DNA from: Acidobacteriota bacterium
Lineage (GTDB): Bacteria; Acidobacteriota; UBA890; WLXD01
Assembly (NCBI GenBank): GCA_963666055.2
Contig: CAXWPH010000015.1
Span: 448,001 to 512,000, forward strand
DNA: 64,000 nt
Reading direction: 5' to 3'
Part shown: piece by piece, positions 1 through 64,000 of the stretch
Numbering within the stretch: the stretch's first letter is position 1
Layout: the number at the start of each line of letters is the position of its first letter
Position numbers and translations under genes: made by a program
Notes under the pieces: generated by a model
Told to the model about the DNA's origin: nothing
The model's database searches: none
The model's input: the letters and a program-made list of their open reading frames with translations, nothing else

Positions 1-1
1 C

Positions 2-424
2 GCGGCCAACCTGGTGACCTCGTTGATCGGCACCCGCATCGATCAGAACCCCGTTGTATCCGGACAGCCACTGGTGTCGTTGGTGGGTAATCGGTTGCCG
101 CAGGTGCCGGGCTATCGGCTACGAGGATCGCTCGCTTGGACCGCCGACCGATGGGGCGCCCTGATCGGCCTGCACGTTGCTGGCGACCAGTTCGAGGACG
201 ATCGTAACCAGCTGCTTTTGGCGTCGGGCAGCTCCCTCGACGCGGCGCTCGATTGGCACCTTTCCGAGCAACTGTCGCTCGGCCTTCGAGGGCAGAACCT
301 GCTCGACGAGCCCCTCGAGGTCAGGCGCACCTCGGTTCTGTTGCTAGGGCCACCACGGTCGCTATCGGTGACGTTCCAGCTTCGCCCTGATCGCGGCATG
401 ACGGCAACCACAATGGAGCGATGA
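2..424 (+). CDS. TonB-dependent receptor, C-terminal part (5'-partial)
   Basis: Open frame from the window edge; GNRLPQVP, GDQFEDDRN, NLLDE and terminal beta-strand GPPRSLSVTFQL are typical of TBDR C-termini. Confidence 0.75.
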   Translation, partial: AANLVTSLIGTRIDQNPVVSGQPLVSLVGNRLPQVPGYRLRGSLAWTADRWGALIGLHVAGDQFEDDRNQLLLASGSSLDAALDWHLSEQLSLGLRGQNLLDEPLEVRRTSVLLLGPPRSLSVTFQLRPDRGMTATTMER

Positions 425-2097
425 GCCTGACAGCCCGTCGCCAGGCCCTGATGGTGGGACTGTGCTTGCTCGTTGGAGCGTGTGGGGGGCCCAACGCCGA
501 TAGCGCCTCGGCGACGATCACCGCGGCCGATATCTCCCGTCTGACGAGGACGCTGGCTTCGGACAACTTTGCAGGGCGAGGTCCCGGGGGGCGAGGGGAA
601 GCGACCACCATCGACTTTCTCCAGGGCGAGCTCGAGCGGATCGGGGTCGAGCCCTTCGGCGAACCCGATACGGAGGGCAATCGCACCTGGTTGCAGCGTG
701 TTCCGGTGACCGAGATTACTGTCGACGCAGCCACCGCCGCGCTCCGCATGCCGCGAGGTCGCGGCGCCGCTCAGCAGGCCCGGCCCGACGAGTTGACCTA
801 CGGTGACGACTTCGTCGCCTGGACCCTTCACGAGGACCCCTCCATCGACGTAACGGCACCGTTGGTATTCGCCGGGTATGGCGTAGTGGCGCCCGAAGAG
901 GGCTGGAACGACTACAAGCGCGATCTGCGGGGCGCCGTGGTCGTGTTGTTGGTGAACGACCCTCCGGTACCCGGCAAGTTCGGCGACGACGCCATGACGT
1001 ACTACGGACGCTGGACCTACAAGTACGAGGAGGCAGCGCGGCAGGGCGCTGCCGGGGCGCTCATCGTCCACGACACCGAACGCGCCGGCTACGGCTGGGA
1101 TGTGGTGCGTAGCTCATGGACCGGTGCGCAGTTCAGCCTGCCGACGCCAACGGATCAGCCGGCACCGGCGCGCTTCGAGGGCTGGATCTCACAGCGCGCC
1201 GCCGATGAACTATTCAGCGCCGCCGGACTCAGCCTGACGGAGTCGATTGCGGCGGCGGCCAGTGCCGATTTCGAGGCCGTGGACCTGGGCGCAACCGCGA
1301 CGATCCATCTCGACAACAACCTGCGCCGTGTTGCCTCCCACAACGTCGTCGGGCGGTTGCGCGGGCGCCACGCCACCGCCGCCGGCGAGTACATCCTGTG
1401 GATGGCGCATTGGGACCACCTCGGTGAAGATGCCGGCATCGCGGGCGACGGGATCTACAACGGCGCGCTCGACAACGCTACCGGGGTGGCGGGGCTGCTT
1501 GAAGTTGCCGAAGCTTACGCGTCGCTGCGACGGGCGACACGCCGCTCGCATCTCTTCGTGGCGACAACATTGGAAGAGAAGGGCCTCCTCGGCTCCGCGT
1601 ACTACGCTGCCAATCCGATCGTGCCACCGGGCAATACGGTGGCAGCAATCAACATGGACGGGCTCAATATCTGGGGGCCGACCGAGGACATCACCGTGAT
1701 CGGCCTGGGAAACTCACAGCTCGACGAGTTCCTGCGGCAAGCCATCGAGCCGCAGGGGCGCACGCTCAGCCCCGACCCGGAATCCGCCAAGGGCTTCTAC
1801 TATCGATCCGACCACTTTCCGCTCGCCAAGATCGGTATTCCGGCGTTGTATATCGATGCCGGGGTGCGCTTCGTGGGACGGCCCGCAGGCTACTCAGACA
1901 TGGTTCGGCGGCAGTACACAGCGCTCCACTACCATCGCCCCAGCGACGAGTTCGATCCGACGTGGAATTTGGCCGGCGCCGAGGCCGACCTGCGTGCCCT
2001 CTTCGCCGTCGGCTTCAACCTCAGCGAGGGCACCGACTGGCCCGAGTGGTCGGAGGGATCGGAGTTCGGCGCCGCTCGCGCAGCATCCCTGCGGTGA
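421..2097 (+). CDS. M28 family metallopeptidase with PA domain, probable lipoprotein
   Basis: AHWDHLG, NGALDNATG, LEEKGLLGS, NMD, YRSDH, YHRPSD motifs; lipobox-like VGAC. Confidence 0.9.
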   Translation: MSLTARRQALMVGLCLLVGACGGPNADSASATITAADISRLTRTLASDNFAGRGPGGRGEATTIDFLQGELERIGVEPFGEPDTEGNRTWLQRVPVTEITVDAATAALRMPRGRGAAQQARPDELTYGDDFVAWTLHEDPSIDVTAPLVFAGYGVVAPEEGWNDYKRDLRGAVVVLLVNDPPVPGKFGDDAMTYYGRWTYKYEEAARQGAAGALIVHDTERAGYGWDVVRSSWTGAQFSLPTPTDQPAPARFEGWISQRAADELFSAAGLSLTESIAAAASADFEAVDLGATATIHLDNNLRRVASHNVVGRLRGRHATAAGEYILWMAHWDHLGEDAGIAGDGIYNGALDNATGVAGLLEVAEAYASLRRATRRSHLFVATTLEEKGLLGSAYYAANPIVPPGNTVAAINMDGLNIWGPTEDITVIGLGNSQLDEFLRQAIEPQGRTLSPDPESAKGFYYRSDHFPLAKIGIPALYIDAGVRFVGRPAGYSDMVRRQYTALHYHRPSDEFDPTWNLAGAEADLRALFAVGFNLSEGTDWPEWSEGSEFGAARAASLR

Positions 2098-2214
2098 TCG
2101 CCGTTACCGTAAGGATATGAGACGATGCCAGATAGGTGCTCTGGAGCCAGAGGTCGAAGGTCCAGCTGACCCTGGGGCCCTGTTCCCACGCGTTTCTTGA
2201 CGGAGGAAACCTCA

Positions 2215-2829
2215 ATGGCCCACGAAGTACCTGACCTGGCCTACGCTTTCGATGCGCTCGAGCCGCACATCGACGCGCGAACGATGGAAATCCACCACGA
2301 CAAGCATCACGCTGCCTACGTCGCCGGCCTCAACGGCGCGTTGGAGGGGCAGGACAGCCTGCAGGCGATGAGCCTAGCCGAGCTGCTAGGCAACATCGAC
2401 GCGGCCCCCGAGGGCGTGCGCGGCACCGTTCGCAATCACGGTGGCGGCCACGCCAACCACTCGCTGTTCTGGTCGATCATGTCCCCCGATGGCGGCGGCG
2501 AGCCCGGCGGCGAGCTGGGCACGGCGATCGGCGCGGCGTTCGGTAACTTCGACGCTTTCAAGGAGGCGTTCGGAAAGGCCGGCGCGACGCGCTTCGGCAG
2601 CGGCTGGGCCTGGCTAGTGGTCGACGGCGACGGCGCGCTGCAGTGCTATTCGACCGCCAATCAGGATTCTCCCCACATGCAAGGACATACGCCCATCCTG
2701 GGCCTGGACGTGTGGGAGCACGCCTACTACCTCAACTATCAGAATCGACGTCCTGACTACATCGCCGCCTTCTGGAACGTGGTCAACTGGGACGAGGTCG
2801 AGCGCCGTCGCGCGCAAGCCAGCGGCTGA
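2215..2829 (+). CDS. sodA: Mn/Fe superoxide dismutase (Mn-type residues)
   Basis: [35 protein letters not shown]; GGAGG RBS before ATG 2215. Confidence 0.95.
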
Positions 2830-2853
2830 GATAGCGGGCTTTCCAAGCAGCTT

Positions 2854-2890
2854 TGGCCGGGGATGCGACGCTGCATCCCCGGCCATTTCT
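2854..2890 (+). terminator. Rho-independent terminator after sod
   Basis: TGGCCGGGGATGC / GCATCCCCGGCCA perfect 13-bp stem followed by TTTCT. Confidence 0.75.
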
Positions 2891-2992
2891 CCGTTGGCCG
2901 CTTGGACCCCGCCACAAACCGCCCAACGGTGAGTACGGCCGGCCAAGCAAAGCTGGCTTGTCGGCGCCGACACGCGACGCTACCGTCCGCCC

Positions 2993-3964
2993 ATGAGTGA
3001 CCCTCCGGCGCTACGGACGATTGGCCTGGTCAAAGAGTTCGACGGGGTCGCCGCCGTCAACTCTCTCGACCTGGAAGTACCCACCGGCAGCGTCTTCGGG
3101 CTCATGGGGCCCAACGGCTCCGGCAAGACCACGACGATCCGCACTTGCTTGGGTATGTACGTGCCTGACCGGGGCGAGGTTCAGCTGCTCGGGGCAAGGG
3201 ACCCGCTCGCGGTTCGCTATCGCGTCGGGTACCTGCCGGAGGAGCGCGGCCTCTATCCGAAGATGCAGGTGAGGGAACAGCTCGCATTCCTGGGAACCAT
3301 CCGCGGCTTGCGCCGCGGCGAGGCGAATCGACGTGCCGCAGCATGGCTCGACCGGCTCGGCCTCGGTGACCGCTCCAAGTCGGCGACCAACGAGCTTTCC
3401 AAGGGGTTGCAGCAGAAAGTGCAGTTCGCTGCCGCGGTGATTCATGAGCCCGAGCTGCTGGTGCTGGATGAACCGTTCACCGGGCTCGATCCGGTGAACA
3501 CACGGCTGTTGAAGGAGCTGATCTTGGAGCAGAGTGATCGTGGCTGCACCGTGATCCTGTCGTCGCACCGCATGGAGCAGGTCGAGGCGATGTGCAACTT
3601 CGTCGCCCTCATTCATCGCGGCGACCTGGTGCTCAACGGCGCCCTGAAGGACGTGCGGGCTGCCCACGGGCACAGCACACTGGCCATCCGGTACGACGGT
3701 CCGAGCGGCTCGCTAGGCAACCTGCCAGGCGTGGCCAAGGTCAATGATTCCGGTCAGTCGGCACGACTGGAGATGCGGGCAGGAGCGGACACGCAGGCGC
3801 TGCTTCGAGTGCTGCTCGATCGCTTAACGTTGCACTCGTTCAGCTCCGAACAACCGTCGATGGAGGAGATCTTCCTCGATAAGGTAGGACCCGGCGCCGA
3901 CGGCAACGCGCATATGGCGCTGACCGATGAGGGCGAGCTGGTGCGCCAGGTGGAGACCTCATGA
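2993..3964 (+). CDS. ABC-2 type transporter ATP-binding subunit
   Basis: Walker A GPNGSGKT, signature LSKG, Walker B LVLDEP. Confidence 0.92.
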   Translation: MSDPPALRTIGLVKEFDGVAAVNSLDLEVPTGSVFGLMGPNGSGKTTTIRTCLGMYVPDRGEVQLLGARDPLAVRYRVGYLPEERGLYPKMQVREQLAFLGTIRGLRRGEANRRAAAWLDRLGLGDRSKSATNELSKGLQQKVQFAAAVIHEPELLVLDEPFTGLDPVNTRLLKELILEQSDRGCTVILSSHRMEQVEAMCNFVALIHRGDLVLNGALKDVRAAHGHSTLAIRYDGPSGSLGNLPGVAKVNDSGQSARLEMRAGADTQALLRVLLDRLTLHSFSSEQPSMEEIFLDKVGPGADGNAHMALTDEGELVRQVETS

Positions 3965-5235
3965 GCGCCACACAGGTGATCAACATTGCGCGGCGCGAAT
4001 TCATCGCCAAGGTGCGCAGCAAGTGGTTCATCATCGGGACGCTGTTGGTACCTTTCTTCATGAGCATGTGGGTGTTCATCCCCAACTTGCTGGCGCGGGC
4101 AGACGTCGAGCAGCTCCGGATCGTCGTCGCCGACGTGGGTACTGGTAGCGGCTCGCAGATCGCCGACCGCCTCCGCGAGATCGACGATTTCACGCTCGAG
4201 ATCACCGCCGTGCGATCGTTAACCAAGAGCCAGGCGGCGGTGGCGCGCACGTCGCTCCAGCAACAGATCGTCGACGAGAGCCTTGACGGCTACCTGCTCC
4301 TGGAGCCCGACGATGAGCTCGGCATCCGGGGCCGTTACTACGCGCGCGCAACCGGCAACATCGTCATCATCAGTGCCCTGGAACGAGCCGTTCGCCGGGT
4401 CGCGTTGGAGGACTATCTGCAAGGCAGCGGCTTGCAGTCGGAGCGTGTCAACGCTCTCGTTTCATGGGACCTGGAGGCAATCACCGTTTCCGCCGAGGGC
4501 GAAGAAGAGGGCGGCTTTCGGCGTGCCTACATGAGCACTGTCGTCCTCGCAATGCTGCTGTACATGACCGTGTTGATCGGCGGGCAACAGATGGGCAACT
4601 CGATCATCGAGGAGAAGTCGACCCGGCTGATCGAGCTCATTCTCGGCGCCGTTACCTCGACCGAGTTCATCTCCGGCAAGATTCTCGGCGTACTCGCCGC
4701 GAGCTTGTTACAGCTAGCGATATGGGTCCTGCTGTCGGTACTCGTGGGGTTGTTCGTCCTGCCGGCGTTGGCGGTGGGCGCGGCGATGCAGGGCACCGAC
4801 CTGATGGAATTCCTCGACCCGACACTGCTGTTCTACTTCGCCGTCTTGTACTTGCTCGGCTACACGTTCTATTCCGTGATCTACGCTGCCGCGGCGTCGA
4901 CTTGCACGTCGTCGGAAGAGCTCCAGCAGATCGCCTTCCCGCTGGTCATGCCGATGGTGCTGAGCCTGATGTTCGTGTTCTATGCGATCACCAATCCGGC
5001 AACCCTGGCCACCCGTTTGATCTCGCTGTTTCCGCCCACCACACCGTTGGTGATGCTGGCACGCATCAACGTGCTGCGACCGCCATTGTGGGAGATCTGG
5101 CTGGGCATTCTGCTGCTGTTGGCCGCTACCGTGGCGCTGGTGTGGGTGGCCGCCAAGATGTTCCGGTTCACCCTTCTGATGTCGGGTAAGCGCCCCTCCC
5201 TCAGCGCCGTCGTACGGCTGATTCGGGCTGCCTGA
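3961..5235 (+). CDS. ABC-2 type transporter permease (NatB-like)
   Basis: Overlaps ATPase (ATGA); IIEEKSTRLIE motif; several TM helices. Confidence 0.88.
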   Translation: MSATQVINIARREFIAKVRSKWFIIGTLLVPFFMSMWVFIPNLLARADVEQLRIVVADVGTGSGSQIADRLREIDDFTLEITAVRSLTKSQAAVARTSLQQQIVDESLDGYLLLEPDDELGIRGRYYARATGNIVIISALERAVRRVALEDYLQGSGLQSERVNALVSWDLEAITVSAEGEEEGGFRRAYMSTVVLAMLLYMTVLIGGQQMGNSIIEEKSTRLIELILGAVTSTEFISGKILGVLAASLLQLAIWVLLSVLVGLFVLPALAVGAAMQGTDLMEFLDPTLLFYFAVLYLLGYTFYSVIYAAAASTCTSSEELQQIAFPLVMPMVLSLMFVFYAITNPATLATRLISLFPPTTPLVMLARINVLRPPLWEIWLGILLLLAATVALVWVAAKMFRFTLLMSGKRPSLSAVVRLIRAA

Positions 5236-5353
5236 GAGCGTCGCGACCGGCAACCGTTAGCTGCTGATGAGACGCTCGCCAGCGACGGCACACCGAATGC
5301 GCGGCACCTCCGGCACGGTGGTAGTCTAGGCGCCTCCCCTATCCGATGCGGGC

Positions 5354-5752
5354 GTGGCCGTGTGCCTCGACGCGTCAAGCAATCGACACCACAGGGACGC
5401 CACCACGTTGAAGAAACCCCCGCGGCTGCCGTGGATCTTCGTCGACGGCGCTACACAGCAGACTTTTCGCATTCGTCTTGACCTCCCGGACTGGGATCCA
5501 CCCACCGAGGGCGACAAGCACAGTGAAGCACTGTGCGCTTTCCACGTCACCGGCGACGATGGCGCTGCGTTCGCGCTGCGACTGCAAATCTCCCGTGACG
5601 TGCTCAGCGACAACGCCATCGCCGACCCCGGCGCGCTCCGGGCGCTGGTGCAGGGCAAGGGTGTGGAGATCATCGAGGGTGCCATCCACAACGGCATCCG
5701 CGGTGACCACCAGCTGGTGTGGGAGTCCGATGGGGTTTCCGTCGTCGGCTAG
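5354..5752 (+). CDS. Hypothetical protein
   Basis: ORF fills intergenic gap with coding-like composition; start uncertain. Confidence 0.5.
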   Translation: MAVCLDASSNRHHRDATTLKKPPRLPWIFVDGATQQTFRIRLDLPDWDPPTEGDKHSEALCAFHVTGDDGAAFALRLQISRDVLSDNAIADPGALRALVQGKGVEIIEGAIHNGIRGDHQLVWESDGVSVVG

Positions 5753-6447
5753 CCTGCCGCCTCGACCAGATCGGCAAGGGTGGCCAGGTCGGGTACCTCC
5801 AGATGTGGGACGGCATCCGCTACCGGCGTGACCCCGCCTGGGCGACCGCTGCTGCGATTTACCCAGACTGTCGAGAACCCGAGTCTGCGAGCCGGTGCGA
5901 CATCATGATAGAGGCTCTGCGCCACATGCAGAATGCGCTCGCGCGGCAGGTCGACGCGTTCGAGCAGCGCGTTGAAGTTGCGCTCCGCGGGTTTGTACGA
6001 GCCCACCTGCTCCGCCGTAACGACCCAGTCGAAGGTCACGCCCAGGTTCGGTGCCGTGCCGGCAAAGAGCGCATCATCCACGTTCGAAAGCACGCCTAGC
6101 CGATAGTGGCCCGAGAGTCGACGCAGAGCGGCTCGGGTGTCGGGAAATACCGGCCAGCCAGCCAGAGAGTCGGCGAGCACCTCGCGCTCACCCGGATCGA
6201 GGCTCACGCTCAACGCTTCGGCGATGCGCTCCACGACACCGCCGAGGATCTCGGCATACGGTCGGTATTCGCCCTTCTCCAGCTCGGTCTCGTAGCGAGC
6301 ATACAGTTCCAGCAGGGCTTGAGTATCGACCTCCGGGATCTTGCGGCAGAACAGGCGCCCAAGAGCCTCCAAGATGCCGGTTCTCCAGTCAATCAGCGTA
6401 CCGTAGCAATCGAACGTGGCAGCGTCGTAGGCATGTAGGTCTAGCAT
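5749..6447 (-). CDS. Haloacid dehalogenase type II (HAD family)
   Basis: FDCYGTLIDW, LSNVD, GSYKP, HVAQSLYHD motifs. Confidence 0.9.
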   Translation of the reverse strand: MLDLHAYDAATFDCYGTLIDWRTGILEALGRLFCRKIPEVDTQALLELYARYETELEKGEYRPYAEILGGVVERIAEALSVSLDPGEREVLADSLAGWPVFPDTRAALRRLSGHYRLGVLSNVDDALFAGTAPNLGVTFDWVVTAEQVGSYKPAERNFNALLERVDLPRERILHVAQSLYHDVAPARRLGFSTVWVNRSSGRPGGVTPVADAVPHLEVPDLATLADLVEAAG

Positions 6448-6568
6448 CGTTGCGCTCCACGCGATCCAGTTCACCGGCGGCCAACATCGCAACCTCGGCG
6501 ATCTCGACTAGTCGAATGTTATAGTGGCATGCGCTGGATCCTTCCTCTCTCAGCGACCGCGAAGAGCC

Positions 6569-7327
6569 ATGTCTAAGAACTCCACGACACCCTGTGCGCA
6601 GGCTTTGTGCGGCGCTCTGGCAGCGTTCCTCCTCGTCGGCGGAGCTCCGGCGATTCTCGCGGCAGAGCCCCAGGGCCAAGGCGCAGCGGACCAGTTGGTG
6701 GTCTACCTGATCGACCATCAACTCATCTCGCGTGACGAGTTGATAACGATCCAGACGGAGATCGAGGCGGTGTTTCGCTCGCAGGCGGGTCTCGAGGTGC
6801 GCTGGGTGCTCGACGACTCGCCGCGCCGCCAATTGCGAAGCGGCGAGCTGCGCTTCCTGATCCTGGCCTCCGACGGCACCCGGTGGTTCCATGGTCCGTC
6901 GAACGTCATCGGTCTGGCGCCGCACGACGATACGGGCGTTGGCCGCAACTGCTTCGTTTTCTATCGCCAGGCCCTCTGGTTCCGCCAGCAAGCCGTTCTG
7001 CGATGCCGGGAGGCAACCCGTGCGCGTGCCGAGGCAGAAGCCGCCGGCGTGGAGCCCGACGCAGCAATCGAGTTGCTCGCCCCTGCCAAGTGCGGCACCT
7101 TCTTGCCGGCCTTGGCGCCACTCGTCGTCGCTCGAGCCGCAGCTCACGAGATGGTCCATATTCTTCTCAACAAGCTGGATCACTCGGGCTCCGGTCTGAT
7201 GCGCGAGTCGTTCGACTTGCGCGAGTGGCTCGCCGGAGAACGCGAAGCCTTCCGGCTCCTCCCCGAAGAAGTGGCCGCGCTCCAAGCCCTCTTCGGTGCG
7301 AACATCGCAATCCCGCGGGAGCGCTGA
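6569..7327 (+). CDS. Secreted hypothetical protein with C-terminal HExxH Zn-binding motif
   Basis: Signal-peptide-like N-terminus; AAHEMVHILLNKLDHSGSGLMR. Confidence 0.65.
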   Translation: MSKNSTTPCAQALCGALAAFLLVGGAPAILAAEPQGQGAADQLVVYLIDHQLISRDELITIQTEIEAVFRSQAGLEVRWVLDDSPRRQLRSGELRFLILASDGTRWFHGPSNVIGLAPHDDTGVGRNCFVFYRQALWFRQQAVLRCREATRARAEAEAAGVEPDAAIELLAPAKCGTFLPALAPLVVARAAAHEMVHILLNKLDHSGSGLMRESFDLREWLAGEREAFRLLPEEVAALQALFGANIAIPRER

Positions 7328-7446
7328 GCGACCGTCAGTTCGTCGGCTGGTATCCTTGATCGCATGAGGGGGATTGCTCAGCGCGGGGGTGGCGCGCGAG
7401 GCACCGCGGCGGCGGTTGCGATACTACTGCTGGCGGTCATGACGGC

Positions 7447-8265
7447 GTGGGCTGCAGCCCGGGACGCTGCGCTGGAGATTGCCACGATCACCGACCAGGT
7501 GGCACTCGACGTCAGCCCATCGAGCTCGAGCATGGCGGGCCGTTGACAGTGGCCGATTCCGTCGACATGAAAGGCCCGCGCGACCTCCGTACGCGCGACT
7601 TCGCGACCGCGACGTTGGACGTGGCAGAGCGCTCCGAGGATGACCTGCTCCCCAACCGCACGTACCCATCCAATCTGCTGTGGCGAATGACCGGGGCGCT
7701 GGATGCCTCAGCTGCCCCGGCTCGCATCCTCGATCTCGGGCCCACAAACAACGGGAACATCCAGTTCTGGGCCCGACGCGGGTTCGACGTCAGCTGCTAC
7801 GATCTGTTCGCGCACGAGGCCCGACGACTCGGACCGCTCGAGATCACCCCTTTGACGCTCTCGACCGATACCCTCCGCAAGCAGCGGCTGCCTTTCGATG
7901 ACGGCAGCTACTCGGCGATCTGTTCATGGAACGTGCTCTCGCGGCTGCCGTTCGTGCTCGCCCGACAGTTCGCCCGCGAATGCCATCGACTGCTCTGCCG
8001 TTCCGGCCTCATGCACGCCGTCTTCCTGGACTCCGACGGGCGGCTCGATACACGGCGGCAGTACCAAATCGTCGATCGGCAGAGCCTGCGAGTCACCTCG
8101 GCAGCGGTGCCGCGGAGGTTGCCGACCAACTGGGTGGACGCGGAGATCCGCCTGATGCTGTCGCGCTTCGCCGCTTGCGAGATCCAGGTCGCACCGTCGT
8201 ACACGCGCGAGGTGTTGGCGCAGCGGGCGCCCGTCGTACCGACGGCGCGCCGGCACGAGGCTTAG
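7447..8265 (+). CDS. Class I SAM-dependent methyltransferase-like protein (start uncertain, probably 7544-7568)
   Basis: RILDLG motif I-like, LPFDDGSYSAI, ECHRLL..SG. Confidence 0.6.
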   Translation: MGCSPGRCAGDCHDHRPGGTRRQPIELEHGGPLTVADSVDMKGPRDLRTRDFATATLDVAERSEDDLLPNRTYPSNLLWRMTGALDASAAPARILDLGPTNNGNIQFWARRGFDVSCYDLFAHEARRLGPLEITPLTLSTDTLRKQRLPFDDGSYSAICSWNVLSRLPFVLARQFARECHRLLCRSGLMHAVFLDSDGRLDTRRQYQIVDRQSLRVTSAAVPRRLPTNWVDAEIRLMLSRFAACEIQVAPSYTREVLAQRAPVVPTARRHEA

Positions 8266-8328
8266 TGTCCCCAGCCAGAAATGGAGCTGACTCGATCCGG
8301 TTTTCCGCTTCGACGCTATAATCGCCGC

Positions 8329-9363
8329 ATGGTTGACCACCTACCCGCCCCGTTCACGTCGGACCTCAAGGTCCTGGTATTGGCCGGCTCGAACTCTGTC
8401 TCCGAGCGGCGCCGCCGCCGCCGCGTCGAACAGCTCCGACGCAATGAGCCTGAGGTGCCACTCGAGAACAAAGCCTTCCTACTCTTACGTGATCGGCTGG
8501 TTATCGAGTACCTGCTCGATACGCTCGAGACTTGCGGCCTGCGTCGCGTGTGGATCCTGGCTCCGGAGCACTCGTTGCGCCGTATTCCAACGCGCTACGC
8601 TTTCCGCCCGCTGGTGCAGCGTCCCGGGGCCACGCTGGTCGCCAACTTGTCGGCAGCCTATACGGAGGTCGATCCACAGCCCGACGAGCCTGTTCTGGTG
8701 CTCTTCGGCGATCATCCGTTAACCACAGTGGCCGCCCTTCGAAGCTTCTTGTCGAGCTGTGGCTCGCAGCTCGACAAGGCCGACTTCTTTCACGGCGTCG
8801 CCGTGCAAGAAGCCTACGCCGAGTACATGCCGTTCTTCCGACGCACCTGTCTTCATCTGCGCGAGATGTCCGGCCGGGCCACCGGCTTGAACCTGGCGGT
8901 ACCCTCGCGACTTCATCGGCTGCGCCTCCTCGATGAGATCTACGGCGTGCGCAAGCAAGAAAAGCTTGGCGCCCTGCTCGGCCTCTTGCGCGTCGTTGTC
9001 TCGTGGCTCGGTACACGCGCTCCTGCGGCGCTGATCGACACGCTGATTCTGTCGGTCGCCAAGGAGTTGGAGAAGATCGGACGGCGGGGCGGTATCCGCG
9101 GACGCCTCGGGCGCACCTTCCGCTACGCATTGTCGTTGCTCGTCACACAACGCCGGATCGAGCGACACGGCGCTCGTGCGTTGCGTGCCGAGAACGGCAC
9201 CCGTCTTGTGCCTGTGGCACACGGCGGCGCCGGCATCGATGTCGACTTTCTCGAGGAGTTGCGACTCCTCGAAGACAACTGGGAGCGGCTACAAGATATT
9301 CAAGAGGCCCAAGACGCCCGCCTCGAGCCTCATGGCGATCGTACCTGGAGCTCCTCCCGGTAG
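8329..9363 (+). CDS. Nucleotidyltransferase (MobA/NTP-transferase-like) family protein
   Basis: VLVLAG, NKAFL, VLVLFGD, GIDVD motifs; TATAAT 6 nt before ATG 8329. Confidence 0.65.
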   Translation: MVDHLPAPFTSDLKVLVLAGSNSVSERRRRRRVEQLRRNEPEVPLENKAFLLLRDRLVIEYLLDTLETCGLRRVWILAPEHSLRRIPTRYAFRPLVQRPGATLVANLSAAYTEVDPQPDEPVLVLFGDHPLTTVAALRSFLSSCGSQLDKADFFHGVAVQEAYAEYMPFFRRTCLHLREMSGRATGLNLAVPSRLHRLRLLDEIYGVRKQEKLGALLGLLRVVVSWLGTRAPAALIDTLILSVAKELEKIGRRGGIRGRLGRTFRYALSLLVTQRRIERHGARALRAENGTRLVPVAHGGAGIDVDFLEELRLLEDNWERLQDIQEAQDARLEPHGDRTWSSSR

Positions 9364-10445
9364 GCCGTCCGGTAGCCGAGTAGCTGATCCAGCAACATCA
9401 GTTCGAGCGTGTACTCTCCCGGCGCTGCTTCCATGGTAATCGTACGCTGCACGACCTCTTGGCGACGGCCGTCCATCTCCGCCTCCGGAACGGTTATCAC
9501 CACCCGCTCCGACGCCAACGCCAAGGGCTCGTCACCGCTCAGCAACTGCGCATCGAGGACCATGTCGGTGGTGAACGCACCCTCGACGAGATGAAAGACC
9601 AACGAGTCGAGGCGGAAGGTCAGCTCGATTTCGATGTCCACTTTGCCGCCCGCCGCCGCCGACTGCCGCGTCGACCATCCGAACGGGATCTGGGCGTCCG
9701 GAAGCAGGACCGCGGTACGCACGTCGCTAATCGCTGCCTGGTAGTTGACCGGATTTACCAGGGAGCGATCGATAGCCATGTCGATAGCCCGCTGATAATC
9801 CGCCGGGATGCCAAGTAACAAGGAGCGTGCTTCAGCAAGCCGCGCCTGCACCGGAATCCCAGATACGCCGATGGGCTGCGGCGGCATCAGCTTCCAACGA
9901 CCGGCGCGGTACACGAACAGCAGCATCTCGTTGGGCTCCAGGCCCGGGTACCGCTGGTCGTACGACCAGAGAATGGGCGGTCGACTGGAGAACCCGGCGG
10001 GGTAGGAACCTTCGCGGCGGGTACGGTCTGGGGGCCCGAAGTGCATCACCATCTGACCGAAAGCGGTTTCCCAGGCTGGCCCACTGCGTGACTCGAAGTT
10101 CTCCATCGTATAGGTGAGCCGACGCTCGAACTCGTCGAGGTATTCGTTGCGAGGACCTCGCAGCAGCGGATCGCGGCGCTCCCAGAACAGCCTGATGAAC
10201 TGCAGGCGCTCCTGTGTTGTGCCGAGAGCATTGAACATCTCCTGCTCATCGCCCGTCGCGATCAGCGACACCGGACCCTCCAACCAGCGAGCCGTCCAGT
10301 CGGCGATTGACTCTCCATCGGCCGGCCCGGACAGGTTCTGAGCGCCCGCTGGCGACGGCGCGAAAGTAAGCGCTAGTGCCATCGCAGCCAAGCCCACGAG
10401 CCAAGGGGTGATCGATCTGCGGCTAGCCGTGCACCGTCTGTGCAT
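9330..10445 (-). CDS. GWxTD domain-containing protein
   Basis: WLEGPVSLI, FIRLFWERRDP, NEYLDEFERRL, GPAWET..G..FGPPD; signal peptide. Confidence 0.8.
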   Translation of the reverse strand: MHRRCTASRRSITPWLVGLAAMALALTFAPSPAGAQNLSGPADGESIADWTARWLEGPVSLIATGDEQEMFNALGTTQERLQFIRLFWERRDPLLRGPRNEYLDEFERRLTYTMENFESRSGPAWETAFGQMVMHFGPPDRTRREGSYPAGFSSRPPILWSYDQRYPGLEPNEMLLFVYRAGRWKLMPPQPIGVSGIPVQARLAEARSLLLGIPADYQRAIDMAIDRSLVNPVNYQAAISDVRTAVLLPDAQIPFGWSTRQSAAAGGKVDIEIELTFRLDSLVFHLVEGAFTTDMVLDAQLLSGDEPLALASERVVITVPEAEMDGRRQEVVQRTITMEAAPGEYTLELMLLDQLLGYRTAYREELQVRSP

Positions 10446-12489
10446 CGTTTGCCTCCGTCAGGGGTTGGTCTTGCAGCGCGCGTAGGACGACGATAGTAGC
10501 GTCGTCGGCAAGGGGCTCATCCCCACTGAACCTGTGGACCGCGCGGAAGACGGCCTCAACAATAGTCTTTGCATCCCGGGTGCGGTTCGCAAGTACCAAC
10601 TCGCCGAGTCGTCCGGCGCCGAACATCTCGCCACGGCTCTCGCCCGCCTCGACAACCCCGTCGGAATAAAACACCAGCACATCTCCCGGACTCAGGTCAC
10701 GTTCGATGAACGGGCCCGGAACGCGCGGCAGCATGCCCAGCGGAAGGCCATTCGACTCCAGTTCCTCCACGGTTCCCGAGGCATGGAGAATGTGCAGCGG
10801 GTAGTGGTGCCCGGCGTTCGAATAGCGGTACGAACGGTGGCCCTGATCCAGCTCGAAGAAGACCATCGTCATGAACTGGTTGTCGGCAGACATGTGCAGC
10901 AGGGTCTCGTTGAGACGCTCCATCAGCACGGTGGGTGATTCGTCGGATTGACCATGCGTGTAGATGGCGCTCTTGGCCATCGCCATCAGCATCCCGGCGC
11001 GCATGCCATGCCCGGCAACGTCGCCGACGACGATGCCCAGGTTGCCGTTTCGCAACATCAGGTAGTCGTAGTAATCACCGCCGACCTCGGTTGCCGGATC
11101 GGAACGCGCGGCGATATCGATGCCGTCCACTTGCGGCGGCTCGGTCGGCAGCAGGTTCATCTGAAACTCGCGGGCAATCTCGAGCTCGCGCTGCCGTCGC
11201 TCGGCCTCCACTGTGTCGCGCAGCAACCGTGCGTGATCCATCGCCAGGGCGACCTGATTGGCGAACCCGGCGAGGCTACGCACCTCTGCCCGGTCGAAGG
11301 CATAGGTCTCGAAGCGGCCGGCGATCAGGACGGCGCGCAGGGCGCCCTCGTGCGTAATCACCGGAACGATTACCGAGGCACCCGATTCCGGCTCCCAGAT
11401 CCGCTCCAGCACGCCCGGCGGCGCCTTGCGATGATCAACGATCACCACCGGCCGGCGGTCGGCGAAGCGCTCTACGAGCGGCAGCCATGGGGTGCGGCTG
11501 TTGAATCGATACAAGTGCTTTCCGGAGCCGTCGGCCCGCAACAGGACACACGAGCAGCCAGCGCTGTCGGTATCGGGCTCCACCAAGACCGCCACGTCCG
11601 GCTCCGACACGGCAAGCATCGAATCAAGCACCGCGGAATGCATTTCTTGCGGATTGAACGCCGAGCCGGCGGTCAGGTTGAAGTCATAGATGGCATCGAG
11701 CTCGCGTACCTTGCGCTCGTATGCACGTGCGCCGGGCAGCGCCAGCGTTGCCCTTGCCAGAACCACTACCAGGTAAACGATGCAGAGCAGCGCCGCCAGT
11801 CGCACGAACTCGACCAGCAGGTGCTGATGCTCCAGGGGAACCAGGCGAGCCACCGCCATCGCGCCAGCCAGCGGCATCAACGCTACGATCCAGCCGACGA
11901 ACACCGCCAATCGCTGCCGGGTATCGAGAACCAGGACCCACTCGGTGGGCGCGATGTAGGCGAGCAAGGCCGCCAACAATACGAGCGCCGCTTGCGCCAG
12001 CGACGGGTCGGTGAAGGACATTGGCTCGGCGCTCGGATGAGCCCGCGCCACCGTCGCCACCAACGTGAACGCGACTCCGGCCAGGAGCATGGTGGCCAGA
12101 TAGCGGGCCGCGCGCAGCCGGGTCAGCTGCGCCAAATCGATGGCCACCGATAACGCCACCACCAAAGCGATCGCCGCAACGCCGAGACACACGGCGTCCA
12201 GGAACCGCGCCAGCCCCAGCGGCAGTTCGAGGACCGCCACCAGCAGCAGGTAGAGCAGCGTTAGCACAAGGCCGCACAACGCCACGCCCGCGACGCGCAT
12301 CTTGGCGAGCGGCTCGGGCTGGGCGCGCGCGTCCAAGGTCCAGTACCAGCCGGCCGCAACCGCCAGCAGCAAGGCGCCTACTAGCGCCGTCAGAGCATGC
12401 GAACGCTCGGCTCCCGGCAGACCCGTGACGCCGACGGCGACAAGCACCACCACTAGCGGAATCGTCCAGCGGGAAACCAAAATCCTCAC
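10423..12489 (-). CDS. Membrane-anchored GAF + PP2C (SpoIIE/RsbU-like) phosphatase
   Basis: About 8 N-terminal TM helices, GAF-like middle, EVGGDYYD, GDVAGHG, YSDG, DDAT. Confidence 0.88.
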   Translation of the reverse strand: MRILVSRWTIPLVVVLVAVGVTGLPGAERSHALTALVGALLLAVAAGWYWTLDARAQPEPLAKMRVAGVALCGLVLTLLYLLLVAVLELPLGLARFLDAVCLGVAAIALVVALSVAIDLAQLTRLRAARYLATMLLAGVAFTLVATVARAHPSAEPMSFTDPSLAQAALVLLAALLAYIAPTEWVLVLDTRQRLAVFVGWIVALMPLAGAMAVARLVPLEHQHLLVEFVRLAALLCIVYLVVVLARATLALPGARAYERKVRELDAIYDFNLTAGSAFNPQEMHSAVLDSMLAVSEPDVAVLVEPDTDSAGCSCVLLRADGSGKHLYRFNSRTPWLPLVERFADRRPVVIVDHRKAPPGVLERIWEPESGASVIVPVITHEGALRAVLIAGRFETYAFDRAEVRSLAGFANQVALAMDHARLLRDTVEAERRQRELEIAREFQMNLLPTEPPQVDGIDIAARSDPATEVGGDYYDYLMLRNGNLGIVVGDVAGHGMRAGMLMAMAKSAIYTHGQSDESPTVLMERLNETLLHMSADNQFMTMVFFELDQGHRSYRYSNAGHHYPLHILHASGTVEELESNGLPLGMLPRVPGPFIERDLSPGDVLVFYSDGVVEAGESRGEMFGAGRLGELVLANRTRDAKTIVEAVFRAVHRFSGDEPLADDATIVVLRALQDQPLTEANDAQTVHG

Positions 12490-12818
12490 GGATGCAAGTG
12501 TAGCAACGCACGCGGGGGCGGGCTCTGGAGCTTCGAGCCGTTTCGGGCAGCTGTTCCCTAGCCCCCACCAACAAGTCTAGCCCGAAGAAGAACCCGAGAG
12601 CGTAGTGGTGTGCAGCCGACGCCGGCCGCTCGGCTACACCGAGCTTGATCGTCTTGATGGCCTATCCGGTGCGGTGGCTGACGGCCACCTCGGGCAGGTC
12701 ACCCTGGCGCGGCCTCGTTTTGCCAAATGAAATGGCTGGGGGACGGATACTCTGAGGCCCAGGGGCCCCGGCCGGCCCGGTACCCCCCCCTCCGCCGCGG
12801 GGTCATGGCGACACGGAA

Positions 12819-12846
12819 GGAATTGATAACGGATCTTATGGAAAGC
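12819..12846 (+). other. dif-like XerC/XerD recombination site
   Basis: GGAATTGATAA-CGGATC-TTATGGAAAGC: 11-6-11 layout with ATAA/TTAT inner dyad as in dif. Confidence 0.5.
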
Positions 12847-12857
12847 GGGTCGGAACT

Positions 12858-13052
12858 CTAGAGCTCAGTTGCTGCCGGCACCCGATCTTTCGCCATCCAC
12901 GTGTCCAAATCCTGGACGTCGAAGCGTAGTCGGCGGTGCTTCTTGATGAATGGAATCCGACGCTCGCCGACCATGGTGTAGAGGGTGTGATGCGAGTAGC
13001 CAATGTATTCCGCTGCCTGCCGGACGGTTAGATACCGGCACTTGGGGCTCAT
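12858..13052 (-). CDS. Excisionase-like helix-turn-helix protein (HTH_17)
   Basis: YLTVRQAAEYIGYSHHTLYTMVGERRIPFIK..RLRFDVQDLDTWM; GAGGAGG RBS before ATG 13052; frame is open upstream to 13457. Confidence 0.8.
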   Translation of the reverse strand: MSPKCRYLTVRQAAEYIGYSHHTLYTMVGERRIPFIKKHRRLRFDVQDLDTWMAKDRVPAATEL

Positions 13053-13426
13053 GTTCGATTCCTCCTCGCCTGGGGGGATTTCCAGATCATCTCCCGAGGG
13101 TTCGCTTGAAACGGACCTCAATAAGTCAGTTTTCCCTGGAGCCGTTGCGAGAACCCGCCGCCCCTCTTCCACAAGCGAGGTGAAACGCCTCTCGAGCCCT
13201 TGAGCACGTTTGGGGCTGCACGTAAGCACGCCGCTCTGGAGTTGCTGGGCTAGGCCACGGTAGTACCACACCCAAGGTCGCAGCTCGCGCTCCGCACCTG
13301 AGACGAGATCCTGGACGTCCTGGAAGATCTGATCGGCCTCTGTATTCAGGGCCTGTGCTTCGAGGTTTCTTCGTATCGCGATTATGAGCCGCGAAACCAA
13401 TCGGAGCCGGAATCGGGGGTCGACAG

Positions 13427-13807
13427 GTGGCCATCTACATCGAGGTGGCGGAGGCACCGGACTGCGCGATCGCCGACGCGTCGCTCGCCTACGGGATCCT
13501 CGTCGACGCCGACCGTGACCCCGCGACTGGATTCAAGAAGCGGGCGGTGAAGAACCTCGGCATCGACGCTCGGCTGTCGGCGACGTGCGATCCGGTTACC
13601 GAGATGCTGGTGAGCCCGCTCGGGCCGGTGCAGGTCGATCCGACGCTCCGTGACACCACCCTGATCGAGATCTCGACCACCGTCGACATGTTGCCTTCGG
13701 TGAACTTCTATTGGATCGCCTACGCGACCGAGAACGGCGAGATGGTGCGCGCGCCCGACAACAAAGACCACCGCTGGTGGGCCGTCACCGAGATCATCAC
13801 ACCGTGA
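13427..13807 (+). CDS. Hypothetical protein, probably 5'-truncated
   Basis: Coding-like codon usage, no clear RBS or signal; DADRDPATG motif. Confidence 0.5.
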   Translation: MAIYIEVAEAPDCAIADASLAYGILVDADRDPATGFKKRAVKNLGIDARLSATCDPVTEMLVSPLGPVQVDPTLRDTTLIEISTTVDMLPSVNFYWIAYATENGEMVRAPDNKDHRWWAVTEIITP

Positions 13808-13818
13808 GGGCGCTACCG

Positions 13819-14190
13819 ATGAGATCGAGAGCGGCCACGAAGTTCCTATTCGCTCTGCTGCTTCCTGCGCTCGCCCTCGCGCCCGCAACGCCCGTGGGCC
13901 CGAGCGACGCGGTTCAGGTGATGTTCAACGTCAGCGAAGATGGGGTCGACCCCGCGGGTGATTGCGTGGTCACCATCATCGCCGTGGAGTTGCAGGGTAC
14001 GACCGTAGTCGAACGGACCCCGACGAGGACACCTCAGCGGCCTCCAGAAGCAACGCTAGCTGCTGCTCTGGGCAAGGTGGGCGATCTGGGTGGACGGGGT
14101 GAGTTCATGCGCGGGAGCTTACTCCCCGTCGAGGACGCGACACCGAAAGCGCCTCACGCCAACCCCACAAAGCCGCTGATACCGTTTTGA
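13819..14190 (+). CDS. Hypothetical secreted protein, probably 3'-degraded
   Basis: Signal peptide MRSRAATKFLFALLLPALALA; low-complexity tail. Confidence 0.4.
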   Translation: MRSRAATKFLFALLLPALALAPATPVGPSDAVQVMFNVSEDGVDPAGDCVVTIIAVELQGTTVVERTPTRTPQRPPEATLAAALGKVGDLGGRGEFMRGSLLPVEDATPKAPHANPTKPLIPF

Positions 14191-14381
14191 TACCGATTTA
14201 CCCTCTACAGGGGGTGTTTTCCTGGGGTAGACCCCCCGAAAACAGTCCGGTTTTGTTCGTACGTGTGTAGCAACGGTTTGTTAGGATTATTGGCGCGCGC
14301 GAATACCGCTGCCCCTCGCCGCCCATTCTGGCGGTGCGCCCCTCGCGAACAGACTAACTTGGAAGGTGTTCGAAATACGCG

Positions 14382-15227
14382 ATGATCGAGGTTGAACAGC
14401 TAACGAAATTCTACGGTCGTCACGCTGCGATCCGGAACGTGAGCTTCACGGCCGCCCGCGGCGAGATCCTCGGCTTCCTGGGCCCGAACGGATCCGGCAA
14501 GACCACCACGATGCGAATTCTAACCGGGTACATGCCCGCCACCAGCGGCACGGCGAGGGTGGCCGGGTTCGACGTGTTCGAGGAGTCTAAGGAGGTACGG
14601 AAACGCGTCGGCTACCTTCCGGAGAACCCGCCGCTGTATCCCGAGTTCACGCCTCGCGCCTACCTCGACTTCGTGGCGGCAATCAATGGGGTCGCCAGAG
14701 CAGACCGGCGGGCCGCGGTCGATCGCGCTCTTGAGGCTACGGCGATCTCCGACGTTGCCTCACTGCCGATCAGCACGCTGTCGCGCGGCTACAAGCAGCG
14801 CGTTGCCATCGCCCAGGCCATCGTCCACGAGCCTGAGGTGATCGTGCTCGACGAGCCCACCATCGGACTCGATCCCAAGCAGGTGATCAGCGTCCGTAAG
14901 CTCATCAAGTCGCTGGCCAGCGATCGCACCGTCATCCTGTCGACACACATTCTCCCCGAGGTGACGCAGCTGTGCGACAGGGTGGTGATCATCTCGCGCG
15001 GCCAGATCGTTGCCGACGATACGACCGATTCGTTGACCGCGACCGAGGACCTCGAGCAGGTGTTTCTACGAGTCACTACCAGCGACGTGACCGAGGACGA
15101 GGCGGCGGCCGACGAGCACGTAGAGGCTGCGGCCGACGAAGCCGACCGCGACGTGGCCGAGGACAACGAGTCAACCGACGACGACGACGAAGCGTCGCCG
15201 ACCAACGATAACGGAGGTGGGAAATGA
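14382..15227 (+). CDS. ABC transporter ATP-binding protein (GldA-like)
   Basis: GPNGSGKT, LSRGYKQR, VLDEPTIGLDP; acidic tail. Confidence 0.92.
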   Translation: MIEVEQLTKFYGRHAAIRNVSFTAARGEILGFLGPNGSGKTTTMRILTGYMPATSGTARVAGFDVFEESKEVRKRVGYLPENPPLYPEFTPRAYLDFVAAINGVARADRRAAVDRALEATAISDVASLPISTLSRGYKQRVAIAQAIVHEPEVIVLDEPTIGLDPKQVISVRKLIKSLASDRTVILSTHILPEVTQLCDRVVIISRGQIVADDTTDSLTATEDLEQVFLRVTTSDVTEDEAAADEHVEAAADEADRDVAEDNESTDDDDEASPTNDNGGGK

Positions 15228-15997
15228 GCAACATCTGGGCGCTCGCCTACAAGGAGTTGCGCGCCTACTTCCTATCGCCCATCGGCTACGTCGTACTCGC
15301 CGGCTTCCTGCTGATCACCGGCTTCATGTTCTGGAACATGCTGGCGCAGTTCTCCCGCTTCGTGGCGATCTACTCGTCGATGCAGCGGCCCGACATGATG
15401 CAACAAATGAACCTCAACGACATGGTGATCACGCCCTTGCTCGGCAACGTCACCGTGGTGTTCATCTTGATCATGCCGCTGGTGACCATGCGGCTCTTCG
15501 CCGAGGAGCGCGCCCGCGGCACCGACGAGTTGTTGCTGACCTCGCCGATCAGCACCCTCGAGATCACCTTCGGCAAGTTCCTCGGCGCGGCGTGCTTCCT
15601 GTTCGTGCTGTTGGGACTTTTCTTCATATACCCGTTGGTGCTGATTTACTTCGGCGACCCCGAGCTACCACGGATCTTCACTGGCTACCTCGGCCTGCTG
15701 CTGATCGGTTTGTCGGCGATCGCCCTCGGGCTGTTCACGTCGACGCTGACGGACAGTCAGATAGTGGCCGGAGTTCTCGCCGGCGGCCTGCTGCTGATGC
15801 TACTGCTGATCTCGTGGCCCGCCGACGCCGTTGGCGAACCGTTCGGCGCCGTCCTGCGCTACCTATCGATTACCGAACATTCCAGTGACCTGAACCGCGG
15901 CCTGGTCAAGGCGGAGGACATCATCTACTACCTCAGCCTCATAGCGATTGGCCTTTTTCTTTCGCAGCGCTCGCTCGAGTCGCTGCGCTGGAGATAA
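15224..15997 (+). CDS. ABC transporter permease (GldF-like)
   Basis: KELRAYFLSP, TMRLFAEERARGTDELLLTSP; 6 TM. Confidence 0.88.
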   Translation: MSNIWALAYKELRAYFLSPIGYVVLAGFLLITGFMFWNMLAQFSRFVAIYSSMQRPDMMQQMNLNDMVITPLLGNVTVVFILIMPLVTMRLFAEERARGTDELLLTSPISTLEITFGKFLGAACFLFVLLGLFFIYPLVLIYFGDPELPRIFTGYLGLLLIGLSAIALGLFTSTLTDSQIVAGVLAGGLLLMLLLISWPADAVGEPFGAVLRYLSITEHSSDLNRGLVKAEDIIYYLSLIAIGLFLSQRSLESLRWR

Positions 15998-16002
15998 AGC
16001 GG

Positions 16003-17616
16003 ATGGGGGACTATCGGACATTCGGCCCACTCGGCGTCATTGTTCTTGTCTTCGGGGTGCTTGCTGGTCTGCTTTCCGGCGACTGGTCGTCGGCATACGT
16101 GCTTGCCCACCTGATTCTCGGCGGCATGATGCTGGCCCTGTACCTGTTTACCCACATCGACTCGCTCAGGGAGTCGGTCAGCGGCCGGCAGGCCAAGCAC
16201 GGCACCAACGCCATCGTGTACACGCTGCTGACGCTGGCGGTCATCGTGGCGGTGAATTACTTCGCCGCCCAGCGGTCGTGGCGTTGGGATGTCACCGAAC
16301 AGGGGATCTTCTCGCTGGCGCCACAGACGACCCAGCTGTTTGACGGGCTCGAGGTCGACGTCATGGCGCGTGGCTTCTACCGCGAAGGTGAGGAGGGAGC
16401 GACGCGCGACCTGCTCGACGGTATCGCCGCGGCGTCATCGCGATTCAGCTATGAGTTCATCGATCCGGACAAGAGTCCCGAGATCGCCCAGACGTACGAG
16501 ATCAGCGAGTATGGAACCTTGCACATCACCGCCGGCGACGAGACCGCCAAGATCACCGAGATCGACGAAGCCGGAATCGTCAATACCCTGATCCGCCTTA
16601 CGTCGGCGAGACGCAAGGTGGTCTACTACGTATCCGGGCACGATGAGCTCGACCCGGACGATTCGACCGCCCCGAGGGGGTTCGGTCTCGCCAAGGCGGC
16701 GCTCGACAACGAAGGCTATGACTTCGAGCCGCTGGTGCTGGCCAGCGTCCCGGACGTGCCCGCCGATGCCGATGTCCTCATTTTGGCCGGCGCCCAGCGG
16801 CCCCTCCTGGAGCGCGAGGTCGACACGCTTGGGCGCTACCTGCGGCGCGGTGGCAAGGCGATCGTGCTGATCGATCCTCAACAAGGCGATGAGCTCCGCC
16901 CGCTACTGGCTGAGCGCGGCGTCACCCTCGGGGACGACGTGATCATCGAGGAGTACGTGCAGCTGTTCGCTGGGGCGACCCTGGGCGTCGAGCCGGTGGT
17001 CGGCAACTATGGCACGCACGAGATCACCAGCGGCTTCCGTGAGCGCACCATCTACCAGCTCGCACGGAGCGTGGCAGCGACGGAGGATACCCCCGAGGGC
17101 ATCGTTGTCGCTGAGCTCGCCCTGACGAGCTCCAGCTCGTGGGCAGAAAACGACCTCGAACGCCTGTTCGGCAGCGGCGAGGTCGAACGCGGTGACGAGC
17201 CGGGCGGCCCGCTCGCCTTGGGGGTAGCAGCAACCGCTACAGAGGCCGCGCTCGACTGGACACCGCCGCTCATCGCCTCGGCTCGAGGCGGCGAGGTAGT
17301 TCCAACGACCAGCAATGGTGACTCCACCGAGGAGGCTCCTTCGGATCTCGAGGGGCGGCTGGTGGTGTTCGGCGACTCCGAGTGGATCAGCAATCGCTAT
17401 ATCAACAATTTCTTCAACCAGGACCTCTTTCTGAATGCGATCAGCTGGTTGGGGGGCGAGGAGCAGTTGATCTCGATCAGGCCGCGGCAAACACGCGCTT
17501 CGCGCGTCATGCTGACCGCCAACGAGAGCCAGGCCGTCTTCTACATCGCCGTGCTGTTGATGCCGGAGCTGATCCTGTTCTGCGGTATGTTGGTCTGGCT
17601 CAAACGGCGCAGGTAG
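16003..17616 (+). CDS. GldG family ABC auxiliary protein
   Basis: RWDVTEQGIFSL, VYYVSGHDE, LVVFGDSE, NQDLFLNAISWL; operon position. Confidence 0.85.
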   Translation: MGDYRTFGPLGVIVLVFGVLAGLLSGDWSSAYVLAHLILGGMMLALYLFTHIDSLRESVSGRQAKHGTNAIVYTLLTLAVIVAVNYFAAQRSWRWDVTEQGIFSLAPQTTQLFDGLEVDVMARGFYREGEEGATRDLLDGIAAASSRFSYEFIDPDKSPEIAQTYEISEYGTLHITAGDETAKITEIDEAGIVNTLIRLTSARRKVVYYVSGHDELDPDDSTAPRGFGLAKAALDNEGYDFEPLVLASVPDVPADADVLILAGAQRPLLEREVDTLGRYLRRGGKAIVLIDPQQGDELRPLLAERGVTLGDDVIIEEYVQLFAGATLGVEPVVGNYGTHEITSGFRERTIYQLARSVAATEDTPEGIVVAELALTSSSSWAENDLERLFGSGEVERGDEPGGPLALGVAATATEAALDWTPPLIASARGGEVVPTTSNGDSTEEAPSDLEGRLVVFGDSEWISNRYINNFFNQDLFLNAISWLGGEEQLISIRPRQTRASRVMLTANESQAVFYIAVLLMPELILFCGMLVWLKRRR

Positions 17617-17621
17617 GCATC

Positions 17622-19466
17622 ATGCAGATCCGCAACACGTTGATCATGGCCGTCGTACTGATCCTCGTCGGCGGCTTTGTCTACTTCTACGAGGTCCAGG
17701 GCCGAGCGGAGCGCGAGGAGACCGAGCGTCAGGAGGAGTTGCTGCTGCACTTCGACTCCGATCAGGTAACCGCGATAGAGGTCACCACTGCCGCCGGCAC
17801 GGTGCGCGCCACCAAGACCGATGGGGACTGGGGCATCGTGGCTCCCGTGACGATCGGCGCCGACGGTGCTGCCATCGACTCGCTGGTCGACCGTATGGAG
17901 CGCGGCAAACACGAACGCCTGATCTCCGAGGCGGCCACTGACCTGGCACCCTATGGTCTCGCAGAACCGGTCGCGCGGGTGACCCTGGAGCTGTCAGATG
18001 GTGGGCGCGCCGCCTTGGCGGTCGGCAATGACACGCCAGTCGGCTACAACGTCTACGTCACGGTCGGCGACGATGGCGATGTCCACAGCGCCATGCGCGG
18101 TATCAAAGATGCGCTCGACAAGTCGCTCTTCGACCTGCGAGACAAGTCGGTGTTGGTGTTCGATGAGGACGAAGTACGCCACATCGAGCTGTCGCGCGGA
18201 ACGTTCCGCGTCGAGCTCGATGCCAAATCCGAGAACGACGGCGACGAGGCGCAGTGGATGGCCACGACACCGTTTGAAGGTCGCGCTGACGGCGACATGA
18301 TCGATGATCTGCTGTCGACGCTGTACACCGCCGAGGCAACGTCCTTCCTTATCGACGCCGAGCCCACGCCGGCGCAGCTCGACGAATACGGTCTCGTGGA
18401 GCCGACCGCGACGATCACGTTGCGCACTGAAGACGATGCGTCGCACGGCCTGATCATCGGCAGTGCGGCACCCGACGAAGATGGCTTCTACGCCATGCGC
18501 GCCGGCGGCACGTCGGTGTTCGTCGTGGAGAGCGATCTGCTCGACGACGTGCCCACAACCGTCGACGGATTGCGCAACAAACAGGTCATTGTGCTGGCGC
18601 GAGCGCGCGTCCGAACGCTCACGGTGCAACGGGCGAGTGCCGCTCCGATTCGCCTCGAGCGCGACGGCACCGACTGGAAAATCACCGAGCCTCGGCAGCT
18701 GGAGGCCGACTCGTCGGTTGTGTCTCGACTGCTCAGCGCGCTCGAGGATCTGCGCGCCGAGGGATTCGCCGCCTCCAGCGCCAGCGCCAACGCCAGCGAG
18801 ACCATCGTCACGGTCGGCTTGGTCGCGGACGGCGACGACGACGGCGTGGTCAGTGAGACGATCGAGGTTCGCACCGGCGGCTCGCGGTCGATCGTGCCAC
18901 TGTCGGAAGCCGACGACGAGGATGCCGAGGAACTCGAGGTTGCCTACGTGAGCACCTCACTCGACGACACCGTCTACTTGGTGCCCACCGAGGACACCTC
19001 CGATTTGGACCTCGACCTGTTCGATCTGCGCGTCAAGACGCTCATCGAGTTCACCCAGGCCAATCTGGACGAGATCCGCATCGAAACCGCCGGGCAGAGC
19101 TACACGCTGACCAAGGCCGGCGGCGACTGGTCACTCACCGCCGGCGGATCGATCGAGACCAGCGACGTCTCCGACCTACTGTGGGACCTCAACTACCTGC
19201 GCATGGAGGGGGTCACCACGGAGTGGTCGGGCACCGCCCCTGATCTGGCGTCGTACGGTTTGGCGTCACCGCGCTATCGACTGCAGGCATCCATCGACGG
19301 TGCGTCGGTGGCCAACATCGAGCTTGGTAGCGAGATCCCGAGCGCAGAGCCTGACGCCTCCAGCCGAGCCTACGCAATCGTCGAGGGCCATAGCGCCGTC
19401 TACGAGATCGCTGCTTCGTTGGCCGACGCTCTCGACACGCTGGTGGAGAAGCTGGAGGGCAGCTGA
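17622..19466 (+). CDS. DUF4340 domain-containing protein
   Basis: N-terminal TM, repeated YGL..P and DLRDK units; usual fourth gene of Gld-type ABC operons. Confidence 0.8.
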   Translation: MQIRNTLIMAVVLILVGGFVYFYEVQGRAEREETERQEELLLHFDSDQVTAIEVTTAAGTVRATKTDGDWGIVAPVTIGADGAAIDSLVDRMERGKHERLISEAATDLAPYGLAEPVARVTLELSDGGRAALAVGNDTPVGYNVYVTVGDDGDVHSAMRGIKDALDKSLFDLRDKSVLVFDEDEVRHIELSRGTFRVELDAKSENDGDEAQWMATTPFEGRADGDMIDDLLSTLYTAEATSFLIDAEPTPAQLDEYGLVEPTATITLRTEDDASHGLIIGSAAPDEDGFYAMRAGGTSVFVVESDLLDDVPTTVDGLRNKQVIVLARARVRTLTVQRASAAPIRLERDGTDWKITEPRQLEADSSVVSRLLSALEDLRAEGFAASSASANASETIVTVGLVADGDDDGVVSETIEVRTGGSRSIVPLSEADDEDAEELEVAYVSTSLDDTVYLVPTEDTSDLDLDLFDLRVKTLIEFTQANLDEIRIETAGQSYTLTKAGGDWSLTAGGSIETSDVSDLLWDLNYLRMEGVTTEWSGTAPDLASYGLASPRYRLQASIDGASVANIELGSEIPSAEPDASSRAYAIVEGHSAVYEIAASLADALDTLVEKLEGS

Positions 19467-19511
19467 TAGGGTCGCGAATCTGCCAGCGTTCAGACTCCTG
19501 ACCAAGCCTGC

Positions 19512-21533
19512 ATGCCCAACGACCCCGCGTCGCCCGAGAGCCTCGATCCTCAGGGCACCGTATCGCCCCTCGTCCCGGCATCCGTGCGGCTGCCGGAGCT
19601 GACCATCAAGGGCGTTGTTCTCGGGATCCTGCTGGCCATCGTTCTGGGCGGTGCCAACGCCTACCTCGGACTATTCGCCGGCATGACCGTCTCGGCATCG
19701 ATACCGGCTGCGGTGGTATCGATGGCAGTGCTGCGTGGCTTCCGCAACTCGAACATACTCGAGAACAACCTAGTCCAGACGGCGGCTTCGGCCGGTGAGT
19801 CGCTGGCTGCCGGCGTCATCTTCACCATTCCGGCGCTGGTGCTGATGGGGCACTGGGAGTCTTTCGACTATTGGCAGGTGACGGCGGTCGCCGCCGTCGG
19901 CGGGGTTGTGGGCGTGCTCTTCAGCATCCCGCTGCGGCGCGCCCTGGTGGTCGAGGAGCAACTGCGGTTCCCAGAAGGCGTGGCGACCGCCGAGGTGCTC
20001 AAGACCGGCGGCGTGGTGCGTGGCGCCGACGCGGAGACCGCGGGCCTGATCGACGCTGGGGTCGACGAGAACACGCAGCGCAACAGCATCCGCGCTCTCG
20101 GCATCGGGGCACTCGGCGGCGCGGCGATGAAGTTCGCCGAAGCCGGCATGGGCCTGTGGAGCGGGACCTTGACGGTCGGCGGCCGGGCCCTCGGAACCAT
20201 CTGGATTCTCGGCATCAATCTCTCGCCGGCGCTGGTTGGCGTGGGCTACATCGTCGGCTTGAACATTGCCGCGGTGGTATTTGCCGGCGGGGTGATCGCC
20301 TGGTTCATCGGCATCCCGATTTACGTCTGGCAGACGGGGATGCCGGCCGGCAACGCCGTCGACGCCGCCTACGACATCTGGAGCAGCCAGATCCGCTATC
20401 TGGGCGTCGGCGCCATGGTTGTTGGCGGTCTCTGGGCCCTCATCAACCTCATCGGACCCGTGCGTCGCGGAATTGCTTCCGGAATCGCTGCCTACCGCGC
20501 GGCGCGCTCCGACTCGGGGGCGCGCACTGTCCGAACCGAGCTCGACGCGCCGATGAACTACGTGCTCATCGCCACCGCCCTGTGCGTCGTGCCGATGTTC
20601 GCTGTGTACCAGGTAGTCCTCCACCAGGCAGCGATCTCGGCGCTGCTGGCGGTGGTGATGCTCTTCGCCGGGTTCTTCTTCGCCGCCATCGCAGGCTACA
20701 TGGCCGGCCTGGTGGGTTCGTCGAACAACCCGATCTCCGGCGTAACGATCGCCACGATTCTGTTTACGTCTTTCCTGTTGCTCTGGTTGCTGGGGCCGGA
20801 TAATCCGATCGGGCCCCCCGCCGCCGTGTTCGTTGGCGCCATGGTGGCGTGCGCGGCGGCGATTTCCGGCGACACGATGCAGGACCTCAAGGCCGGGCAC
20901 CTGCTGGGAGCGACACCCTGGCGACAGCAGGTCATGGAATTGGTGGGGGTGGTCTCGGCCGCCTTCGTAATGATGCCGGTGTTGTACCTGCTACAGGCAC
21001 GCTACGGAATCGGCCCGCCCACAGCAGCGCAGCCCGACTCGCTTAGTGCACCGCAGGCGACCCTCATGAGCAGCGTGGCGACGGGGGTATTCGAGGGTGG
21101 CCTGCCCTGGACAATGATCATCATCGGCGCGGTGGTCGCGGCATTGATTATCGTGCTCGACAAGACGCTCGAGGCGCGCCAGACAAGCTTCCGGACGCCG
21201 GTCCTGGCGGTCGCCGTCGGTATCTACCTGCCTCTCGAGCTCACCACTTCGATCTTCATAGGCGGTCTCGTTTGGTGGGCAGCGGAGCGCGCCTCGGTGG
21301 CGGGTGGGGGCAAGCAATCGTTGCGCGGCCTGCTGCTGGCTTCGGGCATGATCACCGGTGAGGCGCTCATCGGTATCGGGCTGGCACTGCCGATCATGCT
21401 GTCCAGCTGGTCGCCGGTCTTCGGCGCCGACATGTTCCGCGTGGCTACCGCCCCGCTGGGCGGCTGGCCCGGATTCGTCGGCCTGAGCGCGTTGGCCTAC
21501 GCGATGTACCGCGTCTCGGTGGGCCGCCGCTGA
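19512..21533 (+). CDS. OPT family oligopeptide transporter
   Basis: NAYLGLFAGMTVSASIPAAV, FPEGVATAEVL, QDLKAGHLLGATP, APQATLM. Confidence 0.93.
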   Translation: MPNDPASPESLDPQGTVSPLVPASVRLPELTIKGVVLGILLAIVLGGANAYLGLFAGMTVSASIPAAVVSMAVLRGFRNSNILENNLVQTAASAGESLAAGVIFTIPALVLMGHWESFDYWQVTAVAAVGGVVGVLFSIPLRRALVVEEQLRFPEGVATAEVLKTGGVVRGADAETAGLIDAGVDENTQRNSIRALGIGALGGAAMKFAEAGMGLWSGTLTVGGRALGTIWILGINLSPALVGVGYIVGLNIAAVVFAGGVIAWFIGIPIYVWQTGMPAGNAVDAAYDIWSSQIRYLGVGAMVVGGLWALINLIGPVRRGIASGIAAYRAARSDSGARTVRTELDAPMNYVLIATALCVVPMFAVYQVVLHQAAISALLAVVMLFAGFFFAAIAGYMAGLVGSSNNPISGVTIATILFTSFLLLWLLGPDNPIGPPAAVFVGAMVACAAAISGDTMQDLKAGHLLGATPWRQQVMELVGVVSAAFVMMPVLYLLQARYGIGPPTAAQPDSLSAPQATLMSSVATGVFEGGLPWTMIIIGAVVAALIIVLDKTLEARQTSFRTPVLAVAVGIYLPLELTTSIFIGGLVWWAAERASVAGGGKQSLRGLLLASGMITGEALIGIGLALPIMLSSWSPVFGADMFRVATAPLGGWPGFVGLSALAYAMYRVSVGRR

Positions 21534-21559
21534 AGCCAGCCGCGACCGATCAGACGGAG

Positions 21560-22744
21560 GTGGCCGCCCCACCACCTATCGGCCGTGACGTACGAAAGCT
21601 GGGCGTGGTCAGCCTGCTCACCGACCTGAGCAGCGAGATGCTCTACGCCGTCGTTCCCCTCTACGTCACCGAGGTGCTGGGCGCTCCAATCAGCGTCGTC
21701 GGGTTGATCGAGGGCGTCGCTGAGAGCACGGCGAGCATGCTCAAGGCCGTCTCGGGTTGGCTGTCGGATCGTACCCGGCGCCGCCGACCCTTGGCGCTCG
21801 CCGGCTACACGTTGTCGGCCATCGCCAAACCGCTGCTGGCGCTGGCTGCCAGCTGGACCTGGGTGCTCGGTGCTCGTGTGGTCGACCGCGCCGGAAAGGG
21901 ATTGCGGGGCCCGGCACGCGACGCCCTGATCGCCGCCTCTACGGCGCCCGAGCATCGCGGCAGGGCGTTCGGGTTCCATCGGGCCATGGATACGACGGGT
22001 GCCGTCATCGGGCCCCTGCTGGCGCTCGCAGCGCTCTCCATCTTCGGCCTGAGCTACGCCAGGCTCTTCCTGCTCGCCGCCGTCCCGGCGTTTGCGGGGA
22101 TCGTCGTGCTCACCCGGGTCGCCGAGATCCGCGGGCCGCTGCCTGAGTCGCCCGCCACGGGTGCCGCACTCGGGGCCTCTCCCGAGCTCCGCCGGTTTCT
22201 GGTGGTCGTTGCTCTGTTCGCCCTCGGCAACAGCAGCAACGTCTTCCTGCTGTTGCGCGCCCGCGATCTGGGCTGGTCGCCAGAGGGCATCCTGGGCCTC
22301 TACGTGATCTACAACCTTACCTACGCGGCCGCGGCAATGCCGGCTGGATCCCTGTCCGACCGCATCGGACGCCGCGGCGTCCTGCTGGCTGGCTTTACGC
22401 TCTCCGGCGTCGTCTATGCGGGCTTTGCGATCGCCGACGATCGTCTCTACGCCGTACCGCTGTTGGCTCTCTATGGGCTCTACGCCGCAGCCTTCGCGGG
22501 TGCCGGCCGTGCCTACGTAAGCGACCTGGCGCAGCGCGGTCGTCTGGCCACCGCCATGGGGCTGTATCAGGCAGTCACCGGCGTGCTCGTCCTAGTGGCC
22601 AGCCTGATCGCCGGAATGTTATGGGAGCGGTTCGGTGCCCATGCACCGTTCATCTTCGGCGCCACCACGTCGTTGGCCGCCGCAGTCCTGTTCGCCATCG
22701 TGTGTCGTGAACAGCAACCACGAGCCGCGGTGCGTGGAGCCTGA
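21560..22744 (+). CDS. MFS transporter
   Basis: SLLTDLSSEM, GWLSDRTRRR, DRAGKGLRGPARDA; about 12 TM. Confidence 0.9.
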   Translation: MAAPPPIGRDVRKLGVVSLLTDLSSEMLYAVVPLYVTEVLGAPISVVGLIEGVAESTASMLKAVSGWLSDRTRRRRPLALAGYTLSAIAKPLLALAASWTWVLGARVVDRAGKGLRGPARDALIAASTAPEHRGRAFGFHRAMDTTGAVIGPLLALAALSIFGLSYARLFLLAAVPAFAGIVVLTRVAEIRGPLPESPATGAALGASPELRRFLVVVALFALGNSSNVFLLLRARDLGWSPEGILGLYVIYNLTYAAAAMPAGSLSDRIGRRGVLLAGFTLSGVVYAGFAIADDRLYAVPLLALYGLYAAAFAGAGRAYVSDLAQRGRLATAMGLYQAVTGVLVLVASLIAGMLWERFGAHAPFIFGATTSLAAAVLFAIVCREQQPRAAVRGA

Positions 22745-22761
22745 TCTTGCCAGCCTCCGGC

Positions 22762-24210
22762 CTACTCGTCGTCAGCGGCCGTTCCGAAGGCCTTGAGCAC
22801 CTCTCGGGTGAGATCCCAGTTGCTGAACCCCTGCCGCCCGTAGTCGAGGCCGCGGCGCACGATCACCAGGTCGTGCGAGGGTACAACGATGGCGTATTGC
22901 CCGCGGTTGCCCGCCGTCGAGTAGGCGTTGCCTGGCACGTCGGTGCGATCGTCGGGTACGAGCCACCACTGGCCACCGTAGAAGTTGCCGCGCGTTGCGG
23001 TGGATGGGGCCGGTTTGCGAGTGAACTCGATCCACTCTTCGGACAATAGCCGTCGGCCGTTCCACATGCCGTGCTGCAGGTAGAGCAGCCCGAACCGGGC
23101 GAGGTCGCGCGCGTTCGTGTAGACCTGGCTGCTGAGGATGAAATCTCCGAAACGATCCACGCTCAGTAGCGTGTTGCGCATGCCGATCGGATCCAGAAGG
23201 GCGCTGCTCGGGTACTGCAGGTATTCCTGATCGTCGCCGATCGCCAGCTTCATGGCGTACACGGCGAGCAGGGTGTCGTAGTTTTCGTAGTCCCAGTGCG
23301 ACCCCGGCGCGCGGATCAGCCCGCGGCTCCGGGCGCCGCGGATCGAGCTGGCGCCGGCCCAGTAGGCCTGTCCCGAGCCGGTGGCGTACTCGAGCCCGGC
23401 GTTGTCGACGGTGTTGAGGCCACTCGACATGTTGAGCACGTGCCTCAAGGTGATCCGGGCGCGCGGATCGGACTCGGCGTCGACGGCCTCCGGAAGCCAC
23501 TCGAAACCGAGCGGCGCATCGAGCTGTAACCGACCCTCATCCACCAGCATGCCAATGAGTGTCACTGCGATGCTCTTTGCCGTCGACCAGGTGCGCGTAC
23601 GCGTGGTCATGTCGACCCCAGGCGCATAGCGCTCGTGGACGATCCGGCCGCGATGAACAACCAACAAACTCAGGGTCACCTGCTCGGGCGACTCACGCTC
23701 GAATGCCCAGTCCGATGCGGCCTGTAGGCTGGCGGCGTTGAGCTCCGGTGGGAACGGCTCCTCGACAACCATGTCGCCATCAGGCCACGGAATGGTGGTT
23801 GGATCACCAGACGGCGGCAGCGTCTCGAGAATCGGTAGGCTGTCGATATCCTCGAAGGTCTGATCGGGCGCCATGATCACGCACCCCAGCCCGTCGCGGA
23901 ACGCCGCGCGCATCACCGGCGTGCCACCGGGTGTCCCGATCGCCACTGCCCGACGATCCCAATCGACGACGTAGTCGCCACCTGCAGGCGTACCCACCGG
24001 CTGTCGTAGATACGCTAGCTCCTGCTCAAAGACGTGCTCGAGCGTGCGATTGGATGTGAACAGGCCATTGCACATGAAGATCGCTTGCTGCCCGTACTGG
24101 ATGATGTTGCGGTTGGTACGCCAGTAGTCGTAGGACTCTGCCTGCTGAGCGCTGGTAACTGCCGGAAGCAGGAGCGTGAGAGTTGTGAGTTGGGCCAGCA
24201 GACGCTTCAT
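22762..24210 (-). CDS. Serine hydrolase (beta-lactamase/AmpC family)
   Basis: SxxK (WSTAKS), YxN (YEN), DLARFGLLYL; signal peptide. Confidence 0.88.
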   Translation of the reverse strand: MKRLLAQLTTLTLLLPAVTSAQQAESYDYWRTNRNIIQYGQQAIFMCNGLFTSNRTLEHVFEQELAYLRQPVGTPAGGDYVVDWDRRAVAIGTPGGTPVMRAAFRDGLGCVIMAPDQTFEDIDSLPILETLPPSGDPTTIPWPDGDMVVEEPFPPELNAASLQAASDWAFERESPEQVTLSLLVVHRGRIVHERYAPGVDMTTRTRTWSTAKSIAVTLIGMLVDEGRLQLDAPLGFEWLPEAVDAESDPRARITLRHVLNMSSGLNTVDNAGLEYATGSGQAYWAGASSIRGARSRGLIRAPGSHWDYENYDTLLAVYAMKLAIGDDQEYLQYPSSALLDPIGMRNTLLSVDRFGDFILSSQVYTNARDLARFGLLYLQHGMWNGRRLLSEEWIEFTRKPAPSTATRGNFYGGQWWLVPDDRTDVPGNAYSTAGNRGQYAIVVPSHDLVIVRRGLDYGRQGFSNWDLTREVLKAFGTAADDE

Positions 24211-24500
24211 GGTGTTTCCCTCCTGGCAGCAGCCTGTCGTGAAAGTGTGCGGCTCACATACTCCCACACGTTCTTCGCCGCCAGCGTTGACTTCGAAGAT
24301 GCGCCGATTAACGGATACAGCTGAGGGCGCCGACCCGCGAGCGGATCGATCTTCGTCGAGACCTCCCGAGCCACCAGACTAGCGGGACGCTGGAAGACAA
24401 TCCGCACGCCCGCAGCGTGGGCGCGCCGGAAGCTCTCACGCTGTACGCGGCCGACCTGGCGCTCCTTGTCGAGCGACTCGGGCAGGAGATCGCCGCGATT

Positions 24501-27491
24501 CTATTGCCCTACATCTCCGTTCTCATCGACCTTCACGACAAGCCAGCGACCGACGTAGGCGCTCGGATCGATGTCCGACAGTCGAGCACGCCTTCGACCC
24601 TGTCGCGTCATTGTCGTTACCTCGACCTCCACGAGGGCCTCTCTCGCCAGCCCGAAGTGCACGGGCATGGCGTTCTGAGAGTTGTAGCCAGACCCGGTGT
24701 CGACGATCCGCGTTCCGAGCAGCGCGCCGCTCGCTGCATCGAACAGGCGAACTTCTGCGCCGGCGCGCGTGTAGTGGCCGTCCGCGTCGAGAACGAGCAC
24801 CTGCAGCGACCTGCGGGCGCGTTCGTCAACCTGTGAGTTCAGCAGCAGGTAGTGCATACCCGCCGCTGAACCGCCGGTGAGCGCCAGGTCGAGGTCGCCA
24901 TCGCCATCCATGTCGGCCCAGTGGGCGCCATGGTCCGATTCTTGATCACCGACCACCGGCGGCGTGACGTCGGTGAACCGGTCACCGTCGTTGTGGAACA
25001 GGTAGTCACGGTAGTTGCGGCCGCCGCTGACGGTACCGTTGACATACAGGTCGGGACGGCCGTCGTTGTCGTAGTCGCCCCATGTCGCCGTGTCGTAGCG
25101 GCTGTCGATGGCCAGCCCCATGCGTGGCGCGACGTTCTCGAACGTACCGTTCCCGAGGTTCCGGAAGAGACCATTGGGTCCGTAGTTGGCCATGAAGACG
25201 TCGAGCTTCCCATCGCTGTCAAAATCCGCAATGGCTGGCCTCACGGTGCCAAACGACGAGTTTCCGAGCATCCGTCCGCCGTTGTCCAGACCGGCCTGTG
25301 CGGCCACATCAACGAAGCGCGAACGATCATTGCGGAACAACCCGTTGGCGTCGCCATCCATGTTGGCGACCAGGAGATCGAGATCACCGTCCTCATCGAA
25401 ATCGAACCACGCGGCGCCGACGGTGCGGCGCGGATCGTCCACGCCCAGAGCTTGGGCGACGTTGGTAAACCTGCCGTCGTCGTTTCGGTACAGGGCGTTG
25501 GGCTTGTCGCGCAGGCCGACGAACAGGTCGAGATCTCCATCGATGTCGTAGTCGACCCAGCTCACCTGCCGAAAGCTACCGGTCATCTCGAGCCCGGCAG
25601 CTTCCGTCACGTCGGTGAACCGCCCCCCGTCGCCGGTGTTCTCGTACAGCTTGCTCGAGCTTCCCTGACGCGAAACGAAGCCGACGAACAAATCCAGGTG
25701 CCCGTCGCCGTTGTAGTCGCCCCAGGCCGAGGCCCGCGTCACGTCGTTGTCGGCAACACCGACCTGCGCGGCCACATCGGTGAATGTCCCGCCGTCGTTT
25801 CGGTACAGCCGGTTGGCGCGTTGATTGAAGCCCACGAAGATGTCCAGGTCGCCATCGTTGTCGTAGTCGGCGATTGCGTTGGTGTAGGTGTTGCCGGCAC
25901 CGAACACATCCTCTTGCACGGTCTCGAACTGCGGCCGCCAATCAGTGAACGGTTTGCGCGGCATGCGTTCGTCAACCATCGCTGCCTGATAGGCCAGGCT
26001 GGCGAGAACAACCGAGTTGATCTTCAGATCCTCGGGCAGCAGCTTGTCGAACACATCCATGTTCGTGTGGTGGGTTCGGGTGCGGTATTCGATGCGATCC
26101 TGCAGGATCTGGAACCCGGGCAACCCCGCCTCATCGAACGACAGCTGATCGGAGCCGCGATTGCTGAAGTTCGACAGGGTGCCGACCTTGAGATCGTCGA
26201 ATGGCTTCATCCACGCCTCGAAGATCGGCGCAACGAATTGGTTGCCCTGCTGGTGAATTCCACGAACCTGACCTGTGCCGTTGTCCATGTTGAAGTAAAC
26301 CGAGAAGTTCTCGTAGTCGGCCTTCACGCCGTCTCGAGGATTCCCGAAATGCTCGGCCACGTAGGCGCGGGAGCCGCGTAGCCCGCCCTCTTCGTTGCTC
26401 CAAAGCGCAACCCGTATCGTGCGGCGCGGCGCCACACCGATGGCCTTCAAGATACGCATGGCCTCCAGGACACACGCCGATCCGGAAGCATTGTCGGTGG
26501 CGCCAGTGCCGGAGTGCCAGGAGTCGAGATGGGCGCCGATCATGACGACCTGGTGCGCCAAATCGCTGCCCGGAATCTCGCCGATCACGTTGTATTCCTG
26601 GCTGTCGCGCTCCTCGATGCGGATGCGGACCTCCGCTTCCATCGTCACCGAGACGTTGGCGGCGGCCAAACGATACATCCGGCCATAGTGTTCCGGTGCG
26701 ATGTACAGCGTCGGAAGGCTATGGCGCACCGATGCCGGCGACCGGTCGCGTCTGCCGGTGACGAAGACCGTGCCGTCCCCGCCTTGGGCGGCCACCAGAA
26801 CCACGGCAACACCCTCGGACCTGAAGAACTCCTCCAGCTCATCGGCGCCGAGATCTTCACGCCGCGGCGGATTTCGGGTCCACTCTTCCTCGCGCCGCAA
26901 AGCATTGTTCCGGTCCACGCCTTCCTCGACAAACGTCGCCAACGATCCATCGTCGTGTCGGATCGCAGCCGGCTTGAATCGTGGACCGTATTGCCGCATC
27001 GGTGTGGAGAGCACGATTGCGCCCTGCAGACGGCCGCGATAATCCTCCAATTCCGCATTGCTTCCGATATCGGCAATCACGACCTCGCCGCTGATCTTCC
27101 CGTTGGTCCCGGCGGTGAAAGCCTGTGGGTAGCCGATCAATGGCTGGTAGTCGGGCTCCAGCATGTGCAGCGAAACGTATTCGACGTCCCAGTTCACACC
27201 GTGCTCGCCCCATGGCGCGATCGTCGCGTTGCTGAGCCCGATCTGTTGCATCGTGCTCAAAGCCCATTCTTGCGACTCACGCATGTTGGCAGAGCCTGAG
27301 ACCCTCGGACCTATTACGTCCGTGAGGTGCCACGCATAGTCGATCACCTGAGAACGGTTGAAGCCCTCGTCGCGGATCCTCTCAACTGCCTGCCAATACA
27401 GGTTCCCTTGTGATCGAACGGGTGTGCCCGTTAGCAGCACGGCGGCAATGATCAGAAGGGAACCGAACACCCTCGAAGCAACGCGGCTCAT
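24501..27491 (-). CDS. M28 peptidase fused to FG-GAP repeats and ASPIC/UnbV (CRTAC1-like) domain
   Basis: GAHLDSWH, DNASG, NEEGGL, NMDNG, THHT; then DYDNDGDLD repeats and GSGYNSQN..HFGL. Confidence 0.88.
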   Translation of the reverse strand: MSRVASRVFGSLLIIAAVLLTGTPVRSQGNLYWQAVERIRDEGFNRSQVIDYAWHLTDVIGPRVSGSANMRESQEWALSTMQQIGLSNATIAPWGEHGVNWDVEYVSLHMLEPDYQPLIGYPQAFTAGTNGKISGEVVIADIGSNAELEDYRGRLQGAIVLSTPMRQYGPRFKPAAIRHDDGSLATFVEEGVDRNNALRREEEWTRNPPRREDLGADELEEFFRSEGVAVVLVAAQGGDGTVFVTGRRDRSPASVRHSLPTLYIAPEHYGRMYRLAAANVSVTMEAEVRIRIEERDSQEYNVIGEIPGSDLAHQVVMIGAHLDSWHSGTGATDNASGSACVLEAMRILKAIGVAPRRTIRVALWSNEEGGLRGSRAYVAEHFGNPRDGVKADYENFSVYFNMDNGTGQVRGIHQQGNQFVAPIFEAWMKPFDDLKVGTLSNFSNRGSDQLSFDEAGLPGFQILQDRIEYRTRTHHTNMDVFDKLLPEDLKINSVVLASLAYQAAMVDERMPRKPFTDWRPQFETVQEDVFGAGNTYTNAIADYDNDGDLDIFVGFNQRANRLYRNDGGTFTDVAAQVGVADNDVTRASAWGDYNGDGHLDLFVGFVSRQGSSSKLYENTGDGGRFTDVTEAAGLEMTGSFRQVSWVDYDIDGDLDLFVGLRDKPNALYRNDDGRFTNVAQALGVDDPRRTVGAAWFDFDEDGDLDLLVANMDGDANGLFRNDRSRFVDVAAQAGLDNGGRMLGNSSFGTVRPAIADFDSDGKLDVFMANYGPNGLFRNLGNGTFENVAPRMGLAIDSRYDTATWGDYDNDGRPDLYVNGTVSGGRNYRDYLFHNDGDRFTDVTPPVVGDQESDHGAHWADMDGDGDLDLALTGGSAAGMHYLLLNSQVDERARRSLQVLVLDADGHYTRAGAEVRLFDAASGALLGTRIVDTGSGYNSQNAMPVHFGLAREALVEVEVTTMTRQGRRRARLSDIDPSAYVGRWLVVKVDENGDVGQ

Positions 27492-27779
27492 CTATCGAGC
27501 TCCTTCCGAACTTGAGGCAAGTACAAACACCGGTGGAGGTTGCGACATCGTACCGGACGCCGGGTGTGTGGAGCAGCCGCAGTCACCACACCTGTACACC
27601 CGCAGCGCAAGAGCAAGGCCCTCAGACGCGCGGGTGCTATCAAGTTAGCGAGGCGAGTCCGGTTGAAGAGATTCCGGACAGCGCCGGGCGACGCTGTTTC
27701 ACGCCAAAGTTCAGCGTCGCATGCTCGGCAGACAGAATCGCGCAATCCCTTGGCCTACTCGGGATTTCAGCGGGAAGAC

Positions 27780-27830
27780 TGGCGGGGCCGACGGGATTTG
27801 AACCCGCGATCTCCGGCTTGACAGGCCGGC
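27780..27830 (-). repeat. Displaced tRNA-Asp 3' fragment (att site)
   Basis: Matches anticodon arm to CCA of the tRNA at 40739-40816. Confidence 0.92.
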
Positions 27831-27943
27831 TCCAGACAACATCTAAACTGTTCGTAACACGCGACTTATCCACACACGAAAAAAGCGCGTGTAGCCACTG
27901 TGTAGCCTCCCCTGACCGCTGGACCTGGTGTTGGTTCGTTGGA

Positions 27944-27986
27944 TTGGGGGTGGAGCAGTCAGGTAGCCTGTCGGGCTCATAACCCG
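27944..27986 (+). pseudogene. 5' half of initiator tRNA-fMet
   Basis: GGGGTGGAGCAGTCAGGTAGCCTGTCGGGCTCATAACCCG resembles canonical fMet; no T arm follows. Confidence 0.8.
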
Positions 27987-28176
27987 GGTAGCGCGCTCAG
28001 GGGAGCCTCCCCCCTGGTTCCACTTTTGGTTCCACATTTCCCCAGGTAATCCCTGCCGCTAGCAAGAATCACCAACGATCACAGATCACGGCGGTTGGCT
28101 GCCATCCAGCGCGCTCTCAGCGATTTCGAGTGATGATCGGCACTTACGCACGCACCTGCGAAGTGACCCGACCAGA

Positions 28177-28230
28177 ACTCAAAATCCGGTGGGCTTACGC
28201 TCGTGAGGGTTCGAGTCCCTCCCTCGGTAC
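28177..28230 (+). pseudogene. 3' fragment of tRNA-Leu(CAA)
   Basis: CTCAAAA loop, long variable arm, GAGGG-TTCGAGT-CCCTC T arm, CCTCGGTAC end; no D arm. Confidence 0.8.
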
Positions 28231-28480
28231 TTCTTTAGATACAACGAGTTACAGTATTCTCGACGCCACTAGGGGCGTCAGGTAGCGGTTGCGTGGGGCC
28301 ACATTTGGGGCCACATCACAGCGCAAGATCGGTCCCCATAGCAAGGATCGATAAAGATCGAGAGCAGCCAGCAACACCGCGACGACAGGCGTTGCGGGAA
28401 ATAGCCAGGTATCACGGGCGATCGCGGCAGGTGCGCGAAATGGGGTGAACCCTCCGCCGCTAACGCACGTCCGCCTTCCG

Positions 28481-29242
28481 TCAGAAGTCCTTGACCCGCT
28501 TGATGGTCTCCGGATCGAGGAAGCAGGCGACGGTGGCCTCCCGTTCCAGCCGCATCGCAGCAGCGAGGTCCGTCATCGCCGTGCGGTAGAGCGTCCGGCG
28601 CATGGCGCGTACCGCCAGCGGCGGCAGCTCGGCGAGCTGGCGCGCCACAGCGCGCGCCTCGTCCATCAGCGCGGCATCGGGCACCACGCGCCAGGCAATG
28701 CCGTACTCGCGCAGCGTTGCGGCGTCGTAGCGCGCACCGAGAAACAGCATCTCTCTCGCGCGGTTGAGGCCGACCAGCGCTGGCAGCAGTGCGGTGACGC
28801 CGCCGGTGACGAACAGGTTGAGCGAGACCTCCGGGAAGAAGCCCTTGGCGCTTTCGGCCCAGATCGGAAAGTCGCAGTTGATCGCCCATTCCAAGCCGCC
28901 GCCGACGGCCCAGCCGTTGATCGCGCCAACCACCGGCTTGCCGCCGAAGACGATGGCGTCGGTCGCGCGCTGGATCGCGTCGACGATGTCGCGTGCAGCG
29001 GCCTCGGTCTCCGGGTGCGTGTGCTCGCGCCGGTCATCGCCGGCACAGAACCCGCGGCCGGCGCCGGTGAAGATCACTGCCCGCGTGTCGGGGTCGGCGT
29101 CGGCGTCGGCGAAGGCCTGCGCCACGTCGTCGATCAACTGGCGGTTCATGGCGTTGAGGCTCTCCGGCCGATTAAGCGTGATGGTGCGGACGCCGTCGGC
29201 CTCGCGCTCGCTCAGCACCGTCGCGTAGTCGAATGCAGTCAT
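28481..29242 (-). CDS. Enoyl-CoA hydratase/isomerase family protein
   Basis: ITLNRPESLNA, GFCAGDD, INGWAVGGGLE, FPEV. Confidence 0.92.
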   Translation of the reverse strand: MTAFDYATVLSEREADGVRTITLNRPESLNAMNRQLIDDVAQAFADADADPDTRAVIFTGAGRGFCAGDDRREHTHPETEAAARDIVDAIQRATDAIVFGGKPVVGAINGWAVGGGLEWAINCDFPIWAESAKGFFPEVSLNLFVTGGVTALLPALVGLNRAREMLFLGARYDAATLREYGIAWRVVPDAALMDEARAVARQLAELPPLAVRAMRRTLYRTAMTDLAAAMRLEREATVACFLDPETIKRVKDF

Positions 29243-30591
29243 GTGTAGGTTCTCCAGACGCGGCGAGTCTTTCCTTCGGTGCGCGGCAGGCTGAGCGGTG
29301 GCAGCACCGTCACCCGCGCCGTGGCACCAAGCTCCCGCTTGATTGCCGCCTCGATGCTGGCCGCCAGATCAGCGCCGTCCTGCCCTTCGGCTAGCTCGAC
29401 CTCGACCGGCAGCACATCCTAGGGCGGCGGCCGGTCGAGCACGATGCGGTACTCGCCGCTCGCCGCGTCGAAGCGGTTGAGCACGGACGCCACCATGGTC
29501 GGGTATGTATTGAGACCGCGCACCACCACCATGTCGTCGCTGCGGCCGACGACGCGGAACCGCGGTACCGTGCGGCCGCAGTCAGCCCGGCCGGTGCCGG
29601 TCAACGTGACGATGTCGCCGGTGCGGAAGCGCACCAGCGGCTGGCAATCCTTAGCGAGGTGGGTCAGCACCAGCTCGCCGGACTCGCCCTCGCGCCACGG
29701 CAGCCGGGTGCCGGCGTCGGGGTCGATCAGCTCCGCCTCCAGCACGTCGGTCGCCATGAGGTGCAGGTCGTTGCAGAGTTCCGTCTGGCCGGCGAAGTTG
29801 CACAGCACGTCGGAGACGCCGTAGTTCGCGTTGCGGGCGCGGAAGCCCCAGGTCTCCTCCAGCCGGGCACGGAACGCCGGGTCGTCGAGGCCGGGCTCTC
29901 CGCCGAACAGGCCGAGCTGCAGGCCGAGGTCACGCGGCGCCAGGCCGGGATAGTGCTCCGCCAGCACCTGCCCCATCACCGCCGGATAGGAGGGCGTGCA
30001 GGAGATCGCGGTGACGCCGAGCTCGCGGATCACCCGGATCAGGCCCGTACTGCCGCCGACCCCGTAGGGGATCACCGTGGCGCCGGTGGCCTCCAGCGTC
30101 GTGTGGTCGGTGAACCCGCCCATCCAGAGCTGATAGTTGAGACAGTGCACCACCCGGTGGCCCGGTCCGAGTCCGGCAGCGGACTGGGCGCGCGCGCCGA
30201 CCGCAGCGGTCATCCTCGCGTCCGCGGCCGACAGCGCCAAGTTCATGGCGTCGCCGGTGGTCGCCGAGGTGCGGTGGACGCGGCAAATTTCCTGCGGCGG
30301 CGCGGCGAGGTAGCTGCCGAACGGCGGCTGGGCGCGCTGGTCGGCGCGCAGCATCTCCTTGTCAGTGAACGGCAGGTCCGCCAGCTCCGCGAGGTCGCCG
30401 GTCAGTTTCAACCCGGCGAAGTGCCTTGCGTAGAACACGGACGCGCGCGCTACATAGGCGCTCTGCGCGCGCCAACGGTCTGTGCGGATCGCTGCGAGCT
30501 CGCCTTCGTCGAGGAACTCTGCCCCATCGATCGCGTGCTGTGTCCGCACCGTCATCTGCCGTACAAATAGCCAGGATTGAATTTGCTGCAA
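29239..30591 (-). pseudogene. Phenylacetate-CoA ligase family gene with in-frame TAG at 29419-29421
   Basis: HRTSATTG, GGEPG, NYGVSD, RFRTGD, GRSDDM; frame continues 59 codons past TAG (LPRTEGKTRRV) to a TGA overlapping the next ATG. Confidence 0.82.
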
Positions 30592-30784
30592 CCCAGACTG
30601 TCTACCACTCGACAGTCTCCCTGTCTCGGCTCCTGTTGCCGGTTGTGCTCCCGTGCGGCAAGCGCTCAGGTGGGGGTCGCCAGCAAAGCAGCAGCAACTA
30701 GCCGCGGGGGCTGCAGCGCTGCGGCTTCACCGCGATTGGTTGAGCGAACGACCCACTGACCCACCACCTGCCTGTTCCCGTCGC

Positions 30785-32755
30785 CTAGGGGAGCGCCACC
30801 GCGACGTACTCCGGCGGGTGGTTCTGGTCGCCGACCGACACGACGATGTACTGCCTACCGTCTAGCATGTAGGTCATAGGGCCGGCTGTGGTTCCGGATG
30901 GCAACTCCATGGCCCACACCACGTCGCCGGTAGCCTTGTCATAGGCGCGAAAGACCCTGCCCCAGGCCCACTCCTCGTCGAGGGTACCCATGACGGCGTT
31001 GCTGCCCTCTCCGAGGAAGAGCAGGGTCTTGGTCAGCAGCGGCGCCGGACGGTTCGGAACGCCGAGCGGCGGCAGGTTCAGGTGCCGCAGCAACGGGTGC
31101 TTTCGCTGCCCGTCGCCGTTGGCCGCCATCCACAGCTGCTCGCCGCGGTTCAGGTCCAGGGCCGTGATGCGGCCGTGGGGGGGCTTCATGATGAACAGTC
31201 CGTCGATCGTGGGCGCGGCGGCCGGCTCGTAGGCGTACTCCATGGTCGCCGCCGGGTCGGTCTGCTTGACTGCGTTGCGGTTCGTCGGGCCGTAGGAGCT
31301 GTTGGAGACCGCGTAGTAGACGCCGGTCTCCGGGTCGAACGCGCCAGTGTTCCAGTTGCCCGCCCCCCAGGAGCCGGGGTACAGCAGCGAGCCCTTCGTG
31401 CCTCCGGGCTCGTCGCTGGGGACGGAGGGCGGCGTGAACAGGGGCCCGGTGACGTACTGGCTGGCGAGCTCGCGCGCCTGGCGGTTGAGCGCCGGCGTGT
31501 AGTCGATCAGGTCGGCTTCGGTGATGCCCTGCCAGTCGAACGGCGGCGGCTTGGTGGGGAACGGCTGTGTCGGCGAGGCTGCCTCCCCGGGCACCGTCGA
31601 CGCCGGCACCGGGCGCTCCTCGATGGGCCACAAGGGCTCGCCGTTCCGGCGGTCGAACACGAACAGGAACGCGTGCTTGGTGGGCTGCATCACCACCGGG
31701 ATCCGGCGCCCGTCGACCGTGATCTCGCCCAGCGTCGCCGGGCCGATGGGCTCGTAGTCCCACAGGCCATGGTGGATCATCTGGAAGTGCCAGACGCGCT
31801 CACCGGTCTGCGCGTCGAGCGCCACGAGGCTGTTGGAAAAGAGGTTGTCGCCCGGCCTCCAGCCCCCGTACCAGGCGGTCGTCGGAGCCGAGAACGCCAC
31901 ATACACGTGGCCGAGCTCCTCGTCGGCGCTCATCAGCGACCAGGCACCCATGTCGCCGGCGACCTTCCACGAGTCGTTGCCCCAGGTCTCGACGCCGAAC
32001 TCGCCTTCTTGTGGCACCACGTGGAACGTCCACAGCAACTCGCCCGTGCGCACGTCATAGCCACGGGCATCCTCGGGAACCGCTTCCCTCTTGTTGCCCC
32101 TGTCCCCGGCGCCGGCGGTTAAGCCGCTGACCACAACGACATCACCGACGATGATCGGGCCGCTGCTATCGCTGAACCTGCCGGCGAGCGGCTGGCGATC
32201 CTCGAACCGCAGGCTGACCCTGCCGTCGTCGCCGAAATCACCGTACGGCTCGCCGGTGCCGGTGTTGAGTGCGTACAGATACTCGCCGCGAACCGCGAGG
32301 ATCCGGTCGTCTCCAGAGCCACTGCTCCAGTAGTCGACGCCACGAGTGGACTCGCCCTCGGCCTCCTCCTGGGTGAACTCGACGAGCTCCTGTTCCCAGA
32401 CGATCTCGCCGGTGGCTGCGTCGAGGGCGATCACCAGGCCGTGGGCGTCCTGCGTGTAGAGCACACCGTCGACGAAGATCGGCGTGGAGCGCAGGTAGGC
32501 GCTGGGGAACAGGTCGGGAAACGCCTCGGTGAGCTCGCTGCGCACTGCCGGGCGCCGCCAGACGATACGCAGGTCGGCGACGTTGTCGCGGTGAATCTGA
32601 TCGAGGGGGGAGTAGCGGGTGAACGCTTTGCTGCCACCGAAGTAGCTCCACTCCGACTGCTGTGGTTGTGCAGGCGGTGTTGTTGCGGCCGGTAGCGCCC
32701 CCGCACCGAGGCTGGCCATGAGGCAGATGATGACGGAACGGCGGAAACGAGCCAT
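30785..32755 (-). CDS. PQQ-dependent dehydrogenase (glucose/quinate family)
   Basis: RYSPLDQI, RGYDVRTG, WHFQMIHHGLWDY, QPFPTKP, PMTYMLDGRQYIVV; signal peptide. Confidence 0.9.
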   Translation of the reverse strand: MARFRRSVIICLMASLGAGALPAATTPPAQPQQSEWSYFGGSKAFTRYSPLDQIHRDNVADLRIVWRRPAVRSELTEAFPDLFPSAYLRSTPIFVDGVLYTQDAHGLVIALDAATGEIVWEQELVEFTQEEAEGESTRGVDYWSSGSGDDRILAVRGEYLYALNTGTGEPYGDFGDDGRVSLRFEDRQPLAGRFSDSSGPIIVGDVVVVSGLTAGAGDRGNKREAVPEDARGYDVRTGELLWTFHVVPQEGEFGVETWGNDSWKVAGDMGAWSLMSADEELGHVYVAFSAPTTAWYGGWRPGDNLFSNSLVALDAQTGERVWHFQMIHHGLWDYEPIGPATLGEITVDGRRIPVVMQPTKHAFLFVFDRRNGEPLWPIEERPVPASTVPGEAASPTQPFPTKPPPFDWQGITEADLIDYTPALNRQARELASQYVTGPLFTPPSVPSDEPGGTKGSLLYPGSWGAGNWNTGAFDPETGVYYAVSNSSYGPTNRNAVKQTDPAATMEYAYEPAAAPTIDGLFIMKPPHGRITALDLNRGEQLWMAANGDGQRKHPLLRHLNLPPLGVPNRPAPLLTKTLLFLGEGSNAVMGTLDEEWAWGRVFRAYDKATGDVVWAMELPSGTTAGPMTYMLDGRQYIVVSVGDQNHPPEYVAVALP

Positions 32756-33221
32756 TGCTGGTCCTCCTGAACTGGTCTCCAGTCCCTGCGAACGAGTAGC
32801 TCGCAGGGCAGACGTACGCTTTAGTCGTGACAGAGTAACGGCATCGCCGTGGCTCTTCACCGGGACGCAACGTCGCCGGTCCATTGGCCACCCTCGCAGC
32901 CTTGCGACCCCGCGCCTGGGGCCGGGAGAGTCTAGCCTCGGCCACGACTATGCCTCAACCGGGCGAACGCCCGATCTCGTGGACATCCGTGGGTAAGTGG
33001 CCACGAAAAGAGCCTCTTCGAGGCAACTGGGTCAACGAGCTGCAGCGACTCGTGCCGACGGAGCCGTAGCGGGCTCAGCGGAGTCTTGTGAGCCGGGCTT
33101 CGAGCGCGTCTTTGGCCGGGTGCCACCCTGGGTGCCACTCTGTGCAACTCGTGGCACCTGCACAGAGTTGCATGACCCGTAAACGTTGGGGTTATTGGGG
33201 TTACGAGAGGCCCCAATAAAA

Positions 33222-33263
33222 CTCATAACCCGAAGGTCGTAGGTTCGAATCCTACCCCCGCTA
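33222..33263 (+). pseudogene. 3' half of initiator tRNA-fMet
   Basis: CTCATAACCCGAAGGTCGTAGGTTCGAATCCTACCCCCGCTA. Confidence 0.85.
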
Positions 33264-33267
33264 CTTC

Positions 33268-33322
33268 AGAAAAGCCCTGGTGGCAAAGGGATATTCGCCC
33301 TTTCGTGCCACCGGGGCTTTCT
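33268..33322. terminator. Terminator-like hairpin after the fMet fragment
   Basis: AGAAAAGCCCTGGTGGCA / TGCCACCGGGGCTTTCT stem. Confidence 0.6.
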
Positions 33323-33423
33323 GCGTCTGAGCCCGGCATCTAACAGGGATCTAACGATTGATTGTGATTGACCGTCCGTACATCCAGATCGGTCGGAAGA
33401 AGTCGGGCCTACGGTGCCGATCG

Positions 33424-33474
33424 GAGCAGCTGACGTAATCAGCAGGTCCGCGGTTCAAATCCGCGCGCCGGCTC
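33424..33474 (+). pseudogene. tRNA-Thr fragment with 2-nt-short anticodon loop
   Basis: GAGCA-GCTGA-CGTAA-TCAGC-AGGTC-CGCGG-TTCAAAT-CCGCG-CGCCGGC-TC. Confidence 0.75.
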
Positions 33475-33732
33475 TTTAGATTCAATAACTTACAGCCAGT
33501 CTCTCTGGAGCCTGCCGTTTTGGGGGTCGGTCTGGGGGTCGGCGAGTGACTTATGGAATCGACGTGTGTGCGTTTCGGGTAAAGCGTCCCCCCTATATAT
33601 AGGACTCTTGCCCTTCTCTAATTGGGGGCCATGCCGGTTGACGCTGGGGAGACCCTTACGGTGACTCCCTTGGACCCTCGACCGCTCCAGCGATAGGCTT
33701 CAGGCGCTCACCCTCCCTGCCTCGGGAGCGCC

Positions 33733-34098
33733 ATGAAACCCGGCACCAAACTAGGCCCCTACGAGATCACCGAGCAGCTCGGTGCTGGCGGCATGGGAGA
33801 GGTGTGGCTCGCCGAGGACTCCCGCCTGGGCCGCAAGGTGGCCATCAAGGTGCTGCCCGCCGAGTTCGCCTCCGACCCGGAGCGCCTCGCCCGCTTCGAG
33901 CAGGAAGCCCGTGCTGCCGCTGCGCTGAACCATCCGCACATCGCAGCCGTCTTCGATGTCGGCACCGAAGACGGCACCCACTTCATAGTGCAGGAGTACC
34001 TGGAGGGAGACACGCTACGGGAGCCGCTACAGAAAGGTGCGCTGCCGCTCAAGAAGGCGCTCGGCCTGACCTGCCCCCCAATAGTCGGGCCAGTTTGA
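33733..34098 (+). pseudogene. Hanks-type Ser/Thr kinase N-lobe, truncated by an IS end
   Basis: [21 protein letters not shown]; similarity stops at about 34066 before HRD/DFG. Confidence 0.88.
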
Positions 34099-34190
34099 GA
34101 GTTAGGATTTGAGGCTCTCAGGATGGCTCGGGAAGGGGGAACAATGGCCCGGAAGCGGTACACGGTAGAGCAGATCATCAGGGGAAGCTT
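34067..34190 (+). mobile_element. IS3-family left end and OrfA start (remnant)
   Basis: TGACCTGCCCCC terminal motif; ATG 34144 gives MARKRYTVEQII, then the frame is lost. Confidence 0.7.
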
Positions 34191-34407
34191 GGACGGTGGC
34201 GCGGAGATGAGACCATAGCGGCTGCTTCGGCTTCGTACGCGACTTCTGCCGGGCAGGGCTTCCGAGGGTGTTGTCAACTTAACCCCTCATCGCTTCTAGT
34301 CACTCTCTACCTGGATAATCGCGCGCGAAAAGGGACCATCTTCCTATTAGCTGGTAGGCGCAACGCGCCTATTCCCGACTCCCTACAGCCGGAGGGATCT
34401 AGATCAG

Positions 34408-36348
34408 ATGCGACAGAGGACCTCGTGGAAGCAGCTGTTGGCAGGTTGGCTCGTTGTCATCGGGGCGTCGAGCGCCGTTTTCGGGTCCGAGCATGCCTAC
34501 TCCCCGCAGCAGACCGAACGTTACGACGATGTGATAGTCGCACTCGATGTCATGGTGCCGATGCGGGACGGCGTCCGACTGGCCACGGACATCTATCGGC
34601 CGGCTCGTGAAGGCAGGGCGGTCGATGGACGGTTCCCGACTTTGCTCTGCCGTACGCCCTACGGGACGTCGTTCCGGAACCCGGACGCAACCGGCTATGG
34701 CTGTTCCGAGGAGCCTGCGCGTTCCATGGCGCGACACGGATATGTGGTGTTGACTCAGGATGTCCGCGGTCGATTCGACTCGGAAGGCGAGTTTTATGCC
34801 TACGTCAACGAAGGGCCCGACGGCTACGAGACCGTGGAATGGGCAGCCGCGCAGCCCTTCTCGAACGGTGACGTCGGCACCTTCGGAGCGTCGTACTACG
34901 CCGCCACGCAGAATGCGCTGGCCGCCGAGCGTCCACCGCACCTCAAAGCGATGTTCCAGCGTGTCGGTAGCTCCCACTACTGGCTAGACGGTGCCGGTAG
35001 TGGTGGCGCCTTCGCGCTCCGGCACAACCTCGCCTATGCACTCTACCTGGCTAGCACCGGCCAGGAAGCCGATCGCCAACCGGCTCTGAAGACGGTCCTG
35101 CAGGCCGCTCTGCAGCGAGACAACCTCGCCGCTTGGCTCTGGGCCTACCCGTACCGGCCGCATGGGTCGCCGCTGGAGCTGGTGCCGAGTTATCAGCGCT
35201 GGTTCCAGGACTGGGTCGATCACTCCGGCTTGGACGACTACTGGACCCAGAACGGCTATGCCTTCGAGCCTTACTACGACAACTACCCGGACATCCCTGT
35301 CTACTTCGTTGGCGGTTGGTACGACATCTTCCTGCGCGGCGCGTTGAATGGCTACTCGATGCTCTCGGCAATTCAATCGAGCGAGAAGCGCCTGCTGGTC
35401 GGTCCATGGACCCACGCAGTCGGGCCGCGAACAAGCGGTGATGTCGACTTCGGAGTCGACGCCGCAATCGATCTGGAGGCGGAGCAGCTGCGCTGGTTCG
35501 ACCACGTGTTGCGTGGCAAGGACACCGGCTTCTCCGACGAACCGCCCGTCCGTGTGTTCGTCATGGGGGGCGGAGATGGCTCTCGTACCACGGAAGGCCG
35601 CCATCGACACGATGGCCGCTGGCGGTCGCTCGGGGGTTGGCCGCCCGCGGCTGCCGAGTCTCGAGCCTACTATCTGCAACCGAACGGCCGGCTCGATCTG
35701 CAAGCGCCGCGTTCCATCGCGGAGCCATCTGTCTTCACCTTCGATCCGACCGATCCGGTGCCGACGATCGGTGGGAAAGTCAGCTCCGGCAACAACATGA
35801 GCCCGGCCGGTCCCTACGACCAGCAGTGCGATACAACGAGGTTCTTCCCCTGCAAGGACAATCTACCGTTGGCAGCGCGCCGCGACGTGCTCGTCTTTCA
35901 GACGGCACCTTTACAGGAGGACGTCGTCGTCATCGGTCCGCTTACGGTGACCCTTTGGATAGCCTCGTCAGCGGTGGATACCGACTTCACCGCCAAGCTT
36001 GTCGATGTGCATCCCCCGGGTCCTCACGCACCCGCCGGCTATTCGATGCTGCTGGCGGATAGCATTGTACGGGCCCGCTACCGAGACAGCTTGGCGACAG
36101 CAAAGCCCCTGGCCCCTGATGAGATCTACGAGATCGAGATCGATCTTCTCGGCACTGCCACCCGGTTCAAGAAGGGGCACCGGATTCGACTCGACGTGTC
36201 GAGCAGCAACTATCCCTTCTTCGATGTCAACCCGAACACCGGCGAGCGCCCCGGTCATCACACGCACATGGCACCGGCGCGCAACAGCGTCTATCACGAT
36301 CGGATGCGACCTTCGAAGCTTCAGATGCTCATCCTGCCAGAGCCGTGA
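34408..36348 (+). CDS. CocE/NonD family hydrolase
   Basis: MRDGVRLATDIYRP, RTPY, QDVRGRFDSEG, GASY, GGWYD, GPWTH, RLDVSSSN. Confidence 0.93.
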   Translation: MRQRTSWKQLLAGWLVVIGASSAVFGSEHAYSPQQTERYDDVIVALDVMVPMRDGVRLATDIYRPAREGRAVDGRFPTLLCRTPYGTSFRNPDATGYGCSEEPARSMARHGYVVLTQDVRGRFDSEGEFYAYVNEGPDGYETVEWAAAQPFSNGDVGTFGASYYAATQNALAAERPPHLKAMFQRVGSSHYWLDGAGSGGAFALRHNLAYALYLASTGQEADRQPALKTVLQAALQRDNLAAWLWAYPYRPHGSPLELVPSYQRWFQDWVDHSGLDDYWTQNGYAFEPYYDNYPDIPVYFVGGWYDIFLRGALNGYSMLSAIQSSEKRLLVGPWTHAVGPRTSGDVDFGVDAAIDLEAEQLRWFDHVLRGKDTGFSDEPPVRVFVMGGGDGSRTTEGRHRHDGRWRSLGGWPPAAAESRAYYLQPNGRLDLQAPRSIAEPSVFTFDPTDPVPTIGGKVSSGNNMSPAGPYDQQCDTTRFFPCKDNLPLAARRDVLVFQTAPLQEDVVVIGPLTVTLWIASSAVDTDFTAKLVDVHPPGPHAPAGYSMLLADSIVRARYRDSLATAKPLAPDEIYEIEIDLLGTATRFKKGHRIRLDVSSSNYPFFDVNPNTGERPGHHTHMAPARNSVYHDRMRPSKLQMLILPEP

Positions 36349-36387
36349 CATTTCCTTTGACATTTCGGGTTCAAACAGCGACAGACA

Positions 36388-36552
36388 GCCTCCCTGAACT
36401 ACCCCAACATCGCCACCATCTTCGGGTTCGAGGAGTCGGGCGGTGTTCGGTTCATCGCCATGGAGCTGGTGGAGGGTCAGAGTCTCGCCGAGCGCATTGA
36501 AGCTACCGGTCGCATCAAAGTAGATGAGGCACTGGAGATCGCCCGCCGGATC
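36388..36552 (+). pseudogene. Internal fragment of a second Ser/Thr kinase
   Basis: ASLNYPNIATIFGFEESGGVRFIAMELVEGQSLAERI..EALEIARRI. Confidence 0.8.
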
Positions 36553-36705
36553 GATGGAGCCCGTTGTCGTCCGTGGTACGCGACGGCTCCCGCCTGGCTC
36601 GCGGAATACCCGTGTACCCCGAGCTCACCGACAAGGAGCTCCTGGCGCTGCGCCACTACATCCGACGACAGGCCGAGACGGTGGAGCGCTGACGCACGCG
36701 AGAGA

Positions 36706-37818
36706 TTATCTCCGCGCTTCTAGCATCTCCTGATACCGGGCCCCGCGCAGCACGTTGGAGAGCGAGTAGTTGGCCTCGTGGCAGGCGTACTCGTACAGCG
36801 GTTGGTCGAACCGCTCGAAAGGAACCTCGCCACCCCAGGCGCTCGTGTACATCGTCGGGTCGTCGATGGTGAACTCGTAGTGAATCGTGTCCTCGTCCAC
36901 CCGGGTGAAGCGCTCGATCACCTTCTGATCGTTCGATGGTGGAACTCCGCGGAACATGTGAACGGGATTGAGGTTGGTGGTCTCGACCACCAGCGTGTTG
37001 CCCTCCCACCGACCCCACGAGTCACCGAACCACGGACGGACGTCCTTCGGCAGCGCCGTCGGCTCGCCGAGCCGAATGATCCGCGCGTCGTGCACCATCT
37101 CTGCCATGATCACCACGTGATCGGCATTTTGTACGATGGTGTAGTTGTTGTTGTACCAGTAGTTGGGCAGCATCGGCGGTCCGGCGCTTGATTGGAACGA
37201 TACAAGGCATCGTTCGCCAGGTGGGCGGAGTTCCGGATGGTCAAACGGACCGAACTGGCTCCTGAGCTCCCGATACTTGTCGACTCGGCGACGCCCCTCG
37301 TGCGTCAGCTCCGGCGCGCGGCCGTCCGGCGGATTTGTGACAAGCGAGCTCCGTGGCTCACCGTTCACGATCGCTACCCGCTCACCGGGCTCTCGGTAGA
37401 CTTCGTTGTAGCAATCTGTCGCCGAATGGATGCACTCTGGAATCGTACCCCCGGCCGGAAGCGGCAGGCGGTTCGGATCGCTCGGAGCGGCGCCTCGGAC
37501 GACCATTTCGACCTGCCTGGCTTCGATCTCGGCGACCTCCTCCCACGTGAGAACAGGTCCCTGGCCTGCGGGGCGCTGGAAGGGGGTCAGCGTCGCATTG
37601 GTCCAGTTCCCTTGGAGGTCCGGATGACCGTGCGACGTTCTGGGCACCTCCCACGGTACAGCCTCGGAGACCTGGCCCTGCTGGACAGAAGGGTAGGATG
37701 ACACCGCCGCAACCGATGCAAGCGCCGCCACGACGATCGGATAGTGCCTTGGAGAGAACGATGCCGAGAGCTTGCCGTTCATCTTTGCCTTCCTTTGCCT
37801 GTGTGCACGTACGATCAT
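36706..37818 (-). CDS. Conserved secreted hypothetical protein
   Basis: PRTSHGHPDLQGNWTN, IVQ..DHV, GDSWGRWEGNTLVVET, EYACHE: family commonly seen near PQQ/heme genes. Confidence 0.8.
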   Translation of the reverse strand: MIVRAHRQRKAKMNGKLSASFSPRHYPIVVAALASVAAVSSYPSVQQGQVSEAVPWEVPRTSHGHPDLQGNWTNATLTPFQRPAGQGPVLTWEEVAEIEARQVEMVVRGAAPSDPNRLPLPAGGTIPECIHSATDCYNEVYREPGERVAIVNGEPRSSLVTNPPDGRAPELTHEGRRRVDKYRELRSQFGPFDHPELRPPGERCLVSFQSSAGPPMLPNYWYNNNYTIVQNADHVVIMAEMVHDARIIRLGEPTALPKDVRPWFGDSWGRWEGNTLVVETTNLNPVHMFRGVPPSNDQKVIERFTRVDEDTIHYEFTIDDPTMYTSAWGGEVPFERFDQPLYEYACHEANYSLSNVLRGARYQEMLEARR

Positions 37819-37837
37819 CGACCCGCAGCAGCCTCCC

Positions 37838-38146
37838 TCAGGCGATCGTCTCCCAGTTCGTCACGAGATGATCGGCGGTTCGCCAGGCGAGCGCCTGCGC
37901 CGTGAGCGTTGGAGAAAACCCCCAACGGTCAACGACGCTAGTATCGGGATTGTCGCCCATACGGGCGCCGCCGTAGGCGTGGGTCGACGTACCCATCGTG
38001 CCGATGTCGTTCTTAACCGTGTCCACCGCGCCGGCCTCCAGACCGATCACCTCGAGGCCGGCTTCAACGAGCGGCAGGACCGCAAAGCCGCCGGCGGCCC
38101 CCAGACCAACCACGACTACGTCCGTCTTCTTCAGCTCAACGGTCAA
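37838..38146 (-). pseudogene. GMC oxidoreductase reduced by internal deletions
   Basis: FAD motif DVVVVGLGAAGG joined to THAYGGARMG and PTLTAQALAWRTA in about 100 aa. Confidence 0.75.
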
Positions 38147-38387
38147 GGCCCATCTCCCGTGTTGAGAACCCGCTGCCAGTGTCCACTCAGCGCCGGCAAA
38201 GCGGATGCCTCTGGTTCCACGCGCGCGCGGCAAAGCCAACGGACCCAGTTTACAGTCACGCCGATTGAATCACTCGTCGCGCCGCCTCTGTTGTTGAGCC
38301 TCGGTTTCGTGGATAGAGTCAGTGCCGACCCCAACTGCCTGACGAGAACTAGCGCGCAGACCACCCCGAAACGGAGATCAGCTACCC

Positions 38388-40538
38388 ATGTACCGAACTG
38401 AGTCTGTATCGCTGAAAACCCGTGGCCGGTGGATGCTGCTGCCGTCAATGGTGTGGGCGGTCTGCTCCGCTCAAGCTTCCGGCGCCGCCCAATCATCCGG
38501 CAGGCCACAGTCGCCCACCGTGGTCAACGACAGCGCCATGGTCGACGAGTCGCGGGGCGACAACTGGCTGGCGTTCGGGAGAACCTACAGCGAGCAGCGC
38601 TTCAGCCCCCTGACCCAGGTCAATACGTCCAACGTCGGTGACCTGTCGGTCGATTGGTATCTCGACCTGCCGAACGATCGGGGCCTGACTTCCACACCGC
38701 TCGTTGTCGACGGCATCCTGTACTTCATCGGCAGCATGAACGTCGTGCGCGCCGTCGACGGAACCAGCGGCGAGATGCTGTGGGAGTATGACCCGGACAT
38801 CGTCGGGCACGCGGCCCATCGCATGCGGGCCGGCTGGGACCACAGCCGGGGCATCGGGTTCTGGAAAGGCAAGGTCTACGTCGCCACCTGGGACGGGCGT
38901 CTCAACGCTGTCGACGCCGCCACCGGAGAGGAGCTGTGGAGCGTCATGACGGTCGACCCGGCCGTCCACTCTACATCACCGGCGCCCCCAAGATCTTCAA
39001 GGGCAAGGTGCTGATCGGTAACGGCGGCACCGAGAACGGCGCCGCCCGCGGCTACGTCACCGCTTACGATGCCGAGACCGGCGAGCAGGCCTGGCGCTTC
39101 TGGATCGTACCCGGCAACCCCGCCGACGGGTTCGAGAACGACGCCATGGCGATGGCCGCCGAGACCTGGACCGGCGAGTGGTGGAAGTTCGGCGGCGGCG
39201 GTAACGCCTGGCACGGTTTCACCTACGACGCCGAGCTAGACGTGCTGTACATCGGCACCGGCAACGGCTCACCGTGGAACCGGAAGATCCGCAGCCCCGG
39301 GGGCGGCGACAACCTGTTTCTGTGTTCCATTGTCGCCCTCGACCCGGATACCGGTGAGTACCTGTGGCACTACCAGACGACGCCCGGCGAGACGTGGGAC
39401 TACAACTCCAACATGGACATCGTCCTGGCCGACCTCGAGATCGACGGCCGCGACGTGAAAGCAATCCTGCACGCCCCAAAGAACGGTTTCTTCTACGTGA
39501 TCGACCGCGAGACCGGGAAGCTGATCTCGACCGAACCGTTCGCCGAGGTCACCTGGGCGACGGAGATCGATCTGGAGACCGGCCGACCCGTCGAGGTGTC
39601 GGGCGCGCGGTACGATGATCGACCGGCCCGGATCGCGCCGGGGCCGATCGGCGCCCACAACTGGCCTGCCATGTCCTACAACCCGTCCACCGGGTTGGCC
39701 TACATGCCGACAATCCACACGGCGACGATGTTCAGCGACGAGGGTATCGACCTCGAAGCCTGGGACTCACCGGTGGGAAGGCTCGGAGTGGGGGTCAGGT
39801 ACAACCTGGCAGGGTCCAGTAGGCCGGACGGCGTGCTCGGATCCCTGCAAGCGTGGGATCCGGTGCGCCAGGAACTGGCCTGGGAGGTTCCGCTAGGCGG
39901 CCTCTGGAATCCCGGAACGATGACCACCGCCGGCAACCTGGTGTTCCAGGGACGAGTCGACGGGTCGCTCGCGGCGCATGACGCCGCGAGCGGCTCCACG
40001 TTGTGGACCTTCGACGTGGGTTCAGGGATCTCCGCCCCGCCGATCACCTATGCGATCAACGGGCGCCAGTACGTCGCTCTGCTGGTCGGCTGGGGCGGTG
40101 TGATGGCGGCGGTGGGGGGGGGCCGAAGGAGCTTCGCATGGGTGGGCGTACGGCGCACACCCACGCCGTCTTGTGGCGTTTTCCCTCGACGGGGCGGTCA
40201 GCCTACCGACATCGCCGCCACCTGTGGTGCCGGTACCGATTGCAGCTGCCGACTTCGACGTCGACCCCACCCTGCTGCTGCGGGGCGGCACAGAATATTC
40301 TGGGCTGTGCGAACTCTGCCACGGAAGAGGCGCGATTGCCGCCGGTGTAACACCGGATCTCAGAGCCTCTCGCGTGGTGCTTTCCGACATCGCGTTCGCG
40401 ACCGTCGTCCGCGACGGCAGCCGCGTGGCACGCGGAATGCCAGCCTATCCCGAGCTCACCGAAAATCAACTACTGGCGATACGTCACTACATTCGCTACG
40501 TAGCCGAGCAGGGCAGCACCGGTGGGCGGCGTCCGTAG
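38388..40538 (+). pseudogene. Quinohemoprotein (type II PQQ) alcohol dehydrogenase with two frameshifts
   Basis: QRFSPLTQVN, GYVTAYD, YQTTPGETWDY, APKNGFFYV, C-terminal CELCH; frame changes at about 38957 and in G9 run 40114-40122. Confidence 0.85.
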
Positions 40539-40738
40539 AAGCTGACACTGGGGATCGAATCAGGCGCAGCGATTTCCACAAGAACCGCCGTAGTCTGAGC
40601 CTCACTTGCGGCAGGCGGGTTGGCCACTCGCTTTCATTCGCACCAGACGATCATGACCTTTCGGTCTCCGGCGTGCGAGGCCGGATGCCATGCACTCGCG
40701 AAATCACCCGGTACTGCTTGGGATTTCAGCGGAAACAC

Positions 40739-40816
40739 TGGCGGGGCCGACGGGATTTGAACCCGCGATCTCCGGCTTGACAGGCCGGCGTGTTAACCAA
40801 GCTACACCACGGCCCC
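40739..40816 (-). tRNA. trnD: tRNA-Asp(GTC)
   Basis: Full cloverleaf GGGGCCG/CGGCCCC, loop CTGTCAA, encoded CCA. Confidence 0.97.
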
Positions 40817-40859
40817 GCCCAAACAACGGTCTACCGCGCCGCCGCCGGCGGCGAAAAAA

Positions 40860-40935
40860 TGGTGGGCGGTACCGGACTCGAACCAGTGGCCCCCTGCTTG
40901 TAAGGCAGGTGCTCTCCCAGCTGAGCTAACCGCCC
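40860..40935 (-). tRNA. trnV: tRNA-Val(TAC)
   Basis: Full cloverleaf GGGCGGT/ACCGCCC, loop CTTACAA, encoded CCA. Confidence 0.97.
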
Positions 40936-41013
40936 ACACGGGCCGGATTCTAGCATAAGCGGGCAACGCCAATGCCCTGCCGCTCACCAGTTCCGGTAGC
41001 CACAGAGCACGCC

Positions 41014-41748
41014 TCAGCGGCGCAGCAGCACCTTCATCTCGCGCACCGCTCGGGCGAGGCCGACGAAGGTTGCGCGCGCCACGATGTTGTGCCCGATGTT
41101 GAGCTCGACGATCTGCGGTACTTGTACGATAGCGCCGACGTTCCGGTAAGTGAGCCCATGCCCGGCGGCAACCCGCAGACCGCCTTCACACGCATGCCTC
41201 GCAGTCGCTGCCGCCTTCTCGAGCGCGCGCAATGTAACAGCCTGGTCCCGCCCTTCGCTGGACTCGGCATAAGCGGCCGTGTTGATCTCGATCTGCTGCA
41301 CACCGAGCTCGCCGACCGCGTCAACCTGGCGCTGGTCCGGGTCGATGAAGATGGCGACGTCGATGTCCGCCTCTTGCAGCGTCCGTATCGTATCGCGTAG
41401 CCGCGCTGGATCGGTGGCAACGTCGAGGCCGCCCTCGGTGGTGATCTCGTCGTCACGCTCCGGCACCAGCGACACATTGTGAGGTCGATACCGTAGAGCG
41501 AGCTCGAGCATCTCGTCGGTACACGCCATCTCGACATTCAGGTAAGTCTTGACGGTGGCGGCAAGCAACTCTACGTCGCGGTCGTTGATGTGACGCCGGT
41601 CGGTACGAAGATGCACTGTGATGCTGTCGGCTCCGCCCAACTCGGCCAGCGTAGCCGCCTGGACGGGATCGGGCTCCGGGGCGCGGCGCGCCTGCCGAAC
41701 GGTGGCAATGTGGTCGATGTTGACGCCCAGGAACATCGGATCTGCCAT
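41014..41748 (-). CDS. pdxJ: Pyridoxine 5'-phosphate synthase
   Basis: LGVNIDHIATVRQAR, HLRTDRRHI, TTEGGLD, AGHGL, ELNIGH. Confidence 0.97.
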   Translation of the reverse strand: MADPMFLGVNIDHIATVRQARRAPEPDPVQAATLAELGGADSITVHLRTDRRHINDRDVELLAATVKTYLNVEMACTDEMLELALRYRPHNVSLVPERDDEITTEGGLDVATDPARLRDTIRTLQEADIDVAIFIDPDQRQVDAVGELGVQQIEINTAAYAESSEGRDQAVTLRALEKAAATARHACEGGLRVAAGHGLTYRNVGAIVQVPQIVELNIGHNIVARATFVGLARAVREMKVLLRR

Positions 41749-41799
41749 GGGAGCACTACCTCATCGAGGCGGGTGGGGCGCTGCGGCGGCCCGGCGGAC

Positions 41800-43173
41800 T
41801 CAGGCCGACGCTTCGAGTGCGCTCACGATATCACTGGCCAGGTTGGCGATCTGGCCGGCATCCTCGCCCTCGACCATCACGCGGGCCATCGGCTGCGTGC
41901 CCGAATAGCGCACCAAGACCCTGCCGCGATCGCCGAGGCTGGATTCGGCATCGCGGATCGCCGCCTGCACATCGGGTAGCTCGTCGATCGGGCGGCGCTC
42001 GGCCACGTCGACGTTCCTCAGCACCTGCGGAAGCGGCTGCATGGATGCGGCGAGCTCACCCAACGGCCGGCCGGTCTCGCGCATGACGCGCAGCACCTGC
42101 AGCGCCGTAATCAGCCCGTCGCCAGTGCTATTGAAGTCGAGAAACACGGTGTGCCCGGACTGCTCACCACCGATGCAGTAGCCGCCGTCGCGCATTTCTG
42201 CTACGACGTGGCGATCGCCAACGTCCGTCCGCTTTACCTTCACGTCGATCTCGCGCAACGCCAGATCGAGGCCGAGGTTGCTCATGACTGTGGCCACCAC
42301 CGTATCGTGGCGAAGCTCGCCCTTTTGCTTCCAAGCGCGCGCACAGATCGTCAGTATGTGATCTCCGTCGACCAAGTTGCCGTCGCTGTCGACCAGCACG
42401 CACCGATCGGCGTCGCCGTCAAGACAAATGCCGACATCGGCCGCACCCTCGCGCACCCGTGCGATGGCCGCCTCGACGTGCATCGAGCCCACCCCGTCGT
42501 TGATGTTCGTGCCGCTCGGCGCGGTGCCGAGAGCAATCACGTCGGCGCCAAGCTCCACCATCACGTCCGGGCCGACCCGATAGGCAGCTCCATGTGCCGC
42601 ATCCACGACGACGCGCATGCCGTCCAGTGTGAAACCGCGCGGCAACGTTCCCTTGAGGAACTCCAGATAGCGACCCGCCACGTCGTCGACGCGGAACGCC
42701 TTGCCGACCGCGTCTGCCGTGGGACGAACATCGTCTATGCGGCCGGTAAACGTGAGCTCCTCGATCTCCTCCTCGAGCTCGTCGGGTAGCTTGAACCCGT
42801 CTCGATTGAAGAACTTGATACCGTTCTCCATGTACGGATTGTGCGACGCCGAAATCACGATGCCGGCATCGGCGCGCAGTGCCCGGGTGGCGAAGGCGAT
42901 CCCGGGCGTCGGTAGCGGTCCCACAAGAATGGCGTCCACACCCATCGAGCAGATACCGGCCACCAGCGCGCTCTCGAGCATGTAGCCCGACAGCCGTGTG
43001 TCCTTGCCGATGAGGATGCGGTGGCGGTGGGTGCCGCCACGGAACACATGTGCCGCGGAGCGGCCCAGTCGGACGGCTGTCTCCACCGTCATCGGCTCGA
43101 TGTTGGCCACGCCGCGTATGCCATCGGTACCGAACAGCCGTGCGCCCATGGTCCGTTTGCCGAATTCCGTCAT
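41800..43173 (-). CDS. glmM: Phosphoglucosamine mutase
   Basis: [33 protein letters not shown]. Confidence 0.97.
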
Positions 43174-44144
43174 GGCGATCCCGCCGGTTGATCGTAGACG
43201 TGGACGTCTATGCGGCTCTGAGGTGTAATCGCCATGATCTCGATACGGTCCGACAGCGAGGCGTCGACGAACTCGATGTGTGGTGCTATCTGATAGTCCT
43301 CTGGCCGCGGCGCGAGATCGCTGGCGTCCAGACGGGCAATGATGTCGTCGGGACCAAGACCATCTAGTACCGACGGCGGGCCACGCAACACAACCCCGAT
43401 CTCCCCGGGATTCACCACGACGCGGTACTCCTCTGTGACGATCTGTACCACGATGCCATCTAGCTGCCGAGGCACCGCCGACTCATTAATGACGATCGTC
43501 ATGATCACACTATCGCCCTCATCGACAGTGACCAACGGGTCATCGGTCAGCACCGCCACCTCTCGGGTGATTGGCTCGCGACGGCCGGCAACGTTGACGG
43601 TCTCGGTGGACACGCTGGTGAGCTCGGCAACCCGCGAGCTCGGCCCGGTCACCGCAACCATCGTCGGCTCGACGATCTTGTCACTGATCTCAAAGCCCGC
43701 CGACGGACTGCCCTCCACCACGGCGTTCACGGGCAGCTCGACGCGTACCTTTTCGTCCAGCTGAATTCTGAGCCGCGCGGGTTCGATGCGATCTACCGAC
43801 ACACCGAAAGGACGGGCGATATCATCGGCTGACAGCGTGATCACATTGTCGCCGACAACGGCGCCGAACATGTCGATGCGCGGCGACAGCTGTCCTGGGG
43901 TGAGATCACGGGTGCGCGCTGGCATGCCGCGCACCGTCACCTCGACGGTGAGCAACGCGGAATCGAGCAGCGCCAGGTCGGAAGGGATGTTCTGCAGCTG
44001 AACCGGCACGCCGCTGACGATATGCAGCACATCCGCATCGGGGACGACGCTCCACAAGCCCAGCGCCATCGCCAGCGAGATCAGCTTCAGTGGAAGGTTG
44101 TCGAACGGTCGGAGGTTTGCCCAGGCGGCACTAATGGGGTTCAT
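43170..44144 (-). CDS. cdaR: CdaR/YbbR-like regulator
   Basis: N-terminal TM, YbbR-like repeats, position between cdaA and glmM. Confidence 0.85.
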
Positions 44145-44986
44145 TCGTGTACCGCCTGCGGCGCCGCATCGTGTCCCACTTGATGCTCGGTCGATTCGGC
44201 CGCTTCCTCGACCTCGAGCTCGGCGCCCGTGGCCTCCTCCACTACCAGCAGCTGGCGCAGTCGGCGGCTCAGCGACGCCGCGTCGAGGCGCCGAGTTATC
44301 TTGCCGCTGACCGCGAGCGAGAGGCTGCCAGACTCTTCTGAAACGACCACCGCGACCGCATCGGTCTCCTCGGAGATGCCGATTGCGGCGCGATGACGCG
44401 AGCCCAGGCCGCGCGACAATCGCGGATTGGAGGTCAGCGGCAAGAAGCACGATGCGGCGGCGGCTCGGTCCCCGCGCACGATTACTGCACCGTCGTGCAA
44501 CGACGTCGCCGGGTGGAAAATCGAAAACAAGAGGTCGAAGGAGATCTTGGCGTCTAACGTGATGCCCTGATCGATGTAGTTCTGCAGCCCGACAGCGCGC
44601 TCGAAAACGATAATCGCCCCGCGGCGCTCAGCTGCCATCGCGGTGGCCGCACTGACGATATCGTCGAACGGCTCTGTCGGAATCGCCGTGGTCAGCCCAC
44701 GCAGCGCCGCAGTGCGGCCGAGATGCGCCAGTCCGCGGCGCAGTTCCGACTGAAAGAGCACGATCACGGCGAGCACGATGTATGTAAATACGTTCGACAG
44801 CAGCCACACGACGGTGCTCAACTGCAGCAGGTTGGCCAGCGTATAAGCGACGAACACCAGCACCAAGCCCACCACCACGCGGACGGCTCTCGTGCCCTGG
44901 ATCAGGATCAGAATCCGGTAGAGCACGTACGCCACCAACAGCACGTCGACGACGTGGCGTAACTCGAACTGGCTCAGGAAATCCAT
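44141..44986 (-). CDS. cdaA: Diadenylate cyclase
   Basis: 3 TM helices, LHDGAV and GSRHRAA catalytic motifs. Confidence 0.95.
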   Translation of the reverse strand: MDFLSQFELRHVVDVLLVAYVLYRILILIQGTRAVRVVVGLVLVFVAYTLANLLQLSTVVWLLSNVFTYIVLAVIVLFQSELRRGLAHLGRTAALRGLTTAIPTEPFDDIVSAATAMAAERRGAIIVFERAVGLQNYIDQGITLDAKISFDLLFSIFHPATSLHDGAVIVRGDRAAAASCFLPLTSNPRLSRGLGSRHRAAIGISEETDAVAVVVSEESGSLSLAVSGKITRRLDAASLSRRLRQLLVVEEATGAELEVEEAAESTEHQVGHDAAPQAVHE

Positions 44987-46208
44987 CCCGCGCCCTCTGA
45001 CCGGATAGCCGCTGCGACTGCGACGACTCGGCGCATCGCGCCGACGTCGTGAACCCTGAGAATGTGGGCTCCGTAAAGCACCGCCGCCGCTACCGCCGCA
45101 GCGGTGCCTTCCAGACGCTCTTCCGTAGGCAAATCTAACACGGCGCCAACGAAGGATTTTCGCGACGGGCCAACCAGTAACGGGCGCCCAAGGGAGCGTA
45201 GAGCAGCTGTGTGGCGCAGAATCGTGAGGCTATGCTCAGCACGCTTGGCGAACCCGATTCCCGGATCCAGGACGATCGCGTCATCAGGCACTCCGGCGCT
45301 GTGGGCGCGCGCCAGCGCCTCGCGTAACTCGCGTGCCACCTCGGCGACCACGTCCTGATAGTCGGCATGCTCAACCATGTTGCCCGGCTCGCCGCGCGTG
45401 TGCATGAGCACCACAGGTACATCAGCCTCCGCAACGACGGCACCGAGCTCCGGGTCGTGGCGCAGACCGCTGACATCGTTCACGAGGCTCGCGCCGGCCT
45501 GCAGCGCCGCGCGAGCCACCGCGCCACGGCGGGTGTCGACCGAGATCGGAACCTCCACCTTGCGAGCCAGTGCCTCGACCACCGGCACGACGCGTTCGAT
45601 CTCTTCGGCGGCGTCGACAGGCTCGCTTCCGGGGCGTGTCGATTCGCCGCCCACGTCGATGACGTCAGCGCCCTCGTCGACCATTTGCAACCCCTGGTCG
45701 ACAGCACTCGCTCCCTGTCGCCGACTGCTTGCAAAAAATGAGTCCGGGGTGCAGTTGACGATCCCCATCACGAGCGGCTTCGGACCGCACTGGAGCGTCC
45801 AGGCTCCGCAGCGCAGAGTGAAGTCGCGGCGGTGATAGGCGCGCAGCACGCCGGCGATCTCCTCGGCGACTCGCAGTAGGGGCGACGGGGCAGCGAGCAG
45901 CTGACTACGAAGCGCCTCGACCTGTTGCATCCCGAGGGCAATGTGGACGACGCCCGGGGCGCGATCTGCTGGCTGGCAGCGTCCGCCGACCAGACCAACG
46001 GCGCGTTGAAACGGTTCGAGTAGCGCGTCTTCTACACCTTCGAGCCGGATTAGGTAGCTGCCCAACTCCAGGCCGAGCCGGTCGGATTCCGGGCTGCCGG
46101 CGGGCACCTCGGGAAACGGGTCAAAGCCTTTCAGTACGACGGCGTTGTGTGGCGATGACCGGCTGCCAGCGCTCCGCGGCCGGGCAGATACGGCCCCGGC
46201 CGAGGGAA

Positions 46209-46212
<4 letters not shown>
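44974..46212 (-). CDS. folP: Dihydropteroate synthase with N-terminal extension
   Basis: [39 protein letters not shown]. Confidence 0.95.
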
Positions 46213-48134
<1,922 letters not shown>

Positions 48135-48190
48135 GATGCCTTCAGAGTACACCACCACGAACGAGCCGAGCTAGCTTGTTCGAACACGTC

Positions 48191-49222
48191 TCAGCAGCCG
48201 TTCGGGGCGGCCAAACGGCGGTTCTGCAGCGGCATCAGACGTAGTCGGCCTGCCTCGACGCGGGCCCGTACACCGGGCAGATCACGAGCCGATTCGACGC
48301 CGGTGAGCAACCGCTCGACGATCGCCTCCACATGCGCCCGATGCAGGCCGCGCAGCCCACCCCGCACTTCCGAGAGCGCGCGCCTCAGCACCCGCGTGGC
48401 CAACGCACGCGGCAGGCCATGCAGAACCTCCACATCGAGCGCCGTGGCCCCGGGGTAGACATCGTCGCGGCGCGCTCGCGCCAGCGCCTCATCCACCAAG
48501 CCATCGAGCCACTCGTTGTCCTGATCGAGCAACTCTGCCGCTCGTCCAATGCGTTCCACGGCGCCTGGCACGGCTTGTTCAAGCGCTGGCAGCACGAGGC
48601 TACGGACGCGGTTCCGGGTGAAGCGAAAATCACTGTTCGACCGGTCCTCGCGCCACGGCACCCCGCGCCCCTGCAGATACTGGCGCAGCGCCTCTCGGCG
48701 CACCCCGAGCATCGGCCTGAGAAGCAATAGCCCGCCGACGTGGTTGCGCCAACGCATGCCCGCCAGCCCGCGCAGTCCGGTCCCACGGGCCAGATTCATG
48801 AGGACCGTCTCGACGCGTTCATCGAGCGTGTGGCCCAAGGCCACAGCATCGGCGCCGATTCGTCCGACTACCTCAGTCAAGAAGCGATGCCGAGCATCAC
48901 GCAGCCGTTCCTCCAGTCCGCCGCCAGCGGCATCCGGATCGTCGAGACGGCCAGTCTCGTAGGCCACGTCGCACCGCTGGGCGAGGTCCCGCACGTGACG
49001 TTCGTCCGCCTCGGAGTCGGCGCCTCGCAAGCCGTGGTTCAGGTGAGCCAGGGCAACCGTGAGGTCGAATCGAGGCGCGAGCTCGACCATCAGGTCGGCG
49101 AGCGCCACGGAGTCGCCACCGCCACTACACGCCACCACCAGGTGGCGAATTCCCCGCAGCAGACCACGGCGCTCGATCGCGTCGATGACCGCATCGAGCA
49201 CGGCTGTCTCAGGCTCTGACAT
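48191..49222 (-). CDS. tilS: tRNA(Ile)-lysidine synthetase (short form)
   Basis: SGGGDS PP-loop, HLNHGLR, GHTLDE..ET, RNRVR. Confidence 0.93.
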   Translation of the reverse strand: MSEPETAVLDAVIDAIERRGLLRGIRHLVVACSGGGDSVALADLMVELAPRFDLTVALAHLNHGLRGADSEADERHVRDLAQRCDVAYETGRLDDPDAAGGGLEERLRDARHRFLTEVVGRIGADAVALGHTLDERVETVLMNLARGTGLRGLAGMRWRNHVGGLLLLRPMLGVRREALRQYLQGRGVPWREDRSNSDFRFTRNRVRSLVLPALEQAVPGAVERIGRAAELLDQDNEWLDGLVDEALARARRDDVYPGATALDVEVLHGLPRALATRVLRRALSEVRGGLRGLHRAHVEAIVERLLTGVESARDLPGVRARVEAGRLRLMPLQNRRLAAPNGC

Positions 49223-49317
49223 GATTCGACTCGTTCGGGGTCTCGTCGAGGCGCCTGGCGACTCGTATCGCAACGCTCAGAAGAACGCCAGCCGCAGGCG
49301 CTGCGCGCTCCAAAAAG

Positions 49318-49390
49318 TGGCGGTGGAGGGACTTGAACCCCCGACTCGGCGGATATGAGCCGCCTGCTCTGCCGACTGAGCTACACCGCC
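49318..49390 (-). tRNA. trnM: tRNA with CAT anticodon, probably elongator Met; CCA not encoded
   Basis: GGCGGTG/CACCGCC acceptor, loop CTCATAT, GGGGG-TTCAAGT-CCCTC. Confidence 0.9.
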
Positions 49391-49721
49391 AGGCTTGGCA
49401 CGCAGTGTGCGTGACTGAACCGGACGCCGGCCGCCAGGGGCCCTGCCGCGGCGGGCCCTGTCGGCGTTCGATGGTAGGTGCAGTACCGCGCCATGTCAAA
49501 GCGCATCCGGGACGGACTGACGCTGCCGCGGCGGCCGCACGGGCCGCGGCTGAATGGTCCCGGCCGTGCTTGTCCAGCGGGCCGTTTTTTAGGTTTGCTC
49601 AGGCTTTCTCCGGCCTGCCAAACTCACCGAAGTCACACTCCGATATCGGCCAAAGCCGGACCCCGCCACGGCACTTCGAGTTGCGGCGAGGTACTTGGCT
49701 CGACACCTGGGAGTTTCCGAG

Positions 49722-50246
49722 ATGCGCAAGAATACGCCGACGATCTGCACGATCGGCCTGCTCGCCCTTGTTGGGCTTGGGTGCACCGAACACCAAGGAC
49801 AGATTGGTGTCTTCCTGACGGGCTTAACCACCGGAACCACCTTCACGACCACCGCGCAACAGGTAACCGTAGAGGTTATCGGCGTCGACGTGCTCGACAG
49901 CGACTCGGGCGCCTTCGTCACCCTGTCAGCCGGGAGCCAGCTATACGAGATTCTCGGCCTCGCCGGAAACGAGCAGCTCCTGGCGCTAGCCAACCAGCTC
50001 GACGAGGGCACCTACCATCAGATCCGGGTGCGTTTCTCCGAGGCCAACAGCAGGGTGATCAACGCCGTCGGTCGGAGCGAAAAGCTGAAGATCGATCCCG
50101 AGTCGGTCACTGTGTCGATCCCCTTCAGCGTGCAGACTGACGGCAGCACCCGCGTCATCATCGCGATGGACGTAGGTCGGAGCCTATCGCGAAAGGCCAA
50201 CGGCACGTGGATGCTGCGACCCGTGTTGCGTCCCGCAATCGAGTAG
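49722..50246 (+). CDS. DUF4382-like lipoprotein
   Basis: Lipobox GLGC; GTYHQIRV, D..RS, LRPV C-terminal motif. Confidence 0.7.
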   Translation: MRKNTPTICTIGLLALVGLGCTEHQGQIGVFLTGLTTGTTFTTTAQQVTVEVIGVDVLDSDSGAFVTLSAGSQLYEILGLAGNEQLLALANQLDEGTYHQIRVRFSEANSRVINAVGRSEKLKIDPESVTVSIPFSVQTDGSTRVIIAMDVGRSLSRKANGTWMLRPVLRPAIE

Positions 50247-50329
50247 CACGACGCATCGCCCTAACCAGGTCCGCCACACTTCCACCACGGCCTGCTAGCC
50301 GAAGCCGGCGCCTGCTTCCTGGTCCGCGT

Positions 50330-50592
50330 CGTGTGATCGCGATGGCCGTCGTGCACAGGTAGTACGCCATGGTCTTGCCGCCGATTCGTCCGAGCTTCTT
50401 CAGATCACCGACGGTAGCGGTACCAACCAGCAGCGAGGAAAACACCAACGGCACCACGACTAGCCGTATCAAGCGCAGGAACAGATCGCCGATCGGTCTG
50501 AGCATCATGGCGCCCTCGGCAAACACCGCGCCGACCAAAATGCCGACGAGCATGCCGATAGCGATCTGTGTAGGCAGCGAGAGCCGTCTCAT
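50330..50592 (-). pseudogene. Dicarboxylate/amino acid:cation symporter, N-terminal fragment
   Basis: GDLFLRLIRLVVVPLVFSSL, LGRIGGKTMAYY; similarity ends after about 88 aa. Confidence 0.8.
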
Positions 50593-50658
50593 TTGCCTGT
50601 CCAGTCCGTCAAGGGCTGCGCCAGCCTAACCGGAACGAGGCGCAGCTGATCGGCACCG

Positions 50659-50693
50659 AAAAAAGCTCCGGGAGACCGGCGGTCGCCCGGAGC
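50659..50693 (-). terminator. Rho-independent terminator after carD
   Basis: GCTCCGGG.GACC stem followed by T6 on the minus strand. Confidence 0.8.
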
Positions 50694-50717
50694 GAGACGC
50701 GCGCCTGCCAGGCGGAC

Positions 50718-51266
50718 TCAGGAAGCCTTGGCGCGATCGCGATCGCCGGACTGCTTGCGCGCCTCGATGCAATCATCGAGGGCTGCCTCGACGTCCGGTT
50801 GCACGATCTCCTCTGAACGCCCTTGCACCATAGCGATCTCGGAGATGATCAGATGCTTGGCCTGGTCGTACATGCGCTTCTCGCGATAGGAGAGCGCCTT
50901 GCGCTGCGTCAGGTGCTGGAGGTTTTTGAGAACGTCCGCCATCTCGAAAAGATGACCCGAACGCATTTTCTCGGCGTTCTCCTTGTACCGACCCTTCCAG
51001 TTGCTATGGGTCTCGAAGTCGGGGTCGCGCAGATGCTTGAACAGCCTTCTGATCTGCGTCTTGCCAAAGATCTTGCGTAGCCCGACCGCCTTGGAGTTGC
51101 CGACCGGCACCATCACCGTGGTTTCGTTGGCGAAGAGCCGGAGATGATAGAAGTCTTGATCGAGCCCGGCGATTTGGGTCCGTTTGACGTCCTCGATAAT
51201 CCCCACGCCATGGTTCGGATAGACGACATAGTCGCCGACTTCAAAGCGCAAAGGGCTCTCCTGCAT
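50718..51266 (-). CDS. carD: CarD family transcriptional regulator
   Basis: FEVGDYVVYPNHGVG, VMVPV, VGLR, NWKGRY, LSYREKRM. Confidence 0.92.
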   Translation of the reverse strand: MQESPLRFEVGDYVVYPNHGVGIIEDVKRTQIAGLDQDFYHLRLFANETTVMVPVGNSKAVGLRKIFGKTQIRRLFKHLRDPDFETHSNWKGRYKENAEKMRSGHLFEMADVLKNLQHLTQRKALSYREKRMYDQAKHLIISEIAMVQGRSEEIVQPDVEAALDDCIEARKQSGDRDRAKAS

Positions 51267-51307
51267 GTTTGCTGCGTAGGTTGCTGCGGAGCGGGCGGGG
51301 AATTCAC

Positions 51308-51336
51308 ATTCTATCCGAAAATGAGGCAAAACTCAA
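51308..51336 (-). promoter_or_regulatory. sigma70-type promoter of carD
   Basis: TTGAGT-17 bp-TAGAAT on the minus strand. Confidence 0.6.
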
Positions 51337-51417
51337 GACGCCGAGCGGCCCGCAGAGCCCTTTGCTGCGGGCGATTTCTGGATCCGGCGGCGCAGAACAA
51401 CGCCGCGCGGCATCCGG

Positions 51418-51445
51418 TTGACAAGCGCGGCCACGCGGCCATAAT
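51418..51445 (+). promoter_or_regulatory. sigma70-type promoter of the putative ncRNA
   Basis: TTGACA-16 bp-CATAAT. Confidence 0.65.
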
Positions 51446-51450
51446 CAGGG

Positions 51451-51747
51451 GCGGTTCGGGCGATCCTCATGGCCGCGTGGCGCGCGCCTGCGGTGTCCGG
51501 CTACAACAAACAATCAGGCGATACCGCTTCGCAACATGGCTCGTCCGTCAGGGCGCCGGTAACACCGATGTGCGGCGCAGCCCCGACTGCACATCGGACG
51601 GGAGGCTTACTGGTCGGGCTTCCGAAGCCACACGCGGGCCGGTGTGAACGTGGCGAAAGGGGCAAACCTCGTTCCGAGTCCTGGTTGGCCGGTGCCAATG
51701 GCCGTGTTGCGGGGAGGCTGTTCGTGGGGATCGCCCGTTCCGTTTTT
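51451..51747 (+). ncRNA. Putative structured ncRNA (about 295 nt), family unknown
   Basis: Own promoter, three nested long-range helices with G-U pairs, internal hairpins, T-tract end, no credible ORF. Confidence 0.65.
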
Positions 51748-51755
51748 CGGGACCG

Positions 51756-53810
51756 TTACTGGGCTGGGGCCTGGCCAGGGATCAAGTTCGCGGCAACACG
51801 CAAATCAGCCGCAGCGCGCAGGCTCACCGCAGCCGCAACGAGCTCGACTGCAGCGGCACGAATCGATGACGCCAAATCATCGAGCTCCCTGGCGAGCGCA
51901 CCATCATCGTCACGGCGCAGGGCGTGCTGAACCCCGGGCAGCAGCTCGGCGGCGTACAGATCGCCGGCGGACGGAGCGTAGAAGAGGTTCTTGAACCAGG
52001 GGCGAGCCGAGAGTCCGCCAGGCCGGGTAAACGCCCTCTCGACCCGTAATAGGTGATCGTTGACCCGTTGTAGTCCTATCGGCCTCTCGCCGGCCGACGC
52101 TCGCTGCAGCACCTGACGTGTGTTGGCCTCTAGCTCGCCGGCGGCCGCCGCCAGGGCGGCTATGGCGCGGTGCTGACGATAGCCAGGATCGCCGAATCGG
52201 TCCACGAACGTATGGGTGTCGTAGGCAGAGTGGTATACCCCCGAGCTCCCTGAGAATCCGAGCCCGACGGTAGGCACTCCGAGCACGGCCGCAAACGTCG
52301 CGTCGTCGGAGCCACCTGCCGGTAGCGGCACCCGCGGCTCGCCGCTGGGCAGCATGGCGGCGCGCCGGCGCCAAGCGTCGTAGATGCTGGTCGTCGCTAA
52401 CATCGGGTCGGCGACTACTCGCGTCGCGGAGCGGATGAGCGTGCGCAAGGAAGGCGATGCAGTGGCCGAGAAGTAGGGGCCGCCAACGACCCCGTCGAGA
52501 TTGATGTAGGCAACCGCGGAGCTGCGAAGCTGGTCCGCATTGGCTTCTGTCCATTCGGTGGAGCCGATCAAGCCCCACTCCTCGCCGTCCCACGCGGCGA
52601 ACAGAATGCTGCGACGAGGCGGCCAGCCGGCGGCGCTCAGCTCTGCCAGCGCGCGCGCCGCCTCCAGCATCGCCACCGTTCCCGAAAGATTGTCCACCGC
52701 GCCAGCCGTCCAGGAGTCGTAGTGCGCGCCGAGGATTACCCACTCCTGTGGCCGGTGGCGTCCGCGAAGCGTCCCCACGACGTTGCGGATTCTCCGTGTC
52801 GAGATGTCATGAAGCTCGACGCGCACACGCGCCCGAACGCCGCCGCCGCCGACGTGATAGTGAAAGGGCAGCGCCCCCTGCCAGCCAGCCGGCGCCTCGG
52901 TGCCGGCCAGATGTCGCAGAAGCTCCGCCGCCGACCCGTAACCCAGGGCGACGACCGGGATCGACGGAAGGGGTGTGACCGGAGGCGACTGGCCGGCTAT
53001 GGCAGCTCCGGCGGTGGCCGGCCGGCCCGGCGTGTTCGGATCACCCGGTGGTCCGATGCGCACTGAGCCGCGCTGCACACCGGTCCACGGCCGGAACGGA
53101 CCGCGCGGATACACGTCGCCACGGAAGTAGCCGTCGTCGAACGGATCTGAGTACAGCAACACGGCTGCGGCGGCGGCCGCCTCGGCATTGTGAACCTTGG
53201 CGCCGCGAAACACCTGGCCGTATCGCATCACGATGATCTTGCCGGCAGTATCGACACGCAGCGCCCGGAGCGCGGCGAAGTCAGCCGGCCTCCCGTAGTT
53301 GGCGTAGACCACGCCTGCCTCTACATCCCCGGCGGCTGAGTACGCTGCCACCGCGGGATACTGACTCGCACCGCTGGCCGCATCCTCGGGGAGCGGTTCC
53401 TCCTCGAGGCTCAGCGGCAGCGGCAGCGGCGAGAGGCGATCCACTCGCGCCGACCGCGCGTGTGGCAACAGCACGTCGTACTCATGCACCTGGACTTCAA
53501 GGCCCCAGCCAGCCATGAGGTCGGCGATCTCGCCCGCGGCGCGGGCCGCTGCAGGCGTGCCCGCTACCCTTGCCTCACTGCCAAGTCGATGCGCCATGGC
53601 GCGCAAGCGATCGGTGTCGGGAATGGCTGCGAGGCGCACCTGGCGCTCGATGGCGGCACCCCATGGGGCCTGGAAACCGCGTAAGCGAGTCGCCCCGGGT
53701 ACCTCGCCTCGTCCGGGTAAAGCCGACAACAGCATGGCCGCAGCCAGGCAACCACGGAAGGCTGTACGTGGCAGACTGGAGCTGGAGTTCCGTCGGTCGG
53801 TCGACAACAT
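51756..53810 (-). CDS. Glutamate carboxypeptidase II-like M28 peptidase (PA and TfR dimerisation domains)
   Basis: VYANYG, VQRGS, GAHYDSW, DNLSG, WDGEEWGLIGS, YHSAYDT, RPWFKN. Confidence 0.9.
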   Translation of the reverse strand: MLSTDRRNSSSSLPRTAFRGCLAAAMLLSALPGRGEVPGATRLRGFQAPWGAAIERQVRLAAIPDTDRLRAMAHRLGSEARVAGTPAAARAAGEIADLMAGWGLEVQVHEYDVLLPHARSARVDRLSPLPLPLSLEEEPLPEDAASGASQYPAVAAYSAAGDVEAGVVYANYGRPADFAALRALRVDTAGKIIVMRYGQVFRGAKVHNAEAAAAAAVLLYSDPFDDGYFRGDVYPRGPFRPWTGVQRGSVRIGPPGDPNTPGRPATAGAAIAGQSPPVTPLPSIPVVALGYGSAAELLRHLAGTEAPAGWQGALPFHYHVGGGGVRARVRVELHDISTRRIRNVVGTLRGRHRPQEWVILGAHYDSWTAGAVDNLSGTVAMLEAARALAELSAAGWPPRRSILFAAWDGEEWGLIGSTEWTEANADQLRSSAVAYINLDGVVGGPYFSATASPSLRTLIRSATRVVADPMLATTSIYDAWRRRAAMLPSGEPRVPLPAGGSDDATFAAVLGVPTVGLGFSGSSGVYHSAYDTHTFVDRFGDPGYRQHRAIAALAAAAGELEANTRQVLQRASAGERPIGLQRVNDHLLRVERAFTRPGGLSARPWFKNLFYAPSAGDLYAAELLPGVQHALRRDDDGALARELDDLASSIRAAAVELVAAAVSLRAAADLRVAANLIPGQAPAQ

Positions 53811-54123
53811 CGGGGCAGACTAGAGTCGCGGAACGCCAAACTCAAAGCAGCGCGGCCCCAGTTGGCCGCGGTCGGCGGGCGACTTGAGAACCGTTCGTAT
53901 GACGACAACTGTCCAAAACAGCGTCGATATGCGGTCGCACACCGATACAGACGCGCCCGGTGGTACAGCGCTGGGCCCGCCATCAGGGGCCCGTGCGGGC
54001 CTGCGGGGGAAACCGACCGACGGCACGGTGTTTGCACAAGAAACGATCGGATCGAGATTGATGGCTTTACTCGATGCCGAACGCCAGGGCTCGAGGGTGT
54101 CCCCGATCGGAGGAAGATTCGCA

Positions 54124-54936
54124 ATGCGCAACGATTGGCTTGAAAGACTCGAACGCGGTCGCCGTCATCTCGCCGCCAGCTGGCGAACGGCGACGCTCTG
54201 CTGGCTCCTACTGCTGGTTCCGGCCATCGCGGCAGCCACTCCCGACGACGAGCCCAGCAGCCCTACACAGGGGCCTGATTTCCGATTCAGCTCTCCGAGC
54301 AGCGCGTTGGGGATCCGCGGCGGTTTCGCCTTCAATCGGGCCGAGGGCGAGATCTTCGACTTCCTGACGGGTGATCTGACGCTCGAGCCCTCCGACTTCG
54401 ACGCCGGGATCATAGCGTTCGACTTCGGGATGCGGCTGTCGGATCAGGTCGACCTGGTGTTTGGCGTGGAGTACAGCCGCACGAGCAAGAACTCCGAGTA
54501 CCGGGATTTCGTCGACCAGGACGATATTCCGATCGTGCAAGAGACCACGTTTACGCAGGTACCGTTGACATTGAGCCTAAAGTGGTACCTGGGGTCGCGT
54601 GGACAGAGGGTTGGCCAGTACGCTTGGGTACCGAACACCGTCGTCCCCTACATCGGTGCCGGCGGTGGCTTTACCTGGTATGAGCTGGAGCAGGTTGGTG
54701 AGTTCATCGACTTTCGAGACTTCGCGATCTTTGAAGACACGTTCACCTCAAACGGTTTTACCGCTGCCGCCCACGCCTTTGCCGGCGTGGATATCAAGCT
54801 CACGCCGTCCATCGGGTTGATCATCGATGCTCGGTACCACTGGGCGAGTGCCGATCTCAAAGGCAACTTCGTCGGCTTCGCGCCGATCGATTTGAACGGC
54901 TTGCACGCCACCGCGGGTGTGGCGTTCAAGTTCTAA
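54124..54936 (+). CDS. Outer-membrane beta-barrel protein
   Basis: Signal peptide, amphipathic strands, VPYIGAGGG, terminal Phe (GVAFKF). Confidence 0.8.
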   Translation: MRNDWLERLERGRRHLAASWRTATLCWLLLLVPAIAAATPDDEPSSPTQGPDFRFSSPSSALGIRGGFAFNRAEGEIFDFLTGDLTLEPSDFDAGIIAFDFGMRLSDQVDLVFGVEYSRTSKNSEYRDFVDQDDIPIVQETTFTQVPLTLSLKWYLGSRGQRVGQYAWVPNTVVPYIGAGGGFTWYELEQVGEFIDFRDFAIFEDTFTSNGFTAAAHAFAGVDIKLTPSIGLIIDARYHWASADLKGNFVGFAPIDLNGLHATAGVAFKF

Positions 54937-54946
54937 GGGAGGGGTC

Positions 54947-56161
54947 ATGCGGGAGAAGAAACGATCGCAACGAATGCTACGAGGCGTGATGTGCTTTGCC
55001 GGCGCCGTCGTGATGGCGCTCGCACCTGCTGCCGCAATGGCGCAGGAAGCAACGAGTGCACCGGTCGACGCGTGGGCCGCGTGGAACGGCTGCTGGAAGT
55101 TGATCAACGGCCTGGACGACCGGGGCATCGGCTCCGCTGACGGAGAGCGCTTGGTGTGCCTGGAGCCGGGTCCCGAGCCGCGGACGGCCATAGTCACAAC
55201 TCTGATCGACGGCGAGCTGGCCGATACGCGCACCATCTACGGCGACGGCACCGCGCGTCCGGTCGACGACGGGAGCTGCACCGGCAGCGAGCGCACCCTG
55301 TTTTCCGCCGACCGCCAACGGCTGTTCAACCTCGCCTCGCTGCAGTGCGAAGACGGGATGGCACGCGAGGCCTCGGGAATATCGCTGCTGGCGACGCCCA
55401 ACCGCTGGGTTGATGTGCAGGTAATCGACGCCGCAGGCGAGCGCGAGGTCCTCGTGCGTCGCTACCGGCGAGTGGCCGACGAGACTGGCAGGAGCGTGAC
55501 GCGCTTCGGACTCGATTCCTACGCCATGGCCACCGCCGGCAGTCAGTCGACCGCAGCGTCACCGTTCGACGTGGACGACGTGATCGAGGCGGTCGCCATG
55601 GTCGACGCCGCGGCGGTCGAAGCAGCGTTGATCGAAACCAACGCCGGCTTCGACATGGATTCCTCGCTGCTGATGCGGCTGGCAGAAGCCGACGTCCCAG
55701 AGCCGGTGATCGATGTCATGGTGGCGCTGTCGTTTCCCGACTACTTCCTCGTTGATGGTGAGGAGAACACCGAAGAAGGTCGACGGCGGCGCTCAGGCTA
55801 CTACCCGGTGTACGGCTACGGTTACTGGAGTCCGGCGTTCGCGCCGTTCGGCTTCGGCTCCTACTACGGGTATGGCTACGGGTATGGGTATGGAAACGGC
55901 TATGGGTACTACTCGCAGTTCTCGCCCGGACGAAACATTGGTCGCCACGGCGGGCGCGTCATCGCCGGCCGCGGGTACGCCCGGGTCGGACTGAGCAGCA
56001 GAGCCCCCGACGGTTTCCGCAATGCATTCGGCGGACGCGGTAGACGGTCGGGAGGCTCGATGGGCTCCGGTGGCCGTTCCGGCGGGTCGAAGGGTTCCGT
56101 CAGTCCTGGCGGGCGCAGCAGCGGCCGGTCCGGTCGCACGGCCAAGCCGCGAGTTCAGTAA
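54947..56161 (+). CDS. Secreted hypothetical protein with Gly/Tyr- and Gly/Ser/Arg-rich tail
   Basis: Signal peptide, four spaced Cys, YGYGYG repeat; GGAGG RBS. Confidence 0.7.
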   Translation: MREKKRSQRMLRGVMCFAGAVVMALAPAAAMAQEATSAPVDAWAAWNGCWKLINGLDDRGIGSADGERLVCLEPGPEPRTAIVTTLIDGELADTRTIYGDGTARPVDDGSCTGSERTLFSADRQRLFNLASLQCEDGMAREASGISLLATPNRWVDVQVIDAAGEREVLVRRYRRVADETGRSVTRFGLDSYAMATAGSQSTAASPFDVDDVIEAVAMVDAAAVEAALIETNAGFDMDSSLLMRLAEADVPEPVIDVMVALSFPDYFLVDGEENTEEGRRRRSGYYPVYGYGYWSPAFAPFGFGSYYGYGYGYGYGNGYGYYSQFSPGRNIGRHGGRVIAGRGYARVGLSSRAPDGFRNAFGGRGRRSGGSMGSGGRSGGSKGSVSPGGRSSGRSGRTAKPRVQ

Positions 56162-56219
56162 GGCGTCAGCGAGACATCCACAGCGCAGGCTAAGCAGGCC
56201 GTGTTGGAAGTGTGGCCTG

Positions 56220-57403
56220 CTAGCTCTCGAGGCGCAGACGTAGCCCTTCTTGGGTTCGTTCCACGCTGACCCGAGCCTCGCTGCGCAGCAACGCCAGCAA
56301 CTGCTCGCCGACGTGCTCGCGCCGCCAACCCTCGAGAACCGGAATGCCGTCTTGCTCGGCGACGGCGTCGATTTCCTGGCGCACGAGCCGCTCCAAGTCA
56401 GCCCGCTTGGCGAGCAGTCGCGGGGCCAACCCCAGCTCGGCCGCGCGGGTTCGGACCACAGCATCCAGAAGCGACGCCAGAATCTCGACCGTCTGCTCAC
56501 CGCTGCGGGCACGCCGCGTGCGAGCCTCCGGCCAGGTAGTAGGGTCCGATTCCAGGGCCTCGTGAACCAATGCAACGATCGTTGCCGCGGAGCGTTGCGC
56601 CTCGCGTGGATGCAGCCCGCGCAGGCGCTCGACCTCCGCTTGCCGTTTCGGCGCTCGCCGGGCGATCTCGATCAGCACCCTGTCAGCCACCACCCGCTGC
56701 CGCGGAATGTCCCTGCGCACCGCCTCGCGTTCTCGCCACGCGGCGGCACGTCCGAGGATCGCGAGTCCGCGGCCCGTCAACGATCTTGCGCCCGACACGC
56801 GACGCCACATCTGATCGGGATCCGGGCTGGCGTTGACGCCGCGCATTACCCTCTCGAGCTCCTCTTCCACCCAAGTTTGCCGACCACGTTCCCCCAGCTG
56901 CGTACGCAACGTCCCCGCACACTCGAGCAAGTAGCGCACATCATCGAGGGCGTATTCAGTCTGCTCGTCCGATAGCGGCCGCCGCGCCCAGTCGGTGTAC
57001 GCTTCGGAGCGCTTCAGGGTGACCTGAACGACTCGCTCGATGAGCTTGGCGTGGCTGATGCTGTCGCCATAGCCCAGAAACGCGGCGGCTACCTGCGTGT
57101 CGAAGTGACTCGCGGGTAAGCGCCGGCCAGCCGTTGCATGATCTCCAGGTCTTGTCCGGCCGCATGCAGTACGAGCTCCGGCTCTGCGGTGAGCACCTGC
57201 CACAGCGGGCCGAGATCATCGACAGCCAACGGATCCACGACCGCCAGCACACCGGGGGCTGCGAGCTGAACGAGACACAGCCGCGGATAGTAGGTGCGCT
57301 CGCGAATGAACTCGGTGTCGACGGCCAGCGGGCTTACACCCCGAAGCCGCTCCACGAATTGCGCCAATGAGCGATCATCGCGAATGTAGAGGGCGTCGGT
57401 CAT
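56220..57403 (-). pseudogene. rnd: Ribonuclease D with a frameshift near 57120
   Basis: AVDTEFIRERTYYPRLCLVQ and HAAGQDL in one frame; FDTQVAAAF, DWARRPL, YALDDV, HRDC in another. Confidence 0.88.
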
Positions 57404-57486
57404 GGCATCATGCGGGCGGGCGTAGCGGCATCCGACTGATTGTAGCGGAAGGGGTCGCAGCGTCACCCCCGAAGGACCGATGCGGC

Positions 57487-59046
57487 GTGGCTCATGATCG
57501 ACGACACTGCGGCACAGCAAGCACAGCATCGAGCTCGGCCACCTCACCGCCGCTGCAGTCACTGTCGATCCTCGACGAGGTTGAGCTTGGCGAGCTAGAT
57601 CTATTTCCGGCAGCAGCCAACCCGACTGCCGGTAGTGCTCCGCTACCGCGCGTCGCGAACGTCGAAAACGCCACCAAGCCGTTCGACGAGAGCATCGCCG
57701 CGACCGTTCGTCGCGTCGCCGCCGGGCACATCACCCCCAGTGCGATCGTCGACCGTTGCCTCGAGCGAATCGCCCGACTCGAGCCACAGCTGAACGCCTT
57801 CGTGACGATCACCGAGGACCGGGCTCGCGCCGATGCCGCGCGGCTCGAGTCGTCGGCCGATGGCGAGCTGCCCGTCCTTGCCGGAGTGCCGATCGCGCAC
57901 AAGGACATCCTCATGACGGCCGGTATCGCCACGTCGGCGGGGTCGCGCCGACTCGCCGGCTGGATCCCCGGCACTGACGCGACGGTCGTTCGTCGACTCT
58001 CGGCGGCCGGCACCTTGCTGCTCGGCAAGGCCAACACCCACGAGTACGCCACCGGCGTCACCGGTACCGTCTCGGCAGCGGGTGCGACGCTAAACCCCTG
58101 GAATACGGACCGCATTGCTGGAGGGAGCAGCTGCGGATCGGCCGTCGCTGTCGCTGCCGGCATGGTGGCGGCGGCCACTGGCACCGACACCGGAGGCTCG
58201 ATTCGCATCCCAGCGGCATGCTGCGGCCTTGCCGGCATCAAGCCGAGCTACGATCGGGTCAGCCGCCGCGGCGTGCTGCCGTTTTCCTGGACACTCGATC
58301 ACGTAGGCGTCGTAGCGCGCCGTAGCGAGGACCTCGCCGCGCTGCTTGCAGTGATGCTCGACTCGCCTGCGGCTACCGCACCGCCCCGCCCACTGTCCGA
58401 GAGCCGCTTTGCAATCTTCGACGAGCTCTGCGACCAGTCTCAGCCAGCCGTCGCCGCAGCCGTGCGTGAGGCCGCAGTGACACTCGAGCGCTTGGGCGCC
58501 CGCCGATGCCTCGTGCCGCTGCCGGATTCGTGGCGCTTCGTGCATGCCGCCGCGACAGCGATCTTCTTGGCAGAGGGCGGAGTCGTCCACGGCGCCGCGT
58601 TGCGCGCCGCTCCGGGCCAGTACGAGGAGCCGACGCGCCGTTTCCTGAGTTCGGCCGAGGCCCTGCCGCCGGCCCGCTACGCACAGGCGCTGCGCGTGCG
58701 GCGGCTGCTGAGCTACCAATTCGAGCGCATGCTTCGAGGGGTCGATCTGCTCCTCTGCCCTACCCTACCTATCATCGCGCCGCCACTCGAAGCGGAGACG
58801 GTCGAACTGGCCGACGGGATCGTCGATGTACGCGCCGCGCTCACCCGCTTCACCCGGATATTCAACCTCACCGGACTTCCGGCAATCTCGCTCCCTTGCG
58901 GCTTCGACCAGGGGCTACCGATCGGTCTGCAGATCGCCGGCCGCCCGGGCGACGATGGCAACGTGCTACTCGCAGGCATCGAGTTTGAGGGCGCAACGGA
59001 CTGGGTGCGAACGCCGGCAATCACCGCACCGGGCTCACCCGTGTAG
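57487..59046 (+). CDS. Amidase signature family protein (start uncertain)
   Basis: IAHKD, GGSSCGS, GTDTGGSIRIPA, FNLTGLPAISLP. Confidence 0.9.
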   Translation: MAHDRRHCGTASTASSSATSPPLQSLSILDEVELGELDLFPAAANPTAGSAPLPRVANVENATKPFDESIAATVRRVAAGHITPSAIVDRCLERIARLEPQLNAFVTITEDRARADAARLESSADGELPVLAGVPIAHKDILMTAGIATSAGSRRLAGWIPGTDATVVRRLSAAGTLLLGKANTHEYATGVTGTVSAAGATLNPWNTDRIAGGSSCGSAVAVAAGMVAAATGTDTGGSIRIPAACCGLAGIKPSYDRVSRRGVLPFSWTLDHVGVVARRSEDLAALLAVMLDSPAATAPPRPLSESRFAIFDELCDQSQPAVAAAVREAAVTLERLGARRCLVPLPDSWRFVHAAATAIFLAEGGVVHGAALRAAPGQYEEPTRRFLSSAEALPPARYAQALRVRRLLSYQFERMLRGVDLLLCPTLPIIAPPLEAETVELADGIVDVRAALTRFTRIFNLTGLPAISLPCGFDQGLPIGLQIAGRPGDDGNVLLAGIEFEGATDWVRTPAITAPGSPV

Positions 59047-59149
59047 ACTCCGATGCGGCGGTTCGCCGAATGCCTCCCGATGCAGCGAGGGTCTGTCTGA
59101 GCGCGACCGCCACTCGTCGAACGCGCTGACACCTCGCACCCCGCATGAG

Positions 59150-60319
59150 ATGACGACTCCGTCGAGCACCGCGCCCGAAAACACCGTCGCCAGCAAGCTC
59201 GAGCGCGTTCTCGGAGCGTACGATCGAGGCCTCGCGGGGCCCACAGTCGTGGTCGCCGCGGTGATTCACGGTAACGAACCGGCCGGCGTGGTGGCGTTCC
59301 GCAACGTGCTGGCGCGCCTGGAAGACGACGGCGCCGAGCTGCAAGGCCGTTTCGTCGGGCTGGCAGGCAACCTCGCCGCCTACGAGCTCGGCCAGCGCTT
59401 CGTTGAAGAGGACTTCAACCGCGTCTGGTCTCTCCAGCGTGTGGCCAGGTTGAGAGCACCGGACTTCAGCGCCCGAACCGTCGAGGAATCTCAGCAGGCC
59501 GAGCTTCTCGAGGCGCTCGAACGAGAGTTGGCGCGCGCTGTCGGCCCGGTCGTTTTTCTCGACCTACACACCAGCTCCGCACCGGGCGAACCGTTCGTCT
59601 GCATTGGCGACACCCTCCGGAACCGAAGCTTTGCGAAGAGGTTCCCGGTGCCGGTGATCCTCGGCCTCGAAGAGCAGGTGGACGGCGCGCTGCTGGAATA
59701 CATGAACAACCTCGGCCACATCACCGTCGGTGTAGAGGCAGGTCAGCACGACCGGCAGCAGTCGATCGTTTATCACGAGGCGTTCCTGACCCTGGCCCTC
59801 GTCAACGCAGGTTGCCTGCCACAGTCGGCAGTCGCCGACTTCCAGCGTCACTTCAATGCGCTGCACGAGGCCACCGGCAACCTTCCGCCGGTGCTGGAGG
59901 TGCGCCATCGCCACGCGATCACGGTGGACGATGGCTTTCGCATGGGTCCGGGCTTTGCGAACTTCGCCACCGTGAGCGCCGGCGAGCTGGTGGCGAGCGA
60001 CGATAAGGGCGAGATCCGCACCACCGAAAAGGCTCGGTTGCTCCTGCCTCTGTACCAGGGGCTCGGCGACGATGGCTTCTTCCTGATGCGCGAGATGCGG
60101 CCCTTCTGGCTCGAGCTGTCGGCGTGGCTGCGCACCCTGCGGCTCGACCGCCTCGCCGCCTTGTTGCCGGGGGTGCGTCGCGACCCGGAAGAGATCGAGA
60201 CACTGATCGTCGATCGGCGCGTCGCCCGACGGCTTATCGTCGAGGTGTTTCACTTGCTCGGGTTCCGCAAGGAACGGGCCCGCGGCGACGTGTTGCGATT
60301 TTCCCGGCGACGCGAATAA
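59150..60319 (+). CDS. Succinylglutamate desuccinylase/aspartoacylase family protein
   Basis: IHGNEPAG, DFNR, LDLHT, VEAGQH. Confidence 0.88.
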   Translation: MTTPSSTAPENTVASKLERVLGAYDRGLAGPTVVVAAVIHGNEPAGVVAFRNVLARLEDDGAELQGRFVGLAGNLAAYELGQRFVEEDFNRVWSLQRVARLRAPDFSARTVEESQQAELLEALERELARAVGPVVFLDLHTSSAPGEPFVCIGDTLRNRSFAKRFPVPVILGLEEQVDGALLEYMNNLGHITVGVEAGQHDRQQSIVYHEAFLTLALVNAGCLPQSAVADFQRHFNALHEATGNLPPVLEVRHRHAITVDDGFRMGPGFANFATVSAGELVASDDKGEIRTTEKARLLLPLYQGLGDDGFFLMREMRPFWLELSAWLRTLRLDRLAALLPGVRRDPEEIETLIVDRRVARRLIVEVFHLLGFRKERARGDVLRFSRRRE

Positions 60320-60391
60320 GACCGTACCTCCGGCGGTGGGACCGTGCCTGACGCATCTCGGAAATCGGCTACCGGTCCGCTTCTACGGAGA

Positions 60392-61438
60392 TCAGGGCCC
60401 GTCGCTGATGTGGATGTCGGGCCATTGGTCGTTGCCGCTGTAGTGGGTCAGCCGCACAGCCGTTTCCCACGGCTGGCCGACCTGCCAGGCGAAGATCTCG
60501 TAGTCGGCGCGATCGTGCTCGTGCCCCCCGGTAGACGCTCCCCAAACCATCCAGGTGCCGTCGTCAGACAAGATCGGGAAGTACTCGTGGCTGTAGGGGC
60601 CTGGAAGGTCCATGAAGACCTCGGCGGACGATGCGTCGGAGGGACCGCGCATGATGCGTGTGCCACCCGTCCCGTTGGCGTCCATCCACAGCAGATCGTG
60701 CGTCCCCGGCACCCACGTCGTCTGGCAGGCTTGTCCTTGCGTTAGGCGCTCAAAGACGTCCGAGCCGACCGTCGTGGTGATGGCGCCGAACCCGGTGATC
60801 GCCAGTGCCAGCGTCTTGCCGTCGGGATGCAGCTCCGGATCCCAGTACATGTGACCGCCGAACCATTGGTCGACGTTCAGCAACAGGCTCTCCTCGCCAG
60901 CGTCGAGGTCGTGGCGATAGATGCCGCGATCGCGATGAAACACGATGCTGGCACCATCGTCGGCCCAGGTCGGGTGATAACCGTTGGTGATTCGTCGCTC
61001 CTCGCCGGTATCGAGATCGAGCACGTACACGTCCCATGACTCCTTCTCGCGGAACGAGACCCACTCGCGTTGGCTTCGCATGAAGACGATACGGCTCCCG
61101 TCGGGCGAGAAGCGGGACCCGAAGTCGACGTGCGGATGATCGGTCAGCTGACGAGCCTGCAGATCTGCCAGGTCGAGCAGGTAGAGATCGTGGTTGCCGG
61201 AGCGATTCGACGACCACACGATCCTCGCTTTGAGATCGCCCGCCAGGGCACGCAGGGCGTCTCGTTCGCGTTTGCGCAGAGCCTTCAGCCGGCCCTTCTG
61301 TGGCGGGATCAAATGCGTCGTCATGCGTGTTGGCAGCTCGGCGACGTCGCGCCAGCGCCCGGTGCTCAGCACTACCGCACCGGTGATCACGGCGGCGCTC
61401 ACCGTCAACACGATCAGTCTCTTGGCTGCTGGCTTCAT
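60392..61438 (-). CDS. TolB-like beta-propeller (PD40) protein
   Basis: WSSNRSGNHDLY, FSPDGSRIVF, PTWADDG; N-terminal TM. Confidence 0.8.
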   Translation of the reverse strand: MKPAAKRLIVLTVSAAVITGAVVLSTGRWRDVAELPTRMTTHLIPPQKGRLKALRKRERDALRALAGDLKARIVWSSNRSGNHDLYLLDLADLQARQLTDHPHVDFGSRFSPDGSRIVFMRSQREWVSFREKESWDVYVLDLDTGEERRITNGYHPTWADDGASIVFHRDRGIYRHDLDAGEESLLLNVDQWFGGHMYWDPELHPDGKTLALAITGFGAITTTVGSDVFERLTQGQACQTTWVPGTHDLLWMDANGTGGTRIMRGPSDASSAEVFMDLPGPYSHEYFPILSDDGTWMVWGASTGGHEHDRADYEIFAWQVGQPWETAVRLTHYSGNDQWPDIHISDGP

Positions 61439-61538
61439 CGCGATACTCCGTAGAATCTACGGTAGCATCCGGAGCGTCGCCATCTCACGTCCGGGACTCT
61501 GGTGTCGGAGCAAGCCCGATCGCTGTTGGCGCTCTTGA

Positions 61539-62357
61539 CTAGTCGGCAGCCGACACTGGCACGGCGCGCCGCCGAAAGAGTCGTTGGCGACGAAAACCGG
61601 CACGGAACAACACGTAGCGCCACAACACCGCCATCGTTCCCAGCGCATACACGGTGCTGCGCCGCAATGAGATGCTGCTCGACTCCGGCCCGTAGTGGGT
61701 CGGCACCGGCACCGCGCCAACTCGCAGATCGTGCACCCGAGCCTGCACGAGCAGTTGCTGATCGAAGACGAAGTCGTCGGAGCAGGCCTCGAAGTCGACT
61801 AGCTCGAGGACGCGTCGGTGGTAGGCGCGGTAGCCCGTATGGTATTCGGGCAGGTTGAACCCGAGGATCACGTTCTCGGTGATGGTGAGCAGCCGGTTGG
61901 CGAAATACTTCAGCGGTGGCATGCCGCCTCGAAGCACATCAACCCGCCGCAAGATGCGCGATCCGAGGACCACGTCCACCACGCCGGCCTCGATGAAGCC
62001 CACTAGGTGCGGCAATAGCATCGGGTCGTACTGGTTGTCCGGGTGCAGCATGACCACGATGTCAGCATCGGTTTCGAGCGCCGCCCGGTAGCAGGTCTTC
62101 TGGTTGCCGCCGTAGCCTCGGTTCTCCTGATGGCGAATGACCTGGAGGTTGTAACCGCGCTCGCTCAACGAGGCAGCCACCTCGACGGTGTTGTCGGTAC
62201 TGCAGTCGTCCACCAGGATCAGGTGTTGATATGACCCGGGCGGAAGCCGCTCGAGCGTCGCTTGCAGCGTGCTCGCGGCGTTGAAGGCGGGCAACACCAC
62301 GCAGACGCTGTGCGTCCCGACGGTAGCGAACGGCGGCGCAGAGCTATCCGAAGTCAT
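61539..62357 (-). CDS. Glycosyltransferase family 2
   Basis: VLPAFNA, VDDCSTD, NRGYGGNQK, HPDNQY, HTGYRAY. Confidence 0.92.
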   Translation of the reverse strand: MTSDSSAPPFATVGTHSVCVVLPAFNAASTLQATLERLPPGSYQHLILVDDCSTDNTVEVAASLSERGYNLQVIRHQENRGYGGNQKTCYRAALETDADIVVMLHPDNQYDPMLLPHLVGFIEAGVVDVVLGSRILRRVDVLRGGMPPLKYFANRLLTITENVILGFNLPEYHTGYRAYHRRVLELVDFEACSDDFVFDQQLLVQARVHDLRVGAVPVPTHYGPESSSISLRRSTVYALGTMAVLWRYVLFRAGFRRQRLFRRRAVPVSAAD

Positions 62358-62542
62358 CGCAGAGACGCGGCGTAGAGTTGATGAGATCTTACGGGCACTG
62401 GGAGGAGGGCGAGCCCACTATCCCGGGCGGCCAAGCCGGTCGGACGATACCACGCGCTCGTCCGCACCCCGCTTATTCAGGCTCGCCTCGTGGCAGCTAC
62501 CCGCGGGCCGGCCCGTGAGGGCGATTCGCCGGCCCCGCCCGG

Positions 62543-63613
62543 TCAGTGGTGGTGCCCATTTGGTGGATCCATCTCGGTCGGCGGCGTTGCGCCTGGCGCC
62601 GGCGGATAGGTGATGTTCTGTCCGCCGACCGGATGGTGGTACAGGTACATCACCGCCATGGCGTCGATCGGCACATCGGTGCGGTTGTCGTATACCGACT
62701 CGATCTCATAAGTGTGATCCGGGTACATCACGAACCCGGCGTCGCTGGAATACACCGGGATCCGGGCGATCTGGGCGCGCTCCATATCGGGGCTGTACTC
62801 CACTCGCGTCTCCCAGAGCACGCGCCCCTCGGTCACGTCGGTGAGCTTCAAGGAGCTCCCGTAGTTGTGCATGTGCGCCACGCCGTAATGGACACGCGTC
62901 GGCCCTGGTACCAACTTGGTGTGCTGCTGACGAATGACCTGCTCACCCGGCGGCACTATCCAGTGCCCGATCTTGCCGTGAGCATTGGGGGGAATCTCAC
63001 TCGGCGCCAGCGGATCGCCCGCCAGCACCGTTACCCCTCGATGCGGGAGCACGGTGACGCTGGCCCGGTACAGCTTTCGGATACTCTCAGCAGCATTCGG
63101 TTCGCTGGCGGCAACGTAGTCCACGAAGAAGCGAAGGTTCACGTCGACGCTGAGGTCGCGATCGTGGTTGTTGAGCACCATGCCCAGCAGCGAGACGCCA
63201 CGCCACGGCTCTTCAAGGTCACCGAGGATCTGCTGCAATGGGATGCCGAATCCGCTCGGTAGCTGCAGCGCTGGAATCCCCGACGCCGCGACCATCAGTC
63301 GTGCCCCGGTGGCGAGCTGAATCTGCGAATGACAGAAGTACTCATCGCCAAGCGGAGCACCGGTCGCCGCGTCGACGACCTCGGTACGAAAGGCGGTGAT
63401 CCAGCCGATATCGGCCGTGTCGAGGATAACGCGCTGGAACACTCCCTCCATCGAGTGATAGATGCCGTCGATCTTCAGCGGGCCCAGCTCGACAACGCGG
63501 GTCATCACCGCGGGCGGTGCGCCGGGACGCGCCGCGCCGGCGGGCGCCACCGCGATCACCAGGAGCAGTAAGCCAAGCAAGACGGCTGACACGCGAGAAG
63601 TCTCGTTCGGCAT
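62543..63613 (-). CDS. Secreted protein with copper-monooxygenase-like C-terminal domain
   Basis: Signal peptide; AHMH motif, YDN and downstream Met resemble the PHM/DBH CuM domain. Confidence 0.55.
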   Translation of the reverse strand: MPNETSRVSAVLLGLLLLVIAVAPAGAARPGAPPAVMTRVVELGPLKIDGIYHSMEGVFQRVILDTADIGWITAFRTEVVDAATGAPLGDEYFCHSQIQLATGARLMVAASGIPALQLPSGFGIPLQQILGDLEEPWRGVSLLGMVLNNHDRDLSVDVNLRFFVDYVAASEPNAAESIRKLYRASVTVLPHRGVTVLAGDPLAPSEIPPNAHGKIGHWIVPPGEQVIRQQHTKLVPGPTRVHYGVAHMHNYGSSLKLTDVTEGRVLWETRVEYSPDMERAQIARIPVYSSDAGFVMYPDHTYEIESVYDNRTDVPIDAMAVMYLYHHPVGGQNITYPPAPGATPPTEMDPPNGHHH

Positions 63614-64000
63614 TCGAGCAGCCTCCTGGAAGGTTCCAATGGGCGGTTGGGTTTCCGCAAGCTTAGCGAGGGGTGCAAGAGGTGTTCAAGATGTCTGAAT
63701 AATAAATAGAATGTTTTCCCATCTATTAATCACTAATACTGATTAAAAGTATCTCACAGTACTCAAACAAGCGCGATCGACGCGCCCGAAGCAGGCGAAC
63801 GTCCGCCGAATGCCTCTGGTCATGCCGCACGCCGCTGCGGTCGATCAGCAGCCAAAGCCCCCCGGCCGGGGGGCGTCGACGGGTACTCTCACGCCAGTGC
63901 GACGACCGCGACCAGAGGGGTTACTCCTCCGGGAGGAGCGACACCTGCACGTAGTTGTCGAGATCGAAGTAGAGCGCCGCTGAGTCGCGAACGATCTCCG

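What the first reader, a model, noticed from the sequence alone, without database searches (positions are those of the whole stretch)
27780..40789. Integrase-less tRNA-Asp island carrying a set of att-like sites for four different tRNAs
The 13-kb island has perfect boundary repeats but no recognisable recombinase. Inside are fragments of tRNA-fMet (both halves), Leu(CAA) and Thr, packed into two ~450-bp non-coding blocks (27830-28320, 33110-33545) with arm-like repeats, separating catabolic cargo. Hypothesis: a non-autonomous element that collects attP/attB sites so integrases supplied in trans can excise, nest or retarget cargo modules. Related concepts are tycheposon islands and tripartite ICEs, but here no enzyme is on board. 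The alternative is a graveyard of serial insertions.
Basis: partly seen in the sequence, partly recalled or inferred. Interest (0 to 1): 0.78.

Follow-up and report, generated by a model that had tools for sequence, protein, structure and literature searches.

The report
Mixed tRNA att-site relic island
Behind an aspartate tRNA gene of an Acidobacteriota bacterium lies a 13-kb patchwork with no recombinase, holding docking-site pieces copied from four tRNAs (likely a fifth); one of its gene blocks sits beside other tRNAs in related genomes, so it is most likely decaying wreckage of gene traffic between tRNA-anchored islands rather than one working mobile element.

Summary
Observation confirmed. 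The 51-nt tRNA-Asp repeat, both fMet halves, and the Leu(CAA) and Thr(CGT) pieces are present, flanked by paired direct repeats. No recombinase lies inside.

Interpretation partly supported. Retargeting is real. The distal cargo block (28177-33095) is 99.4% identical to a unit of the tRNA-Leu(CAA) array of G002, whose flanks are only 93-96% identical. Its genes also sit in an integrase-free tRNA-Arg(TCT) array in G004. The fMet-Thr block recurs in this genome and in a tRNA-Pro island of G004.

The 13 kb is not one working element. The proximal half occupies this locus in G002 and G004 without a distal Asp repeat. The tRNA-side site has no arm repeats, the Asp integrase was not found in this genome, the Thr core and fMet 5' half are damaged, and four cargo genes are broken.

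Best reading: relics of several tRNA-specific arrays, like known cis-mobilizable elements (CIMEs), stitched together by deletion, IS activity and recombination at a multi-copy kinase-gene end. Integrase-less tRNA arrays are known, and this scan found them before on other DNA, including mixed-tRNA relics. The traceable traffic between tRNAs is the added value.

The parts
27633..27689 (+). Remnant of an IS/MITE-type end (degenerate terminal repeat); it abuts and probably truncated the Asp P' arm
   Evidence: Related 16-nt repeat has 33 matches in the genome; 27661-27689 matches C6 about 150 nt from such a repeat. The truncating role is inferred.
27690..27779 (-). Stub of the P'-side sequence of a tRNA-Asp element; ends just before the arm repeats
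   Evidence: About 80% match to the stretch between tRNA-Asp and its integrase in G001, stopping where that copy's GGCTACAC pair begins
27780..27830 (-). tRNA-Asp(GTC) 3' 51 nt (att core)
   Evidence: 100% to tRNA-Asp positions 28-78
27831..27907 (-). P-side spacer and GGCTACAC arm pair (27890-27907) of the Asp/Ala(CGC) integrase family
   Evidence: Same pair beside the G001 Asp integrase, before the G003 distal Asp site and on contig C3
27947..27986 (+). Decayed tRNA-fMet 5' half, through the anticodon loop
   Evidence: 90% to own fMet; its D-loop variant matches fMet genes of the sister family rather than of this genus
28015..28176 (+). TGGTTCCAC arm pair and P-side spacer of the Leu(CAA) site
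   Evidence: 28015-28095 is 95% identical to a site 19 kb behind the genome's own tRNA-Leu(CAA)
28177..28315 (+). tRNA-Leu(CAA) 3' part (28177-28230) with P'-side GGGGCCAC arm pair (28295-28314); start of cargo module 1
   Evidence: 100% to own tRNA; same core, arm and cargo in the G002 Leu(CAA) array
28481..29242 (-). Enoyl-CoA hydratase/isomerase (module 1)
   Evidence: PF00378, E 9e-49
29242..30591 (-). Acyl-CoA ligase-like gene with a premature stop at 29419-29421 (module 1)
   Evidence: Weak PF00501; the frame continues behind the stop and is 450 aa in G002
30785..32884 (-). PQQ-dependent dehydrogenase (module 1)
   Evidence: PF01011, E 1e-166
33024..33095 (+). Orphan 3' end of the multi-copy Ser/Thr kinase gene family; junction between Leu-array cargo and an fMet-array end
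   Evidence: 67 matches in the genome. G002 matches up to 33095 only; G003 and G004 match tail plus fMet arm over 212 nt.
33118..33221 (+). GGGTGCCAC arm pair (33118-33138) and P-side spacer of the fMet site
   Evidence: Same pair beside an apparently intact integrase at an fMet fragment on C2, and in the native fMet arrays of G003 and G004
33222..33356 (+). tRNA-fMet 3' half (33222-33264), hairpin, and ATCTAAC arm pair (33338-33355)
   Evidence: 91% to the sequence behind native tRNA-fMet in G001; arm pair invariant in 6 of 6 aligned copies
33424..33540 (+). tRNA-Thr(CGT) 3' part with a 2-nt loop deletion, and GGGGGTC arm pair (33522-33540)
   Evidence: 89% to the region behind native tRNA-Thr(CGT) on C12
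33733..34066 (+). Head of a Ser/Thr kinase gene, cut off by an IS end
   Evidence: PF00069; 102 head matches in the genome
34067..34245 (+). IS3 left end fused at a short shared stretch to the 3' tail of an amidohydrolase gene that is whole in G002
   Evidence: Matches IS copies with IS3 orfA/orfB; overlap at about 34149-34179
34408..36348 (+). CocE/NonD-type hydrolase (module 2)
   Evidence: PF02129 and PF08530
36388..36664 (+). Internal kinase-gene remnant, followed by a 78% copy of the end of the dehydrogenase gene at 40393-40495
36706..37818 (-). 370-aa protein without Pfam match (module 2)
   Evidence: homologues in G001-G004
37838..38239 (-). GMC oxidoreductase remnant
   Evidence: Weak PF05199 over 27 residues
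38388..40540 (+). PQQ dehydrogenase gene in three frames (two frameshifts); 716 aa and whole in G003
   Evidence: tblastn in three pieces
40666..40684 (-). Piece matching the tRNA-Ala(CGC) anticodon arm, likely a fifth att relic
   Evidence: 18 of 19 nt. In G002 the same piece follows a GGCTACAC arm pair. Sister integrases sit at tRNA-Ala(CGC).
40697..40738 (-). Short P'-side stub behind tRNA-Asp, without arm repeats
40739..40816 (-). tRNA-Asp(GTC), the anchor gene; tRNA-Val(TAC) lies upstream at 40860-40935

Best explanation
The region holds pieces of four tRNA genes (likely a fifth), each next to paired direct repeats, with partly broken cargo genes and no recombinase; it is most likely a stitched mosaic of leftover att sites from integrase-less island arrays at different tRNAs, not one excisable element. 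Shown by comparison: the proximal 6.4 kb (module 2) lies behind tRNA-Asp in other genomes of the genus, while the distal 6.6 kb is particular to this genome among those compared. Module 1, with its Leu(CAA) site, is a recent near-identical copy of a unit found in a tRNA-Leu(CAA) array. The stretch from the kinase tail to the fMet core is the same as in the native fMet arrays of two relatives. Inferred mechanism: tyrosine integrases on passing elements stack units at about ten tRNAs, and the integrase genes are then lost. Units are next moved between arrays by crossovers in shared repeats (here the 72-nt kinase 3' end), by IS-driven deletion, and now and then by crossover between unlike tRNA cores. 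Collapsed ends leave a core, one arm pair and the next core about 160 nt apart. Cargo would travel again only when an incoming integrase-bearing element co-excises its neighbours (cis-mobilisation); this was not tested.
For: Module 1 is 99.37% identical over 4922 nt to G002, against 93.4% and 95.6% for the flanks and 95.9-98.4% for module 2. In G002 it lies between two Leu(CAA) cores in the native array; in G004 its genes form the distal unit of a seven-fragment Arg(TCT) array. The breakpoint falls at the kinase tail, and both parent types exist. 13 of 53 tRNA fragments in this genome lie within 500 bp of a kinase head or tail, against a mean of 1.7 (maximum 6) in 300 uniform random draws. Module 2 lies behind tRNA-Asp in G002 and G004 with no Asp repeat in the fetched stretches. 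Decay: stop codon in the ligase, two frameshifts in the dehydrogenase, kinase cut by IS3, GMC remnant, damaged Thr loop, no arms at the tRNA-side site. The Asp integrase was found in 3 of 26 genomes, not this one. The same architecture (outer repeat of one tRNA, inner fMet and Thr sites) occurs at tRNA-Pro(TGG) in G004. On C10 an inverted Leu(CAG) stem is joined exactly at the fMet loop.
Against: The G004 Arg array has the same arm pair on both sides of 3 of 7 junctions and no integrase remnant, which looks more like orderly cassette loading than decay. The Leu site in the window has two similar arm pairs (18 of 23 nt alike, read) and could be a complete attP-like site. An apparently intact integrase with the GGGTGCCAC arm is in the genome. 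In run X21 a contig joins module 1 to the arm allele found at another locus (C5), which hints at recent exchange. The kinase control is uniform over the genome, while kinases and fragments both cluster in islands, so it overstates the link. The order of events is not fixed: module 2 could have lain inside an older Asp element whose distal site G002 and G004 lost.
Confidence: 0.62

Rival explanations
1. A live cassette-exchange system. Integrase-less, att-bounded cassettes are loaded into arrays and moved between tRNAs by integrases acting in trans. Some integrases reuse one arm sequence with several tRNA cores and may tolerate a mismatch in the 7-nt loop (the Leu(CAA) and fMet loops differ by one base). 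The window would be a snapshot of this traffic, with module 1 still excisable.
For: Integrase-free arrays in G004 (7 Arg fragments) and G003 (9 Leu(CAA) fragments) with no recombinase among the 11 and 25 ORFs scanned there, IS3-type transposases aside. Arm motifs occur with more than one core: ATCTAAC with fMet and Leu(CAG); GGGACA with Arg, Lys, SeC, Leu(CAA) and Thr; GGCTACA with Asp and Ala. Recent transfer of module 1. Precise junction of unlike cores on C10. A published precedent for an integrase-less 13-kb island moved by trans-acting proteins (PMC3191183, abstract).
Against: Module 1 has non-identical arm pairs at its two ends in both G000 and G002. Its right boundary changes at the kinase tail, not at a core. 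In G003 and G004 its ends do not coincide with att sites on both sides. G004 has 13 PF00589 hits and only a remnant beside a tRNA. No att-site joint appeared among the joints shown for six runs (weak, contigs only).
Confidence: 0.25
2. One tRNA-Asp element integrated as a 13-kb circle that already carried the other att sites as passengers and later lost its integrase: the first reader's island as a single CIME.
For: Perfect 51-nt repeat in the expected orientation, with a P-side arm pair inside the distal end. G003 has a 7.8-kb integrase-less Asp element with the same distal end type. G001 shows the integrase-bearing form.
Against: Module 2 and the amidohydrolase tail are at this locus in G002 and G004 without the repeat. 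The distal site is followed by a P' stub rather than by host sequence, so it is a junction between elements. The two halves differ in their identity to G002.
Confidence: 0.1
3. Assembly chimera of several strains or loci joined at tRNA and kinase repeats.
For: The genome holds near-duplicate tRNA clusters on different contigs and many repeats.
Against: Contigs from public runs match with no difference across 27144-27807, 28203-29634 and 31779-33251, the last bridging the kinase-tail junction. One of these runs may be the source sample, and no listed piece spans 27830-28203.
Confidence: 0.03

Closest known systems
CIMEs and microCIMEs from tandem accretion (Streptococcus; PMC7563491 and PMC5704250, passages read)
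   Same: Elements that lost recombinase and transfer genes but kept att sites. Cargo-bearing ones are 1.2-13 kb; gene-free microCIMEs are 130-220 bp, like the roughly 160-nt core-arm-core pieces here.
   Different: In the passages read, CIMEs stack at one target gene. Here neighbouring cores come from different tRNAs, and one cargo block is traced in arrays at different tRNAs. No ICE or IME partner was looked for in this genome.
Tycheposon-built islands of Prochlorococcus (10.1101/2020.12.28.424599, passages read)
   Same: Tyrosine integrases at a small set of tRNAs, elements separated by partial tRNAs, and remnants with scattered partial tRNAs.
   Different: The passages describe each island as having its own tRNA and integrase. 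Here there is no integrase or replication module in the island, and the sites of several tRNAs are mixed.
Islander-type tDNA islands and tandem arrays (PMC4383910, passages read)
   Same: tRNA plus displaced, same-orientation fragment; anticodon-centred cores; both 3'- and 5'-fragment types.
   Different: Islander rejects candidates without an integrase, so this island and the arrays of its relatives would not be listed.
Microcin H47 island of E. coli (PMC3191183, abstract read)
   Same: A 13-kb island with no recombinase, bounded by direct repeats.
   Different: Its excision and integration were shown experimentally. Here no intact site pair was found and nothing was assayed.
Tripartite ICEs of Mesorhizobium (PMC5882170, start of abstract in a search listing)
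   Same: Sites of several specificities lie near one another.
   Different: They need three recombinases and coordinated assembly before conjugative transfer. No such set of paired sites or on-board enzymes is present here.
Additive flexible genomic islands (PMC10872708, passages read)
   Same: Variable cargo behind repeated tRNA ends.
   Different: One tRNA per island in that description; arm repeats and exchange between tRNAs were not in the passages read.

Membership tests
CIME (cis-mobilizable element) | No recombinase or transfer genes on board | tested here: met
   only an IS3 end without transposase
CIME (cis-mobilizable element) | Retains attL and attR of one specificity | tested here: inconclusive
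   Asp cores at both ends and an arm pair at the distal site, but no arm pair at the tRNA-side site
CIME (cis-mobilizable element) | Derived by deletion from an ICE or IME | tested here: inconclusive
   An integrase-bearing element with the same arms exists in G001; relaxase and conjugation genes were not searched for
CIME (cis-mobilizable element) | Transfers after accretion with a functional element | not testable with these tools
   Needs an excision or mating assay
Tycheposon | Own tRNA-specific integrase | tested here: not met
Tycheposon | Replication or packaging module | tested here: not met
   None among the island ORFs scanned with Pfam
Tripartite ICE | Three recombinases with three matched att pairs | tested here: not met
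   No recombinase in the island; no pair with matching cores and arms
Tripartite ICE | Conjugation machinery | not tested
   Not searched genome-wide; none in the island
Islander-type tDNA island | tRNA gene and displaced end fragment in the same orientation, 2-200 kb apart | tested here: met
Islander-type tDNA island | Integrase gene within the interval | tested here: not met
Integron | Integron integrase beside the array | tested here: not met
   No tyrosine recombinase in the 64-kb window
Integron | attC sites between cassettes | not tested
   No attC model was run; the separators found are tRNA pieces with arm repeats (defining feature recalled, not from a call)

The most novel reading that the evidence does not exclude
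This Acidobacteriota genus runs an integron-like gene exchange without an integron. Integrase-less cassettes are stored in arrays at about ten tRNAs. Transient tyrosine integrases switch tRNA targets while keeping their arm sites and move the cassettes, and about a hundred near-identical Ser/Thr kinase gene ends serve as crossover hubs that re-address cargo from one tRNA to another. Chains of unlike att cores sharing one arm pair would be its working adaptors.
Probability: 0.22. Interest if true: 0.75.

Novelty: new variant of a known kind. Interest (0 to 1): 0.48.

Why it matters
Islands at different tRNAs are usually treated as separate pools, each with its own integrase. Here the genes of one cargo block can be followed into arrays at three different tRNAs, and one breakpoint maps to a multi-copy kinase repeat. 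That gives a concrete route by which gene modules change address. The genus also offers a natural panel of integrases, arm motifs and tRNA cores for testing how integrases switch targets. Island finders that require an integrase would miss these arrays. If the locus is only decayed, its value is as a clear record of that traffic.

Tried and rejected
Circles or empty sites: contigs of six runs were laid (X19-X22; X19, X21, X1, X2). No joint between att sites of this locus was among those shown (163 and 1 more were not shown). Contigs can hardly resolve a 51-nt repeat and drop rare forms, so this is no evidence of absence. A joint from 27967 to 33222 in X20 has foreign letters between and a depth ten times the local one; I rejected it as another organism's tRNA.

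A built-in landing pad for Thr elements inside the fMet end: G001 has the spacer without the Thr core, but it runs into unrelated coding-like sequence rather than an empty site. Inconclusive.

A shared arm pair serving both the fMet and Thr sites: rejected. Integrase-linked Thr sites have their arm pair about 140-150 nt upstream, twice the distance here.

tRNA-Pyl fragments, my first label for the G004 array: rejected; they are Arg(TCT) 5' halves.

Serine recombinases: 2 PF00239 and 3 PF07508 hits in the genome, none on the island's contig.

Literature: two multi-term searches returned nothing and two returned one review each. The library lacks most subscription papers and no supplements were read, so absence from print is not shown.

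Earlier scan notes: none by place or by sequence.
Full report
SETTING. The window is G000:C15:448001-512000 of a 5.7-Mb, 15-contig genome, 95.7% complete. A contig of a same-genus genome is titled Acidobacteriota, and the class holds 26 genomes here. Related sequence occurs in seawater runs and, at higher share, in runs labelled with two coded organisms.

All tRNA pieces are at the stated places. Each block has 3 arm-like repeat pairs where about 0.15 are expected. No recombinase was found by Pfam on 16 ORFs or by tblastn with the 29 PF00589 frames of the genome (best E 0.05). I read the repeat pairs as integrase arm sites because the same motifs lie directly beside integrase genes: GGCTACAC beside the G001 Asp integrase, GGGTGCCAC beside the C2 integrase at an fMet fragment, and ATCTAAC behind the N-terminally truncated C7 integrase. 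The attP/attL/attR and P/P' labels rest on recalled lambda-type architecture; binding was not tested.

THE LOCUS IS A SAMPLE OF A GENOME-WIDE PATTERN. The genome has 53 tRNA fragments, mostly Leu(CAG), fMet, Thr(CGT), Leu(CAA) and Arg(TCT). That count includes near-duplicate loci on different contigs, one truncated copy of a real tRNA and one mislabelled fMet half. It also has 29 PF00589 hits. Integrases lie beside Leu(CAA), fMet, Thr and several other cores. The Asp integrase of G001 has no close homologue here (best full-length hit about 30%, plus a broken remnant). It was found in 3 of 26 genomes, as 5 copies: 3 at tRNA-Asp and 2 at tRNA-Ala(CGC). This explains the Ala(CGC)-like piece at 40666-40684.

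THE 13 KB IS TWO PIECES. Module 2 (34149-40542) lies behind tRNA-Asp in G002 and G004 with no distal Asp repeat in the fetched DNA. Its left neighbour in the window is the tail of an amidohydrolase gene that is whole in G002, fused to an IS3 end. G002 has 3.2 kb of other genes where this genome has 27541-34148. The distal Asp site has its inner arm pair but is followed by a stub of P'-type sequence cut off before the arms. The site at the tRNA has only a short stub. By inference the pair cannot be excised in the normal way. I cannot exclude that module 2 once lay in an older Asp element whose distal site G002 and G004 lost.

MODULE 1 HAS CHANGED ADDRESS. 28177-33095 is 99.37% identical to G002, whose flanks here are 93.4% and 95.6% identical. 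In G002 it is a unit of the native tRNA-Leu(CAA) array, between two Leu cores. In G004 its three genes (92-95%) fill the distal unit of an array of seven Arg(TCT) 5' halves. In G003 and G001 the genes lie near IS ends with no close att site. A seawater contig links the Leu core to module 1 (X1), and another leaves the window at 33063 (X2). The right breakpoint is the orphan kinase 3' end: G002 matches through it and then goes to a Leu arm, while G003 and G004 carry the same tail joined to the window's fMet arm and core in their native fMet arrays. The simplest reading is a crossover in that repeat. The genome has 102 kinase-head and 67 kinase-tail matches, and 13 of 53 fragments lie within 500 bp of one (random mean 1.7, maximum 6 of 300 draws). 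That control ignores clustering in islands.

CHAINS OF UNLIKE CORES RECUR. Among this genome and the loci fetched up to then, 20 distinct close pairs (60-450 nt) were found; one is an edge artefact. 10 of the other 19 are 150-175 nt apart, but 4 of those are copies of the fMet-Thr block and 2 are one Leu(CAG)-Lys join, so they represent 6 kinds. The fMet-Thr block occurs three times in this genome and once in G004. There it lies inside a tRNA-Pro(TGG) island bounded by a Pro repeat, the same architecture as the finding. Its arm pair is invariant in 6 of 6 aligned copies, yet the Thr loop is damaged in 3 of the 4 copies that have it. Block A as a whole was found only here among 26 genomes. Several arm motifs occur with more than one tRNA core among 253 core sites examined; some of those counts arise simply because one arm pair sits between two cores. 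On C10 an inverted Leu(CAG) stem meets the fMet loop at the exact base, which I read as a crossover between unlike cores.

DECAY. The ligase has a premature stop, the second dehydrogenase has two frameshifts, the kinase is cut by IS3, and the GMC gene is a remnant. Contigs of X19 match the window across the stop and do not show either repairing insertion, while X21 and X2 each show one.

AGAINST MY READING. The arrays in G004 and G003 show no recombinase remnants; I scanned 50 of the 67 ORFs listed, plus the Asp integrase as a positive control. Three G004 junctions carry the same arm pair on both sides. The window's Leu site has two similar arm pairs. An apparently intact integrase with the fMet-side arm exists. 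In X21 a contig links module 1 to an arm allele matching contig C5 at all 5 listed positions. These points keep a live, trans-acting system at about one chance in four.

READS. Contigs from runs of two studies match the window with no difference across several junctions, and show similar depth inside and outside the island. One run may be the source of the assembly. Circles could not be tested with contigs.

KNOWN SYSTEMS. The closest are CIMEs and microCIMEs (PMC7563491, PMC5704250; passages), tycheposon islands with scattered partial tRNAs (10.1101/2020.12.28.424599; passages), Islander tDNA islands (PMC4383910; passages) and additive islands (PMC10872708; passages). The microcin H47 island is the precedent for trans-mobilisation (PMC3191183; abstract). 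Hybrid ICEs formed by homologous recombination in tandem arrays are described in PMC5812530 (passages). The locus fails the tycheposon, tripartite ICE and integron tests and only partly meets the CIME test. Searches turned up no paper whose listing described mixed-tRNA att chains, but the library is partial and no supplements were read. This scan has 15 earlier findings of integrase-less tRNA arrays in other genomes and two on mixed-tRNA relics; I did not check them.

VERDICT. A real, well-preserved mosaic of att relics. It works like a CIME stack, with the added and demonstrable feature that cargo and att ends have been exchanged between arrays at different tRNAs. New variant of a known kind; interest 0.48.

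Noticed in passing
G000 C5:65608-65685: ARAGORN calls tRNA-Pyl; it is a degenerate tRNA-Arg(TCT)-like copy (88%) lying 160 nt from an fMet att site.
   Followed up: yes
L014:12045 to L101:9157 (G004 C2, about 2452044-2479157): Array of seven Arg(TCT) 5'-half sites upstream of the tRNA, with 3-6 kb units (kinase, amidohydrolases, PQQ enzymes, ion channel, Calx-beta proteins) and no integrase. A pair of small ORFs resembling a HigBA toxin-antitoxin module by eye lies just outside its distal end.
   Followed up: partly
L083-L085 (G003 C33, about 493000-535000): Nine Leu(CAA) 3' fragments and one SeC fragment over 42 kb, with only IS3-type transposases as mobility genes.
   Followed up: partly
L088:7347-13954 (G004): tRNA-Pro(TGG) island bounded by a Pro repeat, holding two fMet sites, a Thr site, an integrase remnant and a Mutator-type transposase.
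   Followed up: partly
L020:6731-14607 (G003): 7.8-kb integrase-less tRNA-Asp element with an oxidoreductase and two Trk/Na-H exchanger-type genes.
   Followed up: partly
window 33665-34066 and genome-wide: About 100 near-identical heads and 67 tails of Ser/Thr kinase genes (full-length forms carry WD40-like propellers), many as fragments, with a conserved 70-nt leader.
   Followed up: partly
G000, 33 matches; degenerate copy at window 27633: IS/MITE family with a 16-nt terminal repeat, including pairs about 800 and 130 nt apart.
   Followed up: no
G000 C7 vs C10, C6 vs C13, C14 vs C15: Near-duplicate tRNA clusters (Lys-Glu, SeC with integrase, Glu/Gln/Ser) on different contigs; possibly strain haplotypes or large duplications.
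   Followed up: no
L021:874-2205: The tRNA-Asp integrase scores below the PF00589 cut-off (22.9 of 27.1 bits) but has a clear arm-binding domain; searches by cut-off would miss this family.
   Followed up: yes
window 24501-27491: M28 peptidase fused to FG-GAP/ASPIC repeats, flanking the island; not found in the stretch fetched at this locus in G004.
   Followed up: no
window 49317-49390: tRNA with CAT anticodon of a third type (possibly Ile2); not examined.
   Followed up: no

Follow-up and report, generated by a model that had tools for sequence, protein, structure and literature searches.

In 6S RNA, two long helices flank an open central bubble; the RNA binds the sigma70 holoenzyme and serves as the template for pRNA. 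Bacterial Y RNAs combine a Ro60-binding stem with a variable effector domain, and sponges of the CsrB/RsmY type, which occur as paralogues, are built from repeated modules with GGA hairpin loops and have CsrA as their partner. Lineages that lack 6S RNA have other intergenic RNAs that bind RNA polymerase (RNAP), Ms1 (~300 nt) and, in Corynebacterium, CoRP (516 nt), and the available portions of the two reports propose that each species has one such RNAP-binding RNA type (PMC11077062, PMC9130861). According to the same portions, Ms1 of Actinobacteria has a central bubble, short terminal hairpins and a conserved HAD-hydrolase neighbor, whereas CoRP lies among tRNA genes (PMC9130861, PMC11077062). 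Of the larger RNAs, GOLLD, ROOL, and OLE form oligomers (PMC12286853, in the part available), and the k-turn of OLE is bound by YbxF/OapC (PMC9723947, likewise in part).

Large structured RNAs are few in bacteria, and the family presented here is uncatalogued and has a clearly modular plan. Paper searches at the level of listings and abstract openings turned up no account of an RNA of this kind from Acidobacteriota, although one could be present in supplementary files or in motif collections beyond Rfam 15; the main text of PMC11109978 does not mention Acidobacteriota.

Results

A structured RNA gene lies between carD and an M28 peptidase gene

The window, i.e. the whole 64,000-nt stretch of DNA that was analyzed, carries two minus-strand genes, carD (50718..51266; PF02559 and PF21095) and an M28 peptidase gene (51756..53810; PF04389), with a structured non-coding RNA of ~295 nt (51452..51747, plus strand) between them. 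The ends of the RNA were inferred from promoter spacing and from a U tract. Its sigma70-type promoter (51418..51445, plus strand), which had been proposed in the preliminary description, has the form TTGACA-16-CATAAT (−35 at 51418-51423, −10 at 51440-51445) and matches 11/12 consensus bases; two promoter-like sites were seen in 51000-52200, where 0.1 were expected. A promoter-pattern scan also places a carD promoter-like site at 51336-51308 on the minus strand, so that the −35 boxes of the divergent RNA and carD promoters are ~80 bp apart. A TTGAC hexamer is found upstream of all 13 carD-linked homologues. The T tract previously taken as the end of the gene (51743..51747, plus strand) follows the closing stem and is the likely 3' end. 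Most homologues have 3-7 T after the stem, and the tract is degenerate in three congeners. The convergent M28 peptidase gene ends 9 nt beyond the U tract and is the same neighbor at all seven homologue loci checked.

The many G-U pairs had been read as favoring a plus-strand RNA, and folding agrees. The plus strand has a z score of −2.68 and folds better than 199/200 shuffles (one as good), whereas the minus strand has a z score of −0.97, with 35/200 shuffles as good. The RNA also shows more conservation than the intergenic DNA upstream of it (9/9 comparisons). Searched against Rfam 15, the RNA had no match at E ≤10, which bears out the novelty claimed for it. The absence of RNase P, SRP, and tmRNA signatures, noted earlier, was likewise upheld, with the corresponding genes located elsewhere in the genome. 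SRP RNA, tmRNA, and tRNA were rejected as identities on these grounds, there being no model match at the locus. A resemblance to P8 and P15 of RNase P RNA had suggested an RNase P RNA paralogue. This was rejected, since RF00010 does not match the locus and the local score against the host RNase P RNA was reached by 19-170 of 200 shuffles across all 13 RNAs.

In public RNA libraries, 14 runs contain a small share of the sequence words of the region. The well-matching metatranscriptome contigs (four runs, three studies; three contigs free of mismatches), which show neither strand nor level, all lie inside 51459-51729. Contigs from two studies end at 51727-51729 with no loose ends, a weak hint at a discrete 3' end. 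Contig depth was 6-101 for the carD-linked RNA and >1,200 for a 460-nt paralogue (see below) in the same three runs, values that cannot rank expression. No contig covers carD, the M28 gene, or the flanks of the 460-nt paralogue, which was not counted as evidence. Taken together, these findings support a conserved, free-standing, plus-strand structured non-coding RNA gene without a catalogued family.

Other features were recorded in the same genome. Downstream of carD lies a fragment of an SDF dicarboxylate symporter gene (window 50158-50592, minus strand; profile positions 2-82 of 387 matched). A tRNA with a CAT anticodon (window 49317-49390, minus strand) is found directly upstream of tilS and, from this position, may be a lysidine-modified tRNA-Ile instead of tRNA-Met. 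ARAGORN called one candidate tRNA-Pyl (CTA) and two candidate tRNA-SeC in the host genome (G000:C5:65608-65685, C6:7932-8029, and C13:66090-66187).

Homologues favor a branched rod over the fold first proposed

Paired cells and two-sided changes were counted on an unfitted alignment of 10 homologues. A rod fold leaves 83.6% of cells paired, with 27/97 pairs changed on both sides, and the fold of the preliminary description, which likewise beats 500/500 shuffles, leaves 78.9% paired with 26 two-sided pairs. The two folds have two helices in common, and the aligned sequences are kin. Because covariation at the level of the whole structure does not separate the two folds, the rod was preferred on per-homologue ensembles. 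In these, a nested helix (51527-51540/51701-51714) has 12.7 expected pairs in the host genome and ≤0.1 in 9/9 homologues, a third helix (51552-51560/51688-51696) has 7.0 versus ≤1.1, and a hairpin at 51627-51654 has 7.7 versus ≤1.0. As modeled, the inner helices first proposed are the minimum-energy fold of the host genome only. The rod helices P5 and P6 have ~7-10 expected pairs in 8/9 homologues, as assessed by partition functions, although in the host genome the minimum-energy fold is more stable than the rod by 9.6 kcal/mol.

The conserved plan predicted from these analyses consists of a closing stem, a handle, a ~45-bp rod with a variable bulge, a three-way junction with a side arm, and a branched tip. 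Of the 16-bp terminal helix originally drawn at 51457-51472/51721-51737, the 12 pairs of P1 (51457-51468/51726-51737) stand, with 100% of cells paired. P1 and P2 (51470-51474; 98% paired) make up the 5' strand of the closing stem and handle (51457..51476, plus strand), which is common to paralogues. The 3' strand of the handle (51712..51737, plus strand) reads GGGAGGC, followed by bulges of 3 nt and 1 nt and then by the closing stem, and is mostly invariant across the 10 homologues. The 5' strand of the rod (51476..51518, plus strand) forms P3 (51476-51484/51703-51711), P5 (51497-51501/51688-51692), and P6 (51512-51518/51680-51686), in which 5/7 pairs are changed on both sides. An A/C tract described as unpaired at 51501-51514 is indeed present in the host, and in the conserved rod fold would be a one-sided bulge (51502-51511); it is, however, 4 nt shorter in 4/4 congeners and replaced in other genera.

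The apical domain (51521..51645, plus strand) begins with P7/P8 (51521-51532/51634-51645), which closes a branch with a hairpin at 51542-51555 and is predicted in just 6/9 homologues. Helix P10 (51556-51562/51607-51613, plus strand) is 100% paired, with 4/7 pairs changed on both sides, and the apical hairpin at 51565-51597 (plus strand), already recognized in the preliminary description, has 91.5% of cells paired. A second invariant GGGAGG loop lies at 51600-51605 (plus strand) of this domain. The side arm at the three-way junction (51646..51674, plus strand) was placed by fold and alignment, and its motif is also found in three long forms from the sister family. The GGGGC of the arm (51659-51663) is complementary to the apical loop (51578-51584), so that the two might pair; the complementarity is kept in 10/10 carD-linked homologues, among which there are no two-sided changes.

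The carD link is probably positional

The host belongs to an uncultured class of Acidobacteriota represented by 26 genomes, all of one order, that fall into two families, its own (f1) and a sister family (f2). We retrieved carD loci from 30 genomes. The RNA lies opposite carD in 9/10 other f1 genomes; in the remaining one, carD and the peptidase gene are adjacent on a single contig and the RNA is absent. A long form (336-350 nt) lies opposite carD in 3/10 f2 genomes in which carD was found, i.e. 3/15 f2 genomes overall; it agrees with the f1 RNA in promoter position, closing stem, side-arm motif, and GGGAGG strand. carD is therefore present without the RNA at 1/10 f1 and 7/10 f2 loci (8/20 class loci in other genomes). 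In total, 13 copies of the carD-linked subfamily lie opposite carD, and a 14th, from a metagenome (L070), was outside the carD check.

In other classes of Acidobacteriota, the divergent carD slot is occupied by tRNA-Leu(CAA) at 5/9 loci (4/8 without the unpublished genome G047). Because a tRNA fills this slot, it is probably an old stable-RNA promoter position, and the link of the RNA to carD is probably positional. The argument that the back-to-back position points to RNAP or CarD binding is correspondingly weak, paralogues being located elsewhere and carD occurring without the RNA. In the host genome, tRNA-Leu(CAA) is found 22 kb past the RNA. It is absent within 20 kb in five other class genomes, so no RNA/tRNA-Leu(CAA) genomic island is claimed.

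The carD-linked RNA belongs to a class-restricted family with a common handle

The carD-linked RNA is a member of a class-restricted family of stand-alone RNAs that share an end handle and have sizes of about 100, 175, 280, 340, and 349-510 nt. One degenerate pattern for the 3' strand of the handle occurs in 15/18 class genomes and 0/383 other Acidobacteriota; since the family members themselves supplied the pattern, the latter figure alone counts as a test. When 31 RNAs of four size classes were aligned by their ends, handle sequence, bulges, and end distance were kept, whereas interiors were unrelated. The carD-linked RNA has the whole family plan, i.e. a closing stem, a GGCY helix, a bulged GGGAGGC strand, a promoter, and a U tail. 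A two-end profile built from 16 non-carD paralogues of other genomes ranked it second among distinct loci in the 5.7-Mb genome, with 35.2 bits compared with 25.4 for the next locus and 23.2 for the best score in the reversed genome. The 3' sequence of the handle alone gave E 0.41 for the carD-linked RNA.

Model searches connect the size classes. A model of ten f1 RNAs found RNAs of 174-178 nt elsewhere in 8/15 f2 genomes (E 5.5e-11 to 1.5e-4, rough values). In the reverse search, a model of the 175-nt form gave E 0.006-0.05 for the carD-linked RNA, which it did not find genome-wide. The same model found full-length copies in 12/15 f2 genomes and one f1 genome, as well as 100-nt matches in ten f2 genomes, six of which were inspected. 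Each inspected paralogue combines a TTGAC promoter with a closing stem and a U tail and is without a match in Rfam. The 174-178-nt form, a rod, is the simplest member and is often present in two copies per genome. Among neighbors of paralogues are gltA/degP, an SNF transporter gene, and pdxH; of the two 175-nt paralogues in f2 (L192:1030-1204, L200:1501-1674, and related loci), one is adjacent to the SNF transporter gene and the other is flanked by gltA and degP. The 100-nt paralogue (L207:1501-1600, L221:1501-1601) has a mean column identity of 92% over six copies; it is not SRP RNA and has no match in Rfam. In small marine genomes (L209, L219, and L220), a 175-nt gene of type a consists of its 3' half only, has lost its promoter and abuts a HEAT-repeat gene, an apparent pseudogene.

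The host genome also contains, by motif scan, a many-armed 460-nt paralogue (L249:1219-1680, plus strand; G000:C3:134718-135177). Its stalk is that of the 175-nt form, GCAA loops cap its arms, and its internal loops are rich in purines; it has a fold z score of −7.5 and does not match Rfam. At 349-510 nt, the large paralogue is found in eight other f1 genomes, and in a ninth a 175-nt form occupies the same locus. It has 3-6 GNRA-capped arms, the number varying between genera, compared with 0-1 GNRA hairpins in carD-linked RNAs. The 175-nt and large forms contain what we take to be a k-turn-like loop. The 460-nt paralogue was present in 4/4 RNA runs, which had been chosen with the carD region, in contigs confined to the gene. 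A joint in one contig goes back 402 nt, which is too thin for a circular form to be claimed.

Beyond these genomes, a pattern scan of metagenomes gave at least 119 stretches, and among the 80 that were model-searched there was one true homologue (L070, of f1 type); the f1 model is blind to the long f2 form, metagenome copies of which would thus be missed. Viral contigs, phages, and plasmids gave no match to the RNA, and four weak model matches outside the class (E 2e-4 to 5e-3) look on reading like coding DNA.

6S RNA was not found in the host class

Rfam 6S models matched 0/26 class genomes, 12 of which are ≥90% complete, versus 24/35 other Acidobacteriota. A phylum model from 19 acidobacterial 6S RNAs, with which a 6S RNA left out of the model still scored 102.9 bits, gave the same split, bar one 90-nt match in the host genome (E 0.013). 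In other Acidobacteriota, 6S genes (153-188 nt) lie mostly between zapA and rny. In the host and five other class genomes, this slot holds ~170-270 nt of unconserved DNA with no 6S signature; in the host the gap is ~200 nt, on another contig than the RNA (L243:852-1050; G000:C1:92251-92450), and perhaps holds a decayed gene. zapA was not found in 5/10 other class genomes queried, where the slot is unreadable. Of seven other Acidobacteriota without a 6S match, six had nothing 6S-like after zapA, and the handle pattern was absent as well. G059 has a diverged 6S RNA directly after zapA (L327:1270-1441, minus strand; E 1.5e-6 with the phylum model) that the genome-wide Rfam search missed.

Discussion

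The RNA gene described here is real and apparently uncatalogued, and it is part of a larger family that is of more interest than the single locus; the function of the RNA we infer. The best explanation, to which we give a probability of roughly 40%, is by analogy that the carD-linked RNA is an RNAP-binding stand-in for 6S RNA. Transcription from the sigma70 promoter would yield a stable RNA, in which polymerase would be bound by the rod that all members have in common, long and irregular and with purine-rich internal loops, and the apical domain, which varies, would adjust this binding or multiply it. The carD-linked copy would be an accessory paralogue, because several genomes are without it. 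This explanation is consistent with the lack of 6S matches in 26 class genomes and of a 6S signature in the six zapA-rny slots read, with the 6S size and frequent duplication of the simplest paralogue (174-178 nt), with a family that spans 6S to CoRP sizes, with the 460-nt paralogue being in all four RNA runs, and with the precedent of Ms1 and CoRP. However, an open bubble is not conserved, nor is the A/C tract, and neither sequence nor models show similarity to 6S RNA. Moreover, the link with the loss of 6S RNA amounts to a single evolutionary event, and other 6S-less Acidobacteriota are without the handle pattern. Finally, a handle whose sequence and distance from the ends do not vary fits a specific protein site better than a DNA mimic.

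That last point leads to an alternative that we rate almost as probable, in which one dedicated protein binds the common bulged handle and the apical domains recruit or soak up different partners, the many-armed paralogue being a multivalent sponge or scaffold (cf. Y RNAs with Ro60 and Csr RNAs with CsrA). On this alternative, four or five RNAs of 100-510 nt would plug into one protein via the handle and carry different cargo domains. One cargo domain would grow by repeated GNRA-capped arms, from 175 to 510 nt within one family, and the carD-linked RNA would represent one cargo type. The constancy of the handle over 31 RNAs with unrelated interiors argues for such a modular system, as do the second rank of the carD-linked RNA in the two-end profile, the 3-6 GNRA-capped arms of the large paralogue, and the k-turn-like loop. 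The handle 3' sequence alone is less telling (E 0.41), no RNA-binding gene is among the neighbors with a Pfam match, and candidate proteins were not found: a TROVE/Ro60 gene in 0/6 class genomes searched (the same search was positive in 2/14 controls), and csrA (PF02599) and an L7Ae/YbxF gene in the host genome. The absence of these proteins speaks instead for the RNAP-binding reading. It is unlikely that the RNA acts through its architecture alone, i.e. that it serves as a scaffold, binds a ligand, or is a catalyst by virtue of folding or self-assembly via loop-loop pairing and GNRA and purine-rich loops. The strongly folded, many-armed 460-nt paralogue, the apical-loop/side-arm complementarity in 10/10 homologues, and the oligomers of GOLLD, ROOL, and OLE (PMC12286853, in the part available) would suit such a role, but carD-linked RNAs have at most one GNRA hairpin, the loop-loop pairing lacks two-sided changes, and no Rfam ribozyme or riboswitch matches. 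A CarD-specific regulatory role, be it through binding of the RNA to CarD or through an effect of its transcription on the divergent carD promoter, seems more improbable still: 13 copies opposite carD and −35 boxes ~80 bp apart would suit it, but the same slot holds tRNA-Leu(CAA) at 5/9 loci of other classes, paralogues are located elsewhere, and 8/20 class loci have carD without the RNA. We give very little credence to the locus not being an RNA gene at all but a gene for a small protein, a long terminator, or GC-rich DNA that folds by chance. ORFs of 116-167 codons do cross the region on the plus strand, and the modest fold z score (−2.7) and the 9.6 kcal/mol by which the conserved fold exceeds the host minimum could be read this way. 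Nevertheless, a small protein gene was rejected, since no reading frame stays open across homologues and length differences are not multiples of three; the 27/97 pairs with two-sided change, the conservation above that of upstream intergenic DNA (9/9), and, as a weak hint, the RNA contigs of two studies that end at 51727-51729 also argue for an RNA.

If the family does bind RNAP, it would join 6S, Ms1, and CoRP as a fourth structural solution and would be a test of the proposal that a polymerase-bound RNA is abundant in every bacterium. Should the handle be bound by another protein, the family would define a new ribonucleoprotein system. The members of 100, 175, 295, and 460 nt are a natural deletion series, with which the question is testable without culturing the host.

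By the tests run, the carD-linked RNA is outside 6S, Ms1, Y RNA, Csr, RNase P, SRP, and tmRNA, although its family shares traits with several of them. It resembles CsrB/RsmY-type sponges in its several paralogues and repeated modules, and the large paralogue is GGA-rich (5.5 per 100 nt), but the predicted helices place most GGA in internal loops, and the carD-linked RNA has 1.7 GGA per 100 nt. With Y RNAs the family shares a bulged helix near paired ends, a U tail, a variable apical cargo, and several paralogues, whereas its bulges are on the 3' strand and there is no Rfam match. Like OLE, GOLLD, ROOL, and raiA, it is large and structured, with a largely open function and a k-turn-like loop in the 175-nt and large paralogues; unlike them, it has no Rfam match, is restricted to one class of Acidobacteriota, and varies in arm number between genera. 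The family spans the sizes of both Ms1 and CoRP, and 6S RNA was likewise not found in its host class. The carD-linked RNA differs from them in its neighbors (carD and the M28 peptidase gene) and in having no Rfam match at E ≤10, CoRP being set apart by its description; RNAP binding, proposed here, has been shown for Ms1 and CoRP, which the available portions of their reports do not describe as multi-paralogue families (PMC9130861, PMC11077062). The likeness to 6S RNA (RF00013) is that of a free-standing RNA whose rod is long and irregular and has a closing stem, and it extends to the 175-nt paralogues, which are 6S-sized and often present in two copies. The carD-linked RNA matches neither RF00013 nor the acidobacterial 6S model, is not at the zapA-rny slot, and has a predicted three-way junction where the bubble would sit, a branched tip, and a side arm. 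What sets the present family further apart from 6S RNA is its invariant handle, which is common to RNAs of 100-510 nt.
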